From IMG/VR virus record IMGVR_UViG_3300042465_004126, positions 1 to 56,889 of that record: DNA of 56,889 nt; one strand, 5' to 3'. This DNA comes from a virus. Taxonomy: Duplodnaviria > Caudoviricetes. Shown here one piece after another: positions 1-56,889 of the stretch. The position numbers were made by a program, and so were the translations under genes. The notes beneath the pieces are model-generated. The model was not told the DNA's origin and did not search any database. It was given only the letters and a program-made list of their open reading frames with translations. The stretch's first letter is position 1. The number at the start of each line of letters is the position of its first letter.

Positions 1-127
1 CAAGCCTTTACCTCAGACTTTAATGTTGATTCAGGCAATAATACCGGATGGAAATTTAATAATGCCGGCGGTGCTTTTCTAATGTTTTTTTAATTTTTAG
101 AGGTACTTTCTAATGGCTCAATCAGGC
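1..127. repeat. Terminal direct repeat, copy 1 (circular assembly overlap)
   Basis: Bases 1-127 are identical to 56763-56889 and cut through coding sequence; 127 nt matches a common assembler k-mer. Confidence 0.95.
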
Positions 128-733
128 TTCACCTCTATCTCGTTGTACTACAGCACAACTGCCGCAACTGTTCCGACTTCTGGCGATCTTGTTGCTGGTG
201 AGTTGGCGCTTAACACAGTTGATGAAAAGTTGTACTTTAAAAACTCCGCAGGCACTGTCAAGTTGCTTGCAAGTAATGCTGCCACCACACAAGTTTACCC
301 CGGTGCAGGCATAGCAAACTCAACTGGTTCTGCATGGGGAACTTCCTATACAACCAGCGGGTCAGGAACAGTCGTAGCTTTAAACAACACGCCAACCCTG
401 ACCAACCCTACGGTCACCAACTATACCGAAACACCCTACTCAGCCAACAGTTCAACGGCCATCACGCTTGCGCTGACCAACGGCACTGTGCAGATCATCA
501 CGTTGACTGATAACGCCACCATCACCATGCCAACGGCAGTCAGCGGCAAGTCATTTACTCTGCTGCTCAAACAAGATGCCACCGGGTCACGCACAGTCAC
601 TTGGTCAACAGTCTCTTGGCCTTCAGCCACCGCACCAACCATTACCAGCACCGCAAGCAAGATGGACAAGTATGTGTTTATCAGTGATGGTACATATTGG
701 TACGGAAGTACTGCAGGCCAGAACTACACATAA
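113..733 (+). CDS. Tail fibre / receptor-binding adaptor protein
   Basis: N-terminal 'P..GDLVAGELALNTVDEKLYFKN' phage fibre anchor motif; Thr/Ser-rich; C-terminal 'LLLKQDATGSRTVTW...PTIT' module; GAGG RBS. Confidence 0.7.
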   Translation: MAQSGFTSISLYYSTTAATVPTSGDLVAGELALNTVDEKLYFKNSAGTVKLLASNAATTQVYPGAGIANSTGSAWGTSYTTSGSGTVVALNNTPTLTNPTVTNYTETPYSANSSTAITLALTNGTVQIITLTDNATITMPTAVSGKSFTLLLKQDATGSRTVTWSTVSWPSATAPTITSTASKMDKYVFISDGTYWYGSTAGQNYT

Positions 734-741
734 GGACTGAT

Positions 742-2679
742 ATGTTTTCCAGCAACAGTTCACAGGTTAGTTCAGCGGTTAACTACATCGAGGACGTATT
801 TAGCACATACCTTTATACGGGCAACGGCTCTACACAGACCATCACCAACGGGATTGATCTGTCGGGTCAGGGTGGGTTGGTTTGGATTAAAGGACGAACA
901 GATAACACAGCCCATTCTTTGACTGACACTGTAAACGGGGCGGGAACATTTTTAAGTAGTAATACAACTACTGCGTTAACAACTAGTTCAGACAATGTAT
1001 CTGCGTTTTCTACAACTGGTTTTACAGCGTCTTTTAGTGGGCCGGGAAAAACTAATGAAAACAACCAAACCTATGTCTCATGGACATTCCGAGAGCAGCC
1101 AAAGTTTTTTGATATTGTGACGTATACGGGGACGGGTTCAAACACAACTTTTGCCCACAGCCTTGGCTCTGTACCCGGCAGCATCATCGTCAAGCGCACA
1201 GACACCGCAGCAGATTGGGCTGTTTACCACCGCAGCCTTGCAAACACAGAGTATCTTGTTCTTAACACCACAGCCGCAGCAGCCACAGGCGCAACATGGT
1301 GGAACAGCACAACCCCTACAAGCACAGTCTTCAGCGTAGGCACTGACGCAAGTGTTAACGCATCGGGTGGCACTTACGTAGCCTACGTCTTTGCCCATGA
1401 CGCTAGTGGATTTGGCACAGCGGGTACGGACAATGTGATTTCGTGTGGGTCTTATGCGGGCGTTGGCAGTACGCAACAAGACATCACGCTAGGTTACGAG
1501 CCTCAGTGGGTAATGATTAAACGCACAGACATCAGCGATAGCTGGATTATGGTTGACAATATGCGTGGCTTCTTTCAGACCGCCGATAACGCACTTTGTG
1601 CAAACAACGCAAATTCTGAAGCCGCAACAGTTTCTATGTCAGGAGCAATGCAGCCAACAGCAACTGGGTTTCATCTTTACAACGCCAACAGTGCAGTAAA
1701 CGCATCAGGGGGAACCTACATCTACATAGCCATCCGCCGTGGCCCGATGAAGGTGCCTACGCTGGGGACGAGTGTGTTTCAGCCTGTTACATATTCGGGG
1801 ATTGGCTCAAATGATAGGCTTGTAAACACAACGATAACGCCTGATCTATTCATAGATATGCGTAGAGAAAACATCATGCCTAGATATGTGCTTGACCGAT
1901 TAAGAGGTAACGCCCAGCTTTATTCAAACCTTACAAGCGCCGAAAGTGTTAACACTGCACAGGTTCCAACAAACACGTTCAACGTAAACCAAACAGGCAT
2001 TACTGTAAGTGCCGACGAGTTAAACGCAAGCGGCAGAACGTTTGTGATTGAGGCATTTAGACGCGCCCCCGGCTTCTTTGATGTTTGTTGCTATACGGGG
2101 ACGGGAAGTAACACAACATTTACACACAACCTTGGCGTTGTTCCTGAGTTAATGATTGTAAAACGCAGGGACACAACGGCAGATTGGGACAGTTATTGTT
2201 CTGCACTTGCAAATACAGAGTATGTTGTTTTAAATACAACTGCGGCTAAAGCAACAGGTGCAACAAGATGGAATAGCACAACCCCAACATCTTCTGTATT
2301 TAGCGTAGGAACAAGCACCACAACAAATGCGTCTGCTGGAACCTACGTAGCCTACCTTTTTGCCTCAACCGCAGGTGTTTCTAAAGTAGGCTCATACACA
2401 GGCAACGGCACAACCCAGACCATCAACTGCGGCTTCACAGGAGGGGTAAGGTTTGTACTTATCAAGCGAACTGACGCTACTGGTGATTGGTACGTCTACG
2501 ACACCGCCCGTGGCATGACGGTGCTGACAGACCCCTACCTGCTTATAAACAGCACGGCGGCTGAAACTGCTACGCTTGGTTCTGTTACAACAGTATCAAC
2601 GGGCTTTGCGCTGGACTCAGCCATCCTAGCCGCTATCAACGTGAATGCTGGCAGCTACATCTTTTTGGCTATCGCATAA
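742..2679 (+). CDS. Virion structural / tail protein with repeated 'YTGNG...G..P..V.IKR' domains (DUF7483-like)
   Basis: About six repeats beginning YTG[NT]G and ending TY[VI][AY]..; ATG at 742 follows AAGGA. Confidence 0.7.
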   Translation: MFSSNSSQVSSAVNYIEDVFSTYLYTGNGSTQTITNGIDLSGQGGLVWIKGRTDNTAHSLTDTVNGAGTFLSSNTTTALTTSSDNVSAFSTTGFTASFSGPGKTNENNQTYVSWTFREQPKFFDIVTYTGTGSNTTFAHSLGSVPGSIIVKRTDTAADWAVYHRSLANTEYLVLNTTAAAATGATWWNSTTPTSTVFSVGTDASVNASGGTYVAYVFAHDASGFGTAGTDNVISCGSYAGVGSTQQDITLGYEPQWVMIKRTDISDSWIMVDNMRGFFQTADNALCANNANSEAATVSMSGAMQPTATGFHLYNANSAVNASGGTYIYIAIRRGPMKVPTLGTSVFQPVTYSGIGSNDRLVNTTITPDLFIDMRRENIMPRYVLDRLRGNAQLYSNLTSAESVNTAQVPTNTFNVNQTGITVSADELNASGRTFVIEAFRRAPGFFDVCCYTGTGSNTTFTHNLGVVPELMIVKRRDTTADWDSYCSALANTEYVVLNTTAAKATGATRWNSTTPTSSVFSVGTSTTTNASAGTYVAYLFASTAGVSKVGSYTGNGTTQTINCGFTGGVRFVLIKRTDATGDWYVYDTARGMTVLTDPYLLINSTAAETATLGSVTTVSTGFALDSAILAAINVNAGSYIFLAIA

Positions 2680-2688
2680 GGAACAACC

Positions 2689-3165
2689 ATGCAAATCAGA
2701 ATCAGATCAACAGGCGCAGTTATGTACGAGGATGAGTTCCGCAGGCTCAACCCAAGCACATCCTTCCCACAACAGATCAGTGCAGCAACCCTCAATGACT
2801 TTGGTGCGGATGTAGTCTTTGAAGGCCCACAAGCATCTGGCGGCACGGTCTACCAATACAGCCAAGCGGCAGGCGTAGAGCAACTTGATGGCAAGTGGTA
2901 CACCAAGTACATCCTCGGCCCGGTCTTCACAGATGGCGAGACAACTGCAGCCGAGCAAGAAGCAGCTTACAAAGCCATGAAGGACACAGAGCAAGCCAAG
3001 TCTGTACGCACCAGCCGCAACGACAAGCTGAAAGAATGCGATTGGACTCAGATTACTGACAGCACGGCTGACAAGACTGCATGGGCAACCTACCGCCAAG
3101 CACTGCGCGACATTACTGCACAAGCAGGCTTCCCTTGGACTATTACTTGGCCTGACGCACCATGA
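2689..3165 (+). CDS. Tail fibre assembly chaperone
   Basis: C-terminal 'VR..RN.KL.ECDWTQ..D...W.TYRQALRDIT.Q.GFP..I.WP..P' signature. Confidence 0.85.
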   Translation: MQIRIRSTGAVMYEDEFRRLNPSTSFPQQISAATLNDFGADVVFEGPQASGGTVYQYSQAAGVEQLDGKWYTKYILGPVFTDGETTAAEQEAAYKAMKDTEQAKSVRTSRNDKLKECDWTQITDSTADKTAWATYRQALRDITAQAGFPWTITWPDAP

Positions 3166-3332
3166 GCGAGATAGACATCCGATTGACAAGCCATGAGGCC
3201 GTTTGTGCAGAGCGGTATGCACAGATCAATGCAAGGCTCAAGCGGCTTGAGGGTGTGATTATGAAGACTACTGGCGTCTTGATTGTCAGTATGTCAGCAA
3301 TCGTTTACGCCTCTCTGACCTTTGGGCGATGA
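3162..3332 (+). CDS. Small membrane protein (holin/XhlA-like), 56 aa
   Basis: Not in ORF track; MSEIDIRLTSHEAVCAERYAQINARLKRLE plus C-terminal hydrophobic helix; ATGA overlap with the upstream gene. Confidence 0.65.
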   Translation: MSEIDIRLTSHEAVCAERYAQINARLKRLEGVIMKTTGVLIVSMSAIVYASLTFGR

Positions 3333-3333
3333 A

Positions 3334-3486
3334 GTGGACCTCTTTGAAGTCCTGTCCAAATCATGGCCGATCCTGCTGGCGCTGATCACTTTGATCATCG
3401 TCTTGGCAAAGCTAGATTTGCGCGTGGCGGTACTGGAAGAGAAGATCAAGGCTCTATTTGAAATGTGGAATAGGCGGGACAAGTGA
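3334..3486 (+). CDS. Small membrane protein, 50 aa (lysis cassette)
   Basis: GTG start; MDLFEVLSKSWPILLALITLIIVLAKLDLRVAVLEEKIK..., a TM helix plus coiled coil; GTGA overlap with next gene. Confidence 0.55.
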   Translation: MDLFEVLSKSWPILLALITLIIVLAKLDLRVAVLEEKIKALFEMWNRRDK

Positions 3487-3938
3487 TTGACGTAACAAAA
3501 GCCATAGGAGCAGTCGCAGCCAGCATTGCAGCTATTGGCGGCGGTTACACGCTTGCAGACAAGTTTGGTTGGTTTGACCGGGCTATCCTTGAATGGTCAC
3601 CAGAGCATTTTAAGATTGTGGCCGAAGCAGGAAAGCCTATCAATGTGACAGTGGCCCGGATCAAAAAGCGGGACGATTGTTCGGTGGAGAGTTTTACCCC
3701 AAGCATCCGTGACGCCGCAGGCATGGTGCATGAGGCAACGACAACGGCAAGTAAGTTCAGTGGCCCCGCTGGGCCAACGATTGATACGTTTACATACCAA
3801 CTCACGATGGTGAGAAAAGAGAAGATTGCACCCGGCACAGCCACACTGCTGGCGACGATCAAGTACAAGTGCCCGGAGGGTGAACGTGTTGTGCAATACC
3901 CCCGCCATGCAAACCTGAGTTTTGATTTAAAGGGCTGA
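3483..3938 (+). CDS. Membrane-anchored hypothetical protein in lysis cassette
   Basis: N-terminal TM segment, beta-rich domain with two Cys; coupled to neighbours. Confidence 0.55.
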   Translation: MIDVTKAIGAVAASIAAIGGGYTLADKFGWFDRAILEWSPEHFKIVAEAGKPINVTVARIKKRDDCSVESFTPSIRDAAGMVHEATTTASKFSGPAGPTIDTFTYQLTMVRKEKIAPGTATLLATIKYKCPEGERVVQYPRHANLSFDLKG

Positions 3939-3940
3939 TT

Positions 3941-4426
3941 ATGATTACTCTGATTACTACACTGGTCAGCTTTCTTGCCGGTGGTTTACCCAAGCTGTTG
4001 GGTTTCTTTCAAGACCGTGCGGACAAAAGCCACGAGATGGCAATGGCTCGCCTCCAGACTGAGCGGGAACTGGAACTCCGTAAAGCTGGTTTTGAAGCCC
4101 AGCAACGGGTGGAAGAGATCAGGGTAGAGGGCCAGATGATTGAGGCCGCATCAGCAGAGCGCAGCGCCCTGTACGCTCACGACATAGCTATTGGTCAAGG
4201 TGCAAGCCAGTGGATGGTGAATCTCCGTGCTGGTGTTCGTCCCCTTATCACCTATGGCCTGTTCCTGTTGCTGGTGTTTGTTGACGTTGCTGGGTTTGTC
4301 TACGCTTGGCAGCACGGTGTAGATTTCCAGATCATGCTGGACAACATCTGGGATGACGAAACTCAGATCATCTGGGCCAGCGTCATTTCTTTCTGGTTTG
4401 GAAGCCAAGCGTTCAGCAAGAAATGA
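3941..4426 (+). CDS. Putative holin (3TM-holin-like)
   Basis: 'WMVNLRAGVRPLITY' and 'ISFWFGSQ' motifs, hydrophobic helices, immediately upstream of lysozyme. Confidence 0.7.
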   Translation: MITLITTLVSFLAGGLPKLLGFFQDRADKSHEMAMARLQTERELELRKAGFEAQQRVEEIRVEGQMIEAASAERSALYAHDIAIGQGASQWMVNLRAGVRPLITYGLFLLLVFVDVAGFVYAWQHGVDFQIMLDNIWDDETQIIWASVISFWFGSQAFSKK

Positions 4427-4899
4427 AAGTCTCTGCGCGATGCATGGAGATGATCAAACATCACGAGGGTGTGCGGTTTAAACCTTACCGTTGCCCAGCG
4501 CGTCTTTGGACTGTAGGAGTAGGCCATGTTTTATACCCCGATCAAGGTCGTTTACCTCTGGATCAAAGAGACGCTTTCCCGCTTAAAGCGGAAGATAACC
4601 GCGTATTTTCAGGAGCCGAAGTAGATGGAATCCTTAGTGCTGATCTCCGCCGATTTGAGGTTGGGGTCGCCAAACTTTTTTCTGTGGGTCTTACCCAAGG
4701 TCAAAACGACGCTCTTGTCAGCTTTGCTTTTAATCTCGGTTTGGGCGGCGTACAGCGATCAACCCTCCGTCAGAAGGTTCTTCGGGGTGAGATTGAAGCG
4801 GCGGCAGACGAGTTCTTGAAGTTTACACGGGGTGGGGGCAAAATCCTGCCCGGCTTAGTTAAACGCAGAAATGATGAACGTGCATTATTTTTATCTTAG
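4423..4899 (+). CDS. Endolysin, GH24 phage lysozyme
   Basis: 'IKHHEG...Y.CPA..WTVGVGH', 'DALVSFAFNLG', 'LPGLVKRR..ERALFL'. Confidence 0.95.
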   Translation: MKVSARCMEMIKHHEGVRFKPYRCPARLWTVGVGHVLYPDQGRLPLDQRDAFPLKAEDNRVFSGAEVDGILSADLRRFEVGVAKLFSVGLTQGQNDALVSFAFNLGLGGVQRSTLRQKVLRGEIEAAADEFLKFTRGGGKILPGLVKRRNDERALFLS

Positions 4900-4908
4900 G
4901 AGAAACAG

Positions 4909-5055
4909 ATGAAACCCGGACTCTACGCAAACATCCATGCTAAGCAAGAACGAATCAAGGCCGGAAGTAAAGAGAAGATGAATAAAGTTGGCAGCAAGGC
5001 AGCGCCTACAGCCAAAGACTTTAAAGACTCTGCAAAAACTGCCAAAAAGAAATGA
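4909..5055 (+). CDS. Small basic protein, 48 aa
   Basis: Not in ORF track; AGGAG RBS; MKPGLYANIHAKQERIKAGSKEKM...SAKTAKKK. Confidence 0.7.
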   Translation: MKPGLYANIHAKQERIKAGSKEKMNKVGSKAAPTAKDFKDSAKTAKKK

Positions 5056-5327
5056 AAGAGTCTGGCAAAAATCCAAAGGGCGGCTTAAATGCTGCAGGTC
5101 GGGCCGCTTACCATTCGGAGACTGGCGGCACCTTAAGGCCACCGGTAAAGTCTGGCGATAACCCTAGGCGTGCATCCTTCTTAGCGCGGATGGGCAATAT
5201 GCCAGGGCCAGAACGCAAAGACGGCGAGCCAACTCGATTGTTGTTGTCATTGAAGGCATGGGGTGCTAGCAGCAAAGAAGATGCACGGTCCAAAGCCAAA
5301 GCAATCTCTGCTCGCAATAAAAAATGA
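5052..5327 (+). CDS. Small basic conserved phage protein (DUF6321-like)
   Basis: 'GKNPKGGLNAAGRA.Y...LRPPV...RRASFLARM...LKAW'. Confidence 0.7.
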   Translation: MKESGKNPKGGLNAAGRAAYHSETGGTLRPPVKSGDNPRRASFLARMGNMPGPERKDGEPTRLLLSLKAWGASSKEDARSKAKAISARNKK

Positions 5328-5342
5328 CGCTTGTTTCCCAAA

Positions 5343-5382
5343 TTGGGTTTATAATTCCTACCTGAGCATATGCTGCACCAGC
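5343..5382 (+). promoter_or_regulatory. Putative late promoter (TTGGGTTTATAAT) with downstream GCTG-cac-CAGC hairpin
   Basis: TATAAT at 5350-5355 in an intergenic gap; the same arrangement occurs at 50462-50501. Confidence 0.5.
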
Positions 5383-5404
5383 TGCTATCATCAACGAGGC
5401 GCTT

Positions 5405-6037
5405 ATGGCATATGTGATGACCTACGATAGCTTACTGGTAGACCTACGCCGATATTTGGAGCGCGGGTTTACGGAAGCTAGCGACCAAATTGTTTACCAG
5501 CAGCTGCCTAGGCTTGTGACCATGGGCGAGCGCAGGATTTCCCGCGAACTAAAGATTCAAGGGTTCATTCGTGCTGTAACCACCCCGTTGTCCGTTGGAG
5601 TAGCGGTATACCTCAAGCCTGACCGCTGGCGCGATACGGTGTCAATGACCGTAGACGGCGTTCCAATCTTTGCAAGATCTTATGAATACCTGCGCAACTA
5701 TTGGCCAGTTGAGACCGTTACAGGCACCCCTGCCTACTATGCTGACTACGATTATCAGCACTGGCTGATCACGCCAACACCGGCTACGGCCAAAACGCTA
5801 GAGATCTTGTACTACGAGCAGCCTCGTTTTCTTGGCGACGATTTCCAGACCAATTGGGTCACTGAGTACATCCCAGATTTGTTGTTGTACGCATCCTTGC
5901 TTGAGGCTACACCTTTCCTTAAAAATGATGAGCGGATCCAGACTTGGCAAGCTATGTACGACCGAGCAGCGCAAGCGGTCAATGGCGAAGATTTGAAGCG
6001 CATTCTTGACCGCTCAGCCAACCGGAGTGAATCATAA
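5405..6037 (+). CDS. Head-to-tail adaptor protein
   Basis: 'G.PAYYA....LITPTP...LEILYY..P...TNW.....PDLLLYASLLEA.PFLKNDERI..W...Y' podoviral adaptor pattern. Confidence 0.75.
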   Translation: MAYVMTYDSLLVDLRRYLERGFTEASDQIVYQQLPRLVTMGERRISRELKIQGFIRAVTTPLSVGVAVYLKPDRWRDTVSMTVDGVPIFARSYEYLRNYWPVETVTGTPAYYADYDYQHWLITPTPATAKTLEILYYEQPRFLGDDFQTNWVTEYIPDLLLYASLLEATPFLKNDERIQTWQAMYDRAAQAVNGEDLKRILDRSANRSES

Positions 6038-7239
6038 TGCCTATATATAACGACGTGTTTGGTGGCGCAAACATCTACCCAAGCGAGATCAGTTATAGCT
6101 CAGTTGCGCTAAGTGCAGACATCACACTCAGCTGGCCAACTGAGGCGTCTACGAGTGTAAACCTTGCCACTCGCATTATGGACGTGACCGCCACAGCCGG
6201 CAGTTACGTAATCACACTTCCTGACGCCAAAAAGACTGGCACTGGCCAGACCATCCTATTCAACAATCAGGGGTCTTTCACTTTTATAGTCAAAGATGCG
6301 ACAGGTGTACAGGTAGCATCAATTGCTTCTGCAACGATCTGGCAAATTTATTTAACGGACAACACGACGGTTGCAGGTAGCTGGGAGACTTTGCAGTTTG
6401 GGTCTACCACCTCTACCGCAAATGCATCAGCGCTTGCTGGCACCGGTATCGTGGCCGTTGGGACTGTGTTGTCGCAGTCAGTGCCAATCACCAACTTCAA
6501 CTCAAACTACACGGCTGGCGTCACTGACCGCGCCAAGATGTTTGTATGGACAGGCTCAGGCGGTGGGACATTGACATTGCCATCTGCACCCACTATGGGT
6601 GATAACTGGTTCCTCTGCTTCCGTAATGGCGGTGGCGGATCTGTCACAGTAGATCCATCAGGAAGCCCACTTATCAATGGTGCAGCAACCTTAAATTTCA
6701 ACCCAGGCGACTCCGCAATCATTGCCACCGACGGAACCGACTACTTTACGATTGGATTTGGTCAGTCTTCAACTTTTGCTTTTGACTACACCTCAATTGC
6801 CGTTGCTGGGACTGGAAACTACACTTTAACCGGATCAGAACTGAATCGGATTGCTTACAACTTTACCGGAGTTTTGACCGGGAACCGAACCATCATTGTC
6901 CCTGCTACCGTTCAGCAGTACTGGGTAAGCAATGCCACAAGTGGTGCATACACGCTGACTGTAAAAACTTCAGCAGGCACTGGCGTAGTTGTTGCAACAG
7001 GCGCTAGAGGCATATTTTATTGTGATGGCACAAACGTAGTTGATGCTGATACCAGCACGGTGTCTGTTCCAATTTCAATTGCTGACGGTGGCACAGGAGC
7101 CATAACTGCGGCTGGAGCCCGTATCAATCTAGGCTCAACGACTACTGGCGATGCCATCTTTATTGCGGCAACTCAGCAAGCAGCTTGGACAGCCCTAGGT
7201 ATAGCGCCGGCGGGTGTTGTGGTTGGCGGGACGTTCTAA
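6037..7239 (+). CDS. Tail structural / short fibre protein
   Basis: Thr/Gly-rich beta repeats ('TLTLPSA', 'FTGVLTGNRTIIVP'), 'ISIADGGTGA.TAAGAR.NLG' fibre motif. Confidence 0.65.
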   Translation: MPIYNDVFGGANIYPSEISYSSVALSADITLSWPTEASTSVNLATRIMDVTATAGSYVITLPDAKKTGTGQTILFNNQGSFTFIVKDATGVQVASIASATIWQIYLTDNTTVAGSWETLQFGSTTSTANASALAGTGIVAVGTVLSQSVPITNFNSNYTAGVTDRAKMFVWTGSGGGTLTLPSAPTMGDNWFLCFRNGGGGSVTVDPSGSPLINGAATLNFNPGDSAIIATDGTDYFTIGFGQSSTFAFDYTSIAVAGTGNYTLTGSELNRIAYNFTGVLTGNRTIIVPATVQQYWVSNATSGAYTLTVKTSAGTGVVVATGARGIFYCDGTNVVDADTSTVSVPISIADGGTGAITAAGARINLGSTTTGDAIFIAATQQAAWTALGIAPAGVVVGGTF

Positions 7240-9075
7240 ATGCCAGTACCTACCGTTGTACTAAAGTCTGCTCCCGGAATCAAACGGGACGGGACTAAAT
7301 TTGACGGTGATTTCTACACCGATGGCCAATGGGTGCGGTTTCAGCGTGGGTTGCCCCGCAAGATTGGCGGCTACAGGTCAATCAACAAATACTTGACTGA
7401 AATATCTCGGGGCTTTACCTCGTTCACCCAACAGAGTTTGCAGTATTGCCACTCAGCTGGCCCAACGACATTGGAGCGGTTTACGATTGACAGTAGCAAA
7501 AATAGTTCAATCATCAGTAGCCGAACTCCGGTCGCTGTTTATGCAACAGGCACGGTTACTTTATTGACCGGCGCTGCCGGTTCTGTTGATACTGTGACTG
7601 TCAATGGCGTAACTATCACCTCTGGTTCTGTTGCGTACAGCACTAGCTTAGCCGTTACAGCTACAGCCCTTGCTGCAAACATCACGGCATTTACGTCATC
7701 GCCTGACTACACTGCTGTAGCTGTTGGCACCACGGTCACCATTACGGCAACTACGGCAAGTGCGTCTGTGAACGGTTTTGTTGTGGCTGCAACGCTGACC
7801 ACAATTACGGCCTCAACGACCAATATGACAGGCGGTAGCGCAGTATTGGTGAACTCGGTTTACAACAAATGGATGTTCCAGTACATGTACAGCGCGTCCA
7901 CAACCGACAACTCAATCATTGCGCACGTAGCACCCAATGGCCAATGTGTGTGCAATGACACAGGTGGCCAAATCTTTATTGGCGATGTTTTAACGACTGC
8001 CCCGTTAACTGAAATTCTTCTACCCTCCGGGGCTAACGCAACTGGCGGCATCGTATCTCTTCACCCTTACTTGTTCTACTACGGCACGGCAGGGATTGTG
8101 GGTTGGTCTGTGCCAGGAAGCCCAACTGATTTATCTGGTTCCGGTTCTGGCATTGCTCGTGTATGGGGGCAAAAGATTGTCAAAGGTATGCCATTAAGGG
8201 CAGGCTCAGGCTCTGCCCCTGCTGGTTTGTTCTGGGCTTATGACGCTGTAATCCGTGCCACATTCTCAGGCGGCACTACCGTATTCCAGTTTGACGTGAT
8301 TGCTACCGACACATCAATCATGTCTGAGGACTGTGTGGTTGACTATGATGGTGTTTTCTTCTGGGCGGGTGTTGATCGATTCTTGATGTTCAATGGTGTT
8401 GTCCGTGACGTACCAAACACGCTGAACCAGAACTGGTTCTTCAACAATTTGAACGAGAGCCAGCGCAGCAAAGTGTTTGCTTTCAAGATGCCGTATTACG
8501 GTGAGATCTGGTGGTGCTACCCACGGGACGATGCCACAGAGTGTACCCATGCCGTCATCTACAACGTCCGTGAGCAGACTTGGTATGACACTGCATTGCC
8601 AACATCAGGCCGCAGTGCGGGTGGCTTTAACAACGCCTTTGCATCGCCTTTGTTGGTGGATGCCGTTCCGGCGACAAGCGGCTATCGTGTTTGGATTCAC
8701 GAGCAAGGCACGGACGAAATTGATGGAACCACATCAGCACCAGTCCAGTCATACTTTGAAACGGCTGACCTATCCTCACTTGTCCAAGGCAATGATGCAC
8801 GACTTCGCATCACTACGATTGAACCTGATTTCATTCAGTCTGGCCCGATGAGCGTGCAGGTAACAGGTCGCGCTAACGCTAGGGCTCCGGAGGTGCTTAG
8901 TCAGCAATGGATCTTTGAAGAAACAGCTACGCAGCCCTATGAGCAAATTGTGATGATGAAGGAAATGCGCCGAGAATTGCGGGTGCGTTTTGAGTCTAAT
9001 GCTGTGGGTGGCAACTACCAGATGGGCCAAATTATTGGCCACATTGATTCTGGCGACAGGACGGTGTTGGAATGA
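7240..9075 (+). CDS. Tail tubular / DNA-stabilisation protein (P22 gp10-like nozzle)
   Basis: 'PGIKRDGT...DGQWVRFQRGLPRKIGG' N-terminus, 'EIWWCYP...VIYN....WY' beta-propeller motifs; position after the adaptor. Confidence 0.7.
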   Translation: MPVPTVVLKSAPGIKRDGTKFDGDFYTDGQWVRFQRGLPRKIGGYRSINKYLTEISRGFTSFTQQSLQYCHSAGPTTLERFTIDSSKNSSIISSRTPVAVYATGTVTLLTGAAGSVDTVTVNGVTITSGSVAYSTSLAVTATALAANITAFTSSPDYTAVAVGTTVTITATTASASVNGFVVAATLTTITASTTNMTGGSAVLVNSVYNKWMFQYMYSASTTDNSIIAHVAPNGQCVCNDTGGQIFIGDVLTTAPLTEILLPSGANATGGIVSLHPYLFYYGTAGIVGWSVPGSPTDLSGSGSGIARVWGQKIVKGMPLRAGSGSAPAGLFWAYDAVIRATFSGGTTVFQFDVIATDTSIMSEDCVVDYDGVFFWAGVDRFLMFNGVVRDVPNTLNQNWFFNNLNESQRSKVFAFKMPYYGEIWWCYPRDDATECTHAVIYNVREQTWYDTALPTSGRSAGGFNNAFASPLLVDAVPATSGYRVWIHEQGTDEIDGTTSAPVQSYFETADLSSLVQGNDARLRITTIEPDFIQSGPMSVQVTGRANARAPEVLSQQWIFEETATQPYEQIVMMKEMRRELRVRFESNAVGGNYQMGQIIGHIDSGDRTVLE

Positions 9076-9302
9076 CCACCGTAACACGCCCATCGTACAT
9101 GCAGCTTAATGATTGGGCCGACCAGATCGCGCTTGATTTAGATAGTTATGGTGCCTTTGGTAGGTTGGACAAGGATGGAAACTGGCAAGACTGGGCCATG
9201 CAGTTTTTGAATACTACATCTCTCCGAAATAATTTCCCAAGGCCGTACGATTTTACAGATTGGCGTGAGTGGGCAGAACGTTTCTGCCAGACTTTGTCAT
9301 AG
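9072..9302 (+). CDS. Hypothetical Trp-rich protein
   Basis: ATGA coupling to the upstream gene; 'WQDWA', 'P.PYDF.DWREWA'. Confidence 0.65.
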   Translation: MTTVTRPSYMQLNDWADQIALDLDSYGAFGRLDKDGNWQDWAMQFLNTTSLRNNFPRPYDFTDWREWAERFCQTLS

Positions 9303-9310
9303 GACAAAAA

Positions 9311-10846
9311 ATGAATAAGCAAGAAATCCTAGAGATAGCTAAAAAAGACTCACGCTTTTCGCAAGCTGTGCTTGCTGTTGAACAGCAAATGGGTGATACG
9401 GATATTGCACCGGAGCAGCTTGATGAGATGGTCAAGATGCTTGAGTTTGCGCTCAACAACAAAGACCGATACCCAGAAATTAGGGAAGCTCTGATCAAAG
9501 ACAAGCTGGTTAATGCTGAGGACATGCCTGAGCAATTTAACCCTGTGGTCTTGATCTCCGTACTAGTCGTGTTGTATGGCTTGCAAGAGAGGTCTACGCA
9601 AAAAATGGCTCGTGGCGGTCTAGCATCTGCCGCTCGTCAGCTTCGCAAAGCCGGGCGCAGCGGTGACACGATGCTAGCGCACATCAACCCACGTGAAGCC
9701 CAGATGCTTCGCCAAGCTGGTGGCAGCGGGACAATCAATCCAAGCACGGGCTTGCCTGAATATTTTAGTTTTGGCGACTTGTTTAAAGTGGTTTTGCCGT
9801 TTGCTATAGATCTTATCGCTCCTGGCATAGGTTCTACGCTGGGTACAGCACTCGGTGCATCTGCATCATTTGCTCCGGCTCTAGGCGGTGCATTGATTGG
9901 TGCTGGCACGTCTGCTATAACTGGCGGCAACCCGCTCCAAGGCGCAATCATGGGCGGCATGGGCGGCGGTCTTGGCAATAACCTTGGACAAATGGTTGCC
10001 CCCAGTGCAAGCGCAGCCACTCAGGGTCTACTTGGTAGTGGGCTTGCCGGGGCTGTGGGTGGTATGGCTACTGGTCGCGGCCCACTTGAAGGTGCTGCCC
10101 AAGGCGCTTTAGGAAGTTACCTTGGGAATGCAGTAGCCGGTGCAGGAGCTCAAGGCGCTCTTGGCACAGGCTTAGCGGCCGGCAGTGAGAATTTTAAGAA
10201 TGCAATGGTAGCTGGCTACGACCCGCAGACGGCTTTGACCAGCGGCGCTTTGTCAGGCTTGGCTTCAAGCATGCGTAAACCGTCGCAAGCGGCGGTTGAT
10301 GGTTTGAGCAAATCGGCCACCAAATCAGGTTTTGGTTTTGACAAGATAGGTGCTTTACTGCCCCTTGCTGGTTTGCTATCAGCACCTAATGAAGCCCAGA
10401 CAGCTGTCAAGTCCATGTCGCCTGAGCAGCAAGAATACTTTAACCGTCCATCCATTAAATGGGACTGGTCAAAAATGCAGCAGGACGCTGCCAAATCCAA
10501 CATGAGCCTTAGCCAGTTCATGGCGCAAAGTTGGCCACAAATTACCTCAGGAACTTATAATAAGCCAACAGGTATGGCTCGGGGTGGTCCGCTATCAAAA
10601 ATGGCTTATTTTGCTGAGGGTTCCGGGTCTGGCAGGGAAGACACGATTGATGCCAAAGTCTCTGATGGGGAGTACGTTTTTGATGCAGAAACGGTGGCAC
10701 TGCTTGGTGACGGATCTAGCAAAGGCGGAGCAAAAAAACTTGACCAAATGCGCCAAGAAATCCGGAAGCACAAGGGCAAATTATTGGCAGCAGGTAAAAT
10801 TAGTTCTGATGCCAAGTCTCCACTTTCTTACATTCGGGGGATATGA
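9311..10846 (+). CDS. Putative internal virion / ejection protein
   Basis: AGGA RBS before ATG 9311; Gly/Ala-rich hydrophobic core; two MARGG motifs; 'G.G.G.ED.I.A.VSDGEYV' motif. Confidence 0.6.
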   Translation: MNKQEILEIAKKDSRFSQAVLAVEQQMGDTDIAPEQLDEMVKMLEFALNNKDRYPEIREALIKDKLVNAEDMPEQFNPVVLISVLVVLYGLQERSTQKMARGGLASAARQLRKAGRSGDTMLAHINPREAQMLRQAGGSGTINPSTGLPEYFSFGDLFKVVLPFAIDLIAPGIGSTLGTALGASASFAPALGGALIGAGTSAITGGNPLQGAIMGGMGGGLGNNLGQMVAPSASAATQGLLGSGLAGAVGGMATGRGPLEGAAQGALGSYLGNAVAGAGAQGALGTGLAAGSENFKNAMVAGYDPQTALTSGALSGLASSMRKPSQAAVDGLSKSATKSGFGFDKIGALLPLAGLLSAPNEAQTAVKSMSPEQQEYFNRPSIKWDWSKMQQDAAKSNMSLSQFMAQSWPQITSGTYNKPTGMARGGPLSKMAYFAEGSGSGREDTIDAKVSDGEYVFDAETVALLGDGSSKGGAKKLDQMRQEIRKHKGKLLAAGKISSDAKSPLSYIRGI

Positions 10847-12603
10847 TGGCTACTAGTCTATTTACTGGGTCTCCACAAAGCGCCCCTTCGTATGCAACCT
10901 CAACAACTGAGACGCCGAAGTGGATGCAAGATGCGATCTATAACCAGATCCAGCTAGCGCAAAATATTGCAAACACGCCGTACCAAGGCTACAGCTTACC
11001 GACTACGGCCACTCTCTCACCGCTACAACAGCAGGCTTATACAAACATTCAGGCCAACCAGGGGTCATGGTCGCCTCAGATGTCGTTGGCACAAATTGGC
11101 ATGCAAAACGTGGCTGCCAATCCCAATGCCAGTACTATGGCTGGATCAGGTGGATTAGGCGCACAAGCTGAATTGCTGAACAAAATTTCTGGCAATGATG
11201 CAATTAGCCAGCCGTACAACACGCTGAACAATTACGTCACTCAATCCACAGGGATGAATGGTGTTACTGCAGCCGCACCGTACATGAATGATGCCTATAT
11301 GAAGGCTGGCGAGGCCGGGAATATTGACACGGCAACCGGACTTCAGACTGCTCAAAATCAGTACCTGAATCCTAATTTAGCAGCTTCAGCATCGGCAGCC
11401 GGCCAGAGTCTTTACGGCCAAGCTGCAGGGATGGATGCCCTTGGCGCGGCTAGCCCATACTTGAACCAGTCTGGGTCAGCAACTGCACAATCTTTGTCTG
11501 AGCGAGCTACAGCAGCGGCTGATCCTTACATGAAGGCTGCTGCCCAAAGTTCAGCGCAAAATGTTGGTCAGTACATGAATCCGTACAACCAAAATGTTAC
11601 TGATCAGATAGCAAAGTTAGGCGCACGCAACTTATCTGAAAATCTGTTACCTGCCGTATCAGATCAGTTTGTTCGTGCAGGGCAGTTTGGTGGTAACCGC
11701 ATGGGCGAGTTTGGATCTAGAGCGCTGCGAGACACTCAAGAGTCCGTGCTTAACCAGCAAGCTCAGGCGTTGCAATCAGGTTACGGTCAAGCACTTGGTG
11801 CTTCGCAAGCAGACCTTGCACGGCAAGCGCAATTGGCCGGAACAGCCGGGTCTATTTCTGGTGCAGACTTGTCACGCATTCTGCAAGGTGCTAGCCAGTA
11901 TGGCAACTTAGGACAGACCGCTGGTCAGTTGACATCAACTCAAATGCAAAACCTTACTAACGTGGGTCAAGCTCAAACGGCGGCAGGACAAACTCAGCAG
12001 CAGTTTGGACTCAATGCAGCCCAATCAGCCCAATCAGCCCAAGCACAAGATGCGGCAAGGAAGTTGCAGTCGTCTCAACAGATCGGCAACATCGGTCAGA
12101 ACATTGCTGGCATGACTCAAGCTCAACAGCAAGCACTACTTTCCGGTGGTCAGGCTCTATCTGCCGCTCAGCAGCAAGCCATCTCGCAGAACCTCAACGC
12201 TGCTAGTCAGTACGGCGCTCTTGGTACAGCATCCGGCCAACTAGCTACAACAGACGCCGCAAGGCAGATGTCTGCACTAAACCAAATAGCTAGCATGGCT
12301 CAACAACGCCAAGGCATGCAGACAGCAGACGCCGCAAGCCTAGAAGCTGCAGGAGCATCTCAGCAAGCGCAACAGCAAGCTCAGCTTAATGCCGCTTATC
12401 AGCAGTTCCAGAACCAGCAGCTTTATCCTAGGCAGCAAGCTGACTTTCTTAGCACGCAAATCCGAGGCATGGCTCCGATTACGCCGCAAACAACAAACAC
12501 TAGTGGTTCTACGACTACTTTTGCACCTTCAACATTGTCACAATTAGCAAGCGGCCTTTATGCATACAAAGGTTTGAACTCGCTAGGCCAACAAATTCCT
12601 TAA
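10843..12603 (+). CDS. Putative DNA ejection / pilot protein
   Basis: Gln/Ala/Gly-rich; 'YMNPY...V', 'AGQFGG.R' and C-terminal 'QQLYPRQQ..FLS' pattern typical of podoviral ejection proteins. Confidence 0.65.
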   Translation: MMATSLFTGSPQSAPSYATSTTETPKWMQDAIYNQIQLAQNIANTPYQGYSLPTTATLSPLQQQAYTNIQANQGSWSPQMSLAQIGMQNVAANPNASTMAGSGGLGAQAELLNKISGNDAISQPYNTLNNYVTQSTGMNGVTAAAPYMNDAYMKAGEAGNIDTATGLQTAQNQYLNPNLAASASAAGQSLYGQAAGMDALGAASPYLNQSGSATAQSLSERATAAADPYMKAAAQSSAQNVGQYMNPYNQNVTDQIAKLGARNLSENLLPAVSDQFVRAGQFGGNRMGEFGSRALRDTQESVLNQQAQALQSGYGQALGASQADLARQAQLAGTAGSISGADLSRILQGASQYGNLGQTAGQLTSTQMQNLTNVGQAQTAAGQTQQQFGLNAAQSAQSAQAQDAARKLQSSQQIGNIGQNIAGMTQAQQQALLSGGQALSAAQQQAISQNLNAASQYGALGTASGQLATTDAARQMSALNQIASMAQQRQGMQTADAASLEAAGASQQAQQQAQLNAAYQQFQNQQLYPRQQADFLSTQIRGMAPITPQTTNTSGSTTTFAPSTLSQLASGLYAYKGLNSLGQQIP

Positions 12604-12612
12604 GGTTAAATC

Positions 12613-15102
12613 ATGGGCTATGAACTTGATAGGTTGATGCGCCAGTACGGTGTCAGTACTCCGGTACTTTCCTATTCTGGGATGCAAGCGCCAGTTAAAC
12701 CGGCTGATTTGTCAGCTACGGCTAGTACGATGGACAGGGCGAACTACGATGCTTTGCTGGCAAAGTACAACGCAGACATGCCGTTGTACCAGTCTGATCA
12801 AGACAAGTACAAGACGTATTCTGACGACTACAAAAATCGTTTAGCTACCACGTCTATGTATGACGCTCCTCAATATCAACGAGGAGCTATGAGCAGCCCA
12901 GGCACTGGTATGTTCACCGACCAATACTCTCAGATGTACCAAGATGTGTTAGGGCGAGCACCCGACCCTGCTGGTTTATCTTATTGGAAAGGTAAATTTG
13001 GCGACACAATTTCTTCAGACGAATACTCTGAATTCATGCAGTCTGCGCAAAGAGAAATGGGTAGCCGACCCCCAACTACTCTGCCTGTTAGTACTGCACG
13101 AACCGTTCTGAATCAGCCTACCTACAGCACCCCAACACAAGCCGCTGTCCTTCAAACCGCAGCAAATAATCCTGTTACCAACGAAACCGTAGTTGAACCT
13201 CCGGCTGGTGGGGAGAATCCTGCTGCTACAACGGCGGATTGGGGTACAACAGACAAAATCGGACAGGCTTTGTCTAGGATGGGGTTAACCACGGTAGGGG
13301 GTTATCTACAAGACCAAGCCTATTTGGGAAGCAGTGTTCCAGGGGGTGGGGTTGACCCGGCCACAGGGCTGCAAGGTCAAGGTAATAAAGGACAAACCGG
13401 CTTGCATGGTGATGCGGCTGACATTTTGGGCGGGAACTTGACTGCTCCGGGTGTTAATACTGGTGGTTTTCCAGAAGGGTATATTGACCCAGGTGCCTAC
13501 GAAGGCGGTTTTGGTTATTTTGGGCCTGACGCTCGATTGGGTGGACTAACCGGACCTAATTATTCAGATTATGGTGGAATGGCTGGCGAAACTGGCGGCA
13601 GCGACACAAAGGGTTTTGGTGGAGAGTATGCCAAGGGCGGCATGGTCAAAATGAAACCACAGATGAACAACCCACCTGGGCCAGACGATGGCTATGCAGA
13701 TGGTGGCCCAGTTGATTCTCGGCTTTATGGGGAGACTGATGAAGTTGCAACCGGCCCTGGCTACTCAGCCCCTCCGATAGATCCTCGCTTGCAAAGTTTA
13801 GCTAGCAAATATCAACAGCCCGGTTTCCAACCTAGCTTTGCTTCAGGCAGCATTGATCCTGGCCAAGCTCAAATGGATATGATCAGGGCGGATGCGCTTC
13901 AAAATGAACTTAGTGCGCCGGTAATAAACATCAGAGCTGATAAGCCGCCAATGAGTTCAAACATGGTCGCACTGCAACAAATGCTGAGGGCCACACAATC
14001 TCAAGCAACTCCATATGCAGATGACTTGCGTGCTGCTAGGGCTGCGGCAAATAGCCAAACGGTTGCATTTAACAAAATGCTGCAAGATGCAATCAAAGGT
14101 CAAGAAGACAGTGGCCCGTCAAAAGCTGAAACGTACTTCCGTCTTGCAGCTGCGTTTGGAGCACCTACAAAGACCGGGCATTTTGCTGAGGGTTTGGCCG
14201 AAGCAAATAAGAGCATGGCTGAGCAAGCTAAAGAGACACGCCTGTCAAACAAAGCGGGTCAAGCACTCAAACTGCAACTTGGCTTAGAAGGTGCTAAAGC
14301 AGGAATGGCTGCGGCAAAAGATGATGTCAACGCGCTGCGAGCATTGACAGGCGAAGAAATGAGAGACAAAGCAGCTTATCAACGCGAGTTGATTAAGGAC
14401 TACTTCACGTCTGGCAAAGCTCAGTCATCTGCAGGCAAGCAAGCGATTGATGAAGGTTTGGTACAAGGTTCGCCTGAGTTTCAAGCTCGCGTGAAAACCA
14501 TCTCTGATGAAGAGTTTAAGAAACTGACTGCTGGTGTTGATGCCTCCGTTGCGGCTGCTAACGCAAGCGTAGCGGCAATGAATAGAGGTGACGCAGCTGC
14601 ACAACTTGCTAGAGAAAAGTTTGAGTTGCAACAAAAGAACGCTGCCAAGCTCACAGCACCTGAGATGAAACTCAAAGTTGAGGCTGACGATATGATTGGG
14701 CAGACTGATGACGCTATGGCTAACTTGCGTCGTGCATTTGCGCTCAACCCACAGACTTTTGATACATCGCTGCCTGATCTTGCACAACGTAAAATTCTTG
14801 AGGTTGCCGGTAGTAAAGACCCCAAAGTTATAGCTACGCGAGAGCTAGAAAACATTCTTGAGAGGGCGGCACTCTCGGCTCTTAAAGCTACGTTCCCAGG
14901 TGCGATCTCTAATGATGAACGCAAGGCTCTGATGAACACTGTGGGCTTGGGTTCAAAGAGCATAGAGGAACGAGCCAGGATTATGATGAGTAGCTATGAA
15001 GCACTTAAGTCTGTTTCTAAAAGAGCCAAGGAACGCCTCAAGCGCATAAATGAAGGTGGTTACCGAGATACCACTCCATCAATCACAGGGGAGATTGAAT
15101 AA
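12613..15102 (+). CDS. Putative internal virion / ejection protein
   Basis: 829 aa; DUF4214-like motif, low-complexity linker with YAKGG/YADGG, helical C-terminus with 'GAISNDER..L'. Confidence 0.6.
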   Translation: MGYELDRLMRQYGVSTPVLSYSGMQAPVKPADLSATASTMDRANYDALLAKYNADMPLYQSDQDKYKTYSDDYKNRLATTSMYDAPQYQRGAMSSPGTGMFTDQYSQMYQDVLGRAPDPAGLSYWKGKFGDTISSDEYSEFMQSAQREMGSRPPTTLPVSTARTVLNQPTYSTPTQAAVLQTAANNPVTNETVVEPPAGGENPAATTADWGTTDKIGQALSRMGLTTVGGYLQDQAYLGSSVPGGGVDPATGLQGQGNKGQTGLHGDAADILGGNLTAPGVNTGGFPEGYIDPGAYEGGFGYFGPDARLGGLTGPNYSDYGGMAGETGGSDTKGFGGEYAKGGMVKMKPQMNNPPGPDDGYADGGPVDSRLYGETDEVATGPGYSAPPIDPRLQSLASKYQQPGFQPSFASGSIDPGQAQMDMIRADALQNELSAPVINIRADKPPMSSNMVALQQMLRATQSQATPYADDLRAARAAANSQTVAFNKMLQDAIKGQEDSGPSKAETYFRLAAAFGAPTKTGHFAEGLAEANKSMAEQAKETRLSNKAGQALKLQLGLEGAKAGMAAAKDDVNALRALTGEEMRDKAAYQRELIKDYFTSGKAQSSAGKQAIDEGLVQGSPEFQARVKTISDEEFKKLTAGVDASVAAANASVAAMNRGDAAAQLAREKFELQQKNAAKLTAPEMKLKVEADDMIGQTDDAMANLRRAFALNPQTFDTSLPDLAQRKILEVAGSKDPKVIATRELENILERAALSALKATFPGAISNDERKALMNTVGLGSKSIEERARIMMSSYEALKSVSKRAKERLKRINEGGYRDTTPSITGEIE

Positions 15103-17081
15103 TGGCTGATAAAGTTGACCCCTACCTCAACACTGCCCGTGCGGTGTTGGGTCAAGGTCTTGGCATGGGCTGGGGCGACGAGGCTGAGGCTTGGCTGAGG
15201 TCAAAGTTAGGCAATGAGCCTTACGAGACAGCGTTGCCCAGAATACGTAGTGAGTACGGTCAGTACGCTAAGCAGTACCCCATCACTCAGGGTGTGTCTG
15301 AGTTCGTTGGAGGCGCTGCCCCAGGTGTTGCCATGATGTTCGTGCCGGGTATACAACCAGCAGGTTTAATGCGGCTAGGGGCACTAGGTGCAGTAAGTGG
15401 AGCCTTATCAGGTGCAGGCTCAGCAACCGAAGGCGACCGAATGAGCGGTGCAGGCGGTGGGGCATTAATTGGAGGTGGGCTAGGTGTTAGTCTACCTTTA
15501 GCCTTACGCGGTACTGGTGGTGGTGCTAAATGGCTTCAGGAGCGTCTTTTCTCAACCCCCAAAGTTGTGCAAGACCGGGCATTAGAAAAGATGACAGACG
15601 CTATGCGTCAAGCCAAAGTTAATCCTCAAGATGTTGCGGCAAAGATGGCACAAGACCGGGCGATGGGCGTACCGTCGGTCATGGCCAATGCGAACCCCGC
15701 TCTTAGAGATCTAGCTGAAGCAGTTGCTCAACGTGCTGGTGCGGGTAGTAATGTAATTGAAAAGAATTTGACAGCCCAAAGACTAGGTGCAAAAGGTCGA
15801 GTTGCGGCTCAAACAACAGCCGCGCTAAAGCCAGTTGACTATTACGGCCTAGAAGACAATCTGACTGCACAACTAAGAAATAATGCAAAAGGTCTGTACG
15901 ACAAGGCATATGCGCACGGCGACGTTGATGACCCTAGGATTGTTGAGGTGCTTAAAAACCCGCAGTTTAAAGCGTTCTTTGACAAGGCGCGGTCTATAGC
16001 TGACACAGAAGCTCAGACAGCAAAACTCAAAGGTGAAGATCCACTGAAGTTTGCATTGCCTGAGATCTACAAACCATCAGGTAAATTTGATGCTAGCGGT
16101 GCTGAAATTTTAGACCTAGTCAAGCTGCCAGATGTACGGACACTAGATTACATCAAGCGGGGTATTGATGCCACCATTGACTCAGGGTTCCGGGGCAAGG
16201 GCATGAGTACGGCAGAAGCCTCGGCACTCAGAGATCTGCGCAAGCAGTTTGTAAACGCTATTGACGAAAATGTACCTGACTACAAATTTGCACGAAAAAC
16301 TTATGCTGGCGACTTGGAAACTTTGGACGCCTTGCGGATGGGAAGAGAAGAGTTTAAAGATCTTGACCCTGAGCAAGTTAAGAAAATGATTGATGCAATG
16401 GGTTCTGGCGAAAAAGATGCTTTTAGAACAGGCGTTGCTCGCTACATCTATGGCACCATTGGGAAGCAGTCTAATGAACCAAATATGGCACAGCGAATAA
16501 TTGGCCCTGATGACATGCAAAAGAAATTGGCAATGTTATTTGACAACCCTGCTGAGTTTGACCTATATAAAGCGGCTCTTATGCGCGAGTCCCAGCTATA
16601 TAAGGAATCAAACAAAATTCTAGGTAATTCGGCAACCGCTAGACGTACTGAACTTGGCAAGTCTTTAGACGAAGACACTGGGATGATTGAAAGTGCAGCA
16701 AAAGCAGCCACAGGGAACTTTAGCGGGGCATTGAGTGGCCTGGTCATGGGTGCAATCAGGTCTGGCCAGATGTCCAAAGCACGTGCTGAAAAGATGGCTG
16801 AGATGCTGATGGCCAAAGACCCCAATGATGTGGCGGCTGCTGTGCAAATGATTGAAGACTACGCGACCAAGCAAGCACCTAAAAAGTTCAAGGCCACTCT
16901 AGGTGAAGCTGGCACCGTAACGGGTACGTCTAGCGCAATCTATCCAGCACCGGCAGCCACTGAGTTTGACATGTCGTCACCTACTGTTGACATTGAAAGG
17001 GCTTTGCAAGATCGCAATGAGAACCCAATTCAAGGGCCAGACATTGAAGAAGCATTGAGGAACCGCGACAAAGTAAAGTAA
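15102..17081 (+). CDS. Putative DNA ejection / transfer protein
   Basis: 'GQGLGMGWGDEAEA' N-terminus, Gly-rich TM-like segments, 'GNSATARR' motif; last gene before terminator. Confidence 0.65.
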   Translation: MADKVDPYLNTARAVLGQGLGMGWGDEAEAWLRSKLGNEPYETALPRIRSEYGQYAKQYPITQGVSEFVGGAAPGVAMMFVPGIQPAGLMRLGALGAVSGALSGAGSATEGDRMSGAGGGALIGGGLGVSLPLALRGTGGGAKWLQERLFSTPKVVQDRALEKMTDAMRQAKVNPQDVAAKMAQDRAMGVPSVMANANPALRDLAEAVAQRAGAGSNVIEKNLTAQRLGAKGRVAAQTTAALKPVDYYGLEDNLTAQLRNNAKGLYDKAYAHGDVDDPRIVEVLKNPQFKAFFDKARSIADTEAQTAKLKGEDPLKFALPEIYKPSGKFDASGAEILDLVKLPDVRTLDYIKRGIDATIDSGFRGKGMSTAEASALRDLRKQFVNAIDENVPDYKFARKTYAGDLETLDALRMGREEFKDLDPEQVKKMIDAMGSGEKDAFRTGVARYIYGTIGKQSNEPNMAQRIIGPDDMQKKLAMLFDNPAEFDLYKAALMRESQLYKESNKILGNSATARRTELGKSLDEDTGMIESAAKAATGNFSGALSGLVMGAIRSGQMSKARAEKMAEMLMAKDPNDVAAAVQMIEDYATKQAPKKFKATLGEAGTVTGTSSAIYPAPAATEFDMSSPTVDIERALQDRNENPIQGPDIEEALRNRDKVK

Positions 17082-17097
17082 AATATTGACGCAGTTG

Positions 17098-17283
17098 TCA
17101 ATTTTCTACCCCGCTTCGGCGGGGTTCTTTTATGAGCGTTCGGTATGCTGCTATGGCGTCCTTGAGGTCGCCTCTCAACTGCTCAATTTGATCCTGTTGG
17201 ACCTGTAACTGCAGGTAGGCGTCCAAGGCGAACTTGTCCAATGTTGTCCGTTCCCAGGCTGCAAAATTCGGCAGATCGTTCAA
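17098..17283 (-). CDS. Hypothetical protein
   Basis: 'PNFAAWER.TL.KFA.DAY...QQDQIEQLR.DLKDAI.AYR', coiled-coil small protein. Confidence 0.6.
   Translation of the reverse strand: MNDLPNFAAWERTTLDKFALDAYLQLQVQQDQIEQLRGDLKDAIAAYRTLIKEPRRSGVEN
17108..17131 (+). terminator. Rho-independent terminator at the convergence of late and early transcription
   Basis: ACCCCGC-TTCG-GCGGGGT followed by TCTTTT. Confidence 0.85.
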
Positions 17284-17413
17284 TTTGATTCCTCATCCAT
17301 TGCGGACCTAGACGCATAAGCGCAACCCTCTGGCTCTGCGTTACTTTGATTGAGTAGACCACTGACAGCGGCTCACCTACCCGTTTCTGTTTGGAAATGC
17401 GCTTGTCTCTCAT
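17183..17413 (-). CDS. Small putative DNA-binding protein
   Basis: 'VVYSIKVTQSQR..LMRLG.QWMR.QI' ribbon-helix-like pattern; ATGA coupling. Confidence 0.45.
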   Translation of the reverse strand: MRDKRISKQKRVGEPLSVVYSIKVTQSQRVALMRLGPQWMRNQIERSAEFCSLGTDNIGQVRLGRLPAVTGPTGSN

Positions 17414-17655
17414 GGGCGTTTCCTAGGCAATGGTGCCCAATGCGTCCAGAACTGCGTCTCGCCCACCTTGTAGATGTAGTGTCCCATCGTGGCAACACCA
17501 GACCGTCCTAGTAACAGCACCTTGACACCTTGAGGTGTCTGATCGTCAATGGGCAACCAAAAGAAGTCATCCGCTACTGCTGCCGTGAAGGTGCTGTCCA
17601 GCTTGAACTTCTGCTCATGCTTGAAACGCTCAAACTCTTCATCTTCAGTATCCAT
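17410..17655 (-). CDS. DUF551-like hypothetical protein
   Basis: 'WLPI...TP.G.KVLL...THWAPLP'. Confidence 0.6.
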   Translation of the reverse strand: MDTEDEEFERFKHEQKFKLDSTFTAAVADDFFWLPIDDQTPQGVKVLLLGRSGVATMGHYIYKVGETQFWTHWAPLPRKRP

Positions 17656-17818
17656 TGCGCTCCTTCAGTTTGGCGTCCATCTGGTCCAGCATTTCTTTAA
17701 AAAACATTAGCCGTATATCAACGTCGGTTAAGATGACAAGCTCGTCTGACATTACCTTTTGAGTACCAAGTTGATTCCCTTCTTCGTCGGCGTGTGTAAC
17801 TTTTATAACCCAAGTCAT
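17645..17818 (-). CDS. Hypothetical protein, 57 aa
   Basis: Not in ORF track; MTWVIKVTH...MDAKLKERNGY; coupled on both sides. Confidence 0.5.
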   Translation of the reverse strand: MTWVIKVTHADEEGNQLGTQKVMSDELVILTDVDIRLMFFKEMLDQMDAKLKERNGY

Positions 17819-18603
17819 GTGTTGCGCTCCTTTAGTTTGGCTTCAGCAAGTCTAAAAATTTCCGTGACAATATGTCCGTCATCATCCTCAGTGCATCCCG
17901 CTGCCGTTGCAATTTTCTTTTTGTCCTCATCCGTCAGACTTAGCCACGGGCGCTGTGCTGCGGGTGGGGTGGCAAAGTGATCAGCCAGTTCACGCGCTTT
18001 GTGCTTGTTGATACCCTCTCGGACTAGGGTAACCACCACCATGTCTCGCCATTGACTCGGCTCCTGCTCTAACTGTGCTGACTTTTTAGCTACCCACGCA
18101 AGTCCAGTGTATGTCGGCTCGTACACGTAGCCAAGTGACTTCAAAATTTCTACCGCTTCGTTTGCAGCGGGTTGATAAAACTTCTGCGCTGGCTCTGCTG
18201 GCTGCACTGGTGGGGTGGCAAGACTGCAATCACAAGGCCCAACGGGTAGCGCATCGCCGTTGTGAACAGAGCAATCACTGTCGTGTATATTGCCGTTTTT
18301 GCAGGCGGCGCACTGGCAGTGTGTGGTCGCCCCTCGATTGCGCTCCTTTAGTTTGGCTTCAATGGATCTGGCAAAATCCATCAGTGCACCATCGTGGTCG
18401 GCGGGGATGCTGCTGGGCATCAGGTTCAATATTGTGCTGGCAGTCAGTTCTACCCACGGGCGCTGCACTGATCTTTTACCGTCTGCAAAACCGCTTCGGT
18501 ATGAGACCAACAGAGCAGCCTCATACTCTGCAATATAGACCTGTGCGTCGTTATCGTCCAGCTTGGCTTGCGCTGCTTGGCGCTTTGAATCAAATCCTGT
18601 CAT
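17815..18603 (-). CDS. Mosaic hypothetical protein with repeated 'QRPW..LT...EAKLKERN' modules
   Basis: Two copies of the module plus a Cys/His-rich segment (C.C..C....H.SDCSVHN....GPCDC). Confidence 0.65.
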   Translation of the reverse strand: MTGFDSKRQAAQAKLDDNDAQVYIAEYEAALLVSYRSGFADGKRSVQRPWVELTASTILNLMPSSIPADHDGALMDFARSIEAKLKERNRGATTHCQCAACKNGNIHDSDCSVHNGDALPVGPCDCSLATPPVQPAEPAQKFYQPAANEAVEILKSLGYVYEPTYTGLAWVAKKSAQLEQEPSQWRDMVVVTLVREGINKHKARELADHFATPPAAQRPWLSLTDEDKKKIATAAGCTEDDDGHIVTEIFRLAEAKLKERNT

Positions 18604-18842
18604 TTCATACTCCTTCCAATTTCTGCTGCTGCGCGGGTGATGGCGCGGCGGGTTGCTGCGAGGGGGTCAGGATCGTCAAGAAAAGCCCCCATGCCACTGT
18701 GAGTCCAGAGTTTTAACTTCACCGCCAGCCGCAGCGCATCGCCATCGTCGGTGAGAGGGTTCCACTGGTTAAACTCAATCCGCATCTTTGCCTCTTCCAG
18801 CCCACAAGCCTTCGCCGCAAGTTCAAGCAGTTCTCTGTCCAT
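18600..18842 (-). CDS. Hypothetical phage protein
   Basis: 'ELLELAAKA.G...WNPLTDDGDALRLAVKL...ATRRAITRAAAEIG'. Confidence 0.7.
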   Translation of the reverse strand: MDRELLELAAKACGLEEAKMRIEFNQWNPLTDDGDALRLAVKLKLWTHSGMGAFLDDPDPLAATRRAITRAAAEIGRSMK

Positions 18843-18852
18843 ATCACATCTC

Positions 18853-19137
18853 CTATAAACCAGAATCGGCCAGTGCTTCGGCCAAGATCAAAAGAAATAA
18901 TTGTTTCTGCATAGCAGTTGCGTTCATGGCTTTGTCCCAGCAATACCCAAATTCATTTGACCGTGATAAGTAATCGTCAATCGCGGCAAGGCCGTAGTGA
19001 CCTAGTACGTCGTGTAGGTACGCCTTTTTCGCGATGGTCTCTGCGGCTTTGCGTACCTCTGTGCTGACAGGTCCGTATTGGTATTCAAGTTGGTCAGGAC
19101 TCGCCCCCCGGGCGGCAGCGTGTAGCAAGCGGCTCAT
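18853..19137 (-). CDS. Hypothetical protein (paralogue of 19138-19509)
   Basis: MSRLLHAAARGA...LFLLILAEALAD. Confidence 0.65.
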   Translation of the reverse strand: MSRLLHAAARGASPDQLEYQYGPVSTEVRKAAETIAKKAYLHDVLGHYGLAAIDDYLSRSNEFGYCWDKAMNATAMQKQLFLLILAEALADSGL

Positions 19138-19509
19138 TTACATCCCCTCATCGGCCAAGACCTCGGCCAAGATTAAAAGAAACAAACTGCGGGTTAAATT
19201 CAGTGCAGAGTTCCAACCTGCCTTGCGTTCATCAATTGATGAGTACTCAGCCAATGCTCCCGCAGTCAAAAAGGAATTCATGATGTACAGATATTCTTGG
19301 CAAAGCCAAGAGTACTCATACACATTCTCACTGGCATTTAGCATGTCTGTGCTGATGTGGCCGTACTGCAAGTGTTCGTCATCCGGGTGGATGCGAAAGT
19401 CGTCACCTTTGTAATCTGCGGTAGGGATATACGCAGCATCTACCCAGCCGCCTCGATCATTAGTTTGTATCCTCGCTCCACGGGCGGCAGCAAAAAGTAA
19501 GCGGCTCAT
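19138..19509 (-). CDS. Hypothetical protein (paralogue of 18853-19137)
   Basis: MSRLLFAAARGA...LFLLILAEVLAD. Confidence 0.65.
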   Translation of the reverse strand: MSRLLFAAARGARIQTNDRGGWVDAAYIPTADYKGDDFRIHPDDEHLQYGHISTDMLNASENVYEYSWLCQEYLYIMNSFLTAGALAEYSSIDERKAGWNSALNLTRSLFLLILAEVLADEGM

Positions 19510-19625
19510 ATCAAATACCCCGCAAAAAAGGACAGCGCCACTAGCGCCAGCAGCGCGAGGACAATTGCCAAGGCGGTGTCGAGCCAGCCGTAGGCAAATA
19601 GGTTTTCTACTTCATCGTCTTTCAT
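19506..19625 (-). CDS. Small membrane peptide, 39 aa
   Basis: Not in ORF track; MKDDEVENLFAYGWLDTALAIVLALLALVALSFFAGYLI; ATGA overlaps at both ends. Confidence 0.55.
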   Translation of the reverse strand: MKDDEVENLFAYGWLDTALAIVLALLALVALSFFAGYLI

Positions 19626-19867
19626 TTGGCTTCTCCTTTAGCTATTGCGGCAGTGGTGCGGACATCCCAATCCTTGACAAGATTGCGCAAACTTAACGCC
19701 CGAATGATCTTGCGCGACTCTTTCAATACCTTTAGCAACTCCTGATTCGCCTCATAGAGTCGGCGCAGTTCGGCTGCGGCTTCTTCTGTGTCTCGCTGGT
19801 GCTTATCACCGGCTGCATATAGGTCAAGTCGGTTAGCCAGCCGCAATGCTTCTGGTTGCTTGATCAT
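19622..19867 (-). CDS. Hypothetical protein
   Basis: Probable start MIKQPEALRLA after GGAG; 'AAAELRRL', 'AAIAKGE'. Confidence 0.6.
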   Translation of the reverse strand: MIKQPEALRLANRLDLYAAGDKHQRDTEEAAAELRRLYEANQELLKVLKESRKIIRALSLRNLVKDWDVRTTAAIAKGEAK

Positions 19868-20055
19868 TTCGTCTCCTTCAGGGCGTTGCGGGCAATGTCC
19901 ACAACGTCTCCGGGATGGTGCGATTGACACGACGCGATAAGACGTAGCGCCGCCCGCAGCCTCTCGACCTCAGCCTGCAACCGGCGCAGTTCGGCGGCGG
20001 CATCTGCGTAAGCGTCTGAGTAAGCCTGCAAGGCTTCTGGTTGTTGTGTTGTCAT
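19864..20055 (-). CDS. Hypothetical protein
   Basis: 'QPEAL...AAAELRRL.AEVERLRAAL'; coupled. Confidence 0.6.
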   Translation of the reverse strand: MTTQQPEALQAYSDAYADAAAELRRLQAEVERLRAALRLIASCQSHHPGDVVDIARNALKETK

Positions 20056-20140
20056 AGCGGACTCTCCTCATGATTGTTCGGGTTAAACGGCATCGGCGGG
20101 ATAGGCCGGTTCGGGGGTAGTTGGGTTGGGAAGGGCCACG

Positions 20141-20404
20141 TCATGTCCGATGCCCCCGTGATGGCAAGCCAAACGCATCCAAACTTCCTGCCCGTGGAAC
20201 CTGCCGCATACTGTCGCCGTCGCCTGAACGGTACACTGGTCGCTGCCACAAGTCGTTCTCAGCCTGTTTAACTTCACCGGGTTGCTTCTCCCGCTCGACA
20301 TACTCGCCCATGATTACCTTAGTCTTCTTTTGTAGCTCAAGGGCTGCGGGGCGCACCATGTGAGTGGGGGTCCTGTTGACCTTAATTTCATCTAGGATGC
20401 TCAT
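20141..20404 (-). CDS. Hypothetical protein
   Basis: ATGA coupling; C-terminal 'RAGSLDAF.LPSRG'. Confidence 0.6.
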   Translation of the reverse strand: MSILDEIKVNRTPTHMVRPAALELQKKTKVIMGEYVEREKQPGEVKQAENDLWQRPVYRSGDGDSMRQVPRAGSLDAFGLPSRGHRT

Positions 20405-20601
20405 ACTTGTTTCTCCGCGTCAGCTAGGAACTTTCTCAATCGTTTGATTCGGGCGTCCTCGTAGCTGACCACGCTGCTGGCGTACTCTACGGCACTGTGC
20501 GCCTCAAGCCTATGCAGTTCAGCCTCGGCCAGTTCAGTAGCTGCCATCTCCACAGGGGTTAAGCGGCGGGTTATTCTTTTAAATTGTTGTGTCAGTGTCA
20601 T
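20401..20601 (-). CDS. Hypothetical protein
   Basis: 'TP.EMAA.EL.EAELHRLEAHSAVEYA.SVV.Y...RI.RL'; ATG at 20601 overlaps the upstream stop. Confidence 0.6.
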   Translation of the reverse strand: MTLTQQFKRITRRLTPVEMAATELAEAELHRLEAHSAVEYASSVVSYEDARIKRLRKFLADAEKQV

Positions 20602-20696
20602 GCTGCTCTCCATACAAACAGGTCAAAACAGACGGTAATGAAAGCGGCTATGTACGTGAGTACTAGTGCTATTCTGATGGGGGACAATTCTTTCAT
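20598..20696 (-). CDS. Small membrane peptide, 32 aa, first gene after promoter
   Basis: Not in ORF track; MKELSPIRIALVLTYIAAFITVCFDLFVWRAA; TAACT leader. Confidence 0.55.
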   Translation of the reverse strand: MKELSPIRIALVLTYIAAFITVCFDLFVWRAA

Positions 20697-20733
20697 TTCA
20701 GTTACAGCCTTTCAAAGTTAAGAGTTAGGATTT

Positions 20734-20775
20734 GAATTTTAGGTACAACGCTTCTCGGCGTAAAGTTGTATTTTT
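20734..20775 (-). promoter_or_regulatory. Sigma70-like early promoter
   Basis: Minus strand reads AAAAATACAAC-TTTACG-17nt-TAAAAT-TC; conserved with two other sites. Confidence 0.75.
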
Positions 20776-20809
20776 CAATCGGCGGCTACAATTAGATTGT
20801 TAAAAACAA

Positions 20810-21286
20810 TCAGGCGTATCCGGTCTCCCACAACCATCTAGCGAGTAACAACGCCTCGGCTCGACCGTCATGTTTCTTCAGGTGGAGCGGCGCTGTCGGA
20901 AACAACCGAGTCGCTAACGCACGACTAAGCTCTTTGTCGGCGGTAAGTTTAAAATACTTTTTCCAGGTCGCAGGGTGAACCTGCACGAGTTCAAACCCAG
21001 CTGTTGCGAGCACAGCCCGGGCCGCGCCATAGGAGTCCCCCAAGCTGAACACTGAGCTAACCCCCTGCCCAGGCATAGCGCCTACTTTCTCTATAACCGA
21101 AACAACCGCCTCACCGGGTTGCAGGTGCCCCCTGATGAGCGTTTTCATACCCTGAGGGGAAACTTCTGACTTAACTGAGCCAACCCCCTTGAGAACCACG
21201 GGCATGTCCTCTACGGCCGCATAAACACCATTCCGGAGGAACCCCAGGGCACCTGTTAAGCCGGGGTCAATCGCCACTATAAGCAT
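20810..21286 (-). CDS. RuvC-like Holliday junction resolvase
   Basis: 'IVAIDPGLTGA', 'VIEKV.AMPGQGVSS.FSLG', 'P..WKK', 'DGRAEALLLA'. Confidence 0.85.
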   Translation of the reverse strand: MLIVAIDPGLTGALGFLRNGVYAAVEDMPVVLKGVGSVKSEVSPQGMKTLIRGHLQPGEAVVSVIEKVGAMPGQGVSSVFSLGDSYGAARAVLATAGFELVQVHPATWKKYFKLTADKELSRALATRLFPTAPLHLKKHDGRAEALLLARWLWETGYA

Positions 21287-22122
21287 TCGTACTCCTCGCA
21301 GGCGGTTTTCTGGGCATGTTTGCTGAGAGTCTCTCCGGTAATGGAACAAACCCACTCGCCCGGCAGCACTGCGGGGTCAACATGCACGCAAGACCGACAG
21401 GTTTTGAGCGGAGCCACCACGCCTGTGCAGACTTCTTTCATGTCGCAAAACTTGCAGCCGAAAGATTCCCCATCAGTGCTGATTCCTGCGGGCTTAAGTG
21501 TTGCGTTCACCAACGTAACAATTTTGTGTTTCGCGGCTTGTTGCACTACCGGGTCAGCTTTAATACGCTCAATATGGAACTGCTCATCGTCTTTGCACAG
21601 CGCGACGTAGAGTCCCCGGTCGAGCCCGCTCATCATAATACCCGCCTGCACTTGGGCATAATGTTCTGGCTTAGACTTTTGGACCCCGTGCTTGGCGACA
21701 CCGGAAAAACTGTTTTTGTTGTGCGTTTTGATTTCTAGCACGTGGGGGGTCTTTTTAGCTTCGGGTACACCTTTTACTATACCATCTAGTTTGACAATAA
21801 AGTGTCCGGTCTCGTCAACGTATTCGAGCTGCTGTCCGGTGTTAAGGTCACGATCCCATACGCTCACCCCTGCCGCACGCAGGTCGGCTACAATCCGCTC
21901 CTCCTGCCAGTGGCCGGTGCCAAACAGCCTGAGCATGCGCCCGCCAAATTTTGCTTGAGCATACGCCCGCCAACTCAGCCAGGTTTTTCTCATACACTCT
22001 TCGCCTAAAAATGAAGCGCCTAAGCGACCCAGGTAGAAACCCCGCTCGGCCTCTTTCACTTCATAGGTCTTGTAGATATTGTCAATGAGCTGCTGCTCGC
22101 TGCTCTTAGGTAGTGCTACCAT
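21277..22122 (-). CDS. PD-(D/E)XK exonuclease (Cas4/RecB-like, Cys cluster)
   Basis: 'LGAS..G.EC.R', 'LDG.....LEIKT', 'H.AQ.Q', 'CKFC...C...CRSC'. Confidence 0.85.
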   Translation of the reverse strand: MVALPKSSEQQLIDNIYKTYEVKEAERGFYLGRLGASFLGEECMRKTWLSWRAYAQAKFGGRMLRLFGTGHWQEERIVADLRAAGVSVWDRDLNTGQQLEYVDETGHFIVKLDGIVKGVPEAKKTPHVLEIKTHNKNSFSGVAKHGVQKSKPEHYAQVQAGIMMSGLDRGLYVALCKDDEQFHIERIKADPVVQQAAKHKIVTLVNATLKPAGISTDGESFGCKFCDMKEVCTGVVAPLKTCRSCVHVDPAVLPGEWVCSITGETLSKHAQKTACEEYECL

Positions 22123-22142
22123 AGTTATGCCCTTATAAAGCT

Positions 22143-22165
22143 AAAAAAGGGAGCCGAAGCTCCCC
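22143..22165 (-). terminator. Rho-independent terminator
   Basis: Minus strand GGGAGC-TTCG-GCTCCC-TTTTTT after the SSB gene. Confidence 0.85.
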
Positions 22166-22180
22166 ACTAAAAGTTAACCC

Positions 22181-22684
22181 TTAATCCCAAGGGTTGGTAG
22201 GCTTACCACTCGACTTCGCAGCCGGGGGCGGCGCAGCGGGTTTCGAGGCCACGGGTTTAACGGCTGCGGGCTTCTCATCTTCTTCAAACAAGAAGGCTTT
22301 CACCTCGTTGCTGTCGGCATAGCCGCCTGTCCCCTTGCTTATTCCGACCGAAGCCTTAAAAGGTTTGTCAATTAGCTTGTCAGTATCGTCGGCGTTAGGC
22401 TTACCGCACGCGGTGGCCCAAGCTACAAGCTGCTGTCGGCCGATAGCCTGGGCTTTTTCGCTCTTGTTGGTGATGTTGAAGTTTTGCCATATCCAGTGGC
22501 CTGCGTGCATGCCGCCGACCACCTCAAACTTCACTTTAATCATCGTACCGCCGGACTTAGTTTCTTTCTCTTCAGCCTCCAGCGCTTTCAACGTGTAGTC
22601 TCCAGGCTCAATAGGCTCGCGAGACCCCCCACCTACAGATGCAGACGCGTCCACTTCGCTGACGTCAAATCCAAATTTAGCCAT
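22181..22684 (-). CDS. Single-stranded DNA-binding protein (DUF669-like)
   Basis: 'PIEPGDY', 'K.TKSGG.MIK..FEV..G', Pro/Ala tail ending 'NPWD'; adjacent to Sak4-like ATPase. Confidence 0.8.
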   Translation of the reverse strand: MAKFGFDVSEVDASASVGGGSREPIEPGDYTLKALEAEEKETKSGGTMIKVKFEVVGGMHAGHWIWQNFNITNKSEKAQAIGRQQLVAWATACGKPNADDTDKLIDKPFKASVGISKGTGGYADSNEVKAFLFEEDEKPAAVKPVASKPAAPPPAAKSSGKPTNPWD

Positions 22685-22698
22685 GATATATTACTCCA

Positions 22699-23442
22699 TT
22701 AATTAGTAAGAGGGATGAGCTTTGACAAGTTATCGATTGTCATTTCGATGTCTTCCGGGCAGTTGAAACGGTTTTTAGCCGCGTAAGCGGGGCTCTCAAC
22801 GAAATGCAACAGCCGCTCGCCAGTGGTCACCCCACGCGCCTTGGCGACGTCGAAACCCTTAGCGTCGCTCTTCTTGATTATTACTTTAAACGCACAGAAT
22901 GCCAGCACGTCTACCCACTCCTGCATCAGCGCGTTGCAGGCTTTTGGCAGCTTAGGTTGGTAGCGGTCGTAAGGGTCAGTGCGGGGATCTTCAAATTTAA
23001 CCACCGCTGCGTGAGCAATAAGAACCACGTTCATATGCTTCTTGAGCCGCAGCGCATCCAACCCCTGCAAGATCTCTCGAAACTCTTCAGCCATGTACAT
23101 CTGCCCTTTGCCGTAGGCTTGCGCCTTCTCGTCGTACTGAGCGTTGATGCTAGCGCTGATGAGTGGCTCAACCAGCCAATCCACCGAGTCTACCACCACG
23201 GTTTTGAAGTCGTGCTCTTCTTTAAGCAGACTTTTTATGCTACCGACTACGTCAGTAATCACACCCGCCTTGGGGAAACTCACTACATCCAGTGAATCGA
23301 TACCGTCTTCGGTGCTGATGAAGATAGGCTTGGGGAATTGGCTAGCTAAAGTGGACTTGCCAATACCATGCCCACCATATATGCAGATACGCGGGGGGAC
23401 CTGTTGCTTGCCGGAACGCAAGCTATCTTTCCAGTTACTCAT
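22699..23442 (-). CDS. AAA_24 / Sak4-like ATPase (ssDNA-annealing recombinase)
   Basis: 'IYGGHGIGKSTLA', 'FKTVVVDSVDW', 'LIAH', 'AKNR'. Confidence 0.85.
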   Translation of the reverse strand: MSNWKDSLRSGKQQVPPRICIYGGHGIGKSTLASQFPKPIFISTEDGIDSLDVVSFPKAGVITDVVGSIKSLLKEEHDFKTVVVDSVDWLVEPLISASINAQYDEKAQAYGKGQMYMAEEFREILQGLDALRLKKHMNVVLIAHAAVVKFEDPRTDPYDRYQPKLPKACNALMQEWVDVLAFCAFKVIIKKSDAKGFDVAKARGVTTGERLLHFVESPAYAAKNRFNCPEDIEMTIDNLSKLIPLTN

Positions 23443-23468
23443 TATAAAGCTCCTTACAGTTAAACAGC

Positions 23469-23810
23469 TTACGCTGCGGAATCGAAACCCCGAGCCTCAG
23501 GACTAAAATCCCAGCGACGCGGAATATACACAAACTCATTACGGTCCCAACTGAGCGTGGTGATGATATCATCAAACTCAGAAGCCACCTTGATACAAAT
23601 AGCACATAAAGCGGGATCACCTATCATTAAAATTGAGTCTCCGGGCTGCCAGTCGGACAATACACGCCGTGCGTGCTCTATCATGCGGGGGGTGTTGTAG
23701 CTTCTCCCCACCGCACTAAAGACATCCAACAGCCGCCCGAACTGCTCGGCTGCTTTTAAGTCTTTGCGCTCATGTGCATGAGCCACGAAGACAGTTCGTT
23801 CATTTCGCAT
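23469..23810 (-). CDS. Hypothetical protein
   Basis: 'VFV...D...AEQFG.L...D.IL..GDP...L.WDR...Y.P'. Confidence 0.6.
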   Translation of the reverse strand: MRNERTVFVAHAHERKDLKAAEQFGRLLDVFSAVGRSYNTPRMIEHARRVLSDWQPGDSILMIGDPALCAICIKVASEFDDIITTLSWDRNEFVYIPRRWDFSPEARGFDSAA

Positions 23811-25629
23811 TTTTGCTTTTCCTTTCTTTTTTGACACTTGAAATCATTTGCTGTTCATCCAGCGTTAAATAATAGAAACAGCCGCAGGCTTGTGCTATTT
23901 TACAGGCCTCTCGGTAGTACCATGTATAGTCTAGATCAGCGGGTTTACCCACGGGCAGTGCCATGCAAGCTCGAGCGCCTTCGGTCTTAGGCACTTTATT
24001 TCCGTTCTTAACATACCGTAGCGGCTCTAACCCTAACTGGTTTGACATATACCACCGGACCACTTTACCCAAATACTTGCCGCCCTGCTGCCCGCCCCCA
24101 GTTACGTTGCGGGCGCTTATAAAACCCTCAAAGCCTGCGTTTTGTATGGTTTCGAGCAGCGGCGTGCCTGCGGCTAGCCATTGGCCTACAGCGTCCGCAC
24201 AAACCTGTGCAGTGGCGTTTTTATTGAGGCTGAGAGGGGCGTAGATGCCCTTGGCTTTGAGTTTGCGGTCGGTCTTGACTGCGAAGTAATTGTTGACGTC
24301 TTTCATGGCCAACACGCGGTACGGGGTAAACTCAAAATCAAAACCTGAGACCTGACCAAACCGAGCAACAACCCGCGCAACGTCCGCCTGCAGCGCCTGC
24401 GGGTAGCGCATAGCAAGTCCGTCGGTGTTAGCCGACAACGTGACTGCCCCTAGGTGCTCGAGCCATTCAATCAGCATCAGCAGCGTAAACTGGCCGGTTA
24501 ACGTCACCGCCAGCATGAGGTCCGGTGCGTAGAGCACGCTCCAGCGGCTGGCGAGCTTGCCGAATGTGCCGTTCAAACTGATCTTTAGGGTGGCATCGGT
24601 GATCTTGTCTTTGGCCTTCTTAGCGGCGAGCCGCTGCTCGTAAATCGTGCGGTACTCCGTAACAAATCGGGTTCCGAGCCCGGAAGGCACAAACCCACAC
24701 TCAAGGATTATGCTCGGGTAGAAACTAGCAGCGTCGATGTCGGTGATAACATCATCCCCCGCCACGTGGCAAACCGACTTGTCATGGGTGCTGTGAATGC
24801 CCCCAACCCCGAGCTGGTAAGTGCCGGCCCGGAAAGTCACCACCTCAGCCCCCAGGAAGTCCGGCAAGATGACATGCCCAGTAGCTTGATTCATGTCAAA
24901 CACATGCTGTGCGGTACGCTCGAGCAGCGCTTGCAACTCGGGCGTCTTAAACTTGAGGAACGCGGGCGGCTTATAGGTTATGGTCTTAGGGATGGTGTTG
25001 TCGGCACGCTTCAAACCCATTGTCGTTATGTATGCCTGCTCCGCCATTTGAGAGTCCGACTTGCTACGCATGTCGACCCCATATTGCTTGCTCATCTTCA
25101 CGCGGAGCATTAACTCCCCGTCGAGCCGCTTGAGCAACTCCTCCGTAGTGTCTAGGTCATTCACGTTGTATGTGTCAACCATAAGCCGCTGCTCAGGCGT
25201 GATTAACGCGTCATGCGCTATCGGCATGTCCTGCAGCAGCGGCATGTGCATGCGAGCGCCGTAGGCTTTCAAGCTCACAAACGACGGTGCGACCTCAATC
25301 AAGTCAATGCTGTCAAAACCCAGCTGGGGTAGGTTGTACTTGCGTGCCGCAGCCCAAGACTGAAGCCGGTTAACGATGAGGTCATCTGCGATACGCTTCA
25401 TCTCAGCCTCAGTTCGCCCCGCCACAAAAGCTGCAACAATGACGTCGTCAAAAAACTTGTTGTTAAACCCAACAAACGTCGAATCTGGTTGAATGAGAAA
25501 CTGTCGCAGCCGCTCAGCCGCACGGTCCTCATTCCGACGGATTTGCGTGACCTCGCCGGTGTCGACATTCTTGAAGCCGACAACGGTGTAGTTCACTAGG
25601 GTTTCGCAGTCAAACACGTAAGTGCTCAT
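23800..25629 (-). CDS. DNA polymerase, family B-like, with 3'-5' exonuclease
   Basis: ExoI 'FDCET', ExoII 'GFNNKFFD', ExoIII 'YNVND', motif A 'DIDAASFYPSII', motif B 'KISLNGTFGK', motif C 'NTDG'. Confidence 0.92.
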   Translation of the reverse strand: MSTYVFDCETLVNYTVVGFKNVDTGEVTQIRRNEDRAAERLRQFLIQPDSTFVGFNNKFFDDVIVAAFVAGRTEAEMKRIADDLIVNRLQSWAAARKYNLPQLGFDSIDLIEVAPSFVSLKAYGARMHMPLLQDMPIAHDALITPEQRLMVDTYNVNDLDTTEELLKRLDGELMLRVKMSKQYGVDMRSKSDSQMAEQAYITTMGLKRADNTIPKTITYKPPAFLKFKTPELQALLERTAQHVFDMNQATGHVILPDFLGAEVVTFRAGTYQLGVGGIHSTHDKSVCHVAGDDVITDIDAASFYPSIILECGFVPSGLGTRFVTEYRTIYEQRLAAKKAKDKITDATLKISLNGTFGKLASRWSVLYAPDLMLAVTLTGQFTLLMLIEWLEHLGAVTLSANTDGLAMRYPQALQADVARVVARFGQVSGFDFEFTPYRVLAMKDVNNYFAVKTDRKLKAKGIYAPLSLNKNATAQVCADAVGQWLAAGTPLLETIQNAGFEGFISARNVTGGGQQGGKYLGKVVRWYMSNQLGLEPLRYVKNGNKVPKTEGARACMALPVGKPADLDYTWYYREACKIAQACGCFYYLTLDEQQMISSVKKERKSKNAK

Positions 25630-26045
25630 CGGTCTTGGTTGACGTAGCCGGAGCCTGGGTTTGAACCTTCATACTCCGCAATGAGGGCCGCGAGTAAGTG
25701 CCGAGCAGCCTTCAGCTGCCCGAGTTGCGTCCACTCAAACACAACGTGGATGATGGCGGTCTCAAGCCCGACGATGCCGTTCTCGGCTAAAAACTGGGCA
25801 ACCTCGACACGAGGAACCGGGTTGCCGTGAGAGCCTGGTTGCGCAGAGCGCACCTCGATCAATTTCTGCAGGTAATGGTCAGCCTTTTGCAAGTCCTGCA
25901 GGCCGTTCTTCTTACGAAACCGGGACAAGTACTTGGTGCAGCAGCCCTCAAGGTAACCTACACCCCAAGTGTCAACGATGTCCCAATGCTGTAGGGTAGA
26001 TTGGTAATGCGAGCCCGCAACTTGGCGGGCGTTGGCGGAAATCAT
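25626..26045 (-). CDS. DUF3310 protein (putative nucleotide kinase)
   Basis: 'N.RQV.GSHY...QHWD...YLEG..TKYLSR.RKKNG.QDL.KA.HYL.KLIE'. Confidence 0.8.
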   Translation of the reverse strand: MISANARQVAGSHYQSTLQHWDIVDTWGVGYLEGCCTKYLSRFRKKNGLQDLQKADHYLQKLIEVRSAQPGSHGNPVPRVEVAQFLAENGIVGLETAIIHVVFEWTQLGQLKAARHLLAALIAEYEGSNPGSGYVNQDR

Positions 26046-26533
26046 ACAGGTACCCCCTGTTTGATGAGTTCGAAAAGTTCACGCTCGCGGCCAACCAACA
26101 CCATATCAAAAGCGTAGCGGTAGTAGCGGTCAAAAACGGACCGCATGCGGGAGTTGCCCAAGGCGAGATCCCGAGCACAGAACATCGCCCCTTGGGCTAA
26201 GTCAGCCAACTTAAGAATGCGTGCTTCTTCAAGGGTAAGCATAGGGAAATCGATACCCACCGAGCGCATTATCTTGGCCTCCATAGCGGATACCTGGTCG
26301 CTGATGCCGAACTGGCGCTTAGCTGGGCTGGGGATGTCCCCCGTCACCTGCTCAGCGAGGTCATGCAACAGCGCGGCCATCAATAGCTCTCGACTGGCGT
26401 TAGGGTCAATCAAGGTGCACAGCAGCGCGACTTGGTGCGAGTGGTGCCCGACGGTCTCCTGTTGCAATGTGCGCACCGTGTGGTAGCGCAGCACATCCGC
26501 CCCTGCGGCAAAGAAGTCGAGTCGCTCTTTCAC
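26042..26533 (-). CDS. HD-domain 5'-deoxynucleotidase (YfbR-like)
   Basis: 'RYH....ETVGHHS', 'ALLHDLAE..TGDIPSP.K', 'LKLAD'. Confidence 0.88.
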   Translation of the reverse strand: MKERLDFFAAGADVLRYHTVRTLQQETVGHHSHQVALLCTLIDPNASRELLMAALLHDLAEQVTGDIPSPAKRQFGISDQVSAMEAKIMRSVGIDFPMLTLEEARILKLADLAQGAMFCARDLALGNSRMRSVFDRYYRYAFDMVLVGRERELFELIKQGVPV

Positions 26534-26709
26534 AGGGTCACCTCTTCCTGCTGAACGGTTACGGTGTAACCCAGCAGCTTGATGTGCCGGATCGTTTGTG
26601 CAGTGAGGGTACGGGTTCCGGCGATAGCGGCAAACGACTGAGCGTCAGCACACACCGGGATTACCACTTGTTGGCCGTATTGGTCTTTAATGCGGACGAT
26701 GATCTTCAT
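26530..26709 (-). CDS. Small conserved phage protein, 59 aa
   Basis: Not in ORF track; MKIIVRIKDQYGQQVVIPVCADAQSFAAIAGTRTLT...LGY; GGAG RBS; GTGA overlap. Confidence 0.75.
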   Translation of the reverse strand: MKIIVRIKDQYGQQVVIPVCADAQSFAAIAGTRTLTAQTIRHIKLLGYTVTVQQEEVTL

Positions 26710-26748
26710 TTTTCAGTTACTCCAGTTATAGCAGTTATGTGCTGAGGT

Positions 26749-26789
26749 GAATTTTAGGCCGGAAATAACACCCCAGGCGATTGTATTTT
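26749..26789 (-). promoter_or_regulatory. Early/middle promoter (AAAATACAA...CCTAAAATTC)
   Basis: Shares upstream box and -10 region with 20734-20775 and 33207-33249; -35 degenerate. Confidence 0.65.
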
Positions 26790-26817
26790 CAAATCACACC
26801 CGCAAAGGCGATTGTGT

Positions 26818-27819
26818 TTACTCTTTCCCGGAGCGGATTAGGTCTCTCTTATCAATCCAGTCAAAACAGGCTCGACGCCAGTCATCTGCACGCACCTTAG
26901 CGGCCCAGCCCCGCCCGTCACCGGCGTGAATTTTACGCACCCGGCTGACCATTGCCATAGGGTGCGCGACGTGCTTGAGGAACGGGTGCGTATAGGTTGC
27001 CTCCTGGTTAAACGGGTCATCACAGAACCGCTCGCAGTCAACCAAGAATGACTTATATTCCCCGTTAAGCATGAGCGGAGAGGGTCTAATTTTTCCCGAG
27101 GAGTAATGGTCGTAGTCTTCAGCCATCGGCGGTTGTGACACGTAATGTTTGGCCTCATACAGCTCGGTGTAAAGATGCAAATTGTTGCTGATTTGACGGT
27201 AAATTCCAGGACGCAGGCCTACAGAACATGCAATAAACTCTTGCAAAATGCTAAAATGGACCGAGTTAGCCCCGTATGCCCCCCACCAGATATCATTTGA
27301 ACGGTTTAGTACGGTCATGTTCAGCCGACCGCCCCGAGTGTCAAACATCACCTGCGTGTTGCAGGCTTTGTCCCGGGTGCGTCGGTTCAAGTCCACGGGG
27401 TCCCAAATCTGCATGACAGCCTGCCGAGTCTTGGGATCACGCCGTAGCAGGTTGATGACGTCTACAATCTGGTCCCGTCCGAAGTGCTTGCGCAGTCGGT
27501 AACCATAGGCCGCGTTGTACACTTTGCCGTCATCGGAGTACTGCCCGATGCGGCTGTTGAACTGCTGCAGGAAAGCGACATCCCGCCGCCCCGCTAATAT
27601 CCACACGCTCTCAAGTAGATGAAAAATAGGGTTAGCGTCCCGCCCCAAGTGAAACAACACTCGCTCAACTGGGCAGTCGTAAGTGGTAATTACCGGCTCG
27701 GGTATAACCAGCGCGGGCCCGTTGCGCGTGGGCTCGGGCTTTAGACCTTCGGCGTTAAGGCGCCAAAATATCTCGCTGAATGCCTGGTTCACATTGCGGA
27801 CTTTAATTTCCATGCTCAA
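26818..27819 (-). CDS. Thymidylate synthase-fold dUMP hydroxymethylase
   Basis: 'TRNG', 'ANP.FHL.E..W.LAGR.D', 'SDDG', 'AYGYR', 'RQAV.QIWD', catalytic Cys in 'DKACN', 'NRSND..WG.YGAN' (Asn indicates dUMP specificity), 'NLHLY'. Confidence 0.85.
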   Translation of the reverse strand: MSMEIKVRNVNQAFSEIFWRLNAEGLKPEPTRNGPALVIPEPVITTYDCPVERVLFHLGRDANPIFHLLESVWILAGRRDVAFLQQFNSRIGQYSDDGKVYNAAYGYRLRKHFGRDQIVDVINLLRRDPKTRQAVMQIWDPVDLNRRTRDKACNTQVMFDTRGGRLNMTVLNRSNDIWWGAYGANSVHFSILQEFIACSVGLRPGIYRQISNNLHLYTELYEAKHYVSQPPMAEDYDHYSSGKIRPSPLMLNGEYKSFLVDCERFCDDPFNQEATYTHPFLKHVAHPMAMVSRVRKIHAGDGRGWAAKVRADDWRRACFDWIDKRDLIRSGKE

Positions 27820-28745
27820 AACTCCTTCTCAGGTATATAAGTGTTTTTAGGTTTGCCCTCACCCAGCACCGTGCGGCAGTATTTACTGTACTCACACATG
27901 CAGTTCTGCACGTCGTGCAGCGTTAAGTCAGTTATGTTCAATTCGTTCGCGATGCTGTTATTTATATCTTGTAACGCTGAGGTGAACCCGCCTGATTTCC
28001 AAGCCGCAAACGGTGCCCGCCCATGCAAGTAATTTAACCCCCGCAGGCTCCCCGGTCCCATAGGGGCATAGCTATAAAGGTCTGCCGCGCAGCTGAGGTG
28101 GCTATCTGGGTGATAAGTGAGGTCAGCGGCTACTTGCCCGGCCATGAACGTGCTAACGCCGAAACACGTGGATAACGCAGCGACAAACCTTTCAATGCTA
28201 CCCCCCGCCTCCAAGTCCTCTCGCCAGAGCTCATTATGGATAAGAGAGGCGTTTTGAACCACGCTACCGATAATGTACTTGGCCACGGTGCGAGCTTTGT
28301 TGATACCCGGGTTTTTAGTGGGGTAGAGCATATATGCCCCCGAATACACTTTAACCCCGGTAGCACGCAGAGCCTCAAGCACCGACTCAAACCGGGCGGC
28401 ATCGAACTTCGCAGGCGAGCATGGTAGAACCCCCGACTGAATCAAAGCCTGCAGGGTTGGGGGCCAGTTTACTAGGCGAGCCACCAACAACGTGAACCAC
28501 AAATCAAGCCGGTTCTCGTTAAGTTGCATCAAGTGTTTGATAACCCACTGAGAGACTCGGTCATCCCGGCGACGGATGTTGGTGAACTTGTACTTCTGCA
28601 GTACGGGGTCGGCGGTCCAGGGTGCGGGGTGCCCGTTCTCTTTTGCTAAACGAATGGCCTCTCGCTCCCAGATGAAATACAGCAAGCCCGGCATCGAGCA
28701 TACGGTTTCTGCAGTGGGGCGGGGGTAAGGGCAAGACCCAATCAC
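27816..28745 (-). CDS. aGPT-Pplase1 / 5-hmdU DNA kinase helical-domain family protein
   Basis: 'FIWERE.IR...PWT.DPVLQ.YKFTN.RR.DDR.S', 'SGAYM', 'FMAGQV.ADL.Y', 'GPGS.RGL', 'D.QN.MCEYSKY'. Confidence 0.85.
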   Translation of the reverse strand: MIGSCPYPRPTAETVCSMPGLLYFIWEREAIRLAKENGHPAPWTADPVLQKYKFTNIRRRDDRVSQWVIKHLMQLNENRLDLWFTLLVARLVNWPPTLQALIQSGVLPCSPAKFDAARFESVLEALRATGVKVYSGAYMLYPTKNPGINKARTVAKYIIGSVVQNASLIHNELWREDLEAGGSIERFVAALSTCFGVSTFMAGQVAADLTYHPDSHLSCAADLYSYAPMGPGSLRGLNYLHGRAPFAAWKSGGFTSALQDINNSIANELNITDLTLHDVQNCMCEYSKYCRTVLGEGKPKNTYIPEKEF

Positions 28746-29323
28746 TGCTCAGCCCCCCGCAAGTAAACCACCACCCCGCCCACCGCATCGGTATAATCGA
28801 GCCAGCGCACATCGTACCCCCCGGCCAGCGTCAGCAGCTCAGCGCTGCGGTGGCATTGCTCATACGCGCTGCGCATAGTCTTGCCAGGGTCGAACATTTT
28901 ATCGTTACCAGCTGCGGCGCGACGCTGTAGCACCCGCTCCAGGCAGGTCTCCCACGGGGTGTCCAGGAACGCAAAGATGGCGCCATGGTCTTTGAGGATA
29001 GGGGCTACGTGGCCGCCCGCGCTGGACTTGCTCATAAGCAGCCCTTCAACGAGCACGTGCCCTAGCGCATGGGCTTTGACTACACGCCCGGCAATCTCCT
29101 CCTGCGTGTTGATACCGTCGGTGCCGCCGCAGGTGTTCTCGTAACTGCCGACCACAAAGACCGGCACCGAGATACCCCAAGCGGAGGCGTCCACAGTGTA
29201 CCCAGCGGGGCGACCCGGCTTACCCCCGAGGGGTTGACAAGGTAGCCGATCCAGGAACCGACGCACGATGGTGGTCTTGCCCGAGCCGTTGCAGCCTCGA
29301 ATATTGACGATTTGGTGTTTCAT
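28742..29323 (-). CDS. P-loop nucleotide/DNA kinase (5-hmdU kinase candidate)
   Basis: 'IRGCNGSGKTT', 'GSY...CGG.D.I', 'VEGLL.S', 'LDTP.E.CL.RV..RR'. Confidence 0.82.
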   Translation of the reverse strand: MKHQIVNIRGCNGSGKTTIVRRFLDRLPCQPLGGKPGRPAGYTVDASAWGISVPVFVVGSYENTCGGTDGINTQEEIAGRVVKAHALGHVLVEGLLMSKSSAGGHVAPILKDHGAIFAFLDTPWETCLERVLQRRAAAGNDKMFDPGKTMRSAYEQCHRSAELLTLAGGYDVRWLDYTDAVGGVVVYLRGAEQ

Positions 29324-29327
29324 TCAG

Positions 29328-30317
29328 TTATTCCGTTATAAAGTGTTCAAGACGGTATGCTCTACCCGTCTCAGCAAACATTTTAGCCTTATTTGCGCGG
29401 GGTGTTTTCTTTGCGTCGCACTCTACCCGCAGCCAGTCCGGCAGGTGCCCCGCCCGTATAGCTTTAAACGGCTCAGTCTCCCGCTTGAAGTTGCGCTCGT
29501 CATACCACAGGATGCGCTCTTGAGCCATGTCCGCGTAAACGCCTGGGTACCGACGGCTGAAGAACCCATTCTTGAACTGGCAGTACTGGCTCTCAAGGGT
29601 GAAGTAACCCGCATCAGGGTGCTCTACTCCGTTTAAAACCTGGTCTGACTTGTCTCGCAGCCAGTCACACATGCCCGCGAAATTATCGTACTTACCGTCA
29701 AACCCGTTGCCCGCCCGCTTATCAAACACGAGGTGATCCAACCCCTGCAGGAACAGCGCCCCGTTGCGGTGCGACCGGGAGCCGTCAAAGTCTTCAAACA
29801 TGAGGTCAGTGCACGCTGCCCCAAACCCCATTATACGTACATACTCTAGGTATGAGAACGCGCTCAGCCGCCCAAAACTAAATATCTGCGTCGCAGTGTT
29901 CCAGCATTCCTGGTACGTTTTGCCGCTCCAGAGCGCGGCCTGCGACCCCGCTGCGCGGGCGAGTTTGCTGTAACTGTGTAAGGCTTTAAGCGTGTTGCGT
30001 TTGTTCTTGACGCGGTCGGTGTCAAACTGCAGCGTAACCCACTCAGCGTTAAACCACTCGTCTAGCTCCCGCCAGTGGGCGGGCATACGCGGGATCTCTG
30101 GCGACTTGTTAAAGATACGCAAAGAAGTTATGGGGTTCTGGGTGCAGCCGTTAATGACTGCAAACCAGAGCCGTTGCTCAGCACCCCAGCTGTAATGTGC
30201 GGCCAACTCAGGCATGTACAGGTAGACCAACCCGGGCATGACCCGGTGCTCAAGGTTCATCAAATACAGGTCTTTAAAGTACTTGGCTCTATGTTCTTTA
30301 AGGCGATAATCAATCAT
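29328..30317 (-). CDS. aGPT-Pplase2 / amino acid:DNA transferase-like protein
   Basis: 'DYRL..HR..YF', 'W.A.ING.TQNP.TS', 'FDTDR', HhH-like 'FGRLSAFSYLEY', 'GSRSHRNG', 'TLES..C..K...RRYPGVY.DM'. Confidence 0.8.
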   Translation of the reverse strand: MIDYRLKEHRAKYFKDLYLMNLEHRVMPGLVYLYMPELAAHYSWGAEQRLWFAVINGCTQNPITSLRIFNKSPEIPRMPAHWRELDEWFNAEWVTLQFDTDRVKNKRNTLKALHSYSKLARAAGSQAALWSGKTYQECWNTATQIFSFGRLSAFSYLEYVRIMGFGAACTDLMFEDFDGSRSHRNGALFLQGLDHLVFDKRAGNGFDGKYDNFAGMCDWLRDKSDQVLNGVEHPDAGYFTLESQYCQFKNGFFSRRYPGVYADMAQERILWYDERNFKRETEPFKAIRAGHLPDWLRVECDAKKTPRANKAKMFAETGRAYRLEHFITE

Positions 30318-30526
30318 GGTATAACCCCTGCAAGATGAGCCTGGGCATCATCAAAGGCTTCAAACAGGTGCCGGGTGGAGCGGTTTTCTTCAACGTCCTC
30401 CTGGACGTGAGTGAGCAGGGTACTAAGTACCCGCGCAGTGTCCATGTGCTCAGCTATGGCGGCTGCGAGCCGGGTGTCGCCTGAAATGTAAGCCCGCCGC
30501 TCGCGTTCGGTTAAAAGTAATTTCAT
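30314..30526 (-). CDS. Hypothetical protein
   Basis: 'ERERRAYISGD'; ATGA coupling on both sides inside the modification cluster. Confidence 0.6.
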   Translation of the reverse strand: MKLLLTERERRAYISGDTRLAAAIAEHMDTARVLSTLLTHVQEDVEENRSTRHLFEAFDDAQAHLAGVIP

Positions 30527-31527
30527 GCTGCCTCCGGGTGTGTGTAGAAAGGCTTAACCACGTTGACATCTGGTGCGCTACCGACTATCCAAAAACCGAC
30601 TGAGTCATTCTTAGGCAGAACATTGCCGAGAACGTTTTGCGCTTTGAGCCAGCGCCACATTTTGGCCTCATACGTGGGGTGAAAGTTGATTCCCGCATAA
30701 GTCTCACCCTTGAAAGCATCGCTGTACTTACTGTAGCCGGTGTCATGTAAGCTGAAGTGCTCCCATTCAAACGGCAGGTTATTAACATCCACCCCGATTA
30801 AATCCAACCTCTCTCGCATCCAGGAGCGTTTGTCAGGGCCAATGCCTAGGGTGAGCAACCGGGATACGCTCCGGGGAGATCTGGACAGCCCGAGGAGTAT
30901 GCTCGTCAGGGAGTTACACGAGCCCGCCGGGGCTATCAACGTAGTAACCTCGTCGGGGAGGTTGGATACCTGGTGTGCGCCGACTTCGTGGAACTTGCGC
31001 ACTGTCTCAGCGTCGTAGGTTTTGTGGTCTACGGTGATGCCATACTCTACGACGAGCGAGTCACCCCGCTTGAGATCGGCCACTTTACGCTGCAGTATGG
31101 GGTTGTACGGCCCGTTGGCGTATTCAAACGCAGCCCCGAAGCCCGCAGCCACTTGTGGGTTGACATGCTTCAACACGGTCTCGGGTTTGCTATAGACGAC
31201 CTGCCGGCAGCGGAGCCCGTAGTGCGCCCCCACAATAGCCGACATGCTCAGCTGCGGGGACTGGATGCTTGCCCCAGTGAGCACGTGCGTCTTGCCACCC
31301 CGGTAGCGGTTCATATACCAGATGAGCTGGCGCATCTTGCTGCCGTTAGGGCCACCGTACCCCAGCGGGGCGAAGTAGTCCTCGCGCTTAAACCAGATGC
31401 CTTCCCGGTTCTGCCACGGGGTGAGCGTGGCCAGTTGGGACTCCCAGGCGAGCTGGGAATGGTTTATAGTGAGAGAGGGGAAGACGGTTTCAATCATTTG
31501 AGGGCCACTCGAGTATTTCGTTTTCAA
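30523..31527 (-). CDS. PLP-dependent enzyme, fold type II (DNA-modification decarboxylase candidate)
   Basis: 'LTP......FKREDY......NGSKMRQ' (PLP lysine), 'SPQ', 'PAGSCNS', 'HPTYEAK'. Confidence 0.85.
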   Translation of the reverse strand: MKTKYSSGPQMIETVFPSLTINHSQLAWESQLATLTPWQNREGIWFKREDYFAPLGYGGPNGSKMRQLIWYMNRYRGGKTHVLTGASIQSPQLSMSAIVGAHYGLRCRQVVYSKPETVLKHVNPQVAAGFGAAFEYANGPYNPILQRKVADLKRGDSLVVEYGITVDHKTYDAETVRKFHEVGAHQVSNLPDEVTTLIAPAGSCNSLTSILLGLSRSPRSVSRLLTLGIGPDKRSWMRERLDLIGVDVNNLPFEWEHFSLHDTGYSKYSDAFKGETYAGINFHPTYEAKMWRWLKAQNVLGNVLPKNDSVGFWIVGSAPDVNVVKPFYTHPEAA

Positions 31528-31738
31528 TCCTAGCGACGTCGTCAGCGGTGAGCTTTTTAGCCAACCACGGAGCGGGGCGACCTCGGCGGTCGCAGAGCTC
31601 CCAGTCTATTTCGGAGTAGCCGTGGTAGTCGTGGTCGCTAGCGGCGTGGTAGTTGTAACTACCTTTGACCACATTCACATAGTCAATCCGGGCTGTGCAG
31701 GGTATACCCGCAACCCGAGTCTCCATTAACGTGCTCAC
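31490..31738 (-). CDS. Hypothetical phage protein
   Basis: 'ETRVAGIPC...AASD.DY.GY.E..W...DRRGR.A.WL..KLT..D..RI'. Confidence 0.7.
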   Translation of the reverse strand: MSTLMETRVAGIPCTARIDYVNVVKGSYNYHAASDHDYHGYSEIDWELCDRRGRPAPWLAKKLTADDVARIENEILEWPSND

Positions 31739-32193
31739 GAGAAGAACTCCTGCAGCCGTTTATATAGGGCGTGGGCCTGAGCAAGGGTCATCTTTTCGAT
31801 ATCAATCGCCACGGGGGTAACGGGTTGTGGCGGGGAACGAAGGAACCGCTGCTCAACGTCGGGTTTTGCGGGGGGTACAACTTTTGCGCGAGGCACGACC
31901 GGCAGCAGTTCGTATTTTTGCCCTACGGTAGAATACTGTGCAATTTGCCGATTAACCGTAGAATTCTTTGGCCCTTTCATGCGGACGCGCTCTTTGTGAG
32001 AGACGATAACCATCCCGCGAGAACACATTCCGCTGAGTGCCGAGGCCACGTCGTTGTGGGGGGCATTTATTATTTCAGATATTGCTTTGCTCGAGCGGGG
32101 TATCTTTGAGTCGTGTAGTACCTGCCAAACGCGCTTGCGTAGGGGTGGGAGCTTAACACCGGCTTGGGTTAATGCGGTAGAGATTGTATTCAT
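31735..32193 (-). CDS. Putative winged-helix DNA-binding protein
   Basis: 'RVWQ.LHD....S..IS......VAS.LS.M..RGMV'; C-terminal 'I..MTL.QA.ALY..L..FF'. Confidence 0.55.
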   Translation of the reverse strand: MNTISTALTQAGVKLPPLRKRVWQVLHDSKIPRSSKAISEIINAPHNDVASALSGMCSRGMVIVSHKERVRMKGPKNSTVNRQIAQYSTVGQKYELLPVVPRAKVVPPAKPDVEQRFLRSPPQPVTPVAIDIEKMTLAQAHALYKRLQEFFS

Positions 32194-32216
32194 AATTATC
32201 TTTCAGTTATAGAGTT

Positions 32217-32240
32217 AAAAGAATAGGGGCCGAAGCCCCC
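32217..32240 (-). terminator. Rho-independent terminator
   Basis: Minus strand GGGGC-TTCG-GCCCC-TATTCTTTT. Confidence 0.75.
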
Positions 32241-32247
32241 GTTTGGT

Positions 32248-32880
32248 TTACCTGACAGCTAAGGCAAACAAGTGCCCGTTGATGCTGATGCTCATCAGGC
32301 GGTTGCCCTGCTTTGCGGCCCCGTACAACACCGCTGACAGGCGGTCACCCTGGCTAGCGGAGACCAGACCTGCCTTCCACACTTGGCAGGCGTTCTTGTA
32401 GACGATACCAGTCAGCACGGATTCGATCTGACGGTCCAGCTTCAAACTCTTGACCATTTCTGGGCGCGAAGCGATAGGCTTACCACTGGGGCGGACATAG
32501 TGGTTGGGGATAGCCGGGCCGAACTCTTTACCGCAGCCCAGGCATTCGAATTCGTATTTGTCGTGCTTGATGCGCTTGCCGTTGACTTCCTGGTTATGCT
32601 GGCCAACGCCGTTAGCAAGGTCGATGCCGCAGGAAGGGCAAACATTGTGACCATACTCACGCATGAGGCGGGATTCGCAGGGGTTGATGTCTTGAGCGGC
32701 TTGCTGGTAGTCGGGGTTGGCCGCTACCATTGCCTGAGTTTCAGCGAACATCTCATCGGCGAGGGCTTGGCAGCGGCGCTCGGCGGTCTTGCGGTCAGCG
32801 AACTTCTTGACTTGAGCGCCGCCGGTGTTAGCGTTGAAGAAGGCCAGCAGTTCAGCGGTGGTAGCGGTAGATACATTCAT
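32248..32880 (-). CDS. Early protein with zinc ribbon
   Basis: 'VKKFADRKTAERR', CPSC...CLGC; GGAG RBS. Confidence 0.7.
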   Translation of the reverse strand: MNVSTATTAELLAFFNANTGGAQVKKFADRKTAERRCQALADEMFAETQAMVAANPDYQQAAQDINPCESRLMREYGHNVCPSCGIDLANGVGQHNQEVNGKRIKHDKYEFECLGCGKEFGPAIPNHYVRPSGKPIASRPEMVKSLKLDRQIESVLTGIVYKNACQVWKAGLVSASQGDRLSAVLYGAAKQGNRLMSISINGHLFALAVR

Positions 32881-32909
32881 TTTCAGTTACTCCAGTTAAG
32901 TTAGTTTGT

Positions 32910-33149
32910 TCAAATCATTTTGCGAAGGTGGCTGCTACCTTCACGAACCTCAAGCCCCCCACGCGGGCCGATGAAAGCCAGGAAAAACTCATGGGCGACA
33001 TACCAGGGGCAGCCGATGTTGCTGGCGCTGATCATGACGGGCTTGCTTTTGATCTTATCTAGCACGGTGACCTCGAAGGACATATTGTCAACGAGTTGGC
33101 TCAGGCGAGACGTGAGGTGTTTGACGGTTGCAAGTTGTTTTGAATTCAT
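32910..33149 (-). CDS. Early hypothetical protein
   Basis: GGAG RBS; first gene after promoter; 'FIGPRGG'. Confidence 0.65.
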   Translation of the reverse strand: MNSKQLATVKHLTSRLSQLVDNMSFEVTVLDKIKSKPVMISASNIGCPWYVAHEFFLAFIGPRGGLEVREGSSHLRKMI

Positions 33150-33206
33150 TTTCAGTTACTCCAGTTAAATAAGTTAAAGTGACATCTGGTTTGGGGCCAG
33201 TGGAGT

Positions 33207-33249
33207 GAATTTTAGGTGCATATTCGGCAGCAGGTAAAGTTGTATTTTT
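33207..33249 (-). promoter_or_regulatory. Sigma70-like early promoter
   Basis: Minus strand AAAAATACAAC-TTTACC-18nt-TAAAAT-TC in the divergent intergenic region. Confidence 0.75.
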
Positions 33250-33348
33250 GAATGGACTTCGTGTTCTTGATTGGGAAAAACAATTTTGCTTTTACGCCGG
33301 TTGTCAGCGAAAATAAAAGGCCAACTTGTTTTAACTCTTATAACTCGC

Positions 33349-34914
33349 ATGCAACTCAGACCTTACCAACGCTCGGCTGCGCAGGCCGCACTCACCGCCC
33401 TACAGCACGGAAGCAACCCCGCCCTACAGCTAGCTACCGGCACGGGCAAGTCCCTCATCATCGCTGAAATTGCGCACCACCTGCACGGGAACGCGGGGCG
33501 CACTTGGGTGCTAAGCCATGCGCAGCAGTTGATAGGGCAGAACGCTGACACTTTCACCAGCCATACGGGTCTCCCAGCTGGAATAGTGTGCTCAGGGCTG
33601 AACCGGGCAGACTACCACCAGCCCGTCACCTTCGCTACCATACAGTCTATGGTGTCGCCGGGGTTGCGCGGTGACCTGCCCGAGCCACACCTCATCATAG
33701 TGGACGAGGCGCACCGCGTGCCCCACAAAACCGGTGAGCAGGGCCAGTACGAGAGGCTGCTCAGCCGTTACCCCGAGGCGCGACGCATAGCTATGACCGC
33801 AACGCCGTGGCGTACCGACGGGGGGCTCATTTACGGAGCGGGGGCGGGGTTCTGGTTTGACCGGCTGGCGTACCGTTATACCGTGCCCGAGGCCGTGCGG
33901 GACGGCTGGCTGAGCCCGCTGGTGGGGGTTGAGACCGAAGAGCAGCTGGCACTAGATGAGGAGCCCCTGGGTGGTGACTTCATCATGGCGGACGTAGCCG
34001 AGCGACAGACCGCAGTGTGGCTTAAAGGGGTGGCGGAGTCTATAGCCAAGTTGGGCGCTAATCGTAAACACATCGCGGTGTACTGCCCTAACCTCACGGC
34101 TGCGGCCCGGGCAGCTGGAGCAATAGCTCGGGCCACTGGCTGGAATACCGGCATATTGTCGGGTGGAATGGCTAAGGAAGCCCGGCAAGACGCCCTGCAG
34201 CGGTTCCGCTCGGGGCAGATGCGGGTGCTGTGCTCAGTGGACACCATTACCACGGGGTTTGATTTCCCCGCATTAGACTGCATCGTTTGTCTTCGGCCCA
34301 CAACGGCGTCTAATTTGTGGGTGCAGATTATGGGCCGGGGCACGCGGCTCAGCCCGGGTAAAGTAAACTGCCTGCTACTCGACTACGTGGGCAACCTGCA
34401 GCGCCTGGGCGGGGTGGACATGCTTGAATCATTTGTCAAGGAGCGTTCCCCGCATGAGCCCCTGCCGGCGCTGCCCGCCCCCCGGCGCGAACCTCGGCGG
34501 GTGTTGCCCGGGGTGCGCACCTTGGCGGTGCTGGACCCCACCTCCGGCGAGCAAGCCCGCGACGGGGCCACGCTACAACTGGAGGTTCACGCGGTCAGCT
34601 GTGTGGCTATACCTACCCGGCGCAGCCCTACGCAGCCGGTGCTCCTCGTGCAGTATGCCTGCACCACGGTGGAAGGTGCGCGGGTGGATGCCTCCGCGTT
34701 CATCACCACTGAGACCAGCAACGCTGAGGCTGAAGACTTTTTTGCTCGGCGGGCGTTGGCGGTGCGGCTCCCCACAGCGGCCCGCAACGTGACTTGGCAG
34801 ATGAAAGGGGCAGCCCAACCCGCCTATATTACGGCACGCAAAAGCGGAAAATATTGGAACTGCGTAAACGAAAATTTTGGGGCTATAATTACCGCAGAAC
34901 ACCGGCTAGGGTAG
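33349..34914 (+). CDS. Superfamily 2 DNA helicase (RadD/YejH-like)
   Basis: 'QLRPYQ', 'ATGTGKS', 'DEAH', 'MTATP.R', 'TTGFD.P', 'QIMGRGTR..PGK..CLLLDY.GN'. Confidence 0.92.
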   Translation: MQLRPYQRSAAQAALTALQHGSNPALQLATGTGKSLIIAEIAHHLHGNAGRTWVLSHAQQLIGQNADTFTSHTGLPAGIVCSGLNRADYHQPVTFATIQSMVSPGLRGDLPEPHLIIVDEAHRVPHKTGEQGQYERLLSRYPEARRIAMTATPWRTDGGLIYGAGAGFWFDRLAYRYTVPEAVRDGWLSPLVGVETEEQLALDEEPLGGDFIMADVAERQTAVWLKGVAESIAKLGANRKHIAVYCPNLTAAARAAGAIARATGWNTGILSGGMAKEARQDALQRFRSGQMRVLCSVDTITTGFDFPALDCIVCLRPTTASNLWVQIMGRGTRLSPGKVNCLLLDYVGNLQRLGGVDMLESFVKERSPHEPLPALPAPRREPRRVLPGVRTLAVLDPTSGEQARDGATLQLEVHAVSCVAIPTRRSPTQPVLLVQYACTTVEGARVDASAFITTETSNAEAEDFFARRALAVRLPTAARNVTWQMKGAAQPAYITARKSGKYWNCVNENFGAIITAEHRLG

Positions 34915-34988
34915 CTCCCGAAGCAGTGGTTGACCCCCACTTGCCGGATGTTTTTATTTTAGGGTCGCAACACATTGGTTAGGTCACA

Positions 34989-37091
34989 ATGAGTAAATTC
35001 GGTTTTGACGTCGAGGCGGTTCGCCTCACGTTGGTCACCCCGCAGGCGGTGGCGGAGCACCCCCAGATAACAGATACGACGTTGGACTACGCGCTACGTT
35101 ACGCTGAGCTGGGGTGGTACGTTATACCCGTCAGAGCTGACAAAAAGCCGGTAGACGGCTATGGCCTGAACAGCGCCACAAAAGACCCCGCCGTAATCCG
35201 CAACATCTGGACCCAGCACCGCAACGCGGGTATAGCGGTGGCGTGCGAAAAGTCAGGGCTCGTGGTGTTGGACATCGACCCCCGCAACGGCGGGCGCGAG
35301 ACCCTGGCGCAGCTCGAGGCCGAACACGGGCTGGTTTACGCAGCGGTGGCCTCGGTAACCCAAAGCGGGGGCGAGCACCGGGTGTTTAAAGCCGCCCCAG
35401 GGCAGCCCTACCCGGGCACGCTGGGGGCGGGGCTTGACGTAAAGCACCGGGGCTATATCTTGGTGGAGCCGTCGCGGGGGGAGTCCGGAGCGTACAGCTG
35501 GCAGGGCGAGCGCAACCCGCTTAAAGGGGCGCTCCCGCTGGATGCGCCAAAGGTGCTGCACGGAGCCCCCACCCCCGGCGAGGAACGCCCCCTGGGCCAC
35601 AAGAACCGCCCGGGTTCAATAATAGAAGCCCCCCAGTTCTACGCAGACCTGCGGGCCGCGCTGGCGGTAATACCCCCGGAGTGCGAGTACCCGCAGTGGC
35701 TGCGCATACTGCAAGGGTTGAGCCGCCTGAGTGACCGGGAGGCCGCATACGAGTTGGCGCGGGGGTGGAGCATGGGCAGCGTTAAGCCCGGACACACGGA
35801 ACACGCGCTCAAGGAGAAATGGCGCTCGCTGATGCGCGAAGACTCCGAGGTCGGCCCCCGCACCGTGTTTTACGTGGCAAACCAATTCAACCCTGAATGG
35901 TCAACAAGCCGTGCACCGGAGCCCCTAACTCCAGAGCCCGACCATCCCCTGTCGTTTGCGCATGCGTTGAATTCGGGGGCGGGCACGGTCTCCGCATTTG
36001 AGTACGTATACGACCGCTTCATGTCCACGGGGGTAAACGTAGTGGCGGGTGCGCCCGGGGTGGGCAAGACCACGTTGGTGATACCGCTGGCGCTGGCGGC
36101 GGCGCACCTTTGCCCGCCCGACCACCCCCTGAAGCCCCGGGTGCGCCGCAACGTCATCATCATCACGGAGTCTACGGTGCAGGTGCAGCGGGTCATTTAC
36201 TCCCTGGCCACCTGGGGCGGCACCGGGCTCGCGGCTGAAGAGTTCGACCGCCACGTGCGGGTAATCCCGGCCCAGCGGCTCGCCCCTTCACTCGTGGCCC
36301 AAGTGGCCGAACACTACCGCAGCTGGACCTACGACAACCCCCGCACCGACGGCTCGCAGCACGCCGCGCTGCCGTTAGTTGTGCTGGACACCGCCAACGC
36401 AGTGTTGGAGCTGGAGAGCGAGAATGACAACGCTGAGGTGGGCCGCGCCATGGCACTCATAAAGCAGGCGTTCAGCGAGTTTCCCCTCCTCATTGTGGCG
36501 CACACCAGTAAGATAATGGGGACCGGGGAGACCGATGGGCTGAGCCCCCGTGGTGCCTCAGCGTGGACAGGGGACGCGCAGGGCGTGTACACCGTGTTTA
36601 AGGACGGGGAGCACCCCGACTCGCCCCGAGTGCTTAAGGCCACCAAGGTGCGGTTCCCCACAGCGTATCCGGAGATGATGTTTGAGTTGGTGAGCCACAA
36701 AGAGGCCCACCCCAACGTGCTGGGGGAGAGCGAGGACGAGTGGTTTGCGCACTCGGTGGCCCGCCCGCTTAAACCAGGCGAACGCACACAATTAAAAGAG
36801 GACAACAAAGAGCTCAAACAGCAGGACGAGTGGTCCGCGCTGTGCGATGCCCTGCTCGACCTCGTCCGCACGCAGCCCGAGCACGCCCGCTCGTATTACG
36901 AAAGACTGCCGAAATCGGAAGGCGGGCCGGGCTACTCACAAGAGCGCAAAGAGAGGGCGATAACGTCCTTAATCAACGATGGGTGTCTTAAGATAGTGCT
37001 GCTCGAGAAGCCCCGGGGCCGCTCCGACCACTATCTCATCGTGGATGAGGAGGTTGTGGCTGCGGTTGATAAAGGGCGGTATAGTGTTTAA
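34989..37091 (+). CDS. Bifunctional primase-polymerase + PriCT-2 + AAA_25 helicase
   Basis: 'ALRYA..GW.VIP...K.P', 'LVVLDIDPRNGG', 'T.SGGEH', 'Y.QW', Walker A 'GAPGVGKTT', 'VVLDT', 'ENDN', 'RGASA..GD'. Confidence 0.9.
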   Translation: MSKFGFDVEAVRLTLVTPQAVAEHPQITDTTLDYALRYAELGWYVIPVRADKKPVDGYGLNSATKDPAVIRNIWTQHRNAGIAVACEKSGLVVLDIDPRNGGRETLAQLEAEHGLVYAAVASVTQSGGEHRVFKAAPGQPYPGTLGAGLDVKHRGYILVEPSRGESGAYSWQGERNPLKGALPLDAPKVLHGAPTPGEERPLGHKNRPGSIIEAPQFYADLRAALAVIPPECEYPQWLRILQGLSRLSDREAAYELARGWSMGSVKPGHTEHALKEKWRSLMREDSEVGPRTVFYVANQFNPEWSTSRAPEPLTPEPDHPLSFAHALNSGAGTVSAFEYVYDRFMSTGVNVVAGAPGVGKTTLVIPLALAAAHLCPPDHPLKPRVRRNVIIITESTVQVQRVIYSLATWGGTGLAAEEFDRHVRVIPAQRLAPSLVAQVAEHYRSWTYDNPRTDGSQHAALPLVVLDTANAVLELESENDNAEVGRAMALIKQAFSEFPLLIVAHTSKIMGTGETDGLSPRGASAWTGDAQGVYTVFKDGEHPDSPRVLKATKVRFPTAYPEMMFELVSHKEAHPNVLGESEDEWFAHSVARPLKPGERTQLKEDNKELKQQDEWSALCDALLDLVRTQPEHARSYYERLPKSEGGPGYSQERKERAITSLINDGCLKIVLLEKPRGRSDHYLIVDEEVVAAVDKGRYSV

Positions 37092-37285
37092 TCGTTCGGT
37101 GGTTCGTTTGGGTAATCGTTCGGCCAAACCAACCGAACGAACGATTACCCCGTGCACTCCTGTTAAAACCGCTCGATGGTCGGAGGGAGGGGGTTCAACC
37201 CTCCTCCCAGAGACGATCAGAGTGGTTGAGTTTGATCGTTCGTTTGGGTGTAGTTTACTAGATATAGAGGCCGAACGAACGATTG
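37091..37285. repeat. ATCGTTCG / CGAACGAT iteron-like cluster, putative replication origin
   Basis: About six direct and inverted copies plus a hairpin at 37184-37208, directly after the primase gene. Confidence 0.6.
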
Positions 37286-37325
37286 GTTTGAGTGGTGTTG
37301 TAGGTATGTTTAACTTTAAGGAGAA

Positions 37326-37631
37326 ATGTGTATGGTTGAGAAATTAAATGGTTCTGAATTTGATATGGCCTTTGTGCCTGTGAGTCTTGATGACTTGGAT
37401 ACGGTAATTGAGCGTAATGTGTGTTGGTTGACTGCGGAGGGGGTTGAGTTCCCGTGGCCAGAGGCCGGGGGTTACCGTATTCAGTGGTCGAGGCTTAAAA
37501 CGCAAAAGCACTTGCTGGGGTGGGTGGCGCAAGTGTGCACAAAGAGCTGGATGACGGGTATACGTTTGAATTACTTTGTCAACCAGGTGTGTACCCACAA
37601 AGGTTGGGTCATTCACCCTTTGCCAGTATAA
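37326..37631 (+). CDS. Hypothetical protein
   Basis: AAGGAG RBS; 'Y.I...RL.T...LL.W....C.K.W.T'. Confidence 0.6.
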   Translation: MCMVEKLNGSEFDMAFVPVSLDDLDTVIERNVCWLTAEGVEFPWPEAGGYRIQWSRLKTQKHLLGWVAQVCTKSWMTGIRLNYFVNQVCTHKGWVIHPLPV

Positions 37632-37632
37632 T
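37604..37632 (+). promoter_or_regulatory. Putative promoter for the packaging operon
   Basis: TTGGGT-17nt-TATAAT ending 6 nt before the terS ATG. Confidence 0.55.
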
Positions 37633-37638
37633 CGCACC

Positions 37639-38181
37639 ATGGCTACAACAAAGAAACAAAACTCGCCCCCCTTGCCGGGTGGGGCAGCGGTGCGGGTCAA
37701 GCGCCCCCGGGTCGAGGTGCTGCGGGATATTTGCGTGCACCTGGAGAAAGGGCTGAGTTTGTGGGAGTCCTGTGCAGCGGTGAGCGACTCCCCGACCCCG
37801 GGTACGGTGTTGGATTGGGTAGAAAAGGACCCCGCCCTGGCCGAACAATACGCGCACGCGAGATCTGTCGGCTACCGACTTCTGGCTGATGAAATCATCG
37901 CAATCAGCGACGAGACGGAAGTCGAAGCGCGGTACCAGAACGAAGACATCAAGCTGGCGCTGGATGCGACTGCGGTGGCCCGCAACCGGCTGCGGGTGGA
38001 CACTCGGAAGTGGATGCTGAGCAAGATGCTCCCCAAGATCTACGGCGACAAAGTGACGCAGGAACACGTGGGTGCTGGCGGAGGGGCAATCCAACTCTCC
38101 GCTGTAGACCTGCGCGGGCTAAGCGACGCCGAGCTAGTGCAGATGCAGACCCTGCTAGGTAAGGCTGCCCCCAGCGCATGA
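37639..38181 (+). CDS. terS: Terminase small subunit
   Basis: 'IC..L..G.SL...C.....P...TVL.W......EQYA.AR......ADEII.I.D...V.R.RLRVDTRKW.LSK..PK.YGDK'. Confidence 0.92.
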   Translation: MATTKKQNSPPLPGGAAVRVKRPRVEVLRDICVHLEKGLSLWESCAAVSDSPTPGTVLDWVEKDPALAEQYAHARSVGYRLLADEIIAISDETEVEARYQNEDIKLALDATAVARNRLRVDTRKWMLSKMLPKIYGDKVTQEHVGAGGGAIQLSAVDLRGLSDAELVQMQTLLGKAAPSA

Positions 38182-39755
38182 ATGCCCCGCTGACCCCGGC
38201 AGCGATGCTGGAGATGATTCAGCGGGAGCAGTTGCGGCGCAAAGCTGAGAGTTGCTTGTACGAGTTCGTTAAGCAGAGCTGGCACGTGGTGGAGCCGGGG
38301 ATACCGTTCATCCCGTCTTGGCACATACAGGAGATCTGCGAACACCTTGAGGCCATTTCATGCGGCGATATTCGGCGGTTGCTCATCAACATTCCGCCAA
38401 GGCATTCTAAGTCCACAATCGTGTCGGTGATGTGGCCGATGTGGGAATGGCTGACCACCCCGGAGCAGAAGTTCCTGTGCGCCAGTTACGCAGGCAACTT
38501 GAGCATCCGGGACAACCTGAAGGCTCGGCGGTTGGTGCAGTCGCCTTGGTACCAAGAGAGGTGGGGTGGGTTGTTTGAACTGTCCGGCGACCAGAACGCC
38601 AAGCAACGGTTTGAGAACAGCAAGACGGGCTACCGCATTGCTACCTCACCGGGCGGTATGGCGACCGGAGAAGGAGGCTCTCGGCTAGTGCTGGACGATC
38701 CCCATGGGGCTCAGGAGGCCCAGTCCGATGCGATGCGAGAGAGCACGCTGGAGTGGTTCGACGTTGTGTGGAGCACACGGCTGAACAACCCCAAGACCGA
38801 CGCCATGGTGGTGGTGATGCAGCGGCTGCATGAGCGCGACATCAGCGGCCACATTCTTGATGACATTAAGGGCTGGGAGCATGTCTGCATTCCTGCCGAG
38901 TGGGACGGCAAAGTGCGCAGCACGGTGCTGGGCCCATATGACCCCCGCACAAAGAAGGGCGAGCTTATCTGCCCTGAGCGGTTTGGGCCGGTGGAGATTA
39001 CAGCGCTCAAGCAGCTGCTCGGCTCGTACGGCACCAGCGGCCAACTACAGCAAGACCCCGTACCGAGCACTGGCGGCCTGCTCAAGACTAGCTTCTTTGA
39101 ACTCTGGCCGCACAGCGACCGGCTGCCGCAGTACGAGTACATACTGCAGAGTTACGACTGCGCGTTTACCGAAAAGACTACGGGCGACCCCACGGCGTGC
39201 ACAGTCTGGGGTGTGTTCACGCACAACCGGGAACGGCATTGTATGTTGCTCGATGCCTGGGATGAGCACTTGAGCTACCCGGACTTGAGGACAAAAGCGG
39301 TCAAGGACTGGACGACAGAGTACGGCGGTGACAACAACAATGGCGCAGGCATGCCAACTCGTGCTCGACGGCCCGACAGGATCCTAGTTGAGGCGAAAGC
39401 CAGTGGGCAATCGCTGCTGCAGGACTTGCGCTTGGCGAAAGTGCCCGCCGTGGGTTATAATCCGGGAAACGCAGATAAAATCAGCCGTGCGCATCAAGCC
39501 GCACCCACTTTGGAGCTTGGACTATTGTGGATACCCGAGTCAAAGCGCAACCCGGGCCAGCCTGTCAGCTGGGCAGCGGCGTTCCTCAAACAGTTGGCCA
39601 AGTTCCCACTGGCCGAGCATGACGATTATGTTGACACATTCACGCAGGCCGTCATCTACCTTAAGAACGATGGATGGTTTGAGCTGCCACAAGCCAAGGA
39701 CGTTGACGAACCACGGCCTAAGAGCAAAGACAAAGTCAATCCTTACGCAGCCTAG
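38178..39755 (+). CDS. terL: Terminase large subunit
   Basis: 'LLINIPPRHSKS', 'LVLDDPH', 'MQRLHE.D', 'QSYDCAF', 'E.KASGQSL.Q', 'FP...HDD.VD'. Confidence 0.96.
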   Translation: MNAPLTPAAMLEMIQREQLRRKAESCLYEFVKQSWHVVEPGIPFIPSWHIQEICEHLEAISCGDIRRLLINIPPRHSKSTIVSVMWPMWEWLTTPEQKFLCASYAGNLSIRDNLKARRLVQSPWYQERWGGLFELSGDQNAKQRFENSKTGYRIATSPGGMATGEGGSRLVLDDPHGAQEAQSDAMRESTLEWFDVVWSTRLNNPKTDAMVVVMQRLHERDISGHILDDIKGWEHVCIPAEWDGKVRSTVLGPYDPRTKKGELICPERFGPVEITALKQLLGSYGTSGQLQQDPVPSTGGLLKTSFFELWPHSDRLPQYEYILQSYDCAFTEKTTGDPTACTVWGVFTHNRERHCMLLDAWDEHLSYPDLRTKAVKDWTTEYGGDNNNGAGMPTRARRPDRILVEAKASGQSLLQDLRLAKVPAVGYNPGNADKISRAHQAAPTLELGLLWIPESKRNPGQPVSWAAAFLKQLAKFPLAEHDDYVDTFTQAVIYLKNDGWFELPQAKDVDEPRPKSKDKVNPYAA

Positions 39756-39760
39756 TTAAA

Positions 39761-42757
39761 ATGTCTATTGTCAAATGGGCCACTGAATTAGCAGAGTCTC
39801 TAGGTAAGCCCGAGGCTGCTAAGTTTATTTATGACTGGGCAAAAACTTCGGGTGGTAAGATACCCAACGCAGCCGAAACCGAGAGACTTTCGCGGGCGGT
39901 GGGTGAGGGCTTTAACGCTGTGGGCTACCGTTATAGCGCTAACCCAGCCAAAGATGAGCAGCACTTGCAGAAGATGCTCCTTGACCCCAAGCGTTTAGCT
40001 GATGAAAACCGAGCGTTTCACGTAGACCTTACTCCAGGCGGTCCCGCTGCGCGAGCCCGAGCCTTCAACGTCACGGGCAACTACGATGTGTTTGAACCCG
40101 GGTATGCCAATGTTCGACCGTTAGCTTTGCGCTTGGAGAACGTGGCGCGTGGGAGCGATGAACAAGCCAACGCTACGCGCTTTTTAACCGAGGCGCTCAA
40201 GCGCAACTCGTCAGGCGTTAGGTACACGCCCACTGCAGGTGAGCTTGCGGGTCCCGCTCGTGATGTTGATTCACTTTTTTATACACTTGCTAAGAGTTCC
40301 GGCTCAAACTATCAGCCTTCAGTCGCCATGATTGACCCTACCGCAGTACGAGATTTACGTACCGCAGCGTTTACACCTCGCACAAAAGCGGCTCTTGCTG
40401 CCGCAGTCGCTGCGGGTGCCACACCCCTACTTCAAGCAAAAGAGGTTTCTACCATGGCTAACCCTCTTGACGAGTTTTCGCCTCCACGCTATCGGTCTGC
40501 TGGTCGTAGGCCTGAGGCCAACAACGACAGAACCGCCTCTGCTAATGCGCCATTGTCAGCACTCCGGGGCTACGCAGCAGGTACTGCCGGATTGCCAGGA
40601 GACATTGAAGGATTGCTGCGTTCAGGCTTGTCCCAAGTCCCTTCACAGTTCCTGAATGCTCTGCCTGCGCTACGTGCATTTGGCATCGGCAGCCGTGCAG
40701 ACCCTACGCCGCAGCTACCGACTACAGAGTTCTACAATCAATATCTGCCAGGTGCTCAGCTAAACGCAACCCCGACCGGCAAAGCCTTCACCGGTGCAGG
40801 CAATATGCTAGGAGGTACTGGAGCTACAACCATTGCAGGCTTAGGTGCTAAGAGCACAGCTGAACTAGCAAACCTAGCCGCAAGGATAGCAGCAGAGTCT
40901 CCACGTGCAGGTAGTCGTGCTGCACAGTTGGGTGTCATCAAAATGCCAGGCGGTAACTTTCTTAAAGGTTCGGTGGAAGATGCTGTGAGACCGATGAAGA
41001 CGCCGCTTCCTGATGTTGAGCTGGTACGCGCTGCCGGAATGGATCCTATGAACCCGGGCCGTGCTCAGGCTGAAGCCCTCAACACCTTCATTGACAAGAA
41101 GATTGCGCCGTACATTAAGAATGAGATGGCCACACCTGGCGATCCTTTACGTGCAATGGCCGAGAAGTATGCCGTGGACAAACCTGCCAAGTTGGCTGAG
41201 GTGCAAGGACGTATTGATGCTTTTGCCGCCAAGATGGAACAGACAGCTAGAGAGCGTGGTGTGCCGGTTGGGGATCTGACCTCAATGCGTCAGCAGATGA
41301 TTGGCTTAGAGAAAGAGAAGGCTTTAGTTGAGGCTAGACAAGCGCTCCATACCTACAACGCAGAAGATGCATTCCATGGGGATTGGCTGCCGGAGCAAGT
41401 GGCTGTGGCAAGAATGCAAGCAGGGTTTCCAACCCATGGGTTAGGTGTTTCGCCTGTTGCCAGAGCATGGGAGAATGCATCTGACTCGGCCCTAAATGCA
41501 TCAACTGCAAGTGAACATACTCGCCCGTTAACAAATTCTGAGATTCGCCGAGGTCTAGGCTCCACTGTTGATAATAATTCGTGGCTGCTCAAAGTGCCAC
41601 CAGAAACCCCTGTTTATTATCCTGAAAGAGGTCTTACTGAAGACCTTGGCTTCAACCACCTAGTTGACGAGCTACGCAACGCCGCCAACCCTGAATCTGG
41701 CTTGCCTAAAAACCTGCATATTGACCCTGCTGACTTGGGCAAGCTCACTATGCCCAAAGCGGTTGAACTTGTAGCTGACATCAATGCTTGGCGTGCTACA
41801 CAAAAGGCTGAGGCTGATCTTTTAAGAGCCAACAACGCAGCTACGCAATTGGTCAAGGAGTATCCAGGGCAGGGGATGAAGTGGGTGGAGTTGAAGACGC
41901 CAGAAGCCAAGTTACCAGAAGGGGTGTCAGTAATTAAGTATGGAGACCTGTACCACGTCGTAGATGACGTAGGCACTAGCCTATCTGTAGGGGCGACTGA
42001 GAAAGAGGCATTAAATCTACTTTCCCGCTCTGAGAGAGAAACAACGCTCGCCGACGCCCTCAAGTACGAAGGCGACACCATGGCCCACTGCGTTGGCGGG
42101 TACTGTCCTGACGTTGTGGAGGGTAAGTCTCGTATCTACTCCCTGCGTGATGCCAAAGGCCAGCCGCGTGTGACGATTGAGGTTGGGAAACACAACCCAA
42201 ATCTTGATTTTCAATATGCAAAAGAAAATCTTGCGGAGCTATACGCAAAGTACAGAGCAAACCGAAATGATTACTTTAATAGTTGGCCTGATTTTTTGAA
42301 AAAAGAAGCGCCTGAACTTTTAGAATCAACGGAAAGCAAGATCGTCCAAATCAAAGGCTTCAGGAACAAAAAGCCTGCCGACGAGTTCCTGCCATTTGTG
42401 CAAGATTTTGTTAAGAGCGGTCAGTGGTCTAATGTGAAGGACTTGGAGAATTCCGGGTTGCTCCGGATTGGAGACAAGTATGTGGACGAAAACAAGTACC
42501 GCGAGGTGGCAGGCGACTTGAATCCAGATTACATCAGCAACTTGATTAACAATCGCGTAAAAGATCTTTCGCCAGATGATGCAGAGATCATCCGCCGTTT
42601 GCAGGAACCAGAACCCGGCTTTGCCCAAGGTGGTATGGTCTCATCAAACCACTTTGACCCAATTAGAATTAAACAGATAATTACTAGTTTGGATGATGAC
42701 TTTGATCCTGAACGAATTCAGCAAATAGTTGCGCAACGTGAAAGTGCATATGCCTAA
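39761..42757 (+). CDS. Large polyvalent-type protein with C-terminal PcfJ-like domain
   Basis: 'LKYEGDTMAHCVGGY.......RIYSLRD..G.P.VTIEV...I.QIKG..N' PcfJ-like motif; FAQGG near the C-terminus. Confidence 0.65.
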   Translation: MSIVKWATELAESLGKPEAAKFIYDWAKTSGGKIPNAAETERLSRAVGEGFNAVGYRYSANPAKDEQHLQKMLLDPKRLADENRAFHVDLTPGGPAARARAFNVTGNYDVFEPGYANVRPLALRLENVARGSDEQANATRFLTEALKRNSSGVRYTPTAGELAGPARDVDSLFYTLAKSSGSNYQPSVAMIDPTAVRDLRTAAFTPRTKAALAAAVAAGATPLLQAKEVSTMANPLDEFSPPRYRSAGRRPEANNDRTASANAPLSALRGYAAGTAGLPGDIEGLLRSGLSQVPSQFLNALPALRAFGIGSRADPTPQLPTTEFYNQYLPGAQLNATPTGKAFTGAGNMLGGTGATTIAGLGAKSTAELANLAARIAAESPRAGSRAAQLGVIKMPGGNFLKGSVEDAVRPMKTPLPDVELVRAAGMDPMNPGRAQAEALNTFIDKKIAPYIKNEMATPGDPLRAMAEKYAVDKPAKLAEVQGRIDAFAAKMEQTARERGVPVGDLTSMRQQMIGLEKEKALVEARQALHTYNAEDAFHGDWLPEQVAVARMQAGFPTHGLGVSPVARAWENASDSALNASTASEHTRPLTNSEIRRGLGSTVDNNSWLLKVPPETPVYYPERGLTEDLGFNHLVDELRNAANPESGLPKNLHIDPADLGKLTMPKAVELVADINAWRATQKAEADLLRANNAATQLVKEYPGQGMKWVELKTPEAKLPEGVSVIKYGDLYHVVDDVGTSLSVGATEKEALNLLSRSERETTLADALKYEGDTMAHCVGGYCPDVVEGKSRIYSLRDAKGQPRVTIEVGKHNPNLDFQYAKENLAELYAKYRANRNDYFNSWPDFLKKEAPELLESTESKIVQIKGFRNKKPADEFLPFVQDFVKSGQWSNVKDLENSGLLRIGDKYVDENKYREVAGDLNPDYISNLINNRVKDLSPDDAEIIRRLQEPEPGFAQGGMVSSNHFDPIRIKQIITSLDDDFDPERIQQIVAQRESAYA

Positions 42758-45299
42758 AAATACAGACCTGACCATTGAAGATGATGAAGACGAAATCGTT
42801 GAGGTAGATGATGACGAGTCAGATACCGAGGATACTGATGACGGTGGAGCAATGGTCAAACTCAAGAACGAGGACGACCAACGGCAAAAGCAAGCGCACT
42901 TTGCCAACATTGCTGATGAGGTTGACCAAGGTGACTTGCAAGACGCCGTTACAGACCTGCTAGACAAGGTTGCCAAGGACAAGGACGCACGGCAGAAGCG
43001 GGACAAGCTGTACGAGGAAGGCTTGCGCCGTACAGGTCTAGGCGATGACGCTCCTGGCGGGGCGCAGTTCACAGGCTCAACAAAGGTTGTCCACCCTATG
43101 CTGGTGGAAGCCTGCGTTGACTTCTCTAGCCGAGTGATGAAGGAGATCTTCCCTCCCGGCGGCCCAGTCAAGAGCAAGATCCTGGGCGAGAAGGAGAAGG
43201 ACAAGGTCGCCAAGGCCGAGCGCAAGACTGACTTCATGAACTGGCAGACTACTGAGCAGATGCCAGAGTTCAGGGGTGAACTAGAGCAACTCAGTACGCA
43301 ACTGCCCTTGGGCGGTGCTCAGTACCTTAAGATGATGTGGAGCACTCAATACCTGCGACCATGCGCTGAGTTCATCCCCATCGATGATGTGTACCTGCCC
43401 TTTGCGGCCACCAATTTCTATTCCGCAGAGCGCAAGACCCACGTCCAGTACGTGACCGAGATGGAGTACCAGCGCCGTGTTAGGTCTGGAATGTACATTG
43501 ACGTTGACATCGGCTCGCCAGAAGAGCCTGACTACAGCAAGGCGTCAATTGCCAATGACAAAATTGAAGGGCGCAAGGACACCTCCTACAATGAAGACGG
43601 TCTGCGTACCATCTTTGAGATCTACACGCACCTAGACTTTGGTGATGGGGTCGAGCCGTACATCATTAGCATTGACAAGACCAGCGGCAAGGCTGTGGCT
43701 CTGTACCGCAACTGGGAACCTGAAGACGAGCGCCGTGTAGAGCTTGACTGGATTGTGGAGTTCCCATTTGTGCCTTGGCGTGGCGCTTACCCCATCGGCC
43801 TGACCCACATGCTTGGTGGCTTGTCGGGTGCGGCTACAGGTGCATTACGCGCCTTGCTGGACTCAGCCCACATTCAAAACATCCCAACCCTGCTCAAACT
43901 AAAAGGCGGTCCTGGTGGCCAGACTCTTAACGTCCAACCAACCGAGGTTGTAGAACTTGAAGGCGGTGCGCTCATTGATGACGTGCGCAAACTGGCTATG
44001 CCGTTGCCGTTTAACGGCCCGAGCCCAGTGCTGTTCCAGCTGCTTGGCTTTGTGGTTGACGCCGGCAAGGGTGTTGTGCAGACCAGCTTTGAGAAGCTGA
44101 GTGATGCCAACCAAGCGCAACCTGTTGGCACAACCCTAGCACTCATTGAGCAGGGTATGGTGGTCTTCAGCAGCATCCACTCCCGCATCCATGGCTCAAT
44201 GAGCCGTGTATTCAAGATCCTGCACCGCATCAACAGTGCCTATCTAACCATAGAAGACATCAAGGCGCAGGCATCTGGTTTGGATGTTAAGCCTGAAGAC
44301 TTTGACGGCCCGATGGACGTTGTGCCGGTGAGTGACCCTGCAATCTTCAGTGAGACACAGAGGTTTGCTCAAACTCAAGCAGTCCTACAACGCGCAGCAA
44401 CCATGCCGCAGATGTATGACCAGCGCAAAGTTGAGCAGCTGTTTTTGCGCACACTGAAGATCAGTGCTGACGATGTACTGCAACCAGCCCCAGGCACCGA
44501 GGACATTGACCCAGTGAGCGAGAACGTGGCTGCTGCAATGGGAACGCCTGTTTATGTTCTGCCGCAGCAAGATCACATTGCTCACCTCAAAACTCATCTG
44601 GCGTTTTTAAAGTCACCACTATTTGGCCAGAACCCAGCCATTGTCAAGACCTACATGTTCCCAATGGCCACTCACCTGCGCGACCACTTGCTGAACTACT
44701 ACCTAACCGAGGCGCATGAGGCGGTAGACGTTGCTCAGAAGAAAGACTTGATTGAGAAAGAAGCAGAGCAACAGGTAGGCGTGATCTTGAAGGTGCAGCA
44801 AATCATTGAGCAGCAGCTTGGTGGCTTTGCCCAAGAGTTGGCACAGATTGACCAAGCCGCTCAGCAGTTCAAGCCCCAGCCGCCGATGCCGCCTGACAGC
44901 AGCATGCAGATAGCTCAAATGAATGCACAGTTGCAAGGCCAAGCACTCCAGCAACGGACGCAACTTGACCAAGCAAAAATGCAGCAAGCCGCCCAAGCTG
45001 AGCAGGCAAAAATGCAAGCTGAGCAAACCAAACTGCAACTTGAGCAAGCTAAGCTGCAACTGGAGCAAACCAAGATCCAGCAAGATGCCCAGCAAAATGC
45101 ACAGCAGGTAGCTGCAGATGCTCAGCAAACAATGCTCAGAGAGCAGGCAGAGAACGAACGCACAAAGGTTGAACTACAAACCCGCTATCAAATGAACACA
45201 GACGACAACAATACCGCCCTACGCTTAGCCGCAGCCGAGCTAGCCACAGGCGAGAAGTTTGCCGTCTCAACAGGCACAGGCGTCAATCCCGGCGCTTGA
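42750..45299 (+). CDS. Portal protein
   Basis: Position after terL; 'F.G...VVHP.L.EACV.F', 'G.Y.IGL.H..GG.S.AAT..LR.LLD', 'PVGTTLAL.EQG', Gln-rich coiled-coil barrel. Confidence 0.88.
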   Translation: MPKNTDLTIEDDEDEIVEVDDDESDTEDTDDGGAMVKLKNEDDQRQKQAHFANIADEVDQGDLQDAVTDLLDKVAKDKDARQKRDKLYEEGLRRTGLGDDAPGGAQFTGSTKVVHPMLVEACVDFSSRVMKEIFPPGGPVKSKILGEKEKDKVAKAERKTDFMNWQTTEQMPEFRGELEQLSTQLPLGGAQYLKMMWSTQYLRPCAEFIPIDDVYLPFAATNFYSAERKTHVQYVTEMEYQRRVRSGMYIDVDIGSPEEPDYSKASIANDKIEGRKDTSYNEDGLRTIFEIYTHLDFGDGVEPYIISIDKTSGKAVALYRNWEPEDERRVELDWIVEFPFVPWRGAYPIGLTHMLGGLSGAATGALRALLDSAHIQNIPTLLKLKGGPGGQTLNVQPTEVVELEGGALIDDVRKLAMPLPFNGPSPVLFQLLGFVVDAGKGVVQTSFEKLSDANQAQPVGTTLALIEQGMVVFSSIHSRIHGSMSRVFKILHRINSAYLTIEDIKAQASGLDVKPEDFDGPMDVVPVSDPAIFSETQRFAQTQAVLQRAATMPQMYDQRKVEQLFLRTLKISADDVLQPAPGTEDIDPVSENVAAAMGTPVYVLPQQDHIAHLKTHLAFLKSPLFGQNPAIVKTYMFPMATHLRDHLLNYYLTEAHEAVDVAQKKDLIEKEAEQQVGVILKVQQIIEQQLGGFAQELAQIDQAAQQFKPQPPMPPDSSMQIAQMNAQLQGQALQQRTQLDQAKMQQAAQAEQAKMQAEQTKLQLEQAKLQLEQTKIQQDAQQNAQQVAADAQQTMLREQAENERTKVELQTRYQMNTDDNNTALRLAAAELATGEKFAVSTGTGVNPGA

Positions 45300-45317
45300 C
45301 ACATAGGAGAAACCGAA

Positions 45318-45446
45318 ATGAACAATACCCCCGCAGTCCCAATGAATAACGGCGCAGTCAAGCAGCACCACCGCATGGCGGCAGGAGAGCCTTGCAATGG
45401 CCAGACTTTGCCTGCACCACCCGCAATGCCAAAGACGCCTGCGTGA
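45318..45446 (+). CDS. Small protein, 42 aa
   Basis: Not in ORF track; AGGAG RBS; MNNTPAVPMNNGAVKQHHRMAAGE... Confidence 0.55.
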   Translation: MNNTPAVPMNNGAVKQHHRMAAGEPCNGQTLPAPPAMPKTPA

Positions 45447-45640
45447 GAATAGAAGACGTTTTATTGCATCGGCTTAAAGCCGCGCAAGCTAGTTTTGCGC
45501 TTGAATCACTCAAGCGTCCCCAAAACCGCGATAGCTTTGAGTACGGCTATCGCGTGGGCGTCGTATCTGGTTATGACGCAGCGTTAGATGTGCTTTTTAA
45601 CATTTTGGAAGAGGAGAAAAACAGTGGCAATGACTTATGA
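45443..45640 (+). CDS. Hypothetical protein
   Basis: GTG start overlapping the previous stop; 'D.FEYG.RVG...G...AL'. Confidence 0.65.
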   Translation: MRIEDVLLHRLKAAQASFALESLKRPQNRDSFEYGYRVGVVSGYDAALDVLFNILEEEKNSGNDL

Positions 45641-46031
45641 GGACGCACTAGCAGAGGCTTTTCCGGCTGCAGAAGCCGGCATTCAGCCTTTTGGAAGCCG
45701 TGTTCTGGTACAAATTCGTAGTCCCAAACAACGTACCGCTTCGGGCATTATTTTGGACATTGGCTCTCGAGACACTGAAAAGTGGAACACTCAGGTAGCT
45801 AAAGTCATCTCAATTGGCCCATTGGCATTTAAGAACCGTAACACTATGGCCAGTTGGCCGGAGGGTTCTTGGTGCGAGGAAGGTGAGTATGTGCGAGTTG
45901 CCAAGTATGGTGGCGATAGGTGGGAAGTTCCCATGTCAAATGGCGAATCGGCGCTGTTTGTAATCTTTAACGACTTGGACATCATCGGGCGAGTTAACGT
46001 CGATCCACTGTCCATTCGTGCATTCATCTGA
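45624..46031 (+). CDS. groES: GroES-like co-chaperonin
   Basis: 'IQPFGSRVLV....K.RTASGIIL', 'AKVISIGP', 'G..V...KYGG', 'IFND.DIIG'. Confidence 0.85.
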   Translation: MAMTYEDALAEAFPAAEAGIQPFGSRVLVQIRSPKQRTASGIILDIGSRDTEKWNTQVAKVISIGPLAFKNRNTMASWPEGSWCEEGEYVRVAKYGGDRWEVPMSNGESALFVIFNDLDIIGRVNVDPLSIRAFI

Positions 46032-46044
46032 AAGGAGATGAGAA

Positions 46045-46965
46045 ATGGCTGAAACATTGAATGAGCAAGACGAGGACATTAAAAAGCCTCCGGAAGATCT
46101 CGTCATCGTGGAAGACAAACCACAACGTGACGATGCTGACGAAGATGATGACCGGATTAAGGCTGACGAAGACAGTGGTACTGATTCTGAGCGAGAAGCA
46201 ATCCGTGAACGGCGTCGGCTAGAGAAAATTGAGCGTCGTGACCGCAAAGAAAAGGCCATAACCCGCGACAAAACGGAACTAGACTTCCTGCGCAAGCGCA
46301 ACGATGAGCTAGAACGCCGCATGGGGGCGCAAGAGCAGCGTGCTCACCAGACTGACCTGCAAAACATTGATGCACACATCCGCCGTGCTCAAGAAGAAGC
46401 TGAATTGTCAGACCGAGTCATTGCCAAGGCCGTTGAGTCAAGCAACGGTGCTGATGTAGCGCAGGCTTTGAAGTACCGTGATCAGGCACTAGCCAAAATC
46501 AATCAACTTCAGGCACTTAAAGCGCAGGCTGCACAGATTCCAGCAAAGCCGCAACATGGCATTGATGACATGACCATGCAGCATGCTCGGGAATTCATGT
46601 CTGAAAACCCTTGGTATGACTCCAACGGGCGCGATGAGGACAGTGCAATTGTGATAGCGATTGACCAATCTCTAAGCAAAGACGGTTATGACCCCAAGTC
46701 TGAAGAGTATTGGTCGGAATTGAAACGCCGTGCCGCTCGCCGCCTACCAGAGCGGTTTAAGACTGAGACTCGGGTTGCACGAGGCGGTCCTGCCGTCGGT
46801 TCTGGCCGAGAACACGCACCAACCTCAACTCGAAATGAGGTTTATATCAGTCCAGAACGCAAGCAGGCTTTGATTGAGGCCGGTGTGTGGGATGACCCAA
46901 TACTGCGCAAGAAATACGCCGCTCGGTATCAGGAATATGACCGCAACAATCGCAATCAAGCATAA
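46045..46965 (+). CDS. Putative capsid scaffolding protein
   Basis: Acidic N-terminus, long coiled coil, 'NPWY', C-terminal helix; upstream of the capsid genes. Confidence 0.6.
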   Translation: MAETLNEQDEDIKKPPEDLVIVEDKPQRDDADEDDDRIKADEDSGTDSEREAIRERRRLEKIERRDRKEKAITRDKTELDFLRKRNDELERRMGAQEQRAHQTDLQNIDAHIRRAQEEAELSDRVIAKAVESSNGADVAQALKYRDQALAKINQLQALKAQAAQIPAKPQHGIDDMTMQHAREFMSENPWYDSNGRDEDSAIVIAIDQSLSKDGYDPKSEEYWSELKRRAARRLPERFKTETRVARGGPAVGSGREHAPTSTRNEVYISPERKQALIEAGVWDDPILRKKYAARYQEYDRNNRNQA

Positions 46966-46984
46966 ATATTTTATTTTTTGAAAA

Positions 46985-47021
46985 TTGAGGTATAATCCTC
47001 ACCAATCGCTGAAAGGAGCGA
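46985..47021 (+). promoter_or_regulatory. Putative late promoter plus RBS-occluding hairpin
   Basis: TTGAGGTATAAT (TATAAT 46991-46996), AT-rich upstream; TCGCT-GAAAGG-AGCGA at 47006-47021. Confidence 0.5.
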
Positions 47022-47025
47022 GAAT

Positions 47026-47556
47026 ATGTCAGACGAACGCTTAAAGAAATCCGCTGGTGACAACCGCGAGCAACGCGCAGTGCAAGACCGCACCGCGACC
47101 GAGAATCGTGAGTTGTCTGATGATGAGCGAGTTGAAATGTTCCGTCAACAGTTTTTCCAGTCCTCGTTACCTGATTTACCAAAGCTGCCCGGCTGGCATC
47201 CTTGCTGGCTAACAACGACGAACCCACGTGATTCAATCCAAACACGTATCCGCTTGGGCTACCAGCCCATCAAGCCAGAAGATGTTCCTGGCTGGGAATA
47301 CGCCACCCTTAAAACAGGTGATTGGGCAGGATTCATTGGGGTCAATGAGATGCTTGCGTTCAAGTTGCCCATGAGCCTGTACGAAAAGTACATGCGCGAA
47401 GCCCATCATGATGCCCCTCTACGCGAAGAGGAAAAGCTCACCGATACGGCTGACTTTCTTGAGCAACAAGCGCGATCATCTAAATCGAAGTTGACGCTGG
47501 GCGACGGTAATACAGAATTGGGACAAAAGCGGCAAGCTCAGTTTGATCTTGCTTGA
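47026..47556 (+). CDS. Conserved head-module hypothetical protein
   Basis: 'LPD.P..PGWH.CWL.TTN..D.I..R.RLGY.P'; AAGGAG RBS. Confidence 0.7.
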   Translation: MSDERLKKSAGDNREQRAVQDRTATENRELSDDERVEMFRQQFFQSSLPDLPKLPGWHPCWLTTTNPRDSIQTRIRLGYQPIKPEDVPGWEYATLKTGDWAGFIGVNEMLAFKLPMSLYEKYMREAHHDAPLREEEKLTDTADFLEQQARSSKSKLTLGDGNTELGQKRQAQFDLA

Positions 47557-47586
47557 CAGACTTTTAACCATCTTAGGAGAAAGCTA

Positions 47587-48186
47587 ATGTCTTCGACTAG
47601 CGCACCCTTTGGTTTTAGGCCCAGTTTCCACAACAGTGGACAAATGCGGCCTAAAGCCTACACAATCGCCAGCACTTACGCTGCCAACATTTTCGAGGGA
47701 GATCCCGTAAAGTTGGTAGATGCAGGTACTGTTCAACTCGGCACGTCTGACGGCACCCGCTCGGGTACTGTTGCTGGTATTTTGCTGCTTGGCATCTTTG
47801 CCGGCTGCCAATATACCGATGCATTGGGCAAGCCAACCGTATCATCTTTCTGGCCTACCGGCACCACAGCAACAGATATTACGGCTTGGGTTTATGACGA
47901 TCCAGAGACCTTGTTCAATGTGCAGTACAGCAATCCGGGTACACCTGGCACCACGACAATGCAAACTGCTGTTGGTGAGCAGATGGATTGGGTTGTAGCC
48001 TCACCGGGCGGCTCTACCTCCACAGGGTTGTCAAACACCCAAATCGGCGTCATTGAAGCTACTTCTGGTCAATTCCAGTTGACTGGCTTTGGTGGCGAAA
48101 TCAACGACTCCATAACAGACGCATACATTGTAGCCATTGTTCGTATCAACGAGCACATCTACAAAGCTGCTGTTAACTCAATCTAA
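47587..48186 (+). CDS. Putative capsid decoration / minor head protein
   Basis: 'APFGFRP', 'IF.GDPV', 'G.F.GC.Y', 'V.DDP...F.VQ'; directly upstream of the MCP. Confidence 0.65.
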   Translation: MSSTSAPFGFRPSFHNSGQMRPKAYTIASTYAANIFEGDPVKLVDAGTVQLGTSDGTRSGTVAGILLLGIFAGCQYTDALGKPTVSSFWPTGTTATDITAWVYDDPETLFNVQYSNPGTPGTTTMQTAVGEQMDWVVASPGGSTSTGLSNTQIGVIEATSGQFQLTGFGGEINDSITDAYIVAIVRINEHIYKAAVNSI

Positions 48187-48199
48187 GGAGGGCTGACAA

Positions 48200-49114
48200 A
48201 TGGCTACCCCAATGAGAAGTACCGACTTTAGGTCGGTTGTTGAGCCCATCATGAACGAGGTGTTTGACGGTGTTTACGAACAGCGTGCAGACGAATGGAA
48301 GATGGTTTTCCGTGAGCAAAAAGGTATTCCTCGGAATTACCACGAAGAACCCGTCCTGTACGGTTTCGGCGCGGCTCCTGAGTTGCCTGACGGCATGGCT
48401 GTGACCTACCAAAGCGGTGGTGTGCTCTTTATTCAGCGTTACCTTTACAAAGTGTATGGCCTTGCCTTTGCTTTGACCAAGGTGCTCGTTGAAGACGGCG
48501 ACCACATCCGCATTGGTCAGACCTATGCCAAGCACTTGGCTCAGTCGCTGATTGAGACTAAGGAAACACTAGCTGCCAACATCCTGAACCGTGCTTTCAA
48601 CGGCGCGTATCTGGGAGGTGACGGTGTTTCTCTGGTGTCAACGGCACACCCGATTGTCAGTGGTACGTTTAGCAACCAGCTAACCACCGCTGCCGCTCTG
48701 TCGCAAACATCGCTTGAGCAGATTTTAGTTCAGATCCGCAACGCTGTTGACAACAACGGCAAGCGTATTCGTCTGGTGCCTAAGAAAATCGTTTCTGGAC
48801 CCAGCAATGTGTTCCAGGCCGAAGTTCTGCTCAAGTCGGTACTGCGCACCGGCACAGCTGACAATGACATCAACCCGGTCAAGTCCATGGGCTTGCTGGC
48901 TGAAGGTCAAGGCAATCTGTCACGTATTACGTCTACCACCGCTTGGTGGGTGCAGACTGATGCGCCAGATGGCCTGAAGCTGTTGATGCGTCGTGGCTTG
49001 GAGAAGTCTATGGAAGGTGACTTTGAGACTGACTCCATGCGCTACAAAGCGACAGAGCGTTACACGCTGGGTTGGACTGACCCACGCGGCGTTTTCGGCA
49101 CCGCTGGAGTCTAA
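48200..49114 (+). CDS. Major capsid protein (Mu gpT-like, HK97 fold)
   Basis: 304 aa; strong AAGGAGG RBS; 'EE....GFG.A', 'TKE..AANILN.AF', 'GGDG.SL....HP', 'GDFET...RYKA.ERY..GW.DPR'. Confidence 0.88.
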   Translation: MATPMRSTDFRSVVEPIMNEVFDGVYEQRADEWKMVFREQKGIPRNYHEEPVLYGFGAAPELPDGMAVTYQSGGVLFIQRYLYKVYGLAFALTKVLVEDGDHIRIGQTYAKHLAQSLIETKETLAANILNRAFNGAYLGGDGVSLVSTAHPIVSGTFSNQLTTAAALSQTSLEQILVQIRNAVDNNGKRIRLVPKKIVSGPSNVFQAEVLLKSVLRTGTADNDINPVKSMGLLAEGQGNLSRITSTTAWWVQTDAPDGLKLLMRRGLEKSMEGDFETDSMRYKATERYTLGWTDPRGVFGTAGV

Positions 49115-49125
49115 GACTACGGCTT

Positions 49126-49218
49126 TAACCCTCAACTCACAAGGTTGGGGGTTATGGAGGTAGTTTTAATGCGTCTGACAGCTTAAACCTCAAGCTGACG
49201 ACATGCAGACAGACGCAT
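49126..49218 (+). ncRNA. Structured element downstream of the capsid gene (Mu-gpT-DE-like RNA candidate)
   Basis: Hairpin 49126-49154, then outer stem ATGCGTCTG (49169-49177)/CAGACGCAT (49210-49218) enclosing a CAGCTT/AAGCTG stem. Confidence 0.55.
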
Positions 49219-49240
49219 CACTTGCATGTAAGGAAATATC

Positions 49241-49699
49241 ATGGCATCAACGACCTTTTCGGGACCAGTAACCTCCACCAATGGCTTTATCGGCGCTTTG
49301 ACTGGCAACGTCACTGGCAACATTGCTGGCACAGGTAGAATCACCCACACGCCAACGGCAATCAATGCCACTGCAACCGCTACAGCAGCACAGGTAGCAA
49401 CCGGCTACATCACCTCCACCTCGGTTGGAACAGTCACCATTACGCTGCCTACAGGCACGTTGCTTGGCACAGCACTGGGTGCAACTCAAGGTACTGTGTT
49501 TGACTTGTACATTGACAACACCGCTGGCGCAAGCGTAGTGACTGTAGCTGTGGCAACCAACGGCATCTTGTCTAGTGGCGCTGCTGACACCCCCGGTAGT
49601 TTTGGTGACCTGACGATTGCTGCTGGCGTCACGGGTTTGGCTCGGTTCACGCTGATGTTCTCTAGCGCAACGGCCTATGTGTTTACCCGTACAGCCTAA
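49241..49699 (+). CDS. Virion structural protein
   Basis: 'MASTTFSGPV.S.NGF' N-terminus; Thr/Ala/Gly-rich. Confidence 0.65.
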   Translation: MASTTFSGPVTSTNGFIGALTGNVTGNIAGTGRITHTPTAINATATATAAQVATGYITSTSVGTVTITLPTGTLLGTALGATQGTVFDLYIDNTAGASVVTVAVATNGILSSGAADTPGSFGDLTIAAGVTGLARFTLMFSSATAYVFTRTA

Positions 49700-49711
49700 T
49701 CAGAGAATGAC

Positions 49712-50122
49712 ATGGCTGACGCAGTAGCATCCCAAACGCTACTTGACGGTGAACGGCTGTTCATCGCCAAGTTTACAAACGTATCTGACGGCACGGGTGA
49801 AACCGGCGTTGTGAAAATTGATGTTTCTACTCTTGCTCCAAATGCATTTAATTTGGCTTGCAATGGCGTGAAAATCAACAAAATCTGGTCTACAACGCAC
49901 GGTATGGAAGTAAAAATCCTTTGGGATGCATCTACCGATGTGCTTGCGTGGATGATTCAGCAAAATGCAAACTACCTGATGGATTTCTCGTCGTTTGGCG
50001 GCTTGCAAAACAATGGCGGTGCAGGAGTCACCGGGGATGTACTTTTTACCACCTCAGATGCCTCATCGGGTGATATGTACACCATTGTCATTGAATGTAT
50101 CAAAACTTACGCAAGCGCGTAA
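49712..50122 (+). CDS. Virion-module hypothetical protein
   Basis: 'MADAV.SQT..DG.R....KFTN.SDGTGE..V.K.DVS.L', 'DFS.FGG..N..G.G.TGD..FTT'. Confidence 0.7.
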   Translation: MADAVASQTLLDGERLFIAKFTNVSDGTGETGVVKIDVSTLAPNAFNLACNGVKINKIWSTTHGMEVKILWDASTDVLAWMIQQNANYLMDFSSFGGLQNNGGAGVTGDVLFTTSDASSGDMYTIVIECIKTYASA

Positions 50123-50133
50123 AAGGAAATAAC

Positions 50134-50460
50134 ATGGGCTGCACTTACGTTAAAGAGTTTAGTTTCGGCGGCAAGGTTACACCCGCAGCTGCTGTGCATA
50201 AGCATGAGAAAGCCTTGCACCCTGACAAGCCAATGACCAAGATGGCCAAAGGCGGCAAGGTGATGGAGAAGGCAACTGGGGAAACCTACCCAAGCCGCAA
50301 GGCCATGATGAAGCATGAGAAGGAAGAGACTCCTAGGATGCAACGCGAAGAGATCATGCAGAAATCTAGTATGCGTGCGCCTCGCCGGTCAGTGTTAGTA
50401 GCTCCAATGGCTCCAATGATTGCCATGAAAAAAGGCGGCATGACGAGGCCAAATTGCTGA
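50134..50460 (+). CDS. Small basic Met/Lys-rich protein with three xxxGG motifs
   Basis: AAGGA RBS before ATG 50134; FSFGG, MAKGG, MKKGG; 'HKHEK', 'MKHEK'. Confidence 0.65.
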   Translation: MGCTYVKEFSFGGKVTPAAAVHKHEKALHPDKPMTKMAKGGKVMEKATGETYPSRKAMMKHEKEETPRMQREEIMQKSSMRAPRRSVLVAPMAPMIAMKKGGMTRPNC

Positions 50461-50461
50461 T

Positions 50462-50501
50462 TTGAGTTTATAATTTAGTCTTCCGGGCGTGCTGAAACAG
50501 C
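50462..50501 (+). promoter_or_regulatory. Putative late promoter with downstream GCTG-aaa-CAGC hairpin
   Basis: TTGAGTTTATAAT (TATAAT 50469-50474); hairpin at 50491-50501. Confidence 0.5.
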
Positions 50502-50529
50502 GGCCACTTGACCCCAACCCGGAGCTAGC

Positions 50530-51510
50530 ATGGCGTTTTCTGGCAATGTAAGCGGCACAACATTCAATGCGTTGAAGGTAGTTGACCATGCCTTTAGGCG
50601 TTGCCGTTTGCCTGCGCAAGCCATTACCGCCGAAATGCAGAGCTATGCACTAGAGTCGCTCTACTTGCAGTTGTCAGACATGGCAAACATCAAGGCTCCG
50701 AGTTGGTGTATTGAAAAACTCATCTTGCCCTTCTACGAAAACCAGCCCCTCATTCCGCTGCCTGTGGGTACGATTGAGGTGCTCAATGCTAACTATCGGG
50801 TTATTCAGCCGGTGACCGGCACCACCGTAACGGCTAGCACTTCGTATACGGTAGATTTCGGCTCAGCCACGGTGGTAGACACCATTGGCATTGAATGGTC
50901 AGGCACCTCAGTCACCGTCACGTTCCAAGTCTCAACAGATGGCACAACCTGGGTCACAGTTGGTACCTCATCGGTAACCGCTGCCGCTGGTGAGATTGTT
51001 TGGACAGACATCTCAGGAGCTCTTGCGTACCAGTACTTCAGGATAACCTCGGCTAGTCCAATCCTTTATACGACGATCACGCTAGGCAACATGCCACAGG
51101 AAATACCCTTTGGTGTGTTGAATAGAGATACCTACGTTGCTCAGTCAAACAAGGTCTTCCCTGGCCGGCCCAATAGCTACTGGTTTCAACGAGACATCCC
51201 TCAACCAGTAATGCATGTGTGGCCTGCGCCTTTTGCTGGCGCTGAGCAAGCCCAACTTATTGTTTGGCGGCATCGGCACATCATGGACACTGAAAACCTG
51301 CAGCAAGACGTTGAGGTGCCGCAGCGCTGGTTGGAAGCCATTGTCAACGGGTTAGCTGCCAAAATGGCCGCAGAAACGGCTCAAGTGGACATCAATTTGA
51401 TTCCAATCCTTGAACAGAAATATTTGGCGTCTCGTCAAACAGCTTGGGATGGCGACAATGATGGTTCGCCAATCTTTATCCAGCCTGCCATCGGTGCGTA
51501 CACGCGATGA
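50530..51510 (+). CDS. Head-tail connector/adaptor with inserted beta-sandwich domain
   Basis: 'AFRRC', 'NK..PGRP..YWFQR', 'VWP.P', 'VPQRW..AI..GLA'; central 'FQVSTDGTTWVTV...YQYFRI' insert. Confidence 0.7.
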   Translation: MAFSGNVSGTTFNALKVVDHAFRRCRLPAQAITAEMQSYALESLYLQLSDMANIKAPSWCIEKLILPFYENQPLIPLPVGTIEVLNANYRVIQPVTGTTVTASTSYTVDFGSATVVDTIGIEWSGTSVTVTFQVSTDGTTWVTVGTSSVTAAAGEIVWTDISGALAYQYFRITSASPILYTTITLGNMPQEIPFGVLNRDTYVAQSNKVFPGRPNSYWFQRDIPQPVMHVWPAPFAGAEQAQLIVWRHRHIMDTENLQQDVEVPQRWLEAIVNGLAAKMAAETAQVDINLIPILEQKYLASRQTAWDGDNDGSPIFIQPAIGAYTR

Positions 51511-51806
51511 TATATCTTGACGTTTCGGGCCAGGCTACCTACGGGATTGCCATATGCGGGCGCTGCTCACGCAAGTTCTTGCTTGCTGAACTGTCGCCGG
51601 ACCCAAATTCGCCAGGTCTCATGGTTTGCAAAGAAGACCTAGATGACTACGACCCGTATCGACTTGCACCCCGAGCGCCTGACCAGATCGTGCTGCCTTT
51701 CACCCGCCCTGACACTCCTATCAATACTCATCCTGCAGGATTGATACAGGAAGCAGGTGACTTGTTCATCGTTACCGAAGACGGCGACGGATACTTGGAG
51801 TTCTAA
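51507..51806 (+). CDS. Small Cys-containing protein
   Basis: 'AICGRC..KF....L.......GLMVC....D..DP...RPD'. Confidence 0.7.
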   Translation: MIYLDVSGQATYGIAICGRCSRKFLLAELSPDPNSPGLMVCKEDLDDYDPYRLAPRAPDQIVLPFTRPDTPINTHPAGLIQEAGDLFIVTEDGDGYLEF

Positions 51807-53792
51807 ATGTCTGACGTTCCAAGCAACCTAATACCCACGCGAATTACGCAGCTGCCAACAGCTCCTGTGGCTGACGAAAACAGCCTGATGATGATTGTCT
51901 ACCAAGGCAATAATTACCAGATCCGTGTTGGTGACTTGCTCAGTGTGACCGGAGTGCCTATAACTAGGCAAGTGATTGCTGGTACGGGTCTGACAGGCGG
52001 CGGTGCGCTCTCTAGCAACGTGACGCTTAGCGTTGCTGTTGGTGGGATTGGTGGCACTCAGCTTAACTCAACTGGCGTGACTCCCGGTGTTTACGGCAAC
52101 TCCACGAACATCCCGGTTTTTACCGTTGACACGAATGGCCGCGTGTCTGCAGCAACTACCATTCAAGCTGCCGTCCCATCGGTCACAGGAACCCCAGACC
52201 AAATTGCCATTTCAGCAGGGCCAACTGTAGCCATAGCTAGTAACCCAGTTCTGCCGGGTAGTGGCGGTGTTGTTGTGCCAGCGGGAACAACAGGCCAACG
52301 CGGTACGGCCGTTGATGGCAATTTCCGCTACAACTCAACAACTGCATCTTTTGAGGGATACGCCAACGGCCTTTGGGGCACAATTCCTAGCGGTGTTGGC
52401 GTCAACTCAATATCGTTTGGCACAACGGGACTGACTCCAGCAACAGCAACTACAGGCTCGGTGACGGTTGCCGGAGTTCTTGCAATTGCAAACGGCGGTA
52501 CGGGGAACACGAGTGGAACCGCAACAGTAAACGCAAACCTGACAGGCGCAGTCACATCCGTTGGAAACGCAACCTCACTGGGTTCGTTCACCTCTGCCCA
52601 GTTGCTCGCAGCTCTAACCAACGAAACAGGCACCGGCGTTGCAGTGTTCGGAACTTCACCTACAATTACCACCAGCTTAGGCACCGGATCTACTACATTT
52701 GCATTGATTAACACCAACGCAACCACAATCAATTTTGGCGGCGCAGCTACAGCCGTAAACATTGGTGCAGCAACAGGCACTGCTACTGTTAACAACACAA
52801 CCCTCGCAGCCAAAGCTATCACAGCATCCACTACGTTGGGCGTGACGGGCTTATCCACATTGTCAAGCGGCGCTATTGTTCAAGGCTTGACTGTTGGGTT
52901 GGGCGGTAGCGCGGTAGCTACCAATACTTCAATTGGCTACCAAGTCCTAGGGACTAACACTTCTGGCAGCAATAATACCGGGGTGGGTTATAACGCGCTA
53001 CTCAATAATAATACAGGCAGTTCTAATACTGGGATAGGGTATCTTGCACTAACCAACACTACTGACAGTTCTAATACTGGGATAGGTAGTACCGCATTAC
53101 TCAATAATACTACGGGCAATTATAATACTGGGGTAGGGGATTCTGCGTTATATAGCAACGTCGTAGGCATTCGCAATGTTGCGGTGGGAGCTGATGCACT
53201 AGTCCAAAACACCGGAAGTTTTAATACTGCATGCGGAAGTGGGGCACTTGGCACAACCACTACAGGCAGCAATAATACTGCAATTGGTTATAACTCCGGC
53301 AATGCGATTACTACAGGAGCTAACAACGTAGTCGTCGGCAGCTACACAGGCTCTGCCGCACCAATTTCCGCAATAGGTAGCAATTACATAGTATTGAGCG
53401 ATGGCGCTGGTACAGTTCGCCAAACCATCGACCCATCAGGTAATGTCAGTTTTACTGGAGGAATTACATCCCGTGTAGTGGTAATTGCAGACGCAACATC
53501 CGTCACTGTCAATACCGACACAACCGACATTGCAACTCAGGCCAATACGCAGGCAGTGGGCACGTTGACAGTTAATGCTCCAACGGGCACGGCTGTTAAT
53601 GGGCAAAAATTCATCCTGAGACTGACCAGCACTAACGTCCAAACTTTTGCTTGGAATGCGGTTTTTGCAGGCTCGGTAGACATCACTTTGCCAACGGTAT
53701 CGAGCGGCGGCGGTAAAACAGATTACCTTGGCTTTATCTACAACAGCACCGCTGCTAAGTGGCAGATGATTGCTAAAGTCTTTGGGTTCTGA
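51807..53792 (+). CDS. Tail fibre protein with YadA-like head repeats
   Basis: Shaft motifs ('AGTGLTGGG.L', 'TGVTPG.YG....P.FTVD..GR'), repeated 'NT[GA]xG..AL..N' 14-mers. Confidence 0.8.
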   Translation: MSDVPSNLIPTRITQLPTAPVADENSLMMIVYQGNNYQIRVGDLLSVTGVPITRQVIAGTGLTGGGALSSNVTLSVAVGGIGGTQLNSTGVTPGVYGNSTNIPVFTVDTNGRVSAATTIQAAVPSVTGTPDQIAISAGPTVAIASNPVLPGSGGVVVPAGTTGQRGTAVDGNFRYNSTTASFEGYANGLWGTIPSGVGVNSISFGTTGLTPATATTGSVTVAGVLAIANGGTGNTSGTATVNANLTGAVTSVGNATSLGSFTSAQLLAALTNETGTGVAVFGTSPTITTSLGTGSTTFALINTNATTINFGGAATAVNIGAATGTATVNNTTLAAKAITASTTLGVTGLSTLSSGAIVQGLTVGLGGSAVATNTSIGYQVLGTNTSGSNNTGVGYNALLNNNTGSSNTGIGYLALTNTTDSSNTGIGSTALLNNTTGNYNTGVGDSALYSNVVGIRNVAVGADALVQNTGSFNTACGSGALGTTTTGSNNTAIGYNSGNAITTGANNVVVGSYTGSAAPISAIGSNYIVLSDGAGTVRQTIDPSGNVSFTGGITSRVVVIADATSVTVNTDTTDIATQANTQAVGTLTVNAPTGTAVNGQKFILRLTSTNVQTFAWNAVFAGSVDITLPTVSSGGGKTDYLGFIYNSTAAKWQMIAKVFGF

Positions 53793-53793
53793 C

Positions 53794-53958
53794 ATGGTCA
53801 CAATCAATTTTGAGTTTGATAGCCCATACGGCAAGTATGCGGATGCTATTGTCTTGCTTGACGGCCAAACCATGACCGACGCAGAGATTGAAGCCATGAA
53901 GCAAGCTCGGTACGACAACTGGCTTGCGGCTATCACAAACCTTCCGGTTGAGGAATAA
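53794..53958 (+). CDS. Small tail-associated protein
   Basis: 'I.FEFD..YG.Y.DA..L......TDAEIEAMKQ.R.DNWLA.I' between fibre genes. Confidence 0.6.
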   Translation: MVTINFEFDSPYGKYADAIVLLDGQTMTDAEIEAMKQARYDNWLAAITNLPVEE

Positions 53959-53960
53959 GC

Positions 53961-56855
53961 ATGGCTGATAGATACTGGGTAGGCGGTGCGGGAACGTGGG
54001 ACGCAACCACTACGACCAACTGGTCTGCCACATCAGGCGGGTTAGGCGGTGCTTCTGCACCTACGTCTATTGATAACGCCATCTTCAACACGCTATCCAA
54101 CGCCACGGCCTATGCGGTCACTGTAGGCACAAACGCCAACGCGCTGGACATCACCATTGCTGGCCCTGCTGTGGGCAACGTAACTATCACATCTGGTGCT
54201 ACAGCGGTTATCAACTGCTACGGTAGCTGGACAAACGCAGCGACTGGCGTTGTATTTACTACGACTACTGGCGCAACCATTAACTTTTTAGCAACCACAA
54301 CTGGCAAAACCATCACGACTAACGCCGTGACGTTAGGTGGTATGCAAGTTATTTTTAACGGCGTAGGCGGCGCATGGACACTTGGTAGTGCATTAACTAC
54401 TACGCAAGGAATTGTTGTAACTGCGGGAAGTTTTAGTACAAGTGGCAGTAATTACGCACTTGCCACCACTCAAATTTCTTCAAGCAACAGTAATGTTCGT
54501 TCCATATTGTTGAACGCATCTGTCGTAACTATTAGCGGCGCAACTTTTGTAAACTTTACTATAACAACTAATCTGACGTTCGACGCTGGTACTTCCACAA
54601 TTACCGCAAGTAGTGCTTCCAATACTCTTAATAGTGGTGGATTGACTTTCTACAACGTCAGTTTTACTGGCGTGACTGCTCTCACGCACACAATTAACGG
54701 CGCAAATACATTCAATAATTTGACGTTTACGAGCAGAACCACTGATGGTGTTGGTTCTATTAATATTTCGGCAAACCAGACCATCAGCGGGACACTAACA
54801 CTTGGGGCAGCTAATACGGCAGTCCGCAGGTTGTTTGTTCGTTCTGACACGATTGGCACTCAACGCACGTTGACGGTTGCTACGATAGCCACCCTTGCAG
54901 ACGTAGATTTCCAAGACATTGTGGCGGCAGGCGCATCTGGAACTTGGTCTGGCACACGTTTGGGCAATTGCACCAACAACAGCAACATCACATTTGGCGC
55001 GGGACAAACTGTTTATTGGAATTTAGCGGGAGCACAGAACTGGAGTGCAGTTGCTTGGGCTACATCGTCGGGTGGCGCTCCAGCGGTAAACAATTTTCCA
55101 TTGGCTCAAGACACGGCAATCTTTGACAATACAGGCAGTGTTACTGGAACTATCACGATTCAAATTGGCTGGGCTTTACCAGCAATAAACATCACCAAGA
55201 CAGGCGCAATGACGCTTGCAAGTGGTACACAAACGCCTCGTATTTTTGGTAATCTGACCTTGCAAGCAGCTACTGTAACTACTGGCTCAGGAATATTGAC
55301 GTATGCTGCCTACGGGGTTACATCGACCATTACATCCAATACGGCAACCTTTGCGCCTCCATTGACGGTTAACTCGACCGCAGGAGGCATAACGTTTGCA
55401 GATGGATTTACACAGCCAAACACGGTTACAACCGTACTGACCAATGGCACGTTGGATTTAAACGGTTTTACGTTGACTACTGGGTTGTTTATCTCAAACA
55501 ACAACAACACCAGAGCAATAGCTTTTGGTACGGGTAAGATTGTTTTGACTGCTACTTCTGGAGTTATTTTTAACATTGCCGGAAGCAATATAACAGCTAC
55601 CGGAACAAACCCATTAATTCAAGCAACTGCTGGCGGCGCTGGAACTCGTACCATTTCTATGTCGGCAAATGGTGAGGCTAATGCCATAAGTGTAGATGTC
55701 ACTTCTGGCTCGGACATAATTAGCATTGGAACAACAAATGGCGCATACAAAAATGTGGACTTTACAGGGTTTACTGGTACGGTTTCTTTGGGAAATTCAA
55801 TTTTAGTTTTTGGCAATTGGAATTACGGCGGCACAACTATACAAGGTGCGGGTGCAGGCACAGTAAATTTTGCAGCCACATCAGGCACAAAAACAATTAC
55901 GTCAAACGGTTTTAGTTTTCCGGGAAACGTAACTTTCAGCGGTGTAGGCGGCACTTTTCAACTTCAAGACGATCTAACTTCTGGTGCTACTCGCACTTGC
56001 ACACTAACCACTGGTACGCTGGATTTTAATGGTTTTACGCTGACTACTGGTATTTTTAGTGGAACAGGTAGTGGCGTTCGTAAATTTGCAAATAATACGG
56101 CAAGTATTATTGTTACTGGTAACGCTACTACGGTTGTTGGTTTTGGAACAACTGGAAATTTTACTGCGGACTTTACCCCCGTATTTGAGTTGAACTATTC
56201 TGGTTCTGTTGGAACGCGAACTGTTTCGTGGGGTTCGTTAAATTTACTTTATGTTCCTAATATAAACGTAACGGCTGGAAGCGATATAGTCACAACGGGC
56301 GGTACAACTACAGTAAACAATTTTAACTTTACAGGTTTTACCGGAACTTTAGGCAATGCTACCCGCAACATTTACGGAAACCTCACGCTTGTTTCTGGAA
56401 TGGCTACCCCGTCTTCAGGTTCTTTAGTTACTAGTTTTATTGGCGTTAGCTCCCAAACTATAACCACCGCAGGGCAAACGCTAGATTTTCCCGTTACCTT
56501 TAATGGTGTAGGCGGTACGTTTGCTTGCCAAGACGCATTAACGCTTGGCTCAACGCAACCGCTGACGCTGACCAACGGCACGTTGCAACTCAAGTCAGGC
56601 ACAACAAACACAGTCGGTTCGTTTGCCACATCAGGTACAAACCAGAAGTTTCTGTCAGCAACAACACCCGGTTCACAAGCTACACTATCTGATGCCAGCG
56701 GTACAAACAGCGTCAGCTACCTAACCATCCAAGACAGCAATGCTACGGGTGGTGCAGTATTCCAAGCCTTTACCTCAGACTTTAATGTTGATTCAGGCAA
56801 TAATACCGGATGGAAATTTAATAATGCCGGCGGTGCTTTTCTAATGTTTTTTTAA
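53961..56855 (+). CDS. Large beta-helix adhesin / tail spike-like protein
   Basis: 964 aa Thr/Gly/Asn-rich; 'RYWVGG.GTW', repeated 'LT.GTLD.NGFTLTTG' and 'F.GVGG.[WF]'; ends 'DSGNNTGW.F'. Confidence 0.75.
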   Translation: MADRYWVGGAGTWDATTTTNWSATSGGLGGASAPTSIDNAIFNTLSNATAYAVTVGTNANALDITIAGPAVGNVTITSGATAVINCYGSWTNAATGVVFTTTTGATINFLATTTGKTITTNAVTLGGMQVIFNGVGGAWTLGSALTTTQGIVVTAGSFSTSGSNYALATTQISSSNSNVRSILLNASVVTISGATFVNFTITTNLTFDAGTSTITASSASNTLNSGGLTFYNVSFTGVTALTHTINGANTFNNLTFTSRTTDGVGSINISANQTISGTLTLGAANTAVRRLFVRSDTIGTQRTLTVATIATLADVDFQDIVAAGASGTWSGTRLGNCTNNSNITFGAGQTVYWNLAGAQNWSAVAWATSSGGAPAVNNFPLAQDTAIFDNTGSVTGTITIQIGWALPAINITKTGAMTLASGTQTPRIFGNLTLQAATVTTGSGILTYAAYGVTSTITSNTATFAPPLTVNSTAGGITFADGFTQPNTVTTVLTNGTLDLNGFTLTTGLFISNNNNTRAIAFGTGKIVLTATSGVIFNIAGSNITATGTNPLIQATAGGAGTRTISMSANGEANAISVDVTSGSDIISIGTTNGAYKNVDFTGFTGTVSLGNSILVFGNWNYGGTTIQGAGAGTVNFAATSGTKTITSNGFSFPGNVTFSGVGGTFQLQDDLTSGATRTCTLTTGTLDFNGFTLTTGIFSGTGSGVRKFANNTASIIVTGNATTVVGFGTTGNFTADFTPVFELNYSGSVGTRTVSWGSLNLLYVPNINVTAGSDIVTTGGTTTVNNFNFTGFTGTLGNATRNIYGNLTLVSGMATPSSGSLVTSFIGVSSQTITTAGQTLDFPVTFNGVGGTFACQDALTLGSTQPLTLTNGTLQLKSGTTNTVGSFATSGTNQKFLSATTPGSQATLSDASGTNSVSYLTIQDSNATGGAVFQAFTSDFNVDSGNNTGWKFNNAGGAFLMFF

Positions 56856-56889
56856 TTTTTAGAGGTACTTTCTAATGGCTCAATCAGGC
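56763..56889. repeat. Terminal direct repeat, copy 2
   Basis: Identical to 1-127. Confidence 0.95.

What the first reader, a model, noticed from the sequence alone, without database searches (positions are those of the whole stretch)
25626..31527. Complete thymidine-hypermodification cluster with an unusual enzyme set in a podovirus-like phage
Seen: a tightly packed, mostly overlapping minus-strand run of PLP enzyme, 70-aa ORF, aGPT-Pplase2-like protein, P-loop kinase, aGPT-Pplase1-like protein and TS-fold enzyme, then HD hydrolase, DUF3310 and PolB. The TS-fold enzyme has Asn at the specificity position (WGAYGAN), implying a dUMP substrate. Known: in phages M6/YuA, ViI, PhiW-14 and SP10, hmdU is incorporated into DNA, phosphorylated by a DNA kinase, substituted by an amino acid:DNA transferase and then tailored. 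M6 needs a radical-SAM isomerase plus a PLP decarboxylase, while ViI uses serine plus a PLP decarboxylase. Inference: I see no radical-SAM (CxxxCxxC), flavin or acetyltransferase gene here, so the base may be ViI-like 5-(2-aminoethoxy)methyl-dU or a new decarboxylated amino-acid adduct. The characterised examples I know of are sipho- or myoviruses.
Basis: partly seen in the sequence, partly recalled or inferred. Interest (0 to 1): 0.85.

Follow-up and report, generated by a model that had tools for sequence, protein, structure and literature searches.

The report
ViI-type thymine hypermodification operon, freshwater phage
An uncultured lake-water phage carries a complete, tightly packed gene set for replacing thymine in its DNA with an amino-acid-derived base; it is the same kit as in Salmonella phage ViI, but which amino acid it attaches cannot be read from the sequence.

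Summary
Window 23800-31527 (minus strand) encodes, in order:
- a ViI gp226-type PLP enzyme
- a 70-aa ORF
- an amino acid:DNA transferase (ADDT/aGPT-Pplase2)
- a P-loop kinase like M6 gp54
- HMUDK_hel/aGPT-Pplase1
- a TS-fold enzyme with uracil-specifying Asn185
- a 59-aa ORF
- a YfbR-like HD hydrolase
- a DUF3310 protein
- a family-B-like DNA polymerase

Seven of the nine junctions within the finding's range, plus the DUF3310-polymerase junction, are 4-nt overlaps. The whole 56.9-kb genome has no radical-SAM, GNAT or DAO-type flavin gene.

The enzyme set is not unusual. It equals the ViI set, laid out in M6/YuA gene order. It is common: at least 572 IMG/VR stretches encode a relative of the ADDT, and 72 of the 73 fetched loci that hold all four genes keep the ADDT-kinase-helical-TS order.

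What is open is the donor. The ADDT lies in a well-supported clade with no characterised member. It differs from the ViI serine-transferase clade at two of three published specificity positions (Q/T and N versus W and K).

Most likely mechanism: 5-hmdU incorporation, phosphorylation on DNA, transfer of an amino acid through its side chain, then PLP decarboxylation. The product would be 5-NeOmdU or a close analogue.

This scan has noted the same kind of operon on other DNA. Verdict: new member of a known kind, moderate interest.

The parts
30523..31527 (-). Fold-type-II PLP enzyme, ViI gp226 type (predicted decarboxylase of the DNA-linked amino acid), 334 aa, Lys64
   Evidence: PHROG 3650 at 1e-76. 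32% identity, E 7e-60 to ViI gp226; only E 0.002 to M6 gp52. Lys64 aligns with the PLP lysine of D-cysteine desulfhydrase and with M6 K36 and the ViI lysine. No Pfam match.
30314..30526 (-). 70-aa ORF of unknown function, translationally coupled on both sides
   Evidence: No Pfam or PHROG match. Found in only 3 of 84 related loci.
29328..30317 (-). Amino acid:DNA transferase (ADDT / aGPT-Pplase2), 329 aa; Glu242-Ser243 metal site, Cys246, pocket Gln247/Asn250/Arg256
   Evidence: PF18724 at 45.9 bits. AF2 model pLDDT 97.9. The top three Foldseek PDB hits are all PaMx11 gp46 (probability 1.00, TM 0.58/0.65). Tree and pocket columns.
28742..29323 (-). P-loop kinase, predicted 5-hmdU DNA kinase, 193 aa, Walker A at residues 10-17
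   Evidence: 29% identity, E 1e-11 to the assayed kinase M6 gp54. PHROG 800 at 2.5e-18. Pfam HMUDK_HMUD1 reaches only 20 bits against a cut-off of 27.
27816..28745 (-). HMUDK_hel / aGPT-Pplase1 helical protein, 309 aa; role unproven
   Evidence: PF18723 at 150.9 bits. 32% identity to M6 gp55. AF2 model pLDDT 91.4, with only weak HhH-glycosylase hits (MagIII probability 0.82, E 0.15). Cys284, Glu285 and Lys288 are invariant in 41 sequences.
26818..27819 (-). TS-fold enzyme, predicted dUMP hydroxymethylase, 333 aa, Cys153, Asn185
   Evidence: PF00303 at 73.1 bits. PHROG 5131 at 2e-103, against 1e-28 for the general ThyA PHROG 160. 42% identity to M6 gp58. The best PDB match is CMP 5-hydroxymethylase 5b6d (4e-21), against 5e-13 for the best thymidylate synthase. 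It is the only TS-fold gene in the genome.
26530..26709 (-). 59-aa ORF of unknown function
   Evidence: No family match. Detected in 15 of 84 related loci.
26042..26533 (-). HD-domain hydrolase, YfbR-like 5'-deoxynucleotidase type (predicted dTMP/dTTP pool remodelling; inferred)
   Evidence: PF12917 at 41.7 bits. 32% identity to M6 gp59. Present in 54 of 84 related loci.
25626..26045 (-). DUF3310 protein, homologue of M6 gp61; function unknown
   Evidence: PF11753 at 31.6 bits. 38% identity to M6 gp61. Shares only a 33-residue motif with T7 gp1.7 nucleotide kinase (E 0.008).
23800..25629 (-). DNA polymerase, family-B-like, 609 aa
   Evidence: PHROG 1252 at 3e-157. PDB 1s5j at E 2.4e-4. No BLASTP hit to the M6 gp62 polymerase.

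Best explanation
This is a complete, co-transcribed ViI-type thymidine hypermodification operon of an uncultured freshwater phage.

**Inferred steps.**
1. The TS-fold enzyme makes 5-hmdUMP from dUMP.
2. Host kinases, possibly helped by the DUF3310 protein, raise it to 5-hmdUTP. The HD hydrolase may lower competing dT nucleotides.
3. The phage's own family-B-like polymerase incorporates 5-hmdU.
4. The P-loop kinase phosphorylates the 5-hydroxymethyl group on DNA. A role for the aGPT-Pplase1 helical protein here is not proven.
5. The ADDT uses Cys246 and a Glu242/Ser243-bound metal to displace the phosphate with a free amino acid. The amino acid is joined through its side chain, which leaves the alpha-amine free.
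6. The gp226-type PLP enzyme (Lys64) removes the carboxyl group.

If the donor is serine, the product is 5-(2-aminoethoxy)methyl-dU (5-NeOmdU). Serine is the single most likely donor, at about 40%. The transferase's pocket differs from ViI's, so another amino acid is almost as likely.

**Status.** Only the gene identities, conserved residues and gene order are shown here. All the chemistry is inferred from characterised homologues.
For: - **Family and homologue matches for every step**.
  - TS-fold enzyme: 42% identity to M6 gp58, and nearer to a solved pyrimidine hydroxymethylase (4e-21) than to any thymidylate synthase (5e-13).
  - P-loop kinase: 29% identity to M6 gp54, which was assayed as a 5-hmdU DNA kinase (Lee 2021, section read).
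  - PLP enzyme: 32% identity, E 7e-60 to ViI gp226, which was assayed as the O-SerT decarboxylase (section read). The lysine is conserved.
- **ADDT.** It keeps the catalytic Cys and the metal ligands named by Li 2026 (sections and passages read). It folds like PaMx11 gp46.
- **Pathway logic.** The genome has no radical-SAM isomerase, FAD lyase or GNAT. The PLP step therefore needs a donor with a free alpha-amine, as in ViI (logic stated in Lee 2021).
- **Pocket.** Arg256 is shared with all long-clade ADDTs, and the diamine-type Asp is absent.
- **Conservation.**
  - 84 fetched loci encode a relative of the ADDT. In 72 of the 73 that have P-loop, helical and TS hits, these follow the ADDT in the window's order.
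  - The PLP gene was found in 50 of 63 loci with enough flank.
  - One natural PALP-ADDT fusion exists, P0141.
- **Same set in ViI.** ViI has the same five kinds of enzyme.
Against: - No chemistry was or could be tested.
- The ADDT is only 26% identical to ViI gp247. It lies in a separate, well-supported clade with no characterised member.
- Two of the three positions that Li 2026 names as specificity determinants differ from the ViI clade. The window clade has Q9/T5 and N14. The ViI clade has W8 and K8.
- The PLP gene was not found within reach in 13 of 63 informative related loci.
- The Pfam kinase model HMUDK_HMUD1 is below its cut-off.
- The roles of the HD, DUF3310 and aGPT-Pplase1 proteins are guesses. 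M6 gp55 was dispensable in vitro. DUF3310 shares only a short motif with T7 gp1.7.
- No dCMP deaminase or dUTPase was found to feed dUMP.
Confidence: 0.75

Rival explanations
1. Same pathway logic, but the transferase attaches an amino acid other than serine through its side chain (for example threonine, homoserine, cysteine, or a basic amino acid). Decarboxylation then yields a thymidine derivative not yet described.
For: - The window ADDT clade (14 rows, support 100) is separate from the ViI clade (8 rows, support 100). It sits in a 57-row clade with no characterised member.
- Specificity positions are Q/T and N in the window clade and W and K in the ViI clade, each conserved within its clade.
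- Li 2026 showed that two such positions suffice to switch donor (section read).
- The Pfam ADDT profile scores ViI at 199 bits and this protein at 46 bits.
Against: - The PLP partner is clearly of the gp226 type.
- Arg256 and Tyr257 are shared with the ViI clade.
- Clade-specific pocket changes need not change the donor.
- No amino-acid biosynthesis gene was seen in the genome that would point to a special donor.
Confidence: 0.35
2. The PLP enzyme acts on a free amino acid to make an amine. The ADDT then transfers that amine directly, as PhiW-14 and SH-Ab 15599 do with diamines.
For: - Direct amine transfer by ADDTs is established for PhiW-14 and for phage 15599 (Lee 2021 Table 1; Li 2026 abstract).
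- The PLP gene is not always adjacent to the ADDT. In some relatives it lies 1-5 kb away, and it was not found in 13 of 63 loci.
Against: - The pocket lacks the acidic residues of the diamine enzymes (15599 G227, H230, D238). It has Arg256 instead.
- The ADDT lies outside the glycine/diamine clade.
- The nearest characterised PLP homologue acts on DNA-bound O-SerT.
Confidence: 0.08
3. M6/PaMx11-type chemistry: glycine is attached through its alpha-amine (N-alpha-GlyT), and the PLP enzyme does something else.
For: The kinase, helical, TS, HD and DUF3310 genes are closest to M6/YuA, and the gene order mirrors M6 gp51-62.
Against: - No radical-SAM isomerase or FAD lyase occurs anywhere in the genome, nor an M6 gp53 homologue in any of 84 related loci.
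- The glycine-binding Lys (YuA K248) is Gln here.
- M6 gp52 did not act on N-alpha-GlyT.
- The ADDT is outside the glycine clade.
Confidence: 0.03
4. The TS-fold enzyme is an ordinary thymidylate synthase, and the DNA carries no 5-hmdU from nucleotide pools. The cluster would then be inactive or serve another substrate.
For: - Pfam places the protein in Thymidylat_synt.
- Catalytic Cys and Asn are shared with true thymidylate synthases.
- No activity was tested.
Against: - The best solved relative is a hydroxymethylase, not a thymidylate synthase.
- PHROG 5131 fits far better than the general ThyA PHROG 160.
- The closest relatives are the TS-fold enzymes of M6/YuA-like phages, annotated there as dUMP hydroxymethyltransferase.
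- The gene overlaps the aGPT-Pplase1 gene by 4 nt and keeps this place in 72 of 73 loci.
- No TET/JBP alternative route was seen in the ORFs scanned with Pfam.
Confidence: 0.03

Closest known systems
Salmonella phage ViI (Ackermannviridae) 5-NeOmdU pathway: dUMP hydroxymethyltransferase, 5-hmdU DNA kinases gp67/gp243, aGPT-Pplase1, serine:DNA transferase gp247, PLP decarboxylase gp226
   Same: - Same five kinds of enzyme, with no radical-SAM, flavin or acetyltransferase step.
- The PLP enzyme is a clear gp226 homologue (E 7e-60).
- The ADDT belongs to the same long superclade and shares Arg256/Tyr257, the Cys and the metal site.
   Different: - In ViI the genes are scattered over a 157-kb myovirus genome. 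Here they form one overlapping operon in a 57-kb phage.
- The ADDT is only 26% identical and sits in another clade, with Gln/Asn where the ViI clade has invariant Trp/Lys.
- The kinase, helical and TS genes are closer to M6 than to ViI.
Pseudomonas phages M6/YuA (Mesyanzhinovviridae) 5-NedU cluster gp51-gp62
   Same: - Gene order P-loop kinase, aGPT-Pplase1, TS-fold, HD, DUF3310-like, DNA polymerase.
- Identities: 29% kinase, 32% helical, 42% TS, 32% HD, 38% gp61.
- A YuA_Gp49-family ORF lies just upstream in the window.
   Different: - No radical-SAM isomerase.
- The PLP enzyme is of the ViI type, not the gp52 type (E 0.002).
- The ADDT is outside the glycine clade.
- The polymerase is family-B-like and unrelated by BLASTP to M6 gp62.
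Glutamicibacter phage Montesquieu cluster (uncharacterised; annotated Pplase1, TS/hydroxymethylase, Pplase2, ACC-deaminase-like PLP enzyme, kinases)
   Same: - Among the nearest cultured ADDTs (34% identity) and PLP enzymes (31%).
- Same kinds of genes, with ADDT and PLP adjacent.
- Same 57-row ADDT clade.
   Different: - Actinobacterial phage with a different gene order.
- Pocket Thr/Ser instead of Gln/Asn.
- I found no report of its base in the searches I ran.
HTVC023P-type pelagiphage podoviruses with TS plus aGPT-Pplase1 next to the polymerase (PMC9599517)
   Same: About 57-kb uncultured aquatic phages, with TS and aGPT-Pplase1 beside the DNA polymerase and M6-like affinities (passages read).
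   Different: - In the passages I read, that paper reports only TS and Pplase1 (plus a deoxynucleotidase), with PolA.
- Here ADDT, kinase and PLP enzyme are also present, and the polymerase is family-B-like.
- TerL is only about 30% identical to HTVC027P.

Membership tests
ViI-type 5-hmdU thymidine hypermodification pathway | TS-fold dUMP hydroxymethylase supplying 5-hmdUMP | tested here: inconclusive
   The sequence features fit: Cys153, Asn185, best PDB match a hydroxymethylase, 42% identity to M6 gp58. Hydroxymethylase versus methylase activity cannot be read from these tools.
ViI-type 5-hmdU thymidine hypermodification pathway | P-loop 5-hmdU DNA kinase | tested here: met
   Homologue of the assayed kinase M6 gp54 (29% identity, E 1e-11), in the same PHROG 800. 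Walker A residues G10, G13, S14, G15 and K16 are invariant in 41 sequences. Caveat: Pfam HMUDK_HMUD1 reaches 20 bits, below its cut-off of 27.
ViI-type 5-hmdU thymidine hypermodification pathway | gp226-type fold-type-II PLP enzyme with Schiff-base lysine | tested here: met
   32% identity, E 7e-60 to ViI gp226 over residues 13-325. Lys64 is aligned with M6 K36 and the ViI lysine.
ViI-type 5-hmdU thymidine hypermodification pathway | No radical-SAM isomerase, FAD lyase or acetyltransferase | tested here: met
   Six-frame HMM searches of the complete genome found none. Controls rang in 14 of 14 genomes each.
ViI-type 5-hmdU thymidine hypermodification pathway | Serine donor joined through oxygen (ViI-clade transferase) | tested here: not met
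   The ADDT is outside the ViI clade. It differs at two of the three specificity positions (Q247, N250 versus W, K). The donor itself is not testable here.
ViI-type 5-hmdU thymidine hypermodification pathway | 5-NeOmdU present in virion DNA | not testable with these tools
   Only Logan contigs of public runs were on offer, and no raw or native reads.
Pfam ADDT (PF18724, aGPT-Pplase2) | Profile match over the gathering score; catalytic Cys; metal-binding Glu-Thr/Ser; Pplase2 fold | tested here: met
   45.9 bits against a cut-off of 26.2. C246, E242 and S243 are conserved. In the Foldseek search all three top hits are PaMx11 gp46 (probability 1.00, TM 0.58/0.65, E 2.6e-3). The sequence profile against the PDB is only marginal: 25qc at E 0.061.
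Pfam HMUDK_hel (PF18723, aGPT-Pplase1) | Profile match over the gathering score | tested here: met
   150.9 bits against a cut-off of 25. 32% identity to M6 gp55.
M6/PaMx11-type glycine pathway | Glycine-type ADDT (Lys at YuA 248) plus radical-SAM isomerase or FAD lyase | tested here: not met
   Gln247 replaces the Lys. No radical-SAM or DAO gene in the genome. The ADDT is outside the glycine clade.
Diamine:DNA transferase type (PhiW-14, SH-Ab 15599) | Pocket Gly/His/Asp (15599 G227, H230, D238) | tested here: not met
   Gln247, Asn250 and Arg256 occupy the aligned columns.

The most novel reading that the evidence does not exclude
A large, uncultured, mostly freshwater lineage of roughly 55-65-kb phages uses a distinct ADDT clade (pocket Gln/Thr-Asn-Arg) to attach an amino acid other than serine to thymine. 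After gp226-type decarboxylation, this gives a DNA base that has not been described chemically.
Probability: 0.35. Interest if true: 0.65.

Novelty: new member of a known kind. Interest (0 to 1): 0.4.

Why it matters
Hypermodified thymines protect phage DNA from restriction enzymes and are sources of new DNA-modifying enzymes. This operon is a compact, complete, single-strand cassette of a kind so far characterised only in ViI, where the genes are scattered. That makes it a convenient unit to express.

Its transferase represents a very common environmental clade whose donor is unknown. One in vitro assay on this cassette would therefore assign a base to hundreds of uncultured phage genomes. 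If the donor is serine, the finding is ordinary. If not, it adds a new natural DNA base.

Tried and rejected
- **Near-identical DNA in cultured phages.** None found.
- **ADDT against the PDB.** The single sequence found nothing. The profile found only marginal matches. The fold search was needed.
- **Helical protein as a paralogue of the ADDT.** hhalign gave 5% probability. Foldseek gave only weak HhH-glycosylase rows, with PaMx11 gp46 at rank 16. This is not shown.
- **P-loop kinase bound to the helical protein.** Complex prediction gave no verdict (score 0.03 against a mark of 0.32). This counts neither for nor against binding.
- **DUF3310 as a T7 gp1.7-type nucleotide kinase.** Only a 33-residue motif is shared (E 0.008). 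I keep this as speculation only.
- **Native-read evidence of modification.** All 24 runs listed are Logan contigs, which cannot show base modification.
- **Extra DNA between ADDT and kinase in relatives L057 and L079.** It contains only small ORFs and one further P-loop protein, with no recognisable tailoring enzyme.
- **CxxxCxxC scan.** It found two chance motifs in open frames, at 18279 (+) and 1293 (-), and one spanning a stop codon. The Radical_SAM HMM found nothing.
- **Phage morphology.** It could not be settled. The CRP-901/902 paper held no morphology word among those I searched.
- **Papers.** Figures and supplements were not available. Fig. 2 of Lee 2021 and Fig. 3E/H and the SSN of Li 2026 may already show contigs or cluster logos of this type.
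- **Tree.** The tree used 90 rows. From the 150 listed representatives I kept the 73 of 270-460 residues, dropping fragments and fusions. I added 7 close homologues, 9 phage anchors and the window protein. It is a quick LG+G4 search.

Full report
**What the window is.** The window is a whole IMG/VR virus record of 56,889 bp with direct terminal repeats, rated 100% complete. It has no near-identical relative among 50,697 deposited phage records. Its large terminase is closest to Roseobacter phages CRP-901/902 (46%). Its polymerase is at most 39% identical to any cultured phage's. Public runs that hold the stretch are mostly lake and other freshwater metagenomes: 24 runs of 19 studies, one of them probably the source, all kept as Logan contigs. 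Of the 30 larger ORFs scanned against PHROGs, none matched a tape-measure, sheath or tail-tube family. This is consistent with a podovirus-like virion but does not show one.

**The observation.** Eight of the ten junctions are 4-nt overlaps. The exceptions are a 4-nt gap between ADDT and kinase and a 108-nt gap after the TS-fold gene.
- Pfam places the 329-aa protein in ADDT (45.9 bits). It places the 309-aa protein in HMUDK_hel (150.9 bits) and the 333-aa protein in Thymidylat_synt (73.1 bits). The 163-aa protein falls in YfbR-like HD hydrolases and the 139-aa protein in DUF3310.
- The P-loop protein is below the Pfam cut-off for HMUDK_HMUD1 (20 versus 27 bits). It is 29% identical (E 1e-11) to M6 gp54, the kinase that Lee et al. 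2021 assayed.
- The PLP enzyme has no Pfam match. It is 32% identical (E 7e-60) to ViI gp226 and only marginally related to M6 gp52 (E 0.002). Its Lys64 aligns with the PLP lysine of D-cysteine desulfhydrase and with the lysines named for gp52 and gp226.
- The TS-fold enzyme has WGAYGAN. Asn185 is aligned to the Asn of thymidylate synthases and to the Asp of the CMP hydroxymethylase MilA. Cys153 is at the catalytic position. MilA (4e-21) is a better match than any thymidylate synthase (best 5e-13). It is the only TS-fold gene in the genome.
- Six-frame searches of the whole genome found no Radical_SAM, Acetyltransf_1 or DAO domain, with positive controls in 14 of 14 reference genomes each.

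**Is the enzyme set unusual?** No.
- ViI encodes the same kinds of protein: HMUDK_hel (1e-84), ADDT gp247 (199 bits), PLP gp226 and P-loop kinases.
- The order of genes here mirrors M6/YuA gp51-gp62, which run ADDT, PLP, radical SAM, kinase, helical, two small ORFs, TS, HD, two small ORFs, polymerase.
- The kinase, helical, TS, HD and DUF3310 proteins are each closest to, or clearly homologous with, their M6 counterparts (29, 32, 42, 32 and 38% identity).
- Relative to M6, the operon lacks the radical-SAM gene, carries a ViI-type instead of a gp52-type PLP enzyme, has an ADDT of another clade, and has a family-B-like polymerase (1s5j, E 2.4e-4) where M6 has an unrelated one.
- A cultured actinophage, Glutamicibacter phage Montesquieu, also has Pplase1, TS/hydroxymethylase, Pplase2, an adjacent ACC-deaminase-like PLP enzyme and kinases.

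**How common it is.**
- The ADDT has 551 homologues at E <= 1e-5 in the 5.8-billion protein collection. The best 120 are all 55-91% identical, and many come from contigs of 54-66 kb.
- In the 50%-identity representative library, 175 clusters match at E <= 0.001.
- I examined 84 fetched loci. In 73, the P-loop, helical and TS genes were all detected, and in 72 of these they follow the ADDT in the window's order. In 66, DUF3310 and the polymerase follow as well. HD was seen in 54 loci, orf59 in 15 and orf70 in 3. A homologue of the M6 radical-SAM enzyme was seen in none.
- The PLP gene was found in 50 of the 63 loci that either showed it or had at least 2.5 kb upstream of the ADDT. In 13 it was not found within reach.
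- Relatives of the ADDT also occur fused to Tet_JBP oxygenases, to P-loop kinases and, once (P0141), to a PALP-type PLP domain. This supports the functional link between ADDT and PLP enzyme.

**What remains open: the donor.** A quick maximum-likelihood tree of 90 ADDTs separates a short clade from a long superclade. The short clade holds the glycine enzymes (M6, YuA, PaMx11) and the diamine enzymes (PhiW-14, SH-Ab 15599). Within the long superclade:
- the ViI/phiA8-29 serine clade (8 rows, support 100) is distinct;
- there is a 20-row clade;
- a 57-row clade (support 98) contains the window's clade (14 rows, support 100) and the actinophage side.

No member of the 57-row clade is characterised.

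Li et al. 2026 report a catalytic Cys, metal ligands (15599 D25, E222, T223) and three cluster-specific positions (G227, H230, D238) that set donor choice. They changed a diamine enzyme into a glycine enzyme with two substitutions. In my alignment the window protein keeps Glu242, Ser243 and Cys246. At the three specificity columns:

| Clade | Position 1 | Position 2 | Position 3 |
|---|---|---|---|
| Window | Q9/T5 | N14 | R14 |
| ViI | W8 | K8 | R8 |
| Glycine | K | S | H |
| Diamine | G | H | D |

. My column for the third position lies one residue before the Tyr that the paper pairs with D238, so that column is uncertain by one residue.

Within the window's clade in IMG/VR there are two pocket subtypes: Q..N-G (the window's) and T..N-H. 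Both are usually accompanied by the PLP gene: 15 of 21 and 34 of 41 informative loci, the latter count including five more distant loci that carry Ser at the Asn column.

An AlphaFold2 model of the ADDT is confident (pLDDT 97.9). Its only meaningful structural neighbours are the three PaMx11 gp46 entries (probability 1.00, TM 0.58/0.65, E 2.6e-3). Membership of the fold is therefore supported, although sequence-profile matches to solved ADDTs are marginal.

**Mechanism.** Shown here: gene identities, conserved catalytic residues, translational coupling and conservation of the cassette. Inferred from characterised homologues:
- dUMP is converted to 5-hmdUMP by the TS-fold enzyme.
- 5-hmdU is incorporated by the phage polymerase.
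- It is phosphorylated on DNA by the P-loop kinase.
- The phosphate is displaced by an amino acid through the ADDT.
- The adduct is decarboxylated by the PLP enzyme.

There is no isomerase to unmask an amine, so the donor must keep a free alpha-amine. That means it must be joined through its side chain, as serine is in ViI (logic in Lee 2021). Arg256, shared by all long-clade ADDTs and absent from the diamine enzymes, fits a carboxylate-bearing donor; this is inference.

The HD hydrolase may lower dT nucleotide pools. This is by analogy with the pool-remodelling dTTPase/dUTPase of phage 15599, which belongs to another family. The DUF3310 protein's role is unknown: it shares only a 33-residue motif with T7 gp1.7.

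The aGPT-Pplase1 protein's role is also unknown. M6 gp55 was dispensable in vitro, and five papers in the library mention the family without a function (listing only). Its model resembles HhH glycosylases only weakly. It has invariant Cys284, Glu285 and Lys288 in 41 sequences.

Consensus scans place terminator-like hairpins at 32240-32225 and 22165-22148 on the minus strand. These would bracket one transcription unit joining the modification and replication genes. However, terminator-like sites are not more frequent than in shuffles (25 versus 18.6 +/- 5.0).

**Comparison and verdict.** The operon works like the ViI pathway and is built like the M6 cluster. It passes the membership tests for ADDT, HMUDK_hel, the gp226-type PLP enzyme and the M6 gp54-type kinase, and it lacks the M6/PaMx11 tailoring enzymes. 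It does not pass the test for a ViI-clade (serine) transferase.

In the papers I could search, 5-NeOmdU is reported in ViI and a second Ackermannviridae phage, phiHS2, and described there as the family's modification. Seven papers were listed by title and abstract, and three were read in part.

Earlier notes of this scan describe the same kind of operon in other uncultured phages. One followed-up case reached the same conclusion, that the transferase is ordinary and its donor unknown.

I file it as a new member of a known kind. I give a 35% chance that the very common ADDT clade it represents makes a base not yet described.

Noticed in passing
window 27816-28745: The aGPT-Pplase1/HMUDK_hel protein has invariant Gln280, Asn281, Cys284, Glu285 and Lys288 across 41 relatives. 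This looks more like an active site than a passive helical domain. Its function is not in the papers I could search.
   Followed up: partly
window 31490-31738: An 82-aa ORF just upstream of the PLP gene belongs to Pfam YuA_Gp49 (2e-18). This is another link to YuA/M6-like phages.
   Followed up: no
window 22181-23837: The replication and recombination genes downstream of the polymerase are Pam3_gp32-like (23469-23837), Sak4-like annealase (22699-23442) and DUF669 (22181-22684). A Cas4-type exonuclease follows at 21277-22122.
   Followed up: no
window 32240-32225 and 22165-22148 (minus strand): Two G+C-rich hairpins with T tails could bracket a single transcription unit joining the modification and replication genes. 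This is a consensus match only.
   Followed up: no
protein P0156 (660 aa, metagenome): An ADDT homologue is interrupted by an intein with an HNH endonuclease (Intein_splicing 2.6e-10, HNH_3 8.6e-10).
   Followed up: no
proteins P0133, P0135, P0136, P0137, P0141, P0150: Long-clade ADDTs occur fused to Tet_JBP oxygenase, to P-loop kinases (one HMUD2 in a 1278-aa protein) and to a PALP-type PLP domain.
   Followed up: partly
loci L025-L035, L057, L082 versus L038-L056 (IMG/VR): The window's ADDT clade splits into two pocket subtypes, Q..N-G and T..N-H. In 13 of 63 informative loci no PLP gene lies within reach of the ADDT.
   Followed up: partly
L004 8190-9156: A close relative has about 1 kb of extra DNA between the TS-fold and HD genes, where the window has orf59.
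   Followed up: no
window 39761-42757: A 998-aa ORF sits between the large terminase and the portal gene, with only weak PHROG matches near its C-terminus.
   Followed up: no
L023 1-3465 (Mycobacterium phage VioletZ): Among the nearest cultured ADDTs (35% identity) is gene 3 of Coopervirus mycobacteriophages. It lies beside an annotated adenylate kinase, and the record has no HMUDK_hel match.
   Followed up: no
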